From: Jatrophihabitantaceae bacterium
GTDB taxonomy: Bacteria; Actinomycetota; Actinomycetes; Mycobacteriales; Jatrophihabitantaceae
Reading direction: 5' to 3'
DNA: 24,000 nt
NCBI GenBank assembly: GCA_036506155.1
Contig: DASXSF010000014.1
Location: forward strand, 2,415-26,414
Part shown: positions 1-24,000 of the stretch, in pieces
How positions within the stretch are numbered: the stretch's first letter is position 1
Layout of the letters: the number at the start of each line of letters is the position of its first letter
Notes under the pieces: model-generated
Told to the model about the DNA's origin: nothing
Database searches by the model: none
The model's input: the letters and a program-made list of their open reading frames with translations, nothing else
Made by a program: the position numbers and the translations under genes

Positions 1-2118
1 CCGGCGGCACGGCTGCGGGTGAAGCTGGCGGACCGGTCACCGCGGCAGACGAATCCCTTATTGAGCCTGTTGTCGCAGCTTCTGGAACTTGCCGCAAGCC
101 GGGTCACCGCGACGCAGATCCTCGACCTAGTCGGGGCAGCGCCGGTGCGGCGGCGATTCGGCTTCGATGCCGACGACATCGAGCGATTGCGTGACTGGAC
201 GGTCGCCGCGAACGCTCGCTGGGGACTGGACGCCGAGCACCGTCGCGCGTACCAGCTGAGCAACATCACTCAGGGCACCTGGCGGTCGGCGCTCGACCGG
301 CTCCTACTCGGCGTCGCGATGGAAGAAGGCGTGACCTGGGTCGGCGACACGCTGCCGCTGGACGACGTCGACAGCTCCGACATCGACCTTCTGGGTCGCT
401 TCGCGGAACTCATCGACCGCGTCGACCGAGCCATCCGCGCGTTTAGCGAGAGGCACACCGCGTCGCAATGGGCGCGGCTGCTCGACGACGTGGTCCGCGG
501 TCTGGGCGAGGAAGACCAACCATGGCAGGGCATTCACCTGCAGCGTGAGCTCGGCGAGGTCGCCATGAACGCCGCGGACGCCGATGTCGAGCTCAGCCTC
601 GCGGATATCACCGAACTGCTGCGCGAGCGTCTCGCGGGCCGGCCGACCCGCGCCAGCTTCCGCACCGGCACGCTCACGGTCTGCACGCTCGTCCCGATGC
701 GATCGGTGCCGCACCGGGTGGTCTGCCTGCTCGGCATGGACGATGGCGCGTTTCCGCGGCAGAGCATCGCCGACGGCGACGACGTGCTGGCCCGCGAGCC
801 CCGAACCGGTGAACGCGATGTCCGCAGCGAGGATCGCCAGTTGTTCCTCGACGCGATCTGCTCGGCACAAGAACACTTGATCATCACCTATACCGGTACC
901 GATCCGCGCACGGGTGCCGACGTTCCGCCGTGCGTTCCGCTTAGCGAACTCCTCGACGCTGTCGACGCCACAGCCGTCGCGGCGGACGGCCGCTCCGCCC
1001 GCGATCATGTGATCGTCAGGCACCCGCTGCAACCATTTGATCCACGCAATTTCCTACCGGGCGAGCTGGGAACGCCTCGGCCGTTCTCGTTCGACCCGTC
1101 CGCGCTCGCCGGAGCTCGCGCCGCGGTGCAGCCGAGGACACAGCCGCCCCCGCTTGTTGCGGATCGACTGCCGAATGCTCCGGCCAGCGAAACCGTCAGC
1201 CTGGACGACCTCGTCCGGTTCTTCCAGCACCCGGTGCGTGGCTTCCTCCGTCAGCGTCTGGACATCAGCACCGCTGCCGAAGAAGAGGATCCGGCGGACG
1301 CTCTCACGGTGGAGCTCGACGGCCTTTCGGGGTGGGCGGTCGGTGACCGCGTACTGCAGCAGTGCCTGGCCGGCACGCCGCGACAGACAGCTGCCCGTCT
1401 GGAGCGCCTCCGTGGTGAGCTGCCGCCCGGGCCGCTGGGGACACGGGCCATGCGCGAGATCGGGAGCCGCGTCGACGCGCTGCTGCACGCGTCCGAACTC
1501 GAACGGGCGGACCCAGCAGAATCGGTCGACGTCGCCGTGCCGTTGAGTGACGGACGTACCGTGTCCGGAACGGTCGGCGGCGTCCGCGGCTCGACAATCC
1601 TGGCGGTCACGTACTCGACGCTTGCGCCCAAGCATCGGCTTACAGCCTGGCTGCGTTACCTGGCCATGGTGGCCGCAAGCGGTGACGCCGATTATCGAGC
1701 CGTCACAGTCGGCCGGCGCAGCGACGACGCGCGCCGCTCGATCCTGCACGGAGTCCAGCCGGACATCGCCCGGCGACTGCTCGAACTGCTCGTTCGCATC
1801 CGCGACGCCGGCCTGCGCGAGCCGCTGCCGCTCGTGCTCGAAACTTCCGAGGAGTACGCCACCCGGCGCTCACACGGCGCCATGATCGACGACGCGATCC
1901 CGGCTGCCCGCACGCGCTGGGAAGCCGACCGGTTCCGGCCCGAGCGCGACGATCCCGCGCACGTCCTCGTCTTCGGAGCGAACGCCCCGTTCGCGCGACT
2001 CAACGCTGGCCCGCCGCTCCCCGATGAATGTTTCCCGGACGAACCCACGAGGTTCGGGGCGCTCGCCCGGCTCGTTTGGCAACCGCTGGTCACGGCCGAG
2101 ATCGAGGTGCGGCCGTGA
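1..2118 (+). CDS. recC: Exodeoxyribonuclease V gamma subunit RecC, C-terminal ~705 aa (5' end outside window)
   Basis: Frame 1 is open from nt 1, so the GTG at 19 is not the true start. RecC-like sequence such as LTVCTLVPMRSVPHRVVCLLGMDDGAFPR. Stop TGA 2116-2118 overlaps the recB GTG (GTGA). Gene order is recC-recB-recD. Confidence 0.9.
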   Translation, partial: PAARLRVKLADRSPRQTNPLLSLLSQLLELAASRVTATQILDLVGAAPVRRRFGFDADDIERLRDWTVAANARWGLDAEHRRAYQLSNITQGTWRSALDRLLLGVAMEEGVTWVGDTLPLDDVDSSDIDLLGRFAELIDRVDRAIRAFSERHTASQWARLLDDVVRGLGEEDQPWQGIHLQRELGEVAMNAADADVELSLADITELLRERLAGRPTRASFRTGTLTVCTLVPMRSVPHRVVCLLGMDDGAFPRQSIADGDDVLAREPRTGERDVRSEDRQLFLDAICSAQEHLIITYTGTDPRTGADVPPCVPLSELLDAVDATAVAADGRSARDHVIVRHPLQPFDPRNFLPGELGTPRPFSFDPSALAGARAAVQPRTQPPPLVADRLPNAPASETVSLDDLVRFFQHPVRGFLRQRLDISTAAEEEDPADALTVELDGLSGWAVGDRVLQQCLAGTPRQTAARLERLRGELPPGPLGTRAMREIGSRVDALLHASELERADPAESVDVAVPLSDGRTVSGTVGGVRGSTILAVTYSTLAPKHRLTAWLRYLAMVAASGDADYRAVTVGRRSDDARRSILHGVQPDIARRLLELLVRIRDAGLREPLPLVLETSEEYATRRSHGAMIDDAIPAARTRWEADRFRPERDDPAHVLVFGANAPFARLNAGPPLPDECFPDEPTRFGALARLVWQPLVTAEIEVRP

Positions 2119-5100
2119 CCGACGCAAGGTTCGATCTCCTCGGTGAGCTGCCGCGCGGGACGACGGTCCTCGAGGCGAGCGCGGGAACGGGCAAGACGTT
2201 CACGATCGCCGGTCTGATGACCCGCTACGTCGCCGAGGGCGTGGTACCGCTCGACGAGTTGCTCGTCGTGACGTTCGGGCGCGCCGCGACCCAGGAGCTA
2301 CGCGACCGGGTCCGGGAGCGGCTGGTCACGGCTCGCGACGGGCTGCGTGACGTAGCGGCCGCGCGAGCCGGGGACGACCAACTGCTTCGCCACCTCGCAA
2401 CCGGCAGTGACAGCGACGTGGACAGCAGGCGGCAGCGGCTGGTCGCGGCGCTCGCCTCATTCGATGCCGCCACGGTCGTCACGACACACCAGTTCTGCCA
2501 GCAGATGCTCATCGGGCTGGGCACGGCGGGAGACGTCGACGCACACTCCGTGTTGGTGGAGAACCTCGACGACCTCGTCACCGAGGTCGTGCAGGACCTG
2601 TACCTGCGCAAGTGGGGACACGGCGATGTGCTCGATCCGCCGATGAACCTGAAGACCGCGCAGGAGCTGGCCCGGACCGTCGTGGAGGACGGGCAGGCCA
2701 TCCTCGTGCCCGATGTAGACGACGACAACCTGGCTGGGTTGCGGGTGCGGTTCGCCCACGCCGTCCGGGACGAAGTCGACCGTCGCAAACGCGCGCGCCG
2801 CGTGCTCGGCTTCGACGATCTGCTCACCCGCCTGCAGCAGACACTCGCTGACCCGCAGACCGGTCCAGCCGCCGTGGCACGACTACGCGGCCGCTATCGC
2901 ATTGTCCTGGTCGACGAGTTCCAGGACACCGATCCGGTGCAATGGGACGTCTTGCGCATGGCATTCCACGGCGCGGCGACGCTGGTGCTCGTCGGCGACC
3001 CCAAGCAGGCGATCTACGCCTTTCGCGGTGCCGATGTGCAGGCTTACCTTGCCGCCGCTGAGCTGGCCGATCACCGGGCGACGCTTGGCCAGAACTGGCG
3101 CAGCGACCCGGATCTGCTACGCGGCCTCGATGCGCTGTTCCGCGGCGCGGCGCTCGGCGACCCGCGGATCGTGGTGGGGCCGGTGTCCGCCGCGCATGCA
3201 GGTCGGTCGCTGGAGAGCGCCGAAGCGCCCGTGCGTGTCCGGCTCGTGCAGCGGGAGGGCAGTGAGACGCCCGGCGTCGACACCGCGCGACGCCTCGTGG
3301 TTCAGGACGTCGTGCGTGAAGTGGTCGGACTGCTGAACAGCCAAAAGACCCTGCACCCGCGGGAGAACACACCCGGCCGCCCGCTACGACCCGCGGACAT
3401 CGCCGTGATTGTCCGCACCAATGCGCAACTCGACCTGGTCCACGAGGCTTTGCTCGCGGCCCGCGTCCCGTCCGTGCGACGCACGACATCGAGCGTCTTC
3501 CGGACCTCTGCGGCAGGCGACTGGATCGTGCTGCTCGAAGCGCTGGAGCAGCCCCACCGCTCCGGCCGCCTGCGCCGACTGGCGGTATCACCGTTCGTGG
3601 GGTGGGATGCGGCGGCACTGGAGGGCAACGACGTCGACGAACTCGGGCTCCGGTTGCGGCACTGGCTGCGGATGTACGAGGAGCGCGGGGTTGCCGCTCT
3701 GCTCGAGACGATCACGCGCGACGAACGTCTGCCGGAAAGGCTGCTCGGTCAGGTCGACGGCGAGCGCCGGCTGACCGACCTTCGCCATGTGGCTGAGGCA
3801 CTGCATGCCGCATCGATGACCGGGCAGTTAGGCCTGACGGCTGGACTGGAATGGCTTCGACACCGTGTCGAGGAGGCCGAAGAGGACTCCTCGGTCGAGC
3901 GGGGGCGCCGACTCGACTCGGAGGCGGCCGCGGTGCAGGTCGTCACCGTCCATGCGAGCAAGGGTCTGGAGTTTCCGGTCGTCCTGGCGCCGTTCGGGTG
4001 GGACAAGCATGTGTTCGATCCGGAAATTCCGCTGTTCCACGAGGAGAGTTCCGGCCGGCGCGTCCGAAACGTGGGCGGGCGAAACAGCCTCGGCTTCCGG
4101 CATGACCAGGCCCGCCACCGGAACGAGGAATTCGGCGAGGATCTGCGACTGCTCTACGTCGCGCTCACCCGGGCGCAGTCGCAGGTGATCACCTGGTGGG
4201 CGCCTAGCACGCGAAACACCGTCTGTGCACCGCTGCACCGTCTGCTCTTCACCGAGTCACCGGCGAACGGAGTGCCGGAGCGCAGGCAAGTTCCGAGCGA
4301 CTCGAGGGCTCTCGCCGGAGCTTCGGCGCTTGCCGTGCGCGGCTGCCTGTCGGTGTCGGTGGCGTCCGGGGGCGCGCTGTCGTGGGAGCAGCCGCCGACG
4401 GTGGCGAGGGCGCTGTCGGCAGCGACCCTCGGCCGTCTGCTGGACACCTCGTGGCGGCGCACCTCGTACACCGCGCTGACCGCAGCAGTGCACGATGCCG
4501 CTCCGGCCGTCGCCTCGGAGCCAGAGGTTGATCAGAAGGACGACGAGCCGATAACGGCTATGCCGGCGGCCGCACCGGGCGATCTCCACGACGTGATATC
4601 GCCGATGGATGCGCTGCCTGGCGGCACCGCATTCGGGACGATCGTCCACGCCGTGCTGGAAAACGTCGACCCGACCTCCGCCGATCTTGCCGGCGCGGTC
4701 AGTGAGCAGGTGGCGGCGCAACTGTCCTGGTCAGGGTTGGCCGAACTGGATCATGACCAGCTGACTGCTGCCCTGCTTCCGGCGCTGCGTACACCCCTCG
4801 GAGACATCGTCGACGGTCGCACCCTCGCCGACATCGCGCCGCAAGATCGGCTCACCGAGCTCGACTTCGAGTTGCCGGTGCGGGGCGGTGATCGTCCGGA
4901 TGGGACGTCCCGGCTGGTCGAGCTTGCCGACCTGCTGCACGAGCATCTACGGACCGACGACCCGCTTGCGGGATACGCCGACCTGCTCAGCGATCCTGTC
5001 CTGAGCGAGGTGGTGTTCAAGGGCTATCTCGCTGGCAGCATCGATGCGGTCCTGCGTGTGGATGGCCGCTACGTCGTCGTCGACTACAAGACGAACCGGC

Positions 5101-5411
5101 TCGGCGTGCCGGATGCGCCACTGACCGCGTGGGACTACCGAGTCACCGCGATGGCCGAGGCAATGATCCAGGCGCACTACCCGCTGCAGGCGCTGCTGTA
5201 CGACGTGGCCTTGCACCGGTTCCTGCGTTGGCGACTTGCCGACTACGACCCGGCCCGGCACCTAGGCGGAGTGCTGTACCTGTTTCTGCGCGGGATGTGC
5301 GGCCCGGACATCCGGTTTGCCGACGGCACCATCCCCGGGGTGTTCGCCTGGCAGCCGCCGGCGACCCTGGTGACGGCAGCGTCCGACCTCCTCGCAGCGG
5401 GCCGACGATGA
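2115..5411 (+). CDS. recB: Exodeoxyribonuclease V beta subunit RecB (UvrD-like helicase + PD-(D/E)XK nuclease), ~1098 aa
   Basis: Start taken as GTG 2115 (VTDARFDLLGELPRGTTVLEASAGTGKTF) rather than the ORF-track ATG 2028, which lies inside recC. Walker A is ASAGTGKTF and motif II is VLVDEFQDTD. The C-terminal nuclease motif is GSIDAVLRVDGRYVVVDYKTN. Confidence 0.92.
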   Translation: MTDARFDLLGELPRGTTVLEASAGTGKTFTIAGLMTRYVAEGVVPLDELLVVTFGRAATQELRDRVRERLVTARDGLRDVAAARAGDDQLLRHLATGSDSDVDSRRQRLVAALASFDAATVVTTHQFCQQMLIGLGTAGDVDAHSVLVENLDDLVTEVVQDLYLRKWGHGDVLDPPMNLKTAQELARTVVEDGQAILVPDVDDDNLAGLRVRFAHAVRDEVDRRKRARRVLGFDDLLTRLQQTLADPQTGPAAVARLRGRYRIVLVDEFQDTDPVQWDVLRMAFHGAATLVLVGDPKQAIYAFRGADVQAYLAAAELADHRATLGQNWRSDPDLLRGLDALFRGAALGDPRIVVGPVSAAHAGRSLESAEAPVRVRLVQREGSETPGVDTARRLVVQDVVREVVGLLNSQKTLHPRENTPGRPLRPADIAVIVRTNAQLDLVHEALLAARVPSVRRTTSSVFRTSAAGDWIVLLEALEQPHRSGRLRRLAVSPFVGWDAAALEGNDVDELGLRLRHWLRMYEERGVAALLETITRDERLPERLLGQVDGERRLTDLRHVAEALHAASMTGQLGLTAGLEWLRHRVEEAEEDSSVERGRRLDSEAAAVQVVTVHASKGLEFPVVLAPFGWDKHVFDPEIPLFHEESSGRRVRNVGGRNSLGFRHDQARHRNEEFGEDLRLLYVALTRAQSQVITWWAPSTRNTVCAPLHRLLFTESPANGVPERRQVPSDSRALAGASALAVRGCLSVSVASGGALSWEQPPTVARALSAATLGRLLDTSWRRTSYTALTAAVHDAAPAVASEPEVDQKDDEPITAMPAAAPGDLHDVISPMDALPGGTAFGTIVHAVLENVDPTSADLAGAVSEQVAAQLSWSGLAELDHDQLTAALLPALRTPLGDIVDGRTLADIAPQDRLTELDFELPVRGGDRPDGTSRLVELADLLHEHLRTDDPLAGYADLLSDPVLSEVVFKGYLAGSIDAVLRVDGRYVVVDYKTNRLGVPDAPLTAWDYRVTAMAEAMIQAHYPLQALLYDVALHRFLRWRLADYDPARHLGGVLYLFLRGMCGPDIRFADGTIPGVFAWQPPATLVTAASDLLAAGRR

Positions 5412-7291
5412 CGTCCCTTCACGTCGCGCGAGCCGCCGGTCTGCTCGGTGTATTCGACCAGGCGGGCATCCTCGCCCCGGCCGATGTACACGTCGCAATG
5501 CGACTTGGCGCGCTGACCGGCGAGAACGACGACCGAGTGCTCCTCGCGATCGCGCTGACCGTTCGCAACACCAGGCATGGCTCGGTTGTCCTCGACCTCG
5601 CCGACGCAGCCACGACCGTCACAGCGGATGCGGACGATTCGGAACTGATCGAGAACGGCGAGCTGTCCTGGCCTGCTCCCGAGGAGTGGATCGCCGCCTG
5701 CGCAGCAAGTCCGGTTGTCGCTGACGCCCCGGGCGGTTCACCTGTGCGTCTCGTCGGCTCCCGTCTCTGGCTGGATCGCTACTGGCGCCAAGAGGCCCAG
5801 GTCGCCGAGGAGCTCTTGCATCGAAGCGCGCAGCGCCCGGCCGATCTCGACCTGGCCGTCCTCGGCTCCGATCTGGAGTCCCTGTTCAGCAGCACGTCGG
5901 ATGCCGACCAGCGCCTGGCCACCTGCGTCGCTGCATTGTCGCGGGTCAGCGTCATCGGCGGCGGACCGGGCACCGGCAAGACAACAACCATAGCGCGGCT
6001 GATCACAGCGCTTCGCCGGCAGCGCCCCGAGCTTCGCATCGCACTCGCCGCCCCTACCGGCAAGGCGGCAGCCCGGCTGGAGGAGGCGGTGCGATCGGCC
6101 AGCGGATCGCTTACCGCCCACGACCGCGGGCAGCTCGCGGGCATGTCCGCCTCCACGCTGCACCGCCTGCTCGGCCGGCGCCCGGGCGTCGCCAGCCGCT
6201 TCCGCCACGACCGGGAGAACCGACTGCCGTTCGACGTGGTGATCGTCGACGAGGCCTCGATGGTGTCGTTGACCCTGATGGCACGGCTTCTCGAGGCGCT
6301 TGCCCCGCCGGCTCGCCTCGTTCTCGTCGGCGACCCCGATCAACTCGCCTCCGTCGAAGCCGGTGCCGTGCTCGGTGATCTCGTGGAACACGACGACGTG
6401 GGCCGCCGCACCGAGTCCTTTCGCGCCATGCTCCAGGAAGCGATCCCTGGCCTGGACTGTCCCGTGCGCCAGAGCACACCCGCAGCGGCGCTTCGGGAAT
6501 CAGTAGCACTGCTGCGGACCGTGCACCGCTTCGGGGCCGGCGGACCGATTGCCCATCTGGCAGAGCACGTCCGGGCTGGCCGCGCCGATGAGACACTCGC
6601 CCTGTTGACCGATCCACCAGACGGCATAGCGTTCCACCTGACGCCCGACGACGAACCAGTGTCCGGTGCCGCACTGGAGGCCCTGCGCGGACAACTCGTG
6701 CACGAGAAGGCGGTCATCGACGCGGCCCGATCGGGAGACGTCGAGCATGCGCTCGATGCACTGGAACGTCATCGCATGCTCTGCGCACACCGCGCCGGGC
6801 CGCGCGGGGTGCGGCACTGGAGCGACGCCATCGAACGCTGGCTGGCCGCGGACGATCCATTGCTGACGCCGCGCCTCGACGGGCGATACGCCGGGCAGCC
6901 GCTGCTCGTGACGTCAAACGACTACGAGAACAGCCTTTACAACGGCGACACCGGCGTCGTCATAAACCAAGGCGATGAACTTGCCGCCGCCTTTCGCCGC
7001 GGCGGCGAGCCGGTCATCCTGCCGCTAGTGCGGTTGTCCGAGGTCCGCCCGATGCACGTGATAACCGTGCATCGCGCGCAAGGAAGCCAATTCGAGGAAG
7101 TCACCGTGCTACTCCCCCCAGCAACCTCGCCCCTCGCGACCCGCCAGACCTTCTACACCGCGATCACCCGCGCATCGAAGCTCGTCCGCCTGATCGGCTC
7201 GCAAGAGGCCGTCCTCGCCAGCGTCAACAGGCGAGCCGCAAGAGCGACCGGTCTGCGCGACCGCCTCGCAGGCCGCCTGGGAGCAGCTTAG
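5408..7291 (+). CDS. recD: Exodeoxyribonuclease V alpha subunit RecD (SF1 helicase), ~627 aa
   Basis: ATG 5408 overlaps the recB stop (ATGA, 5408-5411). N-terminus is MTSLHVARAAGLLGVFDQAG. Walker A is GGGPGTGKTTT, Walker B is VVIVDEASMV, and the late helicase motif is ITVHRAQGSQFEEV. The ORF-track start at 5129 lies inside recB. Confidence 0.92.
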   Translation: MTSLHVARAAGLLGVFDQAGILAPADVHVAMRLGALTGENDDRVLLAIALTVRNTRHGSVVLDLADAATTVTADADDSELIENGELSWPAPEEWIAACAASPVVADAPGGSPVRLVGSRLWLDRYWRQEAQVAEELLHRSAQRPADLDLAVLGSDLESLFSSTSDADQRLATCVAALSRVSVIGGGPGTGKTTTIARLITALRRQRPELRIALAAPTGKAAARLEEAVRSASGSLTAHDRGQLAGMSASTLHRLLGRRPGVASRFRHDRENRLPFDVVIVDEASMVSLTLMARLLEALAPPARLVLVGDPDQLASVEAGAVLGDLVEHDDVGRRTESFRAMLQEAIPGLDCPVRQSTPAAALRESVALLRTVHRFGAGGPIAHLAEHVRAGRADETLALLTDPPDGIAFHLTPDDEPVSGAALEALRGQLVHEKAVIDAARSGDVEHALDALERHRMLCAHRAGPRGVRHWSDAIERWLAADDPLLTPRLDGRYAGQPLLVTSNDYENSLYNGDTGVVINQGDELAAAFRRGGEPVILPLVRLSEVRPMHVITVHRAQGSQFEEVTVLLPPATSPLATRQTFYTAITRASKLVRLIGSQEAVLASVNRRAARATGLRDRLAGRLGAA

Positions 7292-7360
7292 GCCGACGTG
7301 CTGCCACGCGCGGCGGCTATCTAGTCGGGGAGGAGTGTCAACGCCTCGACGTGGCGTGGC

Positions 7361-9884
7361 CTACCGCCGTCGGGGGTCGGGGAAGCCGAGACGAACGTAG
7401 CCGGGCGCGCGCTTCGCTAACGATGAGGCGAGCACGCCGGTGCGGGCGTCGTGGTAGTCGTGGACCTCCGCCGTCTCCTTGCCTGGATGTGCTCGCAGGA
7501 TGCGCCCGACGTACTGCTCGAGCGGGGCTTTGAAGGCGATGGGTGCGGTGAGGAAGAGGGTGTCCAGCGCGGGGCAGTCGAAGCCTTCGCCGATGTAGGA
7601 GGCGGTTGCAACCGCCAGCAGCGGTTGTCCTTCGGACGGTTTGGTGAGCCTGGCTAGGGCGGCGGCTCGCGCTCTGGCGCCCATTCCGCCGCGCAGCAAG
7701 ACCGGATCGTGCCCGTGTTCGCGGAGCGCGGCGTCGAGGCGTTCGAGATGGGTAGTCCATCGGGTCAAGACGAGGCAGTTGCGGCCGCGGGCGAGTGCGT
7801 CGAGGACGTCGTCGACGATCTGCCGGTTGCGGTCCTCGTCCGCGGCAAGGTCGCGGTAGACGGCCGGCATGCCGCCCGGCGCGGACGGCTCGATGCTGCC
7901 GTTGTAGGTGAACGCGGTTGAGTGGACCTGCAAGACGGGGTGCGGTGGGGCGAGCTCGGTGGATCGGCTGGTCAGCGTGCCAGGTTCCGGGGGCCTCATC
8001 GTGTATCGGGCCGGCCCGAGCTGCAGCCCGATGAGATCGTCGAGTTGGTCGCGCCGGTACGGGGTCGCGGTCAGGCCGATCCAGCGTCGGGCCGGGATCT
8101 GCTTGACCGCACGCTCGAATGCTGCGGCGGGTACGTGGTGGCATTCGTCGACGACGACAAGCCCGTAGCCAGCCGTTAACGCGCGGATGTCGTCGTGGCG
8201 GACCAGCGATTGCAGCATGGCGACATCGACGGTGCCGCGGGTCTTCCTGCGTCCGCCGCCGAGCTGCCCGGCGTTGACTCCAAGGTGTTCGGCGAGCCGG
8301 CTGCGCCACTGGTCGGCCAGGGCTTTCCGGTCGACGAGCACCAAGGTTGTGGTTGCGTGCCGCGCGATGAGCGCGCAGGCGATGACCGTCTTTCCGGCAC
8401 CGGGGCGGTGCGACGAGAACGCCGAGGTCGTGTCCTGCCAGGGCGTCGACGGCGGCCTGCTGCGCGGGTTCGAGGATCGCCGCCGACTCGTACTCTCTGT
8501 CTGTTCCGGTGCTGCGTTCGTCGATGATCTCCAATCGGCTTCCTGCCTGCATTGCCACGTCGCCGAGCCGGTCGAGCAACCCGCGGGGTAGTACGAGGCT
8601 GCCGTCGAGGGTTTCGTCATAGTTGACGAGGAACCGGGGCACGTTCCATGTGGAGGCACGTAGGCGCTGCCGTTCGTAGAACACCGGGTTTGGCATCGAG
8701 GCGGCATGCTTGAGGGTCGCGGCCAGTGCCGGTGTGAGGTCTGCGCCGTGAACAGTGACGCCGGCGCCCAGGCGAACGTGCACGATGGGCGGGATCTGTG
8801 GGACGGTGCGGGTCGCGGTCGGCTCCGCGAGCCGGGTTACCTCGGCGCCGACGGCGACGCGGCCGAATCGCCCGACGAGCCGCTTTGCCTCTCGCGGGGT
8901 CAGGCGAGGCAGGCTGGACAGATACGCCCACTGGTCGGCGAACGGTTCCAGTGTGGCGACGTCGAGGAACACCGTCGCCCCGTGATCGCGGTGGTGGCGA
9001 TGCAGCGGCGCAGCGATCAGGTTGCCGATACTGCCGGTGGCAGGCAGCACGTCCTGCGACGGGAACAGCCGGTCATAGCTCGTCAGACTCATGTGGCCGC
9101 GGATGGACATTGCCTCGCGGAGTAGCCCGGTCCCGATCTGGCGGGCGGTGCTGGCCGGCACCGCTGTGCTGAAGAAGATCCACACATGCGCGCCCGTGCC
9201 CGAGCGAGAGACCTCCAACCCAGTGGCCACCCCCGCCGCGTGGGCTGCCTTCAGGTAGGCCAGGGCATCCAGCATCGCCGTCCGTCCGTCGAAGTCGGCG
9301 GCCAGCCACCAGCAGAGGTCCCCGTCCAGCAACGGGTACAGCCCGATCTCCGTCCCCCCCGACAGGTGCGCCACAACCACGTCGTCAGTCAGCGGCAGGT
9401 AGTCGCGGCGCGCGGCATCCTTGTGCCAACGGCCACGAACGGCGGGCATCCAGCCCGACCTGCCCGTGCGCCGGTTCTCCCACCGGACCGCGTACACGTC
9501 CGCGCGCGCGGCGAACAACGCTCGGTAGAAGGCGACCTTCTTCTCCGACGACGACCCGTTGTCCACCGAACCCGGCGGTGCGTCGAAGATGCCGGTCTGC
9601 GTCGGACCTGGCAGCCGCGCCTCACCGGGGCGCAGATCGAGCAGCCGCTGCAACCGAGCGTTCTCGGCCCGAAGTCGGTCCAATTCGGCGTACAGCGCAA
9701 CCGCGTCGCTCCCGTCGGCACCGCCTCGCGCATTCCACCCGCCGCGCACGTCGGCCACGCTATGCACCCGAGACCCATCGACGGCAGCGGCTCCGCGGCG
9801 AACCCGATCCTTTATGCGGCGGATCACCGATCCGGCGACTTGCCGCGAGGCAGGGACAGGACCACTCAGCGAATTTCCACCCAT
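7361..9884 (-). pseudogene. AEP (primase-polymerase) domain fused to DExH/XPB-like SF2 helicase, interrupted by a +1 nt frameshift at the G4 run 8402-8405 (about 840 aa if repaired)
   Basis: Protein-like sequence passes from the frame of ORF 7338..10034 to the frame of ORF 7361..8707 at ...GVLVAPP|[15 protein letters not shown] motifs are WWLAADFDG, SRSGTGAHVWIFF and SYDRLFPSQD. Helicase motifs are [23 protein letters not shown] and QYVGRILR. The total length 2524 nt equals 3n+1. The start is uncertain: ATG 9884 is the most upstream plausible one, and several in-frame GTGs lie downstream. Confidence 0.75.
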
Positions 9885-9897
9885 CCACAGTTCTCTA

Positions 9898-9934
9898 CAG
9901 CGGTACCTTGCCGTGAATCGGGCGTCCACCGCTG
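9898..9934. promoter_or_regulatory. Inverted repeat CAGCGGT-N23-ACCGCTG in the 59-bp divergent gap between the AEP-helicase and integrase genes
   Basis: Perfect 7-bp arms at 9898-9904 and 9928-9934 in the only intergenic space available for both promoters. The function is inferred, not demonstrated. Confidence 0.3.
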
Positions 9935-9943
9935 CCGGTCGGA

Positions 9944-11065
9944 ATGCACGGCCGGATCGACTTTCATCATGCCGGGTTGGGGCGAGTTCGGGCCCGTACA
10001 AGGGTCCGTGGCGCTGATGGCGTGCTGCGGGCAATCACGCGTTGGGGTGGCAGCGAAGCAGAGGCCGATGCAAGGTTAATGGTCGCGGTACGCGAGCAGG
10101 CCTGCCAGAACGACGGAGTACTGGCCGCCCACACCCGGCTCACCTCGGCCACGCAGGTCTGGCTGAGCGAGCTGGCGCGGTCCGAGCTGGCCGCCAGCAC
10201 TCGGCAGCTGTACCAGGCTGCGGCCCGCTGCTACCTGATTCCCACGCTCGGGTCGCTGTGCATCGGTGAGCTCACCGTCACGGTCATCGAACGCGCGCTG
10301 GCGTCGATCCGATCCCAGCATGGGCCGCAGCCCGCGCGGCCCGCACGCCGAGCCCTGTCGAGTCTGGGCCACTGCGCCGTGCGCCACGGTGCGCTGCCAG
10401 TCAACCCGGTGCGCGACACCCGCCCGATCGCCTGCCCGCGCAAACGGGTCCGAGCGCTCACCGTTGGCGAGGCCGCCGAGGTGCTGGCACGGCTGCGCGC
10501 CGATCCGACCGCCCTCCGGCTGGACCTGCCCGACTTCGTGGAGTTCATGCTGGGCACCGGCGTGCGCATCGGCGAAGCTTGCGCAATCCGTGAAGCAGTT
10601 CTGGACCTCAAGGCCGGCACCGTGCACATCAACGCCACCGTGGTCCGCGTCGACGGCGTCGGGCTGGAGATCCAGCCACGGACCAAGACCGCCCGATCCG
10701 AACGGATCTTGCACTTGCCGCCACATCTCCTGCGTATGCTCAGGCGGCGCCCGCTTAACGGCCACCCGCCAGGACCGGCTGGGGTCAACTTCACCTCCCC
10801 CGGGCTGATCCGCGACCCGTCCAACACCCAGGCCGACCTGCGCCAGGCCCTTGACCGTGGCGGCTACCCGTGGGTGAGCAGCGACGTCTTCCGCAAGACC
10901 GTCGCATCTCGCCTCGACGACGAGGGCTACGGCATCCGCCATATCGCCAACCAGCTCGGGCACAGCCGACCGTCAACCACGATGGACTACTACCTCGGCC
11001 GGCGTGCGCTCACCACGATCAACTTCTCCCGCGCGCTCGAGCCGCTCTTAGCCGCGAGTGAGTAA
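9944..11065 (+). CDS. int: Tyrosine recombinase / phage-type site-specific integrase (373 aa from ATG 9944)
   Basis: Box I Arg in LGTGVRIGEACAI. The C-terminal catalytic region is VSSDVFRKTVASRL...IANQLGHSRPSTTMDYYLGR (R, H, Y present). The N-terminal RVRGADGVLRAITRWGGSEAEADARL resembles the arm-binding domain of actinobacterial integrases. The exact start is uncertain. Confidence 0.85.
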   Translation: MHGRIDFHHAGLGRVRARTRVRGADGVLRAITRWGGSEAEADARLMVAVREQACQNDGVLAAHTRLTSATQVWLSELARSELAASTRQLYQAAARCYLIPTLGSLCIGELTVTVIERALASIRSQHGPQPARPARRALSSLGHCAVRHGALPVNPVRDTRPIACPRKRVRALTVGEAAEVLARLRADPTALRLDLPDFVEFMLGTGVRIGEACAIREAVLDLKAGTVHINATVVRVDGVGLEIQPRTKTARSERILHLPPHLLRMLRRRPLNGHPPGPAGVNFTSPGLIRDPSNTQADLRQALDRGGYPWVSSDVFRKTVASRLDDEGYGIRHIANQLGHSRPSTTMDYYLGRRALTTINFSRALEPLLAASE

Positions 11066-11066
11066 G

Positions 11067-11099
11067 TGGTTCGTTTATGGTTCGTTTCTGGTTCGCACC
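11067..11099. repeat. Three tandem 11-bp repeats TGGTTCGTTTA / TGGTTCGTTTC / TGGTTCGCACC
   Basis: Read directly. The array begins 2 nt after the integrase stop (TAA 11063-11065) and ends 29 nt before the tRNA-derived segment. The period is 11 bp, one helical turn. Confidence 0.7.
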
Positions 11100-11127
11100 C
11101 ACGGGCGCGGACTAGAATCCCCTTATA

Positions 11128-11170
11128 TGGTGGGCCCCGAGGGACTCGAACCCTCAACCTACGGGTCGAT
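11128..11170 (-). other. Orphan tRNA 3' half (variable arm + T arm + acceptor 3' strand + encoded CCA): att-site remnant, not a functional tRNA
   Basis: The minus strand reads ATCGACCCGTAGGTT-GAGGG-TTCGAGT-CCCTC-GGGGCCC-A-CCA, a canonical T stem-loop with a 7-nt acceptor strand, discriminator A and CCA. A stem-forming extra arm (GACC/GGTT) suggests a type II, Leu-like tRNA. No complementary GGGCCCC 5' acceptor strand and no anticodon stem-loop can be folded in the next 100 nt. Confidence 0.7.
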
Positions 11171-11259
11171 CTTCTGCCTTCGCCGCGAGCATCTTTGGCC
11201 TATTTTACTTGGGTATTCGCGTCGCCAGCGGCCCCGAATCACTCTGGCAGGCGGCATTT

Positions 11260-11280
11260 CATGTCACGTTCCATGTCACG
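11260..11280. repeat. Direct repeat CATGTCACG x2 (12-bp spacing), each preceded by TTC
   Basis: tTTCATGTCACGtTCCATGTCACG read directly in a non-coding, lower-GC stretch. Function unknown. Confidence 0.4.
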
Positions 11281-11566
11281 CGAGCTGCACCGGGTAAGCC
11301 ATCGACACCACAGCGTCTGGCGCTCGGCGCGGGCTCGTCGCTGGTCGTCGAAATCATCTCCGGTTCGACATGGAATCCGCAGACTGTCAGTGTCGGTCGC
11401 ACCAGTGGGTGAGACCTGCCCGCTGGGCGCAGCGACGCTGCCGTCTGCGATGTCGCGGGCAGACTCTGCCAGGCCAGTAGAGCCAGAGCCGGCGGTGACC
11501 TCAATGCCGATCACGGTCGGTAGGACGCCGTGCCATGCGTTGGTGGTACCGCATGTTCTCGTTCTC

Positions 11567-11584
11567 CGCGCAGCGAACTGCGCG
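11567..11584 (+). terminator. GC hairpin CGCGCAG-CGAA-CTGCGCG followed by CTGTTGATT (intrinsic-terminator-like)
   Basis: Perfect 7-bp stem, tetraloop and a moderately T-rich tail on the plus strand. No intact upstream plus-strand gene other than int, 500 bp away. Confidence 0.3.
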
Positions 11585-11817
11585 CTGTTGATTCGCTGCC
11601 GGCGGAGCGGCGCTACGTAGGAACCGGACGGGGGAGGGTGGCCACCATGGGGCCACCCTTCGCGGTGGCGGCGACGCGTGATGTGTGTGAGCGCGGAAAC
11701 TAGGCATAACCCGGCCGCCGCAGGGCGCTGGTCCGCCGCCCGCAAGGGGATCCTCTGTGCGAGAGTCCGGATTCGAATGAAGGCGACCAAGGCTCCAGCG
11801 TTGCGCCTCTGTCGTGA

Positions 11818-12432
11818 TCACCTTGGTGGCTGGCGGCGTTGGGGGTAGATGGTTTCTTCCTGTTCGAGCATGGAGACGAACTGCTCGATCCGCCGGCGAC
11901 GGGTCTCGGCCCGCTTGGCGGTCTCGATGCGATACAAAACGGCGTAGCGGTTCTGGCCGCTGAGGGTCTTGAACATCTCCCGCGCGTCAGGATTCGCGGC
12001 GAGGGCCGCGGCGAGATCGGGCGGTACCGCGATGCTCGCCGGGCCGGCGTACGCGGCCTCCCAACGGCCGTCGGCCTTGGCCCGCTCGATCGCGGCTAGG
12101 CCGGACACATGCATGCGCCCCTCAGTGATCAACCGCTCGGCGATCGCGGCGTTGCGCTTCGACCACCCGCTGCGCGGGCCGCGTGGCGTGAAGCGCTGCC
12201 GGTAGCTGCGCTCGTCGCCACCGCGGACCTGCCCGTCGATCCAGCCGTGGCACAGCGCCTCCTCCAGCGCCTGGTCATAGGTGAGGCTCGTGGGCTCGGT
12301 CGCGCCCTTCTTCGCGAGAGTCAGCCACACACCGCTGTGATCACTGTGATGTTCCCGGAGCCACGCTCGCCAGGCGGCGGTGTCGTCGACCGTCAAGGGC
12401 GGTAACTCGCTTCCCACACTGCAACCTTGCAT
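11818..12432 (-). CDS. YdeI/OmpD-associated family protein (204 aa from ATG 12432)
   Basis: Family-typical WRAWLREHHSDHSGVWLTLAKKG...LTYDQALEEALCHGWIDGQVRGGDERSYRQRFTPRGPRSGWSKRNAAIAERLITEGRM...AKADGRWEAAY...ETRRRRIEQFVSML. The 98-aa N-terminal extension of the ORF (to 12726) is not family-like. Confidence 0.8.
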   Translation of the reverse strand: MQGCSVGSELPPLTVDDTAAWRAWLREHHSDHSGVWLTLAKKGATEPTSLTYDQALEEALCHGWIDGQVRGGDERSYRQRFTPRGPRSGWSKRNAAIAERLITEGRMHVSGLAAIERAKADGRWEAAYAGPASIAVPPDLAAALAANPDAREMFKTLSGQNRYAVLYRIETAKRAETRRRRIEQFVSMLEQEETIYPQRRQPPR

Positions 12433-12733
12433 GTGCACGGCGGCGTTCCACAAGCGGAACCCTGACCGGGCACGCGCTGGCCGGGTCCGCAACCATCCCT
12501 TACGCGCCAGGCAATGCCCGTATACCCCGCCCGCATAAGTGCCCGGTGAAGGCGGCCTGTACGGACAGCTCGGGACCGCCAATAGCGGCGGCCCCACGAA
12601 AGCTGTGCCGGCGGCGGCCTTCTCGGCTTTGGCGATCTGCTCGTCGATGGCGCTGACCGAGGGCAGCAAAGTTGGGGTCTCCACCGCTGAGAACATTCGT
12701 TTCCGACCACCTTGGTAGCGCCGCACGTTCTCC

Positions 12734-12907
12734 GTATCGGCAAAGTCGCAGGTTTACGACAGGCCAGCTGGCCGCGTCCGCCTCGAAGCAGCTGTGAGGT
12801 CGCGCCCAGATCGCCTACTACGCACTGGCGACGCGATACGACAAACTCGCGCGCTCGTCTACCGCGCCGGCCTGGTGCTCGCCGCGATCATCATCTGGCT
12901 GCGATGA
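12734..12907 (+). pseudogene. IS5-family (IS427/IS1182-like) transposase C-terminal remnant with an in-frame stop and a frameshift
   Basis: Stitched across frames this reads ...GQLAASASKQL*GRAQIAYYALATRYDKLAR / ALVYRAGLVLAAIIIWLR*. It matches the hallmark C-terminus of these transposases (LKQWRG.ATRYDKLA..Y.A...LAA..IWLR). No N-terminal or DDE part is present. It ends 16 bp from the yjjW-like stop. Confidence 0.6.
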
Positions 12908-12922
12908 CTTCAGAAACTCGCC

Positions 12923-13648
12923 CTAGCGGACCTCTAACTCGCGCACGCCGAGGTCGACGAGCTGGGTGCGGTACCGGTCGAGGCGGTGCGCATCTGGCTC
13001 CGGCCAGTGCCGCGCTTCGGCGCGCACCCCGTGCTGCCGGAAGCCGATGACCTTGATCCGCATCTGCGGGTCGAGGTCGAGCAGCCAGTCCACGGTCTGG
13101 GTGAGCGTCGGATGGTCATCATTGATGCCGGGGATGAGCAGCAGCCGCACCTCATAGAGCTTGCCGGCGGCGGCAACCTGCCGGATCGCGTCCAGCACTT
13201 GCGCGTTGCACGAGCCGGTGAGGTGCTCGTGCAGCGCCGGGTCGAGTGCCTTCAAGTCGAGCATGACGCCGTCGGTCACCGGAAGCAGCGACGTCCATGC
13301 GGCTGCCGGCGCCGCGCCGTTGCTGTCGATGAACCGGGTCAGGCCCGCCAGATCCGGGTCGGCACGCAGCGTGGTGAACATCGCTCGGACGAACTCCGCC
13401 TGCAGGGTCGCCTCGCCGCCGGAGACCGTCATGCCAGCGAGATATGGCGCTAACGGCCGCACCTCGTCGAGGACCTCGTCCACCTCCACCAGGCGCGCCC
13501 GTGGCGTATGCCGCGGGATCGTTTGCGGATTGTGGCACGCGAGGCAGTTGAGGTTGCAGCCCTGTAGGAACACGACGAACCGGTTGCCCGGGCCGTCCAC
13601 CCAGGAAAACCGGACGACGTCAGCCAGCAGGCCCTGCGGCGCTTTCAC
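12923..13648 (-). CDS. yjjW: YjjW-type glycyl-radical-enzyme activating protein (radical SAM), 241 aa
   Basis: RFSWVDGPGNRFVVFLQGCNLNCLACHNP carries the CX3CX2C cluster motif, in the same N-terminal context as PFL-activase-type proteins. TVSGGEATLQ is also present. The start overlaps the end of the upstream glycyl-radical enzyme gene by 29 nt. Confidence 0.9.
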   Translation of the reverse strand: MKAPQGLLADVVRFSWVDGPGNRFVVFLQGCNLNCLACHNPQTIPRHTPRARLVEVDEVLDEVRPLAPYLAGMTVSGGEATLQAEFVRAMFTTLRADPDLAGLTRFIDSNGAAPAAAWTSLLPVTDGVMLDLKALDPALHEHLTGSCNAQVLDAIRQVAAAGKLYEVRLLLIPGINDDHPTLTQTVDWLLDLDPQMRIKVIGFRQHGVRAEARHWPEPDAHRLDRYRTQLVDLGVRELEVR

Positions 13649-15173
13649 CGCTGATCACCCGCTTCGGCGTCCGGGCGTCGACATGGTTGTTCGCGACCGA
13701 GCCGGCGGCGAGCAAGGTGCTCTGATGGCGGGCACCCTCATCGGCGAGCTTGGCCAGATCCGACTTGCGAACGAGGTATCCGGTGATGCGAATGAAGTCG
13801 TTGCCGTCGAGGTTAAAGGTGAAGTCGCGCATGCCGGCCCGGAACGCGCCGCGGATCACGTCGACAATGGCTTGCGGGTTGCGCTTGGCGGTGTCGTCGA
13901 AGGCGAGCACGTCGCTGACGCCAGCGGCGAACCACTTGTGGTGCGGCGCGACGGTCATCAGGTGATCCGGCAGTGACGGCTCGGTGCCGATCGGGATGCG
14001 CGTGCCGGCCGTGACGTTCTGGTCGAGGTCGATGCCGGGCTGCGAGTGCAGGAAGCAGCGGCCGTCGTTGCCTGCGCAGTAGGGCATCGGGCGCGCTGCC
14101 ACAAGGTGCACGACGCGTTCAACGAGGCGATACGAGAGTTCGTTCGCAGCCTTGTCGTGGCCATAGCGTGCGTCTGGCCGACCTTCGCGCTCGATGAGCA
14201 GGTCCACGCCTTCGGCGAGCCCGAACAGACCGAACATGGCGGCGAAGTTGTCGAGCGAGATGAGTCCCTCATGGGTGAGCCAGTTGTGTTCGTAGAACCT
14301 CGCCTGCTCGACGAGGTACCTGATCCGCGACTCGGCCAGTTCCGCGGCGAGCTCGACGTACTTCGGCAGCGTCCGGGTCAGGAACGAGACCGCCCCACTG
14401 TCGTGCCGCAGCACGGCCTCCTTGAGGTTCAACCGCACGAGGGTGTGCGATCCGCCGCCGATCTTGAGCGAGTTGTAGCAGCTCACGGCGGCGTACCGCT
14501 CGCCGAGGTCGTGCGTCATCAACCGGTGCGATACGAAGTGCGGTTTGCCGCACGCGAACACGGTCTGGACGGCGTCCAGCAGGTAGCTGTCCGGCGTGCG
14601 CTCAGGGTCCACACGCAGCGTCAGGTTAGGCGCGACCTGCAGCAGTTCCCGCTCGAGACGCAGGATCGTCCGTCCCACCCGGCTGTCGTCCGGGCCGAGG
14701 TCGGTGTGCGTGAACGCGTCCGGGAACATCCTGTCCAGGCTGATCCAGAACAACCGCAGTCGGCGGTAGAGATCCGCGTCGCTCACACCTTCGATGTACG
14801 GCGCGAGCAGCGTGTCCAAGTCGCCGAGGTACACCGGGTAGCCGGTGATGGACGGCACATGGGTGCAGAGGATGAGCAGGAAGGCCAGCGCTTCGTCCAG
14901 GTCGCGGGCTGGCGGCAGTTCCAGGAACGCCGAGCCGTTGCGCAGCGCCACGATGTAGTCCGGTACCACGTAGCGCGGGCGGTACGGCGGGTTGCCCTCG
15001 TACATGTCGCAGATGACCCGCTTGTCGAGGGCCTGCGCGCACTCGTCCGAGACCGGCGGCGGATCCACCGCGTTCTCGGCCAGTGTGGCGAGCTTCTGGA
15101 CACGCTGGCGATAAGTCAGCGCCGGATCGTCGACGACGCCGCGGACCAAGGTTTGGAGCTCAGCCTTCTCCAT
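13620..15173 (-). CDS. yjjI: YjjI-family (DUF3029) glycine radical enzyme, 517 aa
   Basis: Length and gene pairing match E. coli YjjI/YjjW. The C-terminal glycyl-radical-type motif is NDFIRITGYLVRK (R-[IV]-x-G-[YF]). A Cys-containing loop reads MPYCAGNDGRCFLHSQPG. Confidence 0.88.
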   Translation of the reverse strand: MEKAELQTLVRGVVDDPALTYRQRVQKLATLAENAVDPPPVSDECAQALDKRVICDMYEGNPPYRPRYVVPDYIVALRNGSAFLELPPARDLDEALAFLLILCTHVPSITGYPVYLGDLDTLLAPYIEGVSDADLYRRLRLFWISLDRMFPDAFTHTDLGPDDSRVGRTILRLERELLQVAPNLTLRVDPERTPDSYLLDAVQTVFACGKPHFVSHRLMTHDLGERYAAVSCYNSLKIGGGSHTLVRLNLKEAVLRHDSGAVSFLTRTLPKYVELAAELAESRIRYLVEQARFYEHNWLTHEGLISLDNFAAMFGLFGLAEGVDLLIEREGRPDARYGHDKAANELSYRLVERVVHLVAARPMPYCAGNDGRCFLHSQPGIDLDQNVTAGTRIPIGTEPSLPDHLMTVAPHHKWFAAGVSDVLAFDDTAKRNPQAIVDVIRGAFRAGMRDFTFNLDGNDFIRITGYLVRKSDLAKLADEGARHQSTLLAAGSVANNHVDARTPKRVISGESAAGPAG

Positions 15174-15523
15174 ACGCTCGACGCTAATTACGCCGCAGGA
15201 CTGGCGTCAGGGCCAAAGGTCCAGCCTCCGCACCGAGTCGTTTCAAATGGAACGAAATACAACAACGTTCTTCAATTCGCCGCGTTCGTCGGGCACGAAC
15301 CGCGGAGGCTGGTCATGAGCGGTGCGGCGGGTCGCAGCACTATTACTTTGACGGGCACTGTTGCGCTCGAAAACGCTGAAGCGCCAACGGTCCCGAATCA
15401 CGACCTCGGAGAGTTGTCGGTGGTACCTAGCGGCAACCTCTGATGGGCAAGCACGAGTTCACGGAGCCCACCTCATCCGCGACCCTCTCCATGCTTCCTT
15501 CAGCTGGGTTAGGACTCCCCGCT

Positions 15524-15549
15524 GTAGCGCATTAGCTATACTGCGCTAC
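15524..15549. promoter_or_regulatory. Perfect 8-bp inverted repeat GTAGCGCA-N10-TGCGCTAC enclosing a TATACT -10-like hexamer, abutting the antitoxin ATG (probable TA operator and leaderless promoter)
   Basis: GCTGTAGCGCATTAGCTATACTGCGCTACATG. TATACT lies at 15537-15542, 7 nt before the A of ATG 15550. No Shine-Dalgarno sequence is visible. Confidence 0.45.
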
Positions 15550-15972
15550 ATGAGCAGTCCACTGTCTATTCGGTTCGACAGGCGGCTTCTCGAGCGGCTG
15601 CGCCGCCGGGCGCAGTCCAGCCCGGGGGCGACGCCGTCCGGATTGGCGCAGCGTCTGGTCGATGAGGGTCTGCGCATGGCCGACCACCCCGGGGTGATCT
15701 TCAAGGACGGCCCGAGCGGGCGCCGCGCCGCGCTGGCGTTCGGGCCGGACGTGTGGGAGGTGGTCAAGGTGCTTCGCGAGATCGACGAGCGCGGCGAGCA
15801 GGCGGTGGCTGCGGCGGGGGAGGTGCTCGCCCTGCCGGAGGCGAAGGTGCGCGTGGCGATGCACTACTACGCCGCCTACCCGGAGGAGATCGACGCCGAG
15901 ATCGCCGAAGCCGAGCGCGTCTCGGGTGAGGCCGAGCACGCGTGGCAGGTCGAGCGGCGGCTGCTTGCGTGA
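15550..15972 (+). CDS. Antitoxin-like protein: N-terminal ribbon-helix-helix-like segment + DUF433-like domain (140 aa)
   Basis: MSSPLSIRFDRRLLERLRRRA is RHH-like. HPGVIFKDGPSGRRAALAFGPDVWEVVKVLREID...KVRVAMHYYAAYPEEIDAEI is DUF433-like. The stop overlaps the GTG of the downstream toxin gene (GTGA 15969-15972). The ORF-track start at 15361 is an upstream extension. Confidence 0.8.
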   Translation: MSSPLSIRFDRRLLERLRRRAQSSPGATPSGLAQRLVDEGLRMADHPGVIFKDGPSGRRAALAFGPDVWEVVKVLREIDERGEQAVAAAGEVLALPEAKVRVAMHYYAAYPEEIDAEIAEAERVSGEAEHAWQVERRLLA

Positions 15973-16337
15973 GCCTGGCGCTGCTGCTGGATGAGATGCA
16001 TGCTCCCGTCGTCGCCGCCACGTTGCGCGACCGTGGCCACGACGTGATCGCCGTCGCTGAACAGGATGAGCTTCGCGCGCTCACCGATGAGGAACTGTTT
16101 CGGTGGGCGGGCGAGCATGATCGGCGCATCGTCACCGAGAATGTCAAGGACTTCGCTCCGCTGCTGCGTCGGGCCGAGGAACTGCGTCACCAGGTCGCGC
16201 TGCTGCTGTTCACCAGTAGCCGCACCTTCCCGCGTTCTCGCCGCAATCCCGGACCGCTCATCGACGCCCTCGATGCGTGGTTGCGTGCCGCGCAGGCCAG
16301 CGCGCCGCCAATCGAGGACTGGCTCCAGCCCGGCTGA
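15969..16337 (+). CDS. DUF5615-family PIN-like (Mut7-C-like) putative toxin, 122 aa
   Basis: VSLALLLDEMHAPVVAATLRDRGHDVIAV...DEELFRWAGEHDRRIVTENVKDF fits the DUF5615 pattern (LLxDE...GHDV...IVTxDxDF). It is translationally coupled to the upstream antitoxin. Confidence 0.8.
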   Translation: MSLALLLDEMHAPVVAATLRDRGHDVIAVAEQDELRALTDEELFRWAGEHDRRIVTENVKDFAPLLRRAEELRHQVALLLFTSSRTFPRSRRNPGPLIDALDAWLRAAQASAPPIEDWLQPG

Positions 16338-16387
16338 CCGCCGCGGCGGCGAGCAGCACGTGTCGCCGTGCCCCGAGGGACACCGGT

Positions 16388-16415
16388 CCGCCGGGCTGAT
16401 CACGATCACCGGCGG
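16388..16415. terminator. Hairpin CCGCCGG-N14-CCGGCGG between convergent genes (candidate bidirectional terminator)
   Basis: Perfect 7-bp GC arms. The loop contains a second palindrome, TGATC-AC-GATCA. It directly abuts the stop of the PEBP gene and lies 50 nt after the toxin stop. There is no U-tract. Confidence 0.35.
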
Positions 16416-16868
16416 CTAACGCTGATAGGTGCCGATTAGGCGTGCCTCGGCAAGCACATGACCGTCGGTGGCGGCGGCGACGTCGGCGTAGGACGGCAAT
16501 GCACCGAGCCGTATCACGTGATCGACTGCGAGGAGGCGGAACACGTAGCGATGCGCCCGGTCGCCGTGCGGCGGCGCGGGGCCGAGATATCCGGCCGTGC
16601 CGAACCCGTTCACGCCGCTCGAGGCTTCGGGTGGGATTTCACCTTTGGCCAAGCCTCGCCGGGTCGGGTCCAGACCGAACATCACCCAGTGCACGTAGCT
16701 TCCCCGCACTGGCGCGTCCGGGTCGTCGACGAGCAGGACCAACTCCACCGCCTGGTCGGGCACCCCGTCCCACGACAGCGGTGGGGACATGTCGCCGCGG
16801 TCGTGGCAATACGCCCGCGGGATCGGCGCGCCATCCTCGAAGGCTGAACTGTGCAATGCGAACCCCAT
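16416..16868 (-). CDS. YbhB/YbcL family Raf-kinase-inhibitor-like (PEBP) protein, 150 aa
   Basis: MGFALHSSAFEDGAPIPRAY...SPPLSWDGVPDQAVELVLLVDDPDAP...YVHWVMFGL...GYLGPAPPHGDRAHRYVFRLLAVD is the classic bacterial PEBP pattern. Start taken at ATG 16868, 19 codons inside the ORF. Confidence 0.88.
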   Translation of the reverse strand: MGFALHSSAFEDGAPIPRAYCHDRGDMSPPLSWDGVPDQAVELVLLVDDPDAPVRGSYVHWVMFGLDPTRRGLAKGEIPPEASSGVNGFGTAGYLGPAPPHGDRAHRYVFRLLAVDHVIRLGALPSYADVAAATDGHVLAEARLIGTYQR

Positions 16869-17014
16869 GCGGTAACCATGTGCCCGGCGGTACCCGTCCC
16901 GCAATGACGACCGCACTGAATGCAAAAATGCCGACGCCGGTCCACGCCGCAGGAGGTCAGCCGATCCGGCGCGGACGTGCTCATACTGGAGGCCACGATC
17001 CCAGGGAGCGAGCC

Positions 17015-17215
17015 GTGAGTGACCAACAGGCGGACGGCTACCCGAGTCGCCAATCCGGCCCGGACCTTGAATACGACCTCGCGCACGAGGAGACCAGCCG
17101 CTCCGGAAATACCGGCCCCGAACCTGTACAGCAGCGGATCAGCGTGGCCACCGGCACTCCCGACGACGACGGCGACCTCTCCTACGACCTAGCGCACGAC
17201 GTGCCCGGCCGTTGA
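17015..17215 (+). CDS. Small acidic protein (66 aa) with duplicated D-L-x-Y-D-L-A-H-[ED] motif
   Basis: GTG 17015 is preceded by GGGAG at -13 to -9. GC3 is about 79%. The sequence is VSDQQADGYPSRQSGPDLEYDLAHEETSRSGNTGPEPVQQRISVATGTPDDDGDLSYDLAHDVPGR. The rest of ORF 16442..17215 is antisense to the PEBP gene and is not coding. Confidence 0.5.
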   Translation: MSDQQADGYPSRQSGPDLEYDLAHEETSRSGNTGPEPVQQRISVATGTPDDDGDLSYDLAHDVPGR

Positions 17216-17235
17216 CGTCATGCCGCTCGACCTGA

Positions 17236-17856
17236 TCAGGTGCCCGCCCGGGCTTGTCGCGCGATTCGGCGTGCCTGCCGCAGCGGAAAAGGGGTCCGCA
17301 TTCGGCCCGTGCACGCCATGACGACGGTGAGGGCGGTGTTGGGGTCGGTTCGCCAAGCGGCGTGCACCGCGATCGGCCGGGTGCCGGCGCGGGACCGCAG
17401 CCAGAAACCAACGGTCTCGCCGTCGAGCAGCAGCGGCGCGGCGGCGCCCGTCGTGTCCTCAGGCCAGGCGCCGTCGGCAACCAGTGCCCGGTTGGTGACG
17501 CCCACGGTGGGTTGTTCGAGCACCGCGCCCAGGTGCAGGGCAAGCCCGGCGCGCCGTGGGTGGTCGCGACCGGTCGCGTCGACGAGCAGCACGTCCCAGG
17601 AGCGCGCCAGGCGGCCGACCGCCTCGCAGAGCAGCGGCCCGATTCGCAGCCCGAGAAGGCCTGGGATGTAGCCGGCGGCGGCTGCCCCGTACACCACCGC
17701 GTGCTCGATGATCCGCTGCCCGCGCATCATGAGCGCGGCCGCCCACGCCGGATCACCCGCCGCACCCGGGCCCGAGGCGTCGCGTGCGAAGCACACCCAC
17801 GCCGAGGCAATGCGCAGCGCAGCGACGTCGCACGGACGCCAGTGCGCCGGATCCAT
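17236..17856 (-). CDS. nfi: Endonuclease V (Nfi) family homolog with substituted catalytic residues, 206 aa from ATG 17856
   Basis: GYIPGLLGLRIGPLL...DVLLVDATGRDHPRRAGLALHLGAVLEQPTVGVTNRAL...RPIAVHAAW aligns with E. coli PYIPGFLSFREYP...[21 protein letters not shown]...PTIGVAKKRL...GH. AGGA lies 10-13 nt upstream of ATG 17856. The ORF extension to 18168 is not family-like. Confidence 0.8.
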   Translation of the reverse strand: MDPAHWRPCDVAALRIASAWVCFARDASGPGAAGDPAWAAALMMRGQRIIEHAVVYGAAAAGYIPGLLGLRIGPLLCEAVGRLARSWDVLLVDATGRDHPRRAGLALHLGAVLEQPTVGVTNRALVADGAWPEDTTGAAAPLLLDGETVGFWLRSRAGTRPIAVHAAWRTDPNTALTVVMACTGRMRTPFPLRQARRIARQARAGT

Positions 17857-18290
17857 GCCGCCGATCCTGACTTGGCTCAAGATCACGGGGACTACTGAAG
17901 GAGGTCCCGTGTTCCGGCGGTTGTAGCCGTATGGGCGACCTGGATTTGCGCACACTAACCGTGGTTCGTCTGCGTCCGTGGCGTACGTGCGCACGGTCCG
18001 GACTGGCGTCCGGGGCAACGCATACGGTCTACGAGCGAGGTTCTCCGCTGCGCGATCGCTGAGTGGCACGGACCGGCGACCCTTGCGGACTGCCTCGGAC
18101 GGTTCAACGATCGGCACCGTAGCTGCCGGTGAAGTGCCGGTCATCTGCCTGGACCAGCTCGTGGCCATGGTCCAACGTTCGTTGAGAGTCGTGGTCCGGG
18201 CGAGTCGGGGATTTCCGGTGGATTCGCGCCAAGAGGCGACCAGGAAAGATCAGAAACTCAGGGATCATTGGAGCGCAGAGAGGGCGACCG

Positions 18291-18875
18291 ATGACAACCG
18301 TTATCTGGCACGTGACGATGTCGTTGGACGGCTTCATTGCGGGGCCGGATGACTCGATGGACTGGGTGGTTGCCCAGTGGAGCGATGGTGGTGAGAACAC
18401 CCGCGACATCGAGGTGCAGAAGAGCACTGTCGCGGACGATGTGCTGCAGAATGCGGGAGCGATTCTCGGCGGTCGCCGCTGGTACGACGTCGCGGTTCGC
18501 AAGTTCGACGGTTACGACGGGATCTATGGGGGTCAGTGGACGGGCCCGGTGTTCGTGCTCTCGCACCAGCCGCCCGATGCTGATCATCATGCCGCGATCA
18601 CCTTCCTTTCGGGGGATCTGGTCGATGCTGTCGCGACGGCCACGAATGCAGCAGCTGGCAAGGACGTCGTTGTCTTTGGGGCCAACCTTGCGGTGCAGTG
18701 CCTTCGTGCTGGCCTGCTCGATGAGATTGTGATCCACCTGGTGCCGGTCTTGCTGGGCGGCGGCGTCCGGCTCATCGACACGCTGGACTTCGGCCCGGTC
18801 GCACTCGAACGTACCGTCGTTGCGAGCTCTGGCCAGGTCACCGACCTGCGGTTCACGGTCCGGCGCAGCGACTAG
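18291..18875 (+). CDS. Dihydrofolate reductase family protein (RibD C-terminal domain-like), 194 aa
   Basis: MTTVIWHVTMSLDGFIAGPDDSMDW...ILGGRRWYD...VFVLSH...VVVFGANLAVQCLRAGLLDEIVIHLVPVLLGGGVRL fits the family. GAGAGGG Shine-Dalgarno sequence lies 6-7 nt upstream of the ATG. Confidence 0.88.
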   Translation: MTTVIWHVTMSLDGFIAGPDDSMDWVVAQWSDGGENTRDIEVQKSTVADDVLQNAGAILGGRRWYDVAVRKFDGYDGIYGGQWTGPVFVLSHQPPDADHHAAITFLSGDLVDAVATATNAAAGKDVVVFGANLAVQCLRAGLLDEIVIHLVPVLLGGGVRLIDTLDFGPVALERTVVASSGQVTDLRFTVRRSD

Positions 18876-19264
18876 CGGCCGTCTGGGGCCGCCAGGGTCG
18901 AGCTTCTACGATCTGCGCGCACAGCTCAGGCATGCCCTTCCTAGCTGCTCTGACTTGGGCAGCGATCAACTCCTCGGCCGTCTCCGGCCATCGCTGCGAA
19001 CTGCCCACATCCACCTCGCCGGCCAGAGCGGCTGACAGGTCAATCCTGCGACGGTGCCGGGCAGCACGTCCGCACGGACAGGAGCAGCTTCTGGCGCATC
19101 TGACGCGGCGCGGCGGTAGGGGCCGAGATCGAATACGTCGAGCGGGACGCATGGACCGTACCGGCTGCAGAACGTGCCCGCCACCGGTGCAGCCACACTC
19201 CGCAGGCTTTTCAAAGGCAAACGTCAATCTCGAGTCCTCTTCCGGTGCTGATCTTCGACGAGTC

Positions 19265-19999
19265 CTACACGCTGATCTGCCCCGACACCGTGGCCGCCGC
19301 CTTGGTCGCACTCGGCGAGCCGGTCGCGGCCGCCAGACCACCTTGAGCGGGACGGCGCCGCCGCTCTGGGGTCCGCAAGGTGCTGCAGTCCCCGATTGCC
19401 CCGAGCAGCAGGTCGCGCAGCAGCGAGTCCGGGTTGGGTATGCAGGCGCGGGCGATGCCCTGCACGGCATAGCGGACGGTGGTAGGCGCCGCATGCCGAC
19501 GGAATGCCCTTTGCGACATGTGGAGATTGCGCGTGTACCGGGTTGCCCAGGTGGCGGCCGCAGGAGCGGCGGCGAGTGCGTCACCACTCTCCTGGCTCAG
19601 CGGCGCACCGGGACAGCCGTCCACCTCGGCCCGCAACCGCTCGCACGTCAGGACGGCGACAGCCATGATCTGCTGCCGCTCTGCCGCCGCGACGGGCAGC
19701 GCGGTCCGTGCGGCCCGCAGCGAGATGGCAAGGTCGATGCGCAGATCCTCCCCGGTTAAACCAATCATGTCGGGAACGAGTGCAACCAGTGCCTGTCGAG
19801 CCTCATCAGAGCTGAAGTCGTTGACCTGCCGCGCGAGCTCGCCGAGCAGTGGGTGCGTGCACGCCGGATGGTCGCTCCACTTCTCGCCAGCCAGATAGGA
19901 CGCATACTCCATGACGCATGCACCGTTGCGGGGTCTGCGGTGCTTTCCCCGAGACAGCAGCGGAAGAAACTCCGTCGAACGACCACGCTCCGTCGACAT
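19265..19999 (-). CDS. Conserved hypothetical protein (244 aa), function unknown
   Basis: A protein-like, non-repetitive sequence with the N-terminal block EFLPLLSRGKHRRPRNGACVMEYASYLAGEKWSDHPACTHPLLGELARQVND. GGGGTGA lies 6 nt upstream of ATG 19999. An alternative GTG start is at 20008. Confidence 0.7.
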   Translation of the reverse strand: MSTERGRSTEFLPLLSRGKHRRPRNGACVMEYASYLAGEKWSDHPACTHPLLGELARQVNDFSSDEARQALVALVPDMIGLTGEDLRIDLAISLRAARTALPVAAAERQQIMAVAVLTCERLRAEVDGCPGAPLSQESGDALAAAPAAATWATRYTRNLHMSQRAFRRHAAPTTVRYAVQGIARACIPNPDSLLRDLLLGAIGDCSTLRTPERRRRPAQGGLAAATGSPSATKAAATVSGQISV

Positions 20000-20311
20000 G
20001 CCAATCACCCCAATTTTCGCGAGCGCTACCTACGAGTCTGCACCCGACTCCCGTGTGCACGATCAACCGTCCCTGGTTCGAAGCGTTGGCCCGAGACCCG
20101 GCATGCGCGTTTTCCTCGCCAGCGTCACAGCGCTGAGTGACCAGCTTCTCTCGCAGCTCGCCCAGGTTGACCACCGCGACCACGAGGCCCTCACGGCAGC
20201 CGGCATCCACTGCCTGATAGGGCTCTCTCGCGTCGAACGACGCCATCCTGCGGCTGCTGGGCCGACTCGGCCCGATGACAACCAGCCCGCCCGCGGCCGG
20301 CGTGGTCGAGG

Positions 20312-20425
20312 TACGGATCGGCCTAAGACCGGCGCGCGCAACTGCCGAAACGCCCGTCGGCTGACGCCGTGTTCGTCGCGTGGGCGCTCGATGTTCTGTT
20401 CGATGAACGTGCCGGTCAGAGTCGC
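20312..20425 (-). pseudogene. AraC/XylS-family HTH fragment (about 38 aa, no start, no ligand-binding domain)
   Basis: The minus strand reads (stop)-PATLTGTFIEQNIERPRDEHGVSRRAFRQLRAPVLGRSV. This resembles the first HTH of AraC regulators (FIExNL...GxSxRxLxRLFxxxxGxS). The frame is closed by TAA just upstream and loses sense downstream. Confidence 0.3.
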
Positions 20426-20442
20426 CGGTTACGGTAAATGCT

Positions 20443-21753
20443 GTGCCGGCGCGGTGGAGCGTTGATCAGGTGCTGGCGCTTGCGCCGGACGCTGCGTCGG
20501 CGGCTGCGGCCAGGAAGGTGGCTGCGGCGGTCGTGTGGATGGGCGCTGGTTGCGTGAGCGGACTCGTCTGGGGCCGCTATGTCGGTTCCGGAACGTTGCG
20601 TTACGAGACGGTGGTTGAGCCGGGCGTTCCGGCCTACGGGTGTTCCTGTCCGTCGCGGAAGTTCCCGTGCAAGCACGCGCTGGGGTTGCTGCTGCTCTGG
20701 TCCAGTGGCGACGTGCCGGACGCCGACGAGCCGGCCGACTATGCCGTCGCTTGGCAGCAGGCTCGGGCGGAACGAGCAGCGGCGACGGCTGCGCGACCGA
20801 GAGGCGAGCGGGACGAGGAGGCGGCGGCCAGGCGCGCCGCGCGGCGTCGTGAGCGCGTAACGGTCGGTCTGGCCGAGCTGGAACTGTGGCTCTGCGACCA
20901 GGTTCGGAGCGGACTGTCAGGGGTGTCCGGCACCTACTGGCACGCCGAGCCGGCGGCCGCCCGGATGGTGGACGCCCAGGCTCCGGGTGTGGCGGCGACG
21001 CTGCGGCGACTCAGCGCGGTACCGGCGTCGGGCGAGGGCTGGCCGCAGCGCCTCCTCGCTGGCTATGCGCGTGTTCATCTGCTCGCTCGGGCGCACACGC
21101 AACTCGACACGCTGCCGCCCGACCTCGCGGCGACGGTCCGCAACTACGTCGGCTATTCGGTCAGCCGGGAAGCGGTTCTAGCCGAGCCGGCAGTGCGAGA
21201 TCAGTGGCTTGTCGTCAGCGTCCGAGACATTGCGGACGCGGCTATTCCGGCTCGCCGCACGTATCTGCGCGGCGACAAGACTGGCCGGTGGGCGCTCGTC
21301 CTCGCGTTCGACCCGCAAGGCCAGTTCGGCGGCGACCTCGACGCCGCGTTCGAGGCCGGGACGGCGCTGGATGCCGAGCTGCACTACTACCCCGGCCGTC
21401 CGCCGTTGCGGGTTGCGGTCGGGGCTCGGCACGGCGAACCGGTTGCCGGTCCGCCGCCGCAGCCGCGGCGCCGCCTCAGCGAACTGTTCGACGAGTGGGC
21501 CACCGTGCTGGCCCTCGACCCGTGGCTTCCGGAGTGGCCGACGGTGCTGTGCGGTGTCCCGGTGCCCTGTGAACCGAGGTGGCGATTCGCCGACGAGACC
21601 GGAGCATCGGTGCCGCTGCAGACCGGTGGCATCGACCCATGGATCCTCGCGGCCGTCTCAGGGGGCGCCCCGGTCACCGCCGCGGGCGAATGGTCGGCCG
21701 ACGGATTCCGCCCATCGACGGTGTGGCACCGCGAAACGGCGGTGCCGCTGTGA
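20443..21753 (+). CDS. SWIM zinc finger family protein, 436 aa
   Basis: N-terminus is ARWSVDQVLALAPDAASAAAARKVA. The SWIM motif is YGCSCPSRKFPCKHALGLLLLW (CxCx6CxH). The stop overlaps the next gene's GTG (GTGA 21750-21753). Confidence 0.88.
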   Translation: MPARWSVDQVLALAPDAASAAAARKVAAAVVWMGAGCVSGLVWGRYVGSGTLRYETVVEPGVPAYGCSCPSRKFPCKHALGLLLLWSSGDVPDADEPADYAVAWQQARAERAAATAARPRGERDEEAAARRAARRRERVTVGLAELELWLCDQVRSGLSGVSGTYWHAEPAAARMVDAQAPGVAATLRRLSAVPASGEGWPQRLLAGYARVHLLARAHTQLDTLPPDLAATVRNYVGYSVSREAVLAEPAVRDQWLVVSVRDIADAAIPARRTYLRGDKTGRWALVLAFDPQGQFGGDLDAAFEAGTALDAELHYYPGRPPLRVAVGARHGEPVAGPPPQPRRRLSELFDEWATVLALDPWLPEWPTVLCGVPVPCEPRWRFADETGASVPLQTGGIDPWILAAVSGGAPVTAAGEWSADGFRPSTVWHRETAVPL

Positions 21754-23234
21754 CCACCTACGACGAACTCGTGGCGGCCGCGACGGTCGGCATCGCCCAG
21801 CGTCCGCTATCGGTCACTCGGCTGCCGCAGCCGGCGGGCGAGCACAGCACCGTCTTCGACGCGGACCCGGCGATGTGCCTGCTCGACGCGGTCGCGCTAC
21901 TCGACGCGGCCCAGCGCGCCGGTCGGCTTTTCGCTACGCCGATCCCGCGCCCGGCTCCGGCGCCTTCTGACGGCGTCCCCGAGTTGCCACCCCTCGCCAG
22001 TCTCATCGTCGCGGACCTGTTGCGGACCGGGCCGGCTGAGCTGCTGGCTGACCTTCTCAGCGCCGCAGCACACGCCGGCTTCCGTGCGCCACCCGCTCTC
22101 CTGCCGACGCTGCTGTCTGCCGCCGCCACGAACTCCGCACTTCGCGACGGCGTCGCGGCCACGCTGGGCGAACGAGGACGCTGGCTCGCTGCGCATCAGC
22201 CGGAGTGGCTCCGCGTCGTCGACTCCGGCGTCGTGCCAGTGGCCGACGATGCCTGGGAGACCGGGCGGTTCGCAGAACGGCGCAGCTGGCTCGCCCAACT
22301 CCGGCGGCGCGATCCTGATGCCGCGCGCGGGCTGCTCGCTGAGGGGTGGATGCGCGAGACGGGTGAGGATCGTGCCGAGCTGATCACGGTTCTCGCTGAC
22401 AGACTTTCCGCAGCGGACGAGTCGTTCCTCGAGGCGGCCCTGGACGACCGGATGGCTGAAGTTCGGCGGCGCGCGGCACGGCTGCTCCAGTTGCTGCCCG
22501 GCTCGGCGTACCAGGCGCGGGCGCGCGTACGCGCCGCAGAAGTCCTGCATCGCGAACGGCGCGGCGTCCGCCGTCGACTCGTCGTCACGCTGCCGGACGA
22601 GCTTGACGAGTCGGCACGGCGCGACGGCTTGCACGTGCGCCCCCACACGCCACGAACCGGCGTGAAGACCTGGCTGCTGATGCAGATCGTCGCTGCGGCA
22701 CCGCTGGAGCTGTGGACCGAGATCCTCGGCGCCGCCCCGCGCGACATCGTCGCCCTGCCGATCGCGGACGGCTTCGCGCCGGACGTGCACGCTGCCTGGC
22801 GGCGCGCCGCCGTGCGCCAGCGCAACGCCGAGTGGGCCCGCGCGCTCCTGGACATGAGTGAGCACGGGCCGTCCGACGCCGAGCTCGCCGCCGTGCTGCC
22901 GCACACCGAGCGCCAGGCGCGCGTGGTGGCTCTCCTCCAGCGGAGCGCCGAGGCCGTCCGGCTACCGGCCGAGGTGCAGTCCTGCCCACCGCCCTGGGCT
23001 CCGCAGCTTGCGGAGGCCGTCCTCGCCTATCTCGAGCGTGAGCTGCGCGGTGGTCGATCCGTCCCGACCGGTGCCCTGCTGGCCACGGTTGCGCGTGCAC
23101 TCCCGACCGACCACGCGGCGCCGCTTTGCCGACTCGCCGAGGAAGCACCGCTTACCACCGGCTGGCTGCGTGCGCTGCGACGGACAGCGGACATCATCGA
23201 ACTGCGCCGCCGATTCCACGAGGAGCTGCAGTGA
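21750..23234 (+). CDS. DUF5691-like Ala/Leu/Arg-rich helical protein, 494 aa
   Basis: GTG 21750 gives VTTYDELVAAATVGIAQRPL. The ORF-track start at 21579 lies inside the SWIM gene. It is coupled at both ends by GTGA overlaps. The family assignment comes from my recollection of the conserved SWIM-DUF5691-AAA gene order and was not tested. Confidence 0.75.
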   Translation: MTTYDELVAAATVGIAQRPLSVTRLPQPAGEHSTVFDADPAMCLLDAVALLDAAQRAGRLFATPIPRPAPAPSDGVPELPPLASLIVADLLRTGPAELLADLLSAAAHAGFRAPPALLPTLLSAAATNSALRDGVAATLGERGRWLAAHQPEWLRVVDSGVVPVADDAWETGRFAERRSWLAQLRRRDPDAARGLLAEGWMRETGEDRAELITVLADRLSAADESFLEAALDDRMAEVRRRAARLLQLLPGSAYQARARVRAAEVLHRERRGVRRRLVVTLPDELDESARRDGLHVRPHTPRTGVKTWLLMQIVAAAPLELWTEILGAAPRDIVALPIADGFAPDVHAAWRRAAVRQRNAEWARALLDMSEHGPSDAELAAVLPHTERQARVVALLQRSAEAVRLPAEVQSCPPPWAPQLAEAVLAYLERELRGGRSVPTGALLATVARALPTDHAAPLCRLAEEAPLTTGWLRALRRTADIIELRRRFHEELQ

Positions 23235-24000
23235 CGATCATCGAATCCGCGCTGCTTCGTCCGCACGCCGAGCAGGCGTATGCGGCCGAGCTCGCCGCGC
23301 TCGCCACCGCCGATGACCGACCACGCCCGCCGTCCTGGCGGCTGTCGCCGCACGCCGTCGTTGACTACGTCCTGGGCACAACGACGGCGGATGGGACGGT
23401 CGTCACCCCGAAGTACGTCGGGCCCAGGCGGCTGATCGAGGTCGCCGTGGCCACCCTCGCCACCGACCGTGCCCTGCTGTTGCTCGGCGTCCCGGGTACC
23501 GCGAAGACGTGGATCTCGGAGCATCTCGCCGCGGCCATCTCGGGGGATTCGAGGCTGCTCGTGCAGGGCACGTCCGGCACGGCGGAGGAGGCGATCCGCT
23601 ACGGGTGGAACTATGCGCGGCTGCTGGCCGACGGCCCGACGCGGGCGGCACTGGTCCCGTCGCCGGTCATGACCGCGATGAGCGAAGGACGCATCGCCCG
23701 CGTCGAGGAGCTCACCCGGATCCCGTCCGACATCCAGGACGCGCTGATCACCATCCTCTCCGAGAAGACGCTTCCCATTCCGGAGCTGGGCACCGAGGTC
23801 CAGGCGAGGAAGGGCTTCAACGTCATCGCCACGGCCAACGACCGCGACCGCGGAATCAACGAACTGTCCTCGGCGCTGCGCAGGCGGTTCAACACCGTCG
23901 TCATGCCGCTGCCGGCGAGTGAAGAGGACGAGGTGGCGATCGTCGCGCGGCGCGTCGAATCGCTCGGTCGCGCCTTGGAGCTTCCCGAAGTGCCGTCCGC
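23231..24000 (+). CDS. AAA+ ATPase, MoxR/AAA_5 (dynein-related) type, N-terminal 256 aa (3' end outside window)
   Basis: Not in the supplied ORF track, because it has no stop in the window. My translation from GTG 23231 is VTIIESALLRPHAEQAYAAELAALATADDRPRPPSWRLSPHAVVDYVLG...ALLLLGVPGTAKTWISEHLAAAISG...EGRIARVEELTRIPSDIQDALITILSEKTLPIPELG...FNVIATANDRDRGINELSSALRRRFNTVVMPLP. It shows Walker A, the Walker B region and sensor 1. Confidence 0.88.
   Translation, partial: MTIIESALLRPHAEQAYAAELAALATADDRPRPPSWRLSPHAVVDYVLGTTTADGTVVTPKYVGPRRLIEVAVATLATDRALLLLGVPGTAKTWISEHLAAAISGDSRLLVQGTSGTAEEAIRYGWNYARLLADGPTRAALVPSPVMTAMSEGRIARVEELTRIPSDIQDALITILSEKTLPIPELGTEVQARKGFNVIATANDRDRGINELSSALRRRFNTVVMPLPASEEDEVAIVARRVESLGRALELPEVPS

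Follow-up and report, generated by a model that had tools for sequence, protein, structure and literature searches.

Between the stop codon of recD and an isolated tRNA 3′ end, the window under study (the whole stretch of 24,000 nt that was analysed) carries a block of 3.9 kb at positions 7292-11170. The question that this locus raises is whether the block is a mobile element, of which kind and in what condition. Domain profiles define a two-gene block, made up of an AEP/SF2-helicase gene and a tyrosine integrase gene. A preliminary description, made from the sequence alone, had likewise seen only two genes and taken them for a decayed integrative element, and both points hold. The minus strand encodes an AEP and ResIII/DEAD helicase and the plus strand a Phage_integrase ORF, and the frameshift and integrase His-to-Asp change then named are joined by other marks of decay: deletion of vapBC, apparent loss of the far arm and att copy, and loss of the integrase start codon. 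The block, here called E1, is very probably what is left, decayed and presumably inactive, of a mini integrative island some 5.5 kb long that targeted tRNA-Lys(UUU) and was displaced by later islands. As a unit probably displaced by two later islands at the same tRNA, it is an ordinary, already known kind of element, and specialists in mobile elements will find nothing surprising in it.

Genes, lesions and left end of E1

The integrase gene, int1 (9944-11065, plus strand; PF00589, 2.3e-13; phrog_1, 1.3e-41), is specific for tRNA-Lys(UUU), and its relatives adjoin tRNA-Lys genes. The protein keeps the box I Arg (GVRIGEA), the Arg of HxxR, LGHS and the Tyr in MDYY, with Asp (GAC, 10883-10885) at residue 314 in place of the catalytic His of HxxR. 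Alignments place His at this position in int2, int3, the G006 and G002 copies and the solved integrase 3nkh, which confirms the substitution as first described. In int1, one member of the catalytic set (R, K, HxxR, H/W, Y) is thus missing, and the set is complete in the G006, G002, L151, int2 and int3 copies, although the change need not remove all integrase activity. The gene has also lost its start: the ancestral codon at 9917-9919 (plus strand), ATG in relatives, is ATC here (L151 reads MGRPPLPVGMHGRIDF at the integrase start), and the current ORF begins nine codons later, at 9944. The 59-bp gap formerly seen between the two divergent genes is an artefact of this lost ATG. A 7-bp inverted repeat noted there does exist, but it carries no meaning, with a fold z-score of -0.5 and no conservation in the closest relative, and one of its arms lies inside the ancestral integrase coding sequence.

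The helicase gene (7361-9884, minus strand; PF22548, 1.4e-74; ResIII, 1.4e-21) is a pseudogene of an IEE-family AEP polymerase and SF2 (XPB-like) helicase. Its start is uncertain, as the first 40-60 or so codons are unconserved. The product is 88-92% identical in amino acids to the intact 798-aa orthologue of G006, and the motifs DFD, GAHVW, SYD, DECH, TATP and GRILR are all encoded. At 8402-8405 (minus strand), the gene reads four C in a row at a site that is three bases long in the in-frame relatives. The extra C in this run (CCGCCCCGG) separates the upstream AEP frame from Walker A (GAGKT) onward, and upon its removal the frame reads GAGKT. The site reads CCG-CCnGG, in frame, in four of the five homologues of the alignment, one of which is a second partial copy from the same genome; the fifth, from G007, shows a separate 1-nt gap a few bases beyond. 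The frameshift reported earlier in the helicase P-loop is therefore real in the alignment, a +1 shift by a base absent from all five homologues, and there is accordingly no conserved recoding site.

At the left end, recD is intact, and homology to the closest recD (G011, 87% of nucleotides) stops at the stop codon; in G011, unrelated DNA follows, on a short contig. Homology to the G006 and G007 elements begins at about 7318, which leaves a 26-nt junction (7292-7317), delimited by these homology limits, that is likely the endpoint of a deletion or rearrangement that removed the far end of the element. Directly inside it, 42 bp (7318-7359, minus strand) survive from the 3′ end of a vapC gene, which encodes a PIN toxin. 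They match 11112-11153 of L006 (83%) and 6683-6721 of L145 (87%), the ends of 140-aa PIN ORFs. In L006, L145, L150, L151 and L152, vapB and vapC follow the helicase gene; here the remainder of vapBC has been deleted, with GTGGCG microhomology at the deletion edges. What had been described as a 70-bp spacer next to recD has that length, but 42 bp of it are the tail of the deleted vapC gene. The observation that no clear second att copy adjoins recD is correct: the best local score there is 7, against a mean of 8.7 for random windows. Of the direct repeats of the tRNA 3′ end expected at both ends, E1 has only the integrase-side copy (11128-11166). With neither an att copy nor an arm at the left end, the deletion of the far end is inferred and not seen.

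An unlikely alternative to general decay is that the helicase is still a functional cargo protein, on an island locked in place by integrase damage, and that the frameshift reflects an assembly or base-calling error or +1 slippage on CCC-C, a slippery context for tRNA-Pro. Every catalytic motif is intact bar the single extra C, the dN/dS ratio is 0.14-0.15, and the gene is intact in 65-68 of 80 homologues, all of which would suit such a protein. However, a four-base run would be an improbable site of error in a short-read-type assembly of 157 contigs, and four other independent lesions in 3.9 kb (the vapBC deletion, far-end loss, start loss and His-to-Asp change) suit general decay.

A tandem array at tRNA-Lys(UUU)

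Immediately past the integrase stop are three 11-bp direct repeats of the GGTTCGTTT type (11067-11099, plus strand), which TRF reports as 2.6 copies of an 11-bp unit at 11067-11095. E1, E3, G006, G002 and G007 have nearly the same repeats; those of E2 and G096 have diverged, and relatives that target tRNA-Lys(CUU) have other short tandem repeats in their place. The 11-bp repeats are probably arm-type (P′) binding sites. The att copy itself (frag1, 11114-11166, minus strand) is identical to an intact tRNA locus of the same genome except at base 11128, and the identity ends at ...CCTACGG. Its 39 nt at 11128-11166 correspond to the last 36 nt of tRNA-Lys(UUU) together with the CCA end; base 11128 is G in frag1 but C at the intact gene, where CCA is not encoded. 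An assignment of the piece to a Leu-like tRNA was rejected on this exact match to the 3′ end of tRNA-Lys(UUU).

A search of the genome for the full tRNA and for further copies of the segment, proposed in the preliminary description, yields a single intact tRNA-Lys(UUU) gene (positions 290-363 of contig C149), which adjoins a homologous integrase end, and three copies of the core. The tRNA piece and the 11-bp repeats are thus an att region, as suggested, in this case an att copy of tRNA-Lys(UUU). The missing 5′ half, in contrast, is no sign of decay: the piece is a normal att duplicate between tandem islands, and insertion at the tRNA 3′ end has left the gene itself intact.

Each core copy is part of a set of integrase end, repeats and core. 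One set is that of E1, the second lies about 21 kb rightward, and the third is joined to the intact tRNA-Lys(UUU) on the other contig, so the block is the tRNA-distal unit of a three-island tandem array. Outside the block as first delimited, positions 11167-11817 (plus strand) hold the left (P) arm and the non-coding start of the second island, E2, recognized by 81% identity over 166 nt to the stretch past the second att copy. Because the right flanks of the first and second cores are homologous, an element begins at each. The E2 arm contains two CATGTCAC repeats (11260-11267 and 11272-11279), six element ends share this layout, and the stretch shows the tRNA piece to be located between two elements. 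E2 measures about 21 kb, and its integrase shares 58% identity with int1; of the unassembled E3, the integrase end is 82% identical. The elements stand in series, with single att copies between them and an integrase of its own at each core. The join between contigs C14 and C149 is unassembled, and E3 and its physical link to the tRNA therefore follow from the logic of the sequence. The intact tRNA and its repeats do add two more islands to the right, but they leave the right boundary of the block unchanged.

Intact relatives and proposed history

Complete versions of the island are found elsewhere. Two metagenome contigs, L151 and L152, carry fully intact 5.54-kb units in the order tRNA-Lys, integrase, helicase, vapBC, small ORF and att repeat, the last an exact repeat of 43 nt. 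L150 has a 5.6-kb unit followed by another integrase, and in G007 the unit lies between two core copies; the tRNA 3′-end repeats are present at both ends in all four. A reading of E1 as a minimal mobile unit with the AEP-helicase as cargo, offered before as an option, fits these relatives. The G002 remnant is more decayed than E1 and is likewise separated from its tRNA by another island.

The comparison with related genomes that had been called for also locates an intact version in the same genus. In G006, an intact tRNA-Lys is followed by an integrase (82% amino acid identity, with the His and the ATG start), the intact helicase gene without the frameshift, and vapBC. This unit is 86.5% identical in nucleotides to window positions 11164-7351, against 73-75% for the flanking chromosomal DNA. 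Synonymous divergence is 0.29-0.46 in the block and 0.66-1.33 in five flanking genes; together with a dN/dS of 0.14-0.22 across the block, this points to transfer after speciation and a long functional past.

The history proposed for the locus starts from an intact island of tyrosine integrase, IEE-family AEP-polymerase/SF2-helicase, vapBC and one or two small ORFs. The integrase would catalyse recombination between the att of the element and the tRNA-Lys(UUU) 3′ end. This att would consist of a core (the last 37-45 nt or so of the tRNA), flanked by the three GGTTCGTTT repeats towards the integrase and, some 100 nt away in the opposite direction, by two repeats of the CATGTCAC type, and integration would restore the tRNA and deposit a core copy at the far end. 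E2 and E3, both related islands, would later have entered the same tRNA-Lys site to give the present order of recD, E1, core, E2, core, E3 and tRNA-Lys. An incoming island could use any core copy, so the arrival of E1 before E2 and E3 is likely but unproven. The decay of E1 would have included deletion of the far arm, far core, small ORFs and vapBC to within 26 nt of the recD stop, loss of the integrase start codon and catalytic His, and gain of the +1 frameshift in the helicase gene.

The helicase also recurs beyond these islands. At least 20 of the 80 homologue loci place it between exact direct repeats of 22-62 nt, mostly tRNA 3′ ends, in units that span 3.6-10 kb; toxin-antitoxin pairs are common among its neighbours, and several repeat-flanked units consist of the helicase and such a pair only, without an integrase. 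Two other recurrent neighbours, c1 and c6, have no match in Pfam, NCBIfam, PHROG or PADLOC. There is an outside chance that the IEE-like AEP-helicase is no passive cargo but the defining gene of widespread tRNA-flanked mini-elements of 3.6-10 kb in Actinomycetota, many without an integrase of their own, and that its polymerase and microhomology end-joining activity aids the movement or copying of units between direct repeats, or that integrases are borrowed from co-resident islands such as E2 and E3. If integrases are indeed borrowed, the array would be a community of helpers and hitchhikers and not a graveyard.

Comparison with known systems

The closest studied relative of the helicase is the E. 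coli O157:H7 protein IEE (IS-excision enhancer; Kusumoto et al. 2011, as cited in PMC9943667). IEE boosts IS excision in a transposase-dependent manner, is a Mn-dependent polymerase and carries out microhomology end joining; it is a polymerase/end-joining cargo enzyme of an E. coli island and no replicase (PMC9943667). The G006 orthologue is 36% identical to the 786-aa IEE of strain EDL933 over 770 aa (E = 4e-151), with residues 23-792 collinear with 7-775. The E. coli protein was confirmed to have the eight IEE residues named in PMC9943667 (Y128, D142, D144, S171, Q175, G176, H178 and D216) at the stated positions, and six of them (D142, D144, S171, G176, H178 and D216) align to identical residues. 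The window copy retains AEP motifs A (hDhD), B (sxH) and C (hD) as ADFDG, GAHVW and SYD, corresponding to D142/D144, H178 and D216. AEP and SF2 helicase form one polypeptide in the G006, L150 and L151 orthologues; in the window copy, the +1 frameshift divides them, though GAGKT, DECH, TATP and GRILR are encoded.

By homology, the window gene is therefore a member of the IEE family. The E. coli and actinobacterial proteins share an N-terminal Z1568-like AEP domain and a C-terminal SF2 helicase, their size, the metal-binding Asp, motif B His, Walker A Lys context, DExH and motif VI, as well as carriage on an integrated island and horizontal spread. They differ in that the host here is an actinobacterium, the identity is only 36% and the window copy is frameshifted, and in that IEE sits on a large E. 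coli island and the actinobacterial gene on a 5.5-kb tRNA-Lys island that also has vapBC. The label “primase-helicase” used at first does not hold, and the protein is best read as an IEE-family polymerase/end-joining enzyme and not a replication primase (PMC9943667). By analogy, it would serve as cargo, polymerising and joining DNA ends when mobile elements excise, and not as the replicase of the island.

This homology ties the experimentally studied E. coli IEE to a very large actinobacterial family labelled “DEAD/DEAH helicase” or “TOTE AEP protein”, shows that an IEE-like gene travels on unusually small tRNA-integrating units alongside toxin-antitoxin pairs, and offers a testable model for the abundant IEE-like genes, the handling of DNA ends of mobile elements, with the intact 5.5-kb units as a set for such tests. 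It also clears the genome annotation: a three-island tRNA-Lys(UUU) array with an apparently dead first unit and an IEE-family pseudogene, and an “orphan tRNA half” now identified.

PICI, PICMI and P4-like satellites are built around an integrase and primase-replicase core. The E1 unit resembles these minimal phage satellites in being small and tRNA-integrated, with an integrase divergent from a large primase-like/helicase gene. Unlike in satellites, the hallmark AlpA or other regulator, capsid-size redirection, small terminase and Psu/Sid/Delta were not found; the helicase is SF2 XPB-like and not SF3/SF4; the fusion has no full-length relative in 50,697 phage records; and there is no known helper. 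The earlier statement that the block lacks excisionase, capsid, transfer and regulator genes is accurate, as it holds only the helicase and the integrase, and neither it nor its intact relatives have AlpA/Stl-type regulator, packaging or capsid-redirecting genes. The satellite reading that accompanied that statement is thus not upheld.

It is also improbable that the whole unit family is a self-replicating, satellite- or plasmid-like element, in which the AEP-helicase is the replication initiator and vapBC stabilises it, E1 being a dead satellite. Many small att-flanked units have only the AEP-helicase gene as a constant component, several of them with no gene besides it but the toxin-antitoxin pair, and PMC11724360 and PMC2440964 describe AEP-helicase proteins as replicases of mobile elements. 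Against this, IEE, collinear over its full length, is a cargo enzyme (PMC9943667), and a scan of 50,697 phage records turned up no homologue over the whole protein length. Full-length homologues do occur in 97 plasmid records, but these are mostly large plasmids, from tens of kb to about 1 Mb among the rows listed, which should own replication systems. The units also have no capsid, packaging, AlpA or Xis gene, and no circular contigs were found.

TOTE conflict systems are defined by TPR-OB and TBP proteins beside an effector (Aravind, Iyer et al. 2022, as cited in bioRxiv 10.1101/2025.09.15.676423). That the block is such a system, or another dedicated anti-phage system beside an integrase, is highly improbable: the AEP domain does belong to the Pfam family named after TOTE (“AEP-TOTE”, 251 bits), the names of NCBI homologues agree, a PADLOC model for CRISPR-associated PrimPol matches at 4e-73 and toxin-antitoxin pairs are frequent nearby, but only this “effector” domain is common to both, no TPR-OB (cold-shock-like) or TBP-domain gene, the other defining components, occurs in the block, its intact relatives or the 80 sampled loci, and whole-protein homology points to IEE.

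The preferred reading of E1, as a decayed mini integrative island in a tandem array, also departs from the suggestion of an AICE-like element. AICEs have FtsK/SpoIIIE-type transfer, replication and excisionase genes and measure 9-24 kb (PMC2440964). The E1 unit is far below this size and has no FtsK-type Tra, Rep, Xis or Nudix genes, and its intact relatives of 5.5 kb contribute nothing further but vapBC and small ORFs, none with domains of these kinds. What E1 does share with actinomycete elements is the manner of its accumulation. Cis-mobilizable elements of the ICESt1 family are one example of tandem accretion. In actinomycetes, tandem insertion at a single tRNA gene, with a 44-bp att retained between the elements, has been documented, and AICESav3728/AICESav3708 at tRNA-Arg of Streptomyces avermitilis, like the array described here, have an att of about 40-45 nt left between units (PMC2440964). 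In these systems, as apparently in E1, the older unit loses genes and becomes dependent or dead.

A block next to recD

The block at window positions 7292-11170, here called E1, lies in DNA of about 69% G+C and begins after recD (TIGR01447, 2.6e-143), which has its stop codon at 7291. Its preliminary description as a two-gene unit holds in its main points, since the AEP-helicase gene, the tyrosine integrase, the 11-bp repeats and the tRNA 3' piece were all located. The helicase gene is on the reverse strand in two frames, one running from 9884 down to about 8400 and the other on to 7361. Its first part matches the Pfam AEP-TOTE domain (1.4e-74) and its second part the ResIII, DEAD and Helicase_C domains. 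The integrase gene, int1 (9944-11065, forward strand; PF00589; phrog_1, 1.3e-41), is followed by 2.6 copies of an 11-bp unit and by the reverse complement of a tRNA 3' end with CCA (11128-11166). ARAGORN found no tRNA genes in the window, and a scan of 7200-11400 for promoters and terminators gave no result above chance. The 7-bp inverted repeat reported in the divergent gap exists, but it folds no better than shuffled sequences (z -0.5) and is not conserved.

DNA resembling recD (window 2028-7291 compared) is present in few genomes of the genus, at 87% in G011 and about 70% in G002; none was found in G006, a genome that is 98% complete. In G011, the DNA beyond recD is unrelated to the window. 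recBCD itself may be in a variable region. The window covers positions 2415-26414 of contig C14. This contig and contig C94 are 97.7% identical over C14:1-300 and C94:1-300, indicating a repeat at contig ends upstream of recBCD.

A tandem array at tRNA-Lys(UUU)

The tRNA piece had been taken for an orphan half, and the loss of its 5' half for a sign of decay. A search of the whole assembly with window 11100-11200 gave two further matches, one lying some 21 kb further right, at C14:34634-34718 and about 250 bp from the contig end, and the other at the start of contig C149, inside an intact tRNA-Lys(UUU) gene, the only such gene in the genome. The orphan half is thus a misreading of one of several core copies, that is, att copies matching the 3' end of this tRNA. 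All three places share the same order: the integrase C-terminus, a stop codon, repeats of the GGTTCGTTT type, a spacer of about 25 nt and the tRNA 3' end up to ...CCTACGG. Past this point, both C14 copies diverge from the tRNA and enter stretches that are 81% identical over 166 nt. Together, these features point to a genome order, as reconstructed from the contigs, of recD, E1 (helicase, int1), core, E2, core, E3, tRNA-Lys and chromosome, where E2 and E3 are further islands. Tandem insertion of actinomycete elements with a 44-bp att between them has been described (PMC2440964). Since tandem insertion leaves such core copies, and the tRNA-Lys(UUU) gene on C149 is intact, the missing 5' half is not a mark of decay.

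E2 extends from window 11167 to the equivalent of about 32220 (C14:34643, locus L004), making an island of about 21 kb between two tRNA-Lys cores. It ends with its own integrase, int2 (window-equivalent 30912-32159), which is 58% identical to int1. The cargo includes an OmdA protein, a YjjI-type glycyl-radical enzyme and its activase, a PEBP protein, endonuclease V and RibD_C, as well as a SWIM-DUF5691-MoxR-DUF5682-VWA operon, DUF498, a radical SAM gene, an IS110 fragment and other genes; from its gene content, it looks chromosomal. A 419-aa ORF divergent from int2 (L004:5805-7064, reverse strand) has no family match. E3 would lie in the unassembled gap between C14 and C149, where contig-end overlaps yielded no connecting contig; the part of its integrase present on C149 shares 82% identity with int1.

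The displaced cores encode CCA after the discriminator base (window 11128-11130; C14:34641-34643). The intact tRNA-Lys(UUU) gene (C149:290-363) is followed by CGA rather than CCA, which suggests that the last-arrived element supplied the 3' end that the gene has today and that CCA addition is needed.

Six element far ends have one layout: core, about 100 nt, and two short direct repeats of the CATGTCAC or ATTGACA type. In more distant relatives of the integrase, whose target is tRNA-Lys(CUU), the post-stop repeats are of other sequence and in the same position. The repeats would fit arm-type binding sites.

Intact relatives and the decay of E1

Of 80 loci with a gene homologous to the AEP part, only one, from G006, a genome of the same genus, has an int1-type integrase beside the helicase gene. 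Here, tRNA-Lys(UUU) is followed by an integrase with 82% amino acid identity to int1, a His in the HxxR motif and an ATG start, and then by an intact 798-aa helicase. The G006 DNA is 86.5% identical to window 11164-7351, compared to 73-75% for chromosomal genes by the tRNA, and synonymous divergence is 0.29-0.46 for the block and 0.66-1.33 for five flanking genes. This lower divergence suggests that the unit moved between lineages after their split, and a dN/dS of 0.14-0.22 suggests that purifying selection acted on it through most of this period.

In both G006 and a second relative, G007, a vapB-vapC (PIN) pair comes after the helicase, and in G007 the unit is flanked by two core copies. In G002, the AEP gene and the integrase survive only as fragments; a core copy comes next, then a further island, an integrase and, last, the tRNA. 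On two metagenome contigs (L151 and L152) the unit is intact and runs from tRNA-Lys through the integrase, an 801-aa helicase, vapB, vapC and a 74-aa ORF to a repeat of 43 nt that matches the tRNA end exactly. This 5.54-kb unit is 81% identical to the window block and represents a longer, intact version of the element, with both att copies. A further locus, L150, has a 5.6-kb unit between two cores with another integrase beyond. The idea of a minimal mobile unit carrying the AEP-helicase agrees with these intact relatives of about 5.5 kb. No terminal overlaps indicative of circular contigs were detected in four short contigs with close homologues. An empty site with recD next to tRNA-Lys was not demonstrable among 40 relatives; the DNA beyond tRNA-Lys is hypervariable in this genus, and recD, which occurs patchily, adjoins tRNA-Lys in none of the genomes seen.

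In the G007 locus (L145, on G007:C41), about 830 bp that include a duplicated integrase N-terminal piece (9994-10821) lie between helicase and integrase. Both of these genes are frameshifted in the assembly, either by lesions or by assembly or sequencing errors.

As assembled, E1 is marked by five apparent signs of decay: a frameshift, Asp314, a lost ATG, a vapBC deletion and a missing far end. The two helicase reading frames meet at CCGCCCCGG, where 8402-8405 is a run of C. At this run, four of five aligned homologues, one of them a partial second copy from the same genome, are one base shorter and read in frame as ...APPGAGKT..., which bears out the proposed P-loop lesion as a +1 frameshift at Walker A in the assembly sequence. 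The G007 helicase has its own 1-nt gap a few bases downstream of this site. The remaining catalytic motifs of both the AEP and helicase domains are all intact in the window copy. The suspected His to Asp change in the HxxR motif was confirmed at Asp314 of int1 by alignment with the solved integrase 3nkh. The ancestral int1 start has changed from ATG to ATC at 9917, so that the ORF begins nine codons later. vapBC was deleted, with GTGGCG microhomology at the edges of the deletion, leaving the last 42 bp of vapC at 7318-7359. E1 also lacks the small ORFs, the far arm and the far core, and its homology to the relatives ends at about 7318, 26 nt from the intact recD stop codon. Near recD, fuzzy searches and local alignment likewise revealed neither a left arm nor a further att copy, with a score below the random mean; with its single att, E1 would be unable to excise. 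Compared to its intact relatives, the block is thus, by its lesions and missing far end, a decayed integrative element, as first supposed.

A CCC-C context allows +1 slippage of tRNA-Pro. The frameshift site at 8402-8405 is CCC-C on the coding strand and is not conserved among relatives; by such slippage, a trace of full-length helicase might perhaps still be produced.

The helicase gene and the IEE family

The preliminary description saw in E1 the possible remnant of a satellite or an AICE-like element. The block is neither. Its helicase is homologous to IEE, the IS-excision enhancer of E. coli O157:H7, and no full-length family member was found in 50,697 phage records. The IEE-like family comprises at least 3953 proteins at E <= 1e-20 and is represented in 97 plasmid records, most of them of large plasmids. 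The 786-aa protein of E. coli O157:H7 EDL933 (L155:5983-8343) has Y128, D142, D144, S171, Q175, G176, H178 and D216 at exactly the positions published for IEE (PMC9943667), and residues 23-792 of the G006 orthologue align with it at 36% identity (E 4e-151). IEE is a polymerase and end-joining enzyme, an activity for which its helicase-like domain is required, and it stimulates the transposase-dependent excision of elements of the IS3, IS1 and IS30 families (PMC9943667). Sequence homology to IEE and XPB-type helicases was decisive, and since IEE is the closest studied relative, the gene is read as probable IEE-family cargo rather than the island's primase.

The helicase genes are intact in 65-68 of the 80 loci, and in at least 20 they lie between exact direct repeats of 22-62 nt, mostly tRNA 3' ends (Pro, Tyr, Arg, Lys and others), with spans of 3.6-10 kb. 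In seven units of 3.6-4.6 kb (L021, L025, L038, L049, L050, L012 and L071), which have exact direct repeats of 33-48 nt at their ends (tRNA-Pro, tRNA-Arg and others), a toxin-antitoxin pair or small ORFs are the sole companions of the IEE-like gene, and no recombinase was detected. That the small helicase units are hitchhikers or self-mobilizing seems improbable. A search for hidden recombinases among the larger ORFs of integrase-less units gave only IS110/DDE transposases, HTH/M78, PRiA4_ORF3, Helicase_C_3 or unmatched proteins. A tyrosine recombinase of any kind lies within 6 kb of the helicase in 20 of the 80 loci. A general coupling between the helicase and int1-type integrases was rejected, as this combination is confined to the genus and its close metagenomic relatives.

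The second, truncated IEE-like copy in this genome (C21:18219-19550; L147 6220-7551; residues about 269-706) is 73-79% identical in amino acids to the window copy and in frame across the P-loop, and no int1-type integrase or tRNA-Lys core was found within 14 kb of it. In 18 loci, mostly from Pseudonocardiales, a 388-aa protein (cluster c1) is encoded beside the IEE-like gene, for example at L064:6458-7992 (forward strand) and L011:10363-11517 (reverse strand), and is often preceded by a 123-aa protein (c6). Neither has a Pfam, NCBIfam, PHROG or PADLOC match. On plasmid pDSHI03 of Dinoroseobacter shibae (L153; NC_009957.1 64327-80777), a full-length homologue with 40% identity has a strawberry-notch family gene on one side and three tyrosine recombinase genes in a row on the other, a trio that suggests that the link to site-specific recombinases recurs in Alphaproteobacteria.

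Pfam files the AEP domain under “TOTE conflict system”, where TOTE stands for TPR, OB, TBP and Effector (bioRxiv 10.1101/2025.09.15.676423). No TPR-OB or TBP genes were found in the block, its intact relatives or the sampled loci. E1 belongs to the islands that insert at a tRNA, stands in a tandem array and has an IEE-family gene as cargo, all of them kinds that are already known.

Follow-up and report, generated by a model that had tools for sequence, protein, structure and literature searches.

Interrupted gene and integrase island

The minus strand of the window (the whole 24-kb stretch of DNA analysed here) contains an IEE-family PrimPol-helicase gene at 7361..9758 (GTG start at 9758; TAG stop at 7361–7363), which comprises 798 codons once repaired and, as sequenced, is split by one additional base (+1) into two overlapping ORFs on the same strand, 7338..10034 (898 aa) and 7361..8707 (448 aa). 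The extra base resides in a G4 run (C4 on the coding strand) at 8402..8405, between Pro452 and Gly453 and four codons before the Walker-A Lys456 (8390–8392); the minus-strand sequence from 8411 to 8390 reads GCA CCG CCC C GGT GCC GGA AAG. Deletion of one G generates a single open frame from the TTG (10034) of the 898-aa ORF to the stop at 7361, bearing out the two ORFs and the 1-nt P-loop frameshift described in the initial annotation. The position of the lesion is further indicated by the GC3 phase by codon position, which switches exactly at ~8350–8430, and by an ortholog (L001) that is in frame at the corresponding site (GCT CCC CCG GGC GCG GGA AAG). The coding signal in codon-position GC3 ends at ~9700, and an ortholog of 90% identity (P0001) likewise begins with VADVRGGW and also comprises 798 aa; the true start is therefore GTG 9758, rather than 9884 or 10034, which gives a repaired protein of 798 aa instead of ~840 aa, with 452 real residues before the lesion in place of the ~545 proposed earlier. 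The out-of-frame read-through at the beginning of the 448-aa ORF, put at ~95 aa, comprises about 101 residues.

Divergently from this gene, and separated from it by an intergenic region of 185 nt (9759..9943), lies an apparently intact gene for a tyrosine recombinase/integrase (9944..11065, plus strand; PF00589, 2.3e-13), the product of which aligns with the L001 integrase in one HSP of 370 aa at 81.6% identity. Both genes belong to a 3.8-kb block (7351–11164) common to the loci L001, L091, L092, L095, and L096 at 80–87.5% nucleotide identity; L096 carries an inserted higBA pair at the intergenic position, where the homology is interrupted (7351–9785 and 9917–11164). Directly after the integrase stop are three direct repeats, GGTTCGTTT, GGTTCGTTT, and GGTTCGCAC, with 11-nt spacing (11068..11098, plus strand), which are kept in L001, L091, L095 (both copies), and L096 and may be regarded as candidate arm-type integrase-binding sites. 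The block is bordered by the att core, a 37-nt 3′ part of tRNA-Lys (11128..11164, minus strand) that runs from the CCA end through the acceptor strand and the T-arm as far as the anticodon stem. The fragment does not belong to an intact tRNA, and ARAGORN detected no tRNA in the window; an intact tRNA-Lys(TTT) occupies the matching position in L001, L091, and L092, and the internal att of a tandem array in L095 shows the same truncation point (after CCTACGG) and the same T-arm variant as the window fragment.

On the opposite side, the junction to recD (7292..7360) extends from the recD stop at 7291, and the island homology ends at 7351, 10 nt past the stop of the IEE-like gene. The tRNA core gives a single match in the window, with no second copy at the recD side, so that the block lacks its far att site. 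No direct repeat flanking the block was found in 7000–11900 either, and an intact attL/attR pair was therefore rejected. The window thus keeps only the integrase and IEE block, with the 37-nt tRNA fragment on one side and recD without an att site on the other. These data show the gene to be carried by a small tyrosine-integrase island specific for tRNA-Lys. In this actinobacterial clade, the island forms tandem arrays, and degenerate copies of it are left over. The absence of partner genes claimed initially holds in that none is conserved across 84 relatives of the gene, but the divergent integrase with its att-like tRNA-Lys fragment had been missed. The other searches gave no signal: there was no near-identical match to the 3.9-kb block in plasmids (DNA search), no Rfam match in the whole window, no promoter or terminator above the shuffled background in 7200–11900, no island signature in base composition, and, for the region 11165–11817, neither a Pfam match nor similarity to any fetched locus.

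Domain architecture and kinship with E. coli IEE

The repaired protein matches E. coli O157:H7 IEE (ECs_1305) from end to end, with 36% identity and 52% positives in BLASTP (E=1e-153; residues 6–773 of the 779-aa query versus 9–775 of the 786-aa IEE). The two proteins are of one length class (798 vs 786 aa), share the order of LRAENARL helix, AEP domain, central region, and SF2 ATPase, and match the same three Pfam families (PF22548 at 1.7e-98 for IEE). The N-terminal helix (aa 20–41, ...LYAELDRLRAENARLQRLLD; 9636..9701, minus strand), with its core LRAENARL conserved from Actinobacteria to E. coli IEE, aligns with ELAALRAENARLVSLLE of IEE in BLASTP; Glu32, Asn33, Arg35, Leu36, and Leu40 are invariant in a 24-sequence alignment including IEE, and residues 17–40 are predicted to be helical in a low-confidence structure model. 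The following AEP (archaeo-eukaryotic primase-polymerase) domain (aa 73–292; 8883..9542, minus strand) is covered by Pfam PF22548 'AEP-TOTE' (E=3.1e-74; profile positions 1–228 of 230), in agreement with the PGAP label 'TOTE conflict system AEP domain' given in the initial annotation. In a search of PDB sequences with the family profile, it matched the Prim-Pol structures 7NQD, 7NQE, and 7NQF (E=4e-14). Its catalytic motifs are located on the minus strand at 9288–9296 (motif A, DFD, with Asp155 and Asp157 equivalent to Asp142 and Asp144 of IEE), 9186–9188 (His191 of motif B, SRSGTGAH, equivalent to His178), and 9072–9074 (Asp229 of motif C, SYD, equivalent to Asp216). These four residues are invariant in the same alignment, as is Tyr141 (Tyr128 of IEE), which replaces the ribose-sensing His.

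Between the AEP and ATPase domains is a conserved central region (aa 293–428; 8475..8882, minus strand) that matched no Pfam family; it contains an invariant block, PNPxFY..Q..R.S.W..PR (columns Pro356–Arg375), and is colinear with residues ~300–417 of IEE. The C-terminal half is an XPB/RadD-like SF2 DNA-dependent ATPase ('helicase'; aa 429–798; 7361..8474, minus strand), out of the AEP frame from 8402 downward. It matched ResIII (3e-24) and Helicase_C (2e-5) in Pfam and, with the family profile against PDB sequences, XPBII (1e-29), RadD (9e-23), and UvsW (1e-11); Prim-Pol, XPBII, RadD, and UvsW structures are also the HHpred templates reported for IEE (bioRxiv 10.1101/2023.06.07.543989). After removal of one G, the SF2 motifs I, II (DExH), III, and VI are all present, and without this repair the AEP frame is lost at the codon preceding motif I: GAGKT, with Lys456 equivalent to Lys451 of IEE and Gly455–Lys456–Thr457 invariant; DECHH (8135–8149, minus strand); TAT; and QxxGRxxR (Gln748, Gly751, Arg752, and Arg755), the last three being invariant in the alignment including IEE. 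XPB, RadD, and UvsW translocases have the same motif set and are the best solved relatives of this half, whereas they have the ATPase core alone in common with the IEE-like protein, in which it is fused to a polymerase. The NCBIfam equivalog cut-offs were not reached (XPB, 79 vs 610 bits; RadD, 63 vs 720 bits), with only ~160 residues matched. AlphaFold2 prediction with the repaired protein and 23 close homologs gave a mean pLDDT of 55.6, most of the AEP and central parts scoring under 50, and a pTM of 0.34; the model was too poor for a fold search, and the profile search of PDB sequences was therefore used instead. Altogether, the Pfam, NCBIfam, and PDB-profile matches substantiate the fusion of an AEP with an XPB-like SF2 helicase seen initially, the Pfam families expected for the repaired protein were recovered, and its DFD, SRSGTGAH, SYD, and GAGKT motifs coincide with the published IEE residues.

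The window gene is accordingly a further member of the known IEE family. The AEP domain of this family falls in the Prim-Pol clade, in the group called 'Z1568-like' (AEP-TOTE in Pfam), and is joined to an SF2 ATPase of the XPB/RadD type. IEE homologues in Actinobacteria have already been reported in the literature. The statement that the family has no experimentally defined function is no longer tenable, E. coli IEE having been characterised genetically and biochemically. It promotes transposase-dependent IS excision (Kusumoto 2011, as described in bioRxiv 10.1101/2023.06.07.543989); in vitro, its polymerase activity depends on Mn2+ and is error-prone, 3′ overhangs are joined through microhomology, and ATP is hydrolysed in a DNA-dependent manner with no unwinding detected (PMC9943667). 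Its in vivo mechanism is disputed between MMEJ after double-strand cleavage and strand switching during copy-out (PMC9943667; bioRxiv 10.1101/2023.06.07.543989). All catalytic residues, including the Tyr in place of the ribose-sensing His, are shared, and both genes are found on tRNA-associated integrase islands (SpLE1 for IEE). The window gene differs in its high-GC actinobacterial host, in the 36% identity only, in the tiny size of its island (integrase and gene, with or without a toxin–antitoxin pair, vs the 86-kb SpLE1), and in the frameshift in Walker A. IS excision has been demonstrated solely for the E. coli protein, which weighs against carrying its role over to a protein of this identity.

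Judging from the homology, this actinobacterial family member is likely to have IEE-like activity in its intact form. The AEP domain would act as a Mn2+-dependent, error-prone DNA polymerase tolerating primer and template dislocation, and the ATPase domain would bind the duplex behind it, with DNA-dependent ATP hydrolysis. The ATPase may let the enzyme pair two 3′ single-stranded ends on a microhomology of at least 4 nt, which would then be extended. A functional analogy, and only that, is provided by Pol theta and LigD, in that a polymerase is tethered to a helicase-like ATPase supporting microhomology joining (PMC9943667; PMC11724360); the polymerase fold of Pol theta is unrelated (family A), and LigD has no ATPase and carries ligase and phosphoesterase domains absent from the IEE-like protein. 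The in vivo substrates would be intermediates of copy-out-paste-in transposases (IS3, IS1, and IS30 families), processed by end joining after cleavage or by strand switching at the copy-out step, and the outcome would be IS excision and adjacent deletions. No IS element was found by the Pfam scan of ORFs within the 24-kb window, and transposases of the probed types occur within 10 kb in only seven of the 84 related loci, a count obtained with a small probe set and no background control; because IEE acts in trans, linkage to an IS is not required.

Alternative explanations of the lesion and of the gene

Downstream of the lesion there are no further stops in 346 codons, dN/dS relative to the 90%-identical intact ortholog is 0.152 (0.132 upstream), and, of 137 columns that are otherwise invariant, a single one carries a change private to the window copy, within the range of 0–4 in intact homologs. 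As judged by these substitution patterns, the helicase half is still under purifying selection, from which the frameshift would be either very recent or a sequencing error. The same three observations are compatible with a homopolymer error of sequencing or assembly at 8402–8405 and a gene that is intact in the organism, as are the single frame breaks at scattered positions in eight of the 84 other loci, mostly metagenome-assembled genomes. We nevertheless consider such an error possible but somewhat unlikely: the assembly does not look error-prone, since other long genes of the window read through unbroken (recB of 1127 aa, recD, and YjjI and DUF5691, both with the full profile); four bases make a short run for an error of this kind; the element around the gene is degraded as well, with a truncated tRNA and the far att site missing; and decayed copies of the IEE-like gene are common elsewhere. 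A programmed frameshift or phase variation was rejected, because intact orthologs are in frame here and the breaks elsewhere are scattered rather than site-specific. If the extra base is real, translation would yield the AEP domain and central region (452 aa) with a nonsense tail of ~355 aa; to judge from an AEP-only truncation of IEE, this product could still polymerise short stretches, but end synapsis would be lost and, with it, IS excision. The window copy is a degraded, probably inactive remnant of small biological weight in itself.

The initial annotation had offered two roles for the gene, a replication initiator and a stand-alone defence protein, neither of which is what the characterised member of the family does. 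As a conflict effector against invading DNA (phage or plasmid), with IS excision in E. coli as a side effect, the protein would suit the TOTE conflict label of its Pfam and PGAP names, its best PADLOC match, a CRISPR-associated PrimPol model (5e-75), and its variable, island-like contexts; IS removal is, moreover, itself an anti-mobile-element activity. However, TOTE conflict systems, in the 2022 description as cited in PMC12458937, are defined by TPR-OB and TBP, and the likeness here is confined to the AEP effector domain named after them, the domain being shared and not the system: neither a TPR-OB fusion nor a TBP gene lies beside the IEE-like gene. No TPR, CSD, or S1 family was detected in the window ORFs scanned or among the 25 commonest Pfam families in a neighbour survey of the 84 relatives (286 proteins, two nearest on each side), and no TBP-domain protein was found in these sets; both partners are also missing beside IEE in E. 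coli SpLE1. Similarly, CAPP from Marinitoga (PDB 7NQD/7NQE) is the closest solved AEP by sequence profile and the closest PADLOC model, but lacks a fused SF2 ATPase, and the IEE-like gene has no cas or CRISPR context as judged by Cas families, none of which was matched by the window ORFs or figured among the commonest families of the neighbours (84 loci). The literature search gave no report of phage protection by the IEE family. Toxin–antitoxin modules (AbiE, VapBC, DUF433/DUF5615, HigBA, and MNT/HEPN-type) are enriched among the neighbours, which favours a defence role, although they mark mobile islands generally; given their frequency and the 'conflict system' label, a function of the defence type retains some plausibility. 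On balance, a defence function is unlikely.

We regard as very improbable that the protein is the replicase of a small integrase element, priming and unwinding the excised circle in the manner of pRN1 ORF904 or P4 alpha. The integrase and the gene do move as a single 3.8-kb block in two genomic settings, the gene is a constant cargo beside the integrase in the closest clade, and, among the replicases of mobile elements, AEP–helicase fusions are typical (PMC5862659; PMC11724360). This linkage, however, is limited to that clade (at least 87% identity) and is not seen in relatives at 83%, 76%, and ~70%, so that the constant linkage to an integrase or origin found for the pRN1 ORF904/P4 alpha type does not extend to the IEE-like gene: the integrase family is outside the 25 commonest neighbour families, and a related integrase occurs within 10 kb in only two of the 84 loci. 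Full-length homologs are present in 97 plasmid records, those listed being mostly large (78–940 kb), and the two inspected records with replicon typing each have a typed replicon of their own; there was none in 50,697 phage records, which confirms that this is not an ordinary prophage replication gene. The protein also differs in its parts, with no Pfam Zn-finger or PriCT priming module matched and an ATPase of the XPB/RadD-like SF2 type in place of a replicative helicase (SF3, DnaB, or MCM). In addition, IEE shows no unwinding activity and is preceded in SpLE1 by a separate DUF3987 protein. A related proposal, confined to the actinobacterial clade, takes the IEE-like enzyme as the working part of the tRNA-Lys island (3.8–5.7 kb), where it might replicate the circle after excision or use microhomology joining to close donor and target DNA again; alternatively, the island could be a dedicated vehicle spreading an anti-IS 'genome-cleaning' gene. 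We think either quite unlikely; if true, the former would make the island a minimal two-gene self-sufficient integrative element.

Distribution and meaning of the family

The reading of the gene as an actinobacterial IEE links it to a large family. More than 5000 protein clusters match the full-length query at E≤1e-20, some perhaps via the helicase half alone, and a relative is encoded in at least 585 species genomes. The kinship described above joins two names for one family, since proteins of Actinobacteria annotated as 'TOTE conflict system AEP domain-containing protein' or 'DEAD/DEAH box helicase' are full-length IEE homologs. For IEE itself, both the biochemistry and a genetic phenotype, namely IS excision and deletions, are known. 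Given the size of the family, IEE-type control of IS elements or microhomology joining may operate widely in high-GC bacteria.

Reading frame and domain architecture of the IEE-like gene

Two overlapping minus-strand open reading frames, of 898 aa (7338..10034) and 448 aa (7361..8707), were found as described in the initial annotation, and the proposed one-nucleotide frameshift was located at the plus-strand G4 run at 8402-8405 (coding strand, 8411..8390: GCA CCG CCC C GGT GCC GGA AAG); loss of one G yields a single open frame reading through a continuous 23-residue segment. The GC-richest codon position changes phase exactly between 8350 and 8430, the coding signal fades above ~9700, and an intact ortholog (P0001, 90% identical) starts with the identical VADVRGGW and has the same length as the repaired window protein (798 aa); the two frames therefore do not overlap by chance. 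Judged from this comparison, the true start of the gene is the GTG at 9758, with 452 residues ahead of the lesion, so that the outer coordinates and lengths first proposed (~840 aa in total, ~545 aa before the break) were slightly too large.

Pfam profile search of the repaired protein gave, in order, PF22548 "AEP-TOTE" (E = 3.1e-74), ResIII (3e-24), and Helicase_C, in line with the predicted combination of an archaeo-eukaryotic primase-polymerase (AEP) and an XPB-like SF2 ATPase. NCBIfam matches to XPB and RadD were partial and sub-threshold only, and the top PADLOC defence-system model was the CRISPR-associated PrimPol (5e-75). Against solved structures, the family profile matched the Prim-Pol domain of a Marinitoga CRISPR-associated enzyme (7NQD/7NQE; E = 4e-14), and its C-terminal half matched XPBII (1e-29), RadD (9e-23), and UvsW (1e-11). 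Several database homologs bear the name TOTE conflict system AEP-domain protein, the label given in the initial annotation.

The repaired protein (residues 6-773) aligns end to end with residues 9-775 of ECs_1305 from the Escherichia coli O157:H7 Sakai chromosome, annotated as "IS-excision enhancer IEE" (36% identity, 52% positives, E = 1e-153), which matches the same Pfam families (PF22548 at 1.7e-98). In an alignment of 24 sequences including IEE, the published catalytic residues of IEE are invariant, Y141, D155/D157, H191, D229, and K456 of the window protein corresponding to Y128, D142/D144, H178, D216, and K451, as are the DECHH and TAT motifs and the motif VI arginines. At the N-terminus, where a coiled coil had been proposed, a short helix, LRAENARL (9653-9676, minus strand; aa 29-36), is kept from Actinobacteria to E. 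coli IEE, with E32, N33, R35, L36, and L40 invariant and L29, R30, and A34 nearly so; the IEE literature examined assigns it no role, and it may serve in partner binding or oligomerisation. A central block between the AEP and ATPase domains (~8574-8738, minus strand; aa ~341-395) shares with IEE the invariant pattern PNPxFY..Q..R.S.W..PR, matches no Pfam family, and is of low confidence in the AlphaFold model. The gene is thus shown, at the sequence level, to be an actinobacterial member of the known IEE family, and the initial annotation, right in architecture, lesion, and label, erred in holding that the family has no experimentally defined function.

IEE belongs to the "Z1568-like" family in the Prim-Pol clade of AEPs (PMC9943667; PMC5862659). 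As later summaries of Kusumoto 2011 relate, excision of IS3, IS1, and IS30 family elements, which depends on transposase, becomes more frequent in vivo when IEE is present, adjacent deletions are produced as well, and actinobacterial homologues have been on record since that study. The polymerase activity of its AEP domain depends on Mn2+, is error-prone, and tolerates strand dislocation; the full-length protein joins 3' overhangs on microhomology of at least 4 nt, and the C-terminal domain has an ATPase activity that depends on DNA and is lost in K451A, no unwinding having been detected (PMC9943667). Cut down to the AEP domain alone, the enzyme still polymerises over a short range, displaces strands with three-fold lower efficiency, and cannot support end joining, which needs both domains (PMC9943667); helicase-motif mutations strongly reduce activity in vivo (PMC9943667; bioRxiv 10.1101/2023.06.07.543989). 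Two routes have been proposed for excision, cleavage followed by end joining or strand switching in copy-out replication (PMC9943667; bioRxiv 10.1101/2023.06.07.543989). By analogy with E. coli IEE, the actinobacterial protein would be a Mn2+-dependent polymerase that acts on intermediates made by the transposase, its ATPase helping to bring 3' ends together on microhomology.

The tRNA-Lys integrase island

The IEE-like gene (7361..9758, minus strand) lies next after plus-strand recC (partial), recB, and recD (19-7291; recD ends at 7291), and is followed by a divergent tyrosine integrase gene (9944..11065), ~750 nt without recognisable genes, and an OmdA-domain gene. The block 7351..11164 recurs, at 80-87.5% nucleotide identity, in five metagenome loci, which contain the closest orthologs (86-91% identical in protein). 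In three related loci (L001, with the closest intact ortholog, L091, and L092), an intact tRNA-Lys(TTT) beside murB adjoins the integrase end of the block, and the stretch from the integrase stop to the tRNA carries three GGTTCG(T/C) repeats spaced 11 nt apart. ARAGORN found no tRNA in the whole window, where only the last 37 nt of this one remain (11128-11164). The break, CCTACGG|, falls at exactly the same point, and with the same T-arm variant, as in the internal attachment site (att) of a tandem array at the tRNA-Lys site of another locus (L095:1-7739), consisting of integrase-1, the IEE-like gene, vapBC, two small genes (one for a zinc-binding-domain protein), a tRNA 3' fragment, and integrase-2, the last being 84% identical in DNA to the window integrase. 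Homology with related islands ends 10 nt past the IEE-like stop codon, and another 60 nt separate this point from the end of recD. Since the vapBC and far att copy of the relatives are missing and the tRNA, whose core is present in the window as a single copy, is cut to 37 nt, the window holds a truncated remnant of a small tRNA-Lys integrase island.

The ~650 nt that separate the tRNA fragment from the OmdA-domain gene (11165-11817; GC slightly lower, 0.64) showed no Pfam match, convincing coding signal, or similarity to any related locus compared, and may be the end of another (tandem) integrated element, rearranged chromosome, or decayed DNA. L001 additionally contains decayed second copies (L001:13436-14101 and L001:20327-20796, with arsenic-resistance genes in between), in which integrase remnants occur and the first 109 codons of the IEE-like gene are joined directly to an arm/att-like piece, evidence that elements have inserted at the tRNA-Lys site and decayed there more than once. 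No adjacent integrase was found in more distant relatives (83%, 76%, and ~70% identity), and only 2 of 84 loci have a related integrase within 10 kb; integrase linkage is therefore a trait of this clade, not of the family.

The recBCD adjacency was seen in this window only and is probably coincidental; recB and recC alleles are cited in a preprint by Chandler as affecting transposon excision in E. coli. Elsewhere in the window, a YjjI-family glycyl-radical enzyme and its radical-SAM activase (12923-15173, minus strand) are full-length against both profiles, and genes for a SWIM zinc-finger protein, a DUF5691 protein, and a MoxR-type AAA_5 ATPase stand in a row (20443-24000, plus strand), continuing past the window end and resembling a conserved multi-gene system.

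Gene neighbourhoods of the family

We called genes in 84 loci, 80 from species genomes (at least 585 species have a relative) and four from metagenomes, and scanned the two nearest neighbours on either side with Pfam. The 149 upstream and 137 downstream proteins fell into 118 and 138 Pfam families, respectively, none of them conserved across the loci, and the commonest were toxin-antitoxin components (AbiEi/AbiEii, VapBC/PIN, DUF433/DUF5615, MNT-type nucleotidyltransferases, HigBA/XRE, and ParE). The gene is thus stand-alone in variable, island-like settings, as initially supposed. TOTE denotes TPR, OB, TBP, and Effector (PMC12458937); TOTE partner genes were absent from the scanned window ORFs, from these neighbours in the 84 loci, and from the surroundings of E. 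coli IEE (integrase, AlpA, a DUF3987 protein, and a YagK-like protein), and the name fits the domain family only, not the system.

The gene might instead encode the replicase of a mobile element, a role against which several observations argue. Its ATPase is of the SF2 type, not SF3 or DnaB, and no Zn-finger or PriCT module was found in the repaired protein. None of 50,697 phage genomes has a full-length homolog, the helicase half alone giving matches. The 97 plasmid records with a full-length homolog are, among those listed, mostly large (78-940 kb), and of three plasmid regions inspected, the two with replicon typing each have their own typed replicon. On the conjugative Dinoroseobacter shibae plasmid pDSHI03 (L007:5229-13898), the homolog has a strawberry-notch-type methylase/AAA_34 protein on one side and three tyrosine recombinases in a row on the other, with DUF736 and error-prone polymerase genes close by.

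Recency and predicted consequence of the frameshift

Compared with the intact L001 ortholog, dN/dS is 0.132 in the 452 codons ahead of the lesion and 0.152 in the 346 codons past it, which contain no further stops. Where 22 other family members are all identical, the window protein alone differs at two columns upstream of the lesion and at one downstream, within the range of intact homologs. The helicase half has thus not drifted, and the additional base either arose very recently or is an error. Against an error stand the other long genes of the window, which read unbroken, and the degraded state of the surrounding element; a real, recent lesion is accordingly favoured, with an error as the less likely alternative. 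Frame breaks also occur in 8 of 84 other loci, at differing gene positions (among them L038, L041, L054, L063, L064, L069, and L075, the last an isolate genome), and several loci carry fragments of further copies (among them L012:6451-6940 and L032:52-468). Most frame-broken loci are metagenome-assembled genomes, and some breaks may be assembly errors. A programmed, site-specific frameshift was rejected, the breaks being scattered. Decayed copies of the IEE-like gene are common.

A real lesion would leave a product that retains the AEP and central parts and lacks the ATPase, and which, from the behaviour of the AEP-only truncation and helicase-motif mutants of IEE, should be null for IS excision. 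Altogether, the window gene is a new member of the IEE family, probably inactive, on a decayed small integrase island. The small integrase-plus-IEE island of this clade and the universal conservation of the N-terminal helix deserve attention, and a useful by-product is that actinobacterial entries annotated as "TOTE AEP domain protein" are explicitly equated with IEE.

Follow-up and report, generated by a model that had tools for sequence, protein, structure and literature searches.

The three plus-strand genes at positions 20443–24000 of the window (the whole 24,000-nucleotide stretch of DNA analysed) are a truncated, ordinary member of a known gene cluster. Judged from sequence, this cluster is the counterpart, in actinobacterial layout, of yehL-yehM-yehP-yehQ of E. 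coli. The complete set is a coupled operon of five genes that encodes a SWIM zinc-finger protein, a DUF5691 protein, a YehL-type ATPase, a DUF5682 protein and a VWA_CoxE protein, and it probably specifies a multi-subunit, ATP-driven remodelling machine. The preliminary description of this DNA saw here an undescribed multi-protein machine. This is overstated: both DUFs are curated Pfam families named in NCBI annotation. The cluster has the E. coli counterpart, and YehL gives its name to one of seven recognised MoxR subfamilies (PMC3893208).

Organization of the operon

Both junctions between the three genes are GTGA stop/start overlaps (Table 1). The coordinates and motifs quoted in the preliminary description are all present in the sequence, and Pfam confirms its assignment of the genes to SWIM, DUF5691 and MoxR/AAA_5 families. 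A 184-aa ORF upstream of gene 1 (19911–20465) was considered as a sixth module gene and rejected, being without conservation.

Table 1. Features of the operon within the window. Invariance of ATPase motifs was scored across 10 ATPases from six phyla.
Feature	Position	Strand	Basis or remark
Gene 1, SWIM zinc-finger protein, 436 aa, GTG start	20443..21753	+	ORF and Pfam SWIM
SWIM finger CSCPSRKFPCKH (CxCx6CxH), residues 67–78 of gene 1	20641..20676	+	Translation
GTGA, gene 2 start codon overlapping gene 1 stop codon	21750..21753	+	Sequence
Gene 2, DUF5691 protein, 494 aa, GTG start	21750..23234	+	ORF and Pfam DUF5691
GTGA, gene 3 GTG start overlapping gene 2 stop codon	23231..23234	+	Sequence
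Gene 3, YehL-subfamily MoxR AAA+ ATPase, first 256 of about 364 residues, cut by window edge	23231..24000	+	Pfam AAA_5
Walker A GVPGTAKT	23486..23509	+	G86, P88, G89, T90, A91, K92 invariant
Walker B IARVEE	23693..23710	+	R157, E159, E160 invariant
Sensor-1 IATAN	23825..23839	+	I199 to N203 invariant
Arginine-finger region ALRRRF	23873..23890	+	R218, R219, F220 invariant

SWIM and DUF5691 proteins

The Pfam SWIM match of gene 1 reaches 25.3 bits (cut-off 19.6), and residues Cys67, Cys69, Cys76 and His78 of the finger are invariant in 46 aligned homologues. The protein has 4715 homologues at E ≤ 1e-5, and their N-termini line up with the GTG start at 20443. The AF2 model (pLDDT 87.8) predicts an N-terminal β-sheet with the SWIM finger, then a long helix, a helical domain and two C-terminal β-rich domains. 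Foldseek against the PDB gives only weak OB-fold-like matches, all with E ≥ 0.05; the case for a nucleic-acid connection of this protein is weak.

Gene 2 covers the whole Pfam DUF5691 profile (positions 1–491 of 491, E 1.4e-127), with the match beginning at residue 6. The mechanical ORF list contains an earlier candidate start at 21579; the start at 21750 is supported by the position of the Pfam match in the 494-aa version and by the length of the DUF5691 homologues, which span 487–504 aa. The family is large, with 6450 clusters in the 50%-identity library. The product, described earlier as Ala/Leu/Arg-rich and helical, indeed contains 18.6% Ala, 14.2% Leu and 12.1% Arg, and its AF2 model is made of helices throughout (pLDDT 88.9). 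A check for a well-characterised family returns DUF5691 itself and, in Foldseek, generic α-solenoid matches only (best E 0.013, TM ≤ 0.32), and the protein is predicted to be an all-α HEAT/ARM-like solenoid. In two natural fusion proteins (P0301 and P0329) a part that is 41% and 35% identical to gene 1 along its full length is followed by a full DUF5691 in the same chain, supporting physical association of the SWIM and DUF5691 proteins.

The YehL-type ATPase

A Shine-Dalgarno sequence GAGGAG lies 8 nt 5′ of the GTG start of gene 3. The encoded fragment matches Pfam AAA_5 with E 2.2e-38, shares 46% identity over 231 aa with E. coli YehL (E 2e-67) and is assigned by this similarity to the YehL subfamily. 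It is also 88–89% identical to full-length 364-aa relatives in two other loci (L004 and L001). In a sequence comparison with the PDB, the L001 homologue matches the midasin AAA ring best (8e-17), followed by NorQ (1e-8). By their residues, the ATPase motifs are intact within the window fragment. The Walker B motif carries a Glu-Glu pair where Asp-Glu is usual, and the same pair is found in YehL.

Conservation of the five-gene module

All five genes occur together in 70 of 70 genome loci, a count that takes in only loci with sufficient flank; 32 are collinear and 38 are arranged as two divergent operons. The continuation with DUF5682 and VWA genes, which the preliminary description proposed, therefore holds in every such relative. 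The five-gene set is also present in Armatimonadota, Anaerolineae, Deinococcus and Rhizobium. The 4-nt overlaps recur in relatives, at 35 of 80 SWIM to DUF5691 junctions, 31 of 76 AAA_5 to DUF5682 junctions and 37 of 73 DUF5682 to VWA junctions, and between DUF5691 and AAA_5 in 31 of 38 collinear relatives. This recurrence indicates that the translational coupling proposed earlier for the two overlaps in the window is real and beyond chance.

The window stops short of the genes for DUF5682 and VWA; going by relatives with 60–77% identity, its copy would be complete, and we expect both genes to lie past nt 24000. In the closest informative relative (DUF5691 77% identical), AAA_5 overlaps by 4 nt with the gene after it, which encodes at least 485 aa. 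The MIDAS motif DxSxS is found in 74 of 74 VWA partners and also in YehP, and Pfam VWA_CoxE matches the partner in L004 with E 1.7e-50 and YehP with E 2.3e-72. The Streptomycetaceae loci are syntenic, flanked by sucCD and by a B12-binding gene with pcrA/uvrD, and there the module forms two divergent operons, VWA<DUF5682<AAA_5 and SWIM>DUF5691.

Possible link to DNA supercoiling in Streptomyces

Published phenotypes for the module come from S. coelicolor sco4803–sco4805 only. Depletion of TopA induces these genes about 8-fold (Gongerowska-Jac et al. 2021, PMC8120823). When Tn5 disrupts sco4804, which encodes the DUF5682 protein, the topA promoter becomes less active, an effect in which polar consequences of the insertion may play a part; overexpression of sco4803–4805 transiently raises topA and gyrB transcripts (PMC8120823). 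Binding of SCO4804 to DNA is non-specific and specific promoter binding is absent, as is interaction with TopA, and plasmid supercoiling is unaltered (PMC8120823). In the Streptomyces loci analysed, the qPCR primers of that study fall within the genes for DUF5682 and VWA. This mapping, together with synteny, identifies sco4803–4805 by sequence as AAA_5, DUF5682 and VWA genes orthologous to the module; from the layout, sco4802 and sco4801 would be the SWIM and DUF5691 genes. The study covers sco4803–4805, while the window shows the SWIM and DUF5691 genes, and the Streptomycetaceae module is split divergently whereas the window operon starts collinear. The MoxR and VWA identities of the gene products were not recognised there. 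The topology link comes from one study of one organism with an indirect effect on the topA promoter. The preliminary description stated that no role had been experimentally established; phenotypes for the orthologous AAA_5, DUF5682 and VWA genes do exist in this published work, which is of the sort that the description itself named as a potential refutation, but the statement stands to the extent that the phenotype is indirect and is not a mechanism.

Model of the probable machine and alternative functions

The window genes would be the promoter-proximal part of the five-gene translationally coupled operon, with DUF5682 and VWA_CoxE as YehM-like and YehP-like subunits of the same machine. By analogy with RavA-ViaA, NorQ-NorD, CbbQ-CbbO and CoxD-CoxE, the ATPase would assemble into a hexameric ring, and the VWA protein may serve as its adaptor, holding the target through the MIDAS metal site. 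The core that stays constant would consist of AAA_5, DUF5682 and VWA. The SWIM protein could pair with the DUF5691 solenoid in a heterodimeric module for target recognition or a scaffold; in E. coli and Bacillus, its place may be taken by a DUF4132 protein together with a SWIM protein that has two fingers. Tentatively, with low confidence, we suggest that the target is a chromosome-associated protein or nucleoprotein complex, through which the machine would contribute to DNA-topology homeostasis. In S. coelicolor, increased negative supercoiling turns the orthologues on, and these raise topA and gyrB transcription indirectly.

A housekeeping remodeller fits better than a defence system, because the module belongs to the E. 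coli core genome as a single copy, is syntenic in Streptomycetaceae and has no PADLOC match. As an NTP-dependent anti-phage or conflict system, to which the preliminary description pointed, the MoxR-VWA pair would work as sensor or switch, with the SWIM protein recognising foreign nucleic acid and DUF5682 as the effector, possibly a TraB/TIKI-like metalloprotease. Occurrence across phyla is patchy, with copies on large plasmids, and in the window a tyrosine integrase, together with an AEP-TOTE conflict gene, lies about 9 kb from the operon. Mobile-element genes (ArdC-N, DUF397, HTH_31) are upstream in L004, and in one copy from Anaerolineae the module is interrupted by an EAD8-pentapeptide gene and adjoined by a PIN gene. 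The E. coli module genes are reportedly listed in one study among H-NS/Hha-silenced genes. The N-terminal DUF5682 motifs GIRHHGPGS, REAxMR and VVCGAWHAP resemble TraB/PrgY, and Pfam TraB_PrgY_gumN is matched sub-threshold by 2 of 9 fragments (E 0.086 and 0.38); however, this similarity is not significant, and hhalign against YbaP aligns a single motif (E 0.1). None of nine proteins tested matches PADLOC-DB v2 models beyond noise, the bpMoxR Pfam score of 26.2 bits is below the cut-off of 27, and VMAP, β-propeller and recognised effector genes are all absent. Among 50,697 phage records, only one carries DUF5682. In E. coli, 5353 of 5426 complete genomes (98.7%) have yehLMPQ, almost always single-copy and chromosomal, and chromosomal position is kept across Streptomycetaceae genera, unlike the variable presence typical for defence. 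The conflict-system hint is at best weakly supported, and we consider such a function unlikely.

The set could also be a chaperone for insertion of a metal centre or cofactor, with DUF5682, DUF5691 and the SWIM protein as large substrate-handling subunits. Models for this are CoxD-CoxE (Mo-Cu CO dehydrogenase), NorQ-NorD (FeB of NO reductase), CbbQ-CbbO (Rubisco) and CobS-CobT-CobN (cobalt chelatase), and a motor with a VWA adaptor and a large subunit resembles the three-component chelatases. The VWA_CoxE membership and intact MIDAS of the VWA partners agree with it, as does the rank of NorQ, behind midasin, among solved relatives of the ATPase. E. coli yehF and yehH (WGR-DUF4132 protein), directly upstream, have molR, 'molybdate metabolism regulator', as their historical name. 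However, known MoxR-VWA maturase genes adjoin the gene of their client enzyme, whereas the neighbours of the module change with each of the lineages examined, and a client that co-varies with it is absent. Apart from the structural zinc finger, no metal- or tetrapyrrole-binding domain is detected in any subunit, and the sole phenotype on record concerns topA transcription and not a metalloenzyme (PMC8120823). A maturase role appears doubtful. That the genes are unrelated neighbours or spurious ORFs would be conceivable in DNA of about 70–73% GC, which yields many long spurious ORFs in all frames, such as the 184-aa ORF that mimicked a sixth gene. This reading is refuted by the strong matches of all three ORFs to curated families and by the five-gene linkage at every locus counted, and retains practically no probability; codon-position GC is typical for coding sequence, homologues number in the thousands, and the linkage holds over phyla and rearrangements.

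Comparison with known systems

The remodelling machine proposed here shares four families with E. coli K-12 yehL-yehM-yehP-yehQ, where YehL is AAA_5, YehM is DUF5682, YehP is VWA_CoxE and YehQ is the SWIM-finger protein. In both, the genes are tightly packed on one strand. The order is permuted, with SWIM first in the window module and last in E. coli; E. coli and Bacillus have the layout DUF4132, AAA, DUF5682, VWA, SWIM. YehQ has 614 aa and two SWIM fingers, compared with 436 aa for gene 1, and the two have no pairwise similarity outside the finger. DUF5691 is absent in E. coli, and a 1210-aa DUF4132 protein, YehI, precedes the ATPase, likewise in Bacillus mycoides. Homology between DUF5691 and DUF4132 was looked for and none was detected, so the idea of a replaceable recognition module is drawn from gene position only.

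Like RavA-ViaA, NorQ-NorD, CbbQ-CbbO and CoxD-CoxE, the module encodes an AAA+ MoxR motor with a MIDAS-containing VWA partner. Its VWA protein shares a Pfam family with CoxE, and its ATPase is detectably related to NorQ in sequence. Those systems have two components and an adjoining client enzyme gene, in contrast to the five-gene module with SWIM, DUF5691 and DUF5682 as extra conserved subunits and without a conserved client gene. Ternary conflict systems of vWA-MoxR-VMAP and MoxR-vWA-β-propeller type, reportedly described by Kaur et al. in 2020 and mentioned in PMC10910872, also combine a MoxR ATPase and a VWA protein with further dedicated partners. The module differs in lacking VMAP, β-propeller and effector domain, a bpMoxR score above cut-off and a PADLOC match, and in being core-genome rather than sporadic. 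Midasin (Rea1) of eukaryotic ribosome assembly likewise unites AAA_5, helical repeats and MIDAS in one functional unit. This resemblance is architectural and not orthology: midasin is a single chain of about 4900 aa in which six AAA modules are fused, whereas the module has one AAA module per chain and its helical and MIDAS parts are separate proteins.

Gene organization at the window edge

The operon at the right edge of the window comprises three consecutive plus-strand genes, which encode a SWIM-finger protein (ORF1), a DUF5691 protein (ORF2) and an AAA_5-type MoxR ATPase (ORF3). This order, together with the two GTGA overlaps, had been proposed in a preliminary description, and it is borne out by the ORFs, by the Pfam matches and by the codon-position GC, which favours coding in all three frames. 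The coordinates are collected in the table below.

Genes and reading frames of the window discussed in the text
Feature	Position	Strand	Description
recC (C-terminal part), recB, recD	19-7291	+	complete-looking string; RecC_C, UvrD-helicase with PDDEXK_1, RecD_N with AAA_30
AEP-TOTE ORF	7338-10034	-	898 aa; archaeo-eukaryotic primase domain of TOTE conflict systems (Pfam AEP-TOTE, E 4e-74)
Helicase ORF	7361-8707		448 aa; ResIII, Helicase_C
Tyrosine recombinase/integrase	9944-11065	+	Phage_integrase, E 2.3e-13
YjjI-like glycyl radical enzyme and radical-SAM activase	12923-15173	-	Pfam E 5e-195 for the YjjI-like enzyme
Upstream ORF (rejected as sixth gene)	19911-20465	+	184 aa
ORF1, SWIM protein	20443-21753	+	GTG start; 436 aa; Pfam SWIM
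ORF2, DUF5691 protein	21750-23234	+	GTG start within GTGA 21750-21753; 494 aa
ORF3, AAA_5 ATPase	23231-24000	+	GTG start within GTGA 23231-23234; 256 codons until the window edge

ORF1 matches the SWIM zinc finger profile PF04434 with 25.3 bits against a curated cut-off of 19.6. The finger, CSCPSRKFPCKH, covers residues 67-78 with the signature C67-x-C69-x6-C76-x-H78 (CxCxnCxH), and its four predicted zinc ligands show no variation among 46 aligned homologues. ORF2 aligns with Pfam DUF5691 (PF18944) over profile positions 1-491 of 491 (E 1.4e-127, 427.6 bits, cut-off 27), and its homologues are 487-504 aa long. A longer start for ORF2 at 21579 is ruled out by this match and by the N-termini of the homologues. 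The start of ORF3 is preceded by a GAGGAG ribosome-binding site. Its product matches AAA_5 with E 2.2e-38; the Walker A, Walker B, sensor-1 and arginine-finger regions are intact and are invariant in a cross-phylum alignment of 10 sequences, while the C-terminal lid of about 108 aa falls past the window end. Scans for promoters, terminators and tRNA genes near the operon start found none, and an exact-sequence look-up returned no identical copy of the window proteins, DUF5691 included. The upstream 184-aa ORF, which overlaps the SWIM gene start by 23 nt, was rejected as a sixth module gene. It resembles an ORF of L004, the locus of a relative, in length and place only; the two sequences are unrelated (E 0.15), and neither has a Pfam match.

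Elsewhere in the window, the helicase ORF overlaps the 3' half of the AEP-TOTE ORF in another frame, and from about 8836 downstream the codon-position GC speaks for the helicase frame. The region resembles a primase-helicase gene broken by a frameshift, which could be a pseudogene, a case of programmed frameshifting or an assembly error. The integrase gene adjoins the AEP-TOTE gene and is followed by a dip in GC (0.642 at 11001-12000, compared with about 0.69). This region may mark the boundary of an integrated element; the whole 24,000-nt window contains no tRNA gene. Apart from the glycyl radical enzyme and its activase, the context is actinobacterial and high in GC.

Conservation of the five-gene module

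In metagenomic relatives whose DUF5691 is 60-68% identical to that of the window, the genes encode SWIM (436 aa), DUF5691, AAA_5 (364 aa), DUF5682 (~737 aa) and VWA_CoxE (~395 aa) proteins, and all junctions on these contigs are 4-nt overlaps. A closer relative, 77% identical, shows DUF5691, AAA_5 and a gene of 485 aa or more, truncated where the contig stops. When one genome per species was scanned with a narrow DUF5691 alignment, relatives of the protein turned up in at least 520 species, and HMMs built for the five proteins were run on 80 loci. All five genes are present in 70 of these, the remaining 10 being apparently cut by contig ends, so that the continuation with DUF5682 and VWA genes, which the preliminary description had given for Actinobacteria, holds in the relatives. 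In the window copy, both genes would lie past nt 24000. DUF5682 lies directly 3' of the ATPase gene in every relative with enough flank. The VWA_CoxE match in relatives reaches E 1.7e-50, and the MIDAS motif DxSxS is kept in 74/74 VWA partners.

The layout is collinear, as in the window, in 32 of the 70 complete loci. In the other 38, all from Streptomyces, Kitasatospora and allies, the module is arranged as two divergent operons, VWA<DUF5682<AAA_5 and SWIM>DUF5691. The SWIM gene accompanies the module in each of the 70, and 4-nt overlaps are a common feature of each of the four junctions in relatives. The same five genes occur outside Actinomycetota in Armatimonadota, Anaerolineae, a Deinococcus plasmid, Rhizobium megaplasmids and a cyanobacterium. 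That the linkage is kept despite rearrangement argues strongly for a functional unit. The window copy is an ordinary, typical collinear member of this module, with its first half visible and nothing special added.

Predicted structures of the module proteins

The AlphaFold2 model of DUF5691 is an all-alpha solenoid (pLDDT 88.9), and Foldseek against the PDB relates it to generic HEAT/ARM proteins only (best E 0.013, TM <=0.32). From this model we read DUF5691 as a putative scaffold. With a full-length match to DUF5691 and such generic structural neighbours, the second protein stays outside any well-characterised family. The model of the SWIM protein (pLDDT 87.8) shows an N-terminal beta-sheet with the finger, a helix of ~55 residues, a helical domain and two C-terminal beta-rich domains. 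Its Foldseek matches are weak (E >=0.05) and mostly OB-fold nucleic-acid binders (RPA, HIN domains, uS12 and EF-P), a likeness that we take as a hint from the predicted fold. Neither model has a PDB match at E<=0.001 in Foldseek. PDB sequence and profile searches gave nothing for the SWIM protein and noise-level hits for DUF5682; with DUF5691, the single sequence gave none and the profile noise-level hits only (E about 0.3).

A profile search of 1.84 billion representatives at 50% identity gave 6450 DUF5691 clusters, two of which are full-length fusions of the SWIM protein to DUF5691 (P0301 and P0329, 965 and 970 aa). Their SWIM parts are 41% and 35% identical to ORF1, respectively, and are followed by a full DUF5691. 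The fusions support a physical SWIM-DUF5691 pair as predicted from sequence, although an artefact of gene calling or frameshifting is also possible.

Conserved in the N-terminus of DUF5682 are the motifs GIRHHGPGS, REAxMR and VVCGAWHAP (L004:12603-13382 and eight homologues), which are reminiscent of TraB/PrgY/TIKI. N-terminal fragments gave sub-threshold matches to the TraB profile PF01963 in two of nine cases (E 0.086 and 0.38), and in an hhalign comparison with E. coli YbaP the alignment was limited to the GAxH motif (E 0.1). For a TraB/TIKI-like putative metalloprotease domain, the motifs are suggestive, but the statistical support is insufficient.

Relationship to E. coli yehLMPQ

Pfam assigns the E. 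coli K-12 genes yehL to AAA_5, yehM to DUF5682 (E 2.4e-98), yehP to VWA_CoxE (E 2.3e-72) and yehQ to SWIM. Over 231 residues (ORF3 residues 1-227, E 2e-67), the N-terminal extension of ~75 aa included, the ORF3 fragment and YehL share 46% identity. YehL gives its name to one of seven recognised MoxR subfamilies (PMC3893208), and on this similarity ORF3 is classified as a predicted YehL-subfamily MoxR ATPase.

In E. coli and Bacillus mycoides, the gene order is DUF4132, AAA, DUF5682, VWA, SWIM. Comparison of the layouts defines AAA_5, DUF5682 and VWA as the constant core. The remaining pair varies: SWIM and DUF5691 in the window-type layout, in contrast to DUF4132 and a two-finger SWIM protein in E. 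coli and Bacillus. No homology of DUF5691 to YehQ, YehI or DUF4132 was detected with the shallow target alignments. Homology between ORF1 and YehQ past the SWIM finger, which would be a candidate shared C-terminal domain, is marginal only (E 0.004, probability 8%) and was not accepted. Immediately 5' of yehL in E. coli K-12 (1475-8912 of region L086) lie yehF, which encodes a WGR-domain protein, the pseudogene yehH, and yehI, whose product is a DUF4132 protein of 1210 aa. On B. mycoides plasmid p322, the matching position is also taken by a DUF4132 protein. This protein is likely a fifth component of the module as arranged in enterobacteria and Bacillus. A paper on the prediction of +1 ribosomal frameshifting (PMC2790909) reportedly names yehP (39 mentions), and the E. 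coli VWA gene may thus hold a candidate frameshift site.

Link to the S. coelicolor supercoiling study

The Streptomycetaceae module lies between sucCD and a B12-binding gene with pcrA/uvrD. In S. coelicolor, sucCD are SCO4808 and SCO4809. This synteny, combined with these tags, points to SCO4801-4806 for the module. Genes of this stretch appear in a study of supercoiling (PMC8120823). There, a Tn5 insertion in sco4804, polar on sco4805, reduces topA promoter activity; TopA depletion raises sco4803-4805 about 8-fold; and transcripts of topA and gyrB go up transiently when sco4804 is overexpressed (PMC8120823). The sco4804 product is described as a hypothetical protein of 815 aa that has homologues in Alphaproteobacteria, Bacteroidetes and Cyanobacteria; its binding to DNA is non-specific only, and it shows no binding to TopA (PMC8120823).

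For sco4804, 30 of the 32 matches of that study's reverse qPCR primer in Streptomyces loci lie within the DUF5682 gene, with a single mismatch in six species, and the reverse primer for sco4805 hits VWA genes only (8/8 matches in Streptomyces loci). This mapping identifies SCO4803, SCO4804 and SCO4805 as the AAA_5, DUF5682 and VWA genes, an identity that the authors of PMC8120823 did not note. The preliminary description had stated that the cluster has no experimentally established role. This stands for the mechanism, which is uncharacterised, and gives way for the phenotype: partial functional work exists on the orthologous sco4803-4805 (PMC8120823), and it points to DNA-topology homeostasis by an indirect route. 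Searches of the accessible literature found no papers on DUF5691, on DUF5682 or on VWA_CoxE with AAA_5, and nothing relevant on SWIM with MoxR and vWA.

Defence, maturation or housekeeping

A defence or conflict system, as hinted at initially, would suit the patchy distribution of the module across phyla and its copies on large plasmids. In E. coli, however, yehLMPQ is part of the core genome (5353/5426 complete genomes, with one chromosomal copy in nearly every case), the genera of Streptomycetaceae carry the module in a syntenic position, and DUF5682 occurs in only one of 50,697 phage records. The integrase and AEP-TOTE genes about 9 kb upstream of the operon could be counted on the side of defence, as could L088, an Anaerolineae MAG locus in which two extra genes stand between DUF5691 and the ATPase (11549-13088), one encoding an EAD8 and pentapeptide-repeat protein. 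This EAD8 insertion is nevertheless the single exception among 70 loci otherwise devoid of a VMAP, beta-propeller or effector partner. The bpMoxR Pfam score is 26.2 against a cut-off of 27, and PADLOC gave no match for the nine proteins tested, with IetA hits at noise level only (E>=0.004 over 30 residues). We therefore weigh a housekeeping role higher than the conflict-system hint. L088 also has a PIN-domain gene just downstream of its module and is the only locus where a conflict-system-like embellishment was seen.

A role in cofactor maturation of the CoxD/E or NorQ/D type is possible. Its hallmark, a linked client enzyme gene, was not found, as the neighbours of the module vary between lineages; sucCD, the B12-binding gene and pcrA beside the Streptomycetaceae module reflect chromosomal synteny and not a client.

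Proposed mechanism and comparison with known systems

In our preferred model, the module would encode a five-subunit ATP-driven remodeller in which the SWIM/DUF5691 pair selects the target. By analogy with RavA-ViaA (PMC3893208), the ATPase would be hexameric and stimulated by its VWA partner. We hold the identity of the operon and of the machine with high confidence and regard the model as a whole as reasonably probable, while any specific target is doubtful. The link to chromosome topology, drawn from one study, is tentative. Further still, and on balance improbable, the module might represent a hitherto unrecognised type of remodeller acting on the bacterial nucleoid or on nucleoprotein, a MoxR-VWA motor aimed by SWIM and HEAT-like adaptors, which would sense or respond to supercoiling stress, reset topoisomerase expression and belong to the core from E. 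coli to Streptomyces.

The term undescribed machine, used in the preliminary description, is too strong, since the families are annotated, the YehL subfamily is named and E. coli has, in yehLMPQ, a counterpart that the description had missed; the mechanism of the module, however, is uncharacterised. The module ranks among the larger conserved gene sets without a mechanism. Our analysis joins three subjects that are unconnected in the searchable literature, namely the actinobacterial DUF5691/DUF5682 clusters, the E. coli YehL MoxR subfamily and the sco4803-4805 supercoiling phenotype. An anonymous topA regulator becomes a recognisable AAA+/MIDAS machine, and the question becomes testable through E. 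coli genetics.

Among known systems, CoxD/E, NorQ/D and CbbQ/O show conserved linkage to the gene of a client enzyme, whereas the module here is without such linkage. If the module were a nucleoid remodeller, the enterobacterial adaptors would be the WGR-DUF4132 and SWIM proteins, in place of the SWIM and HEAT-like pair.
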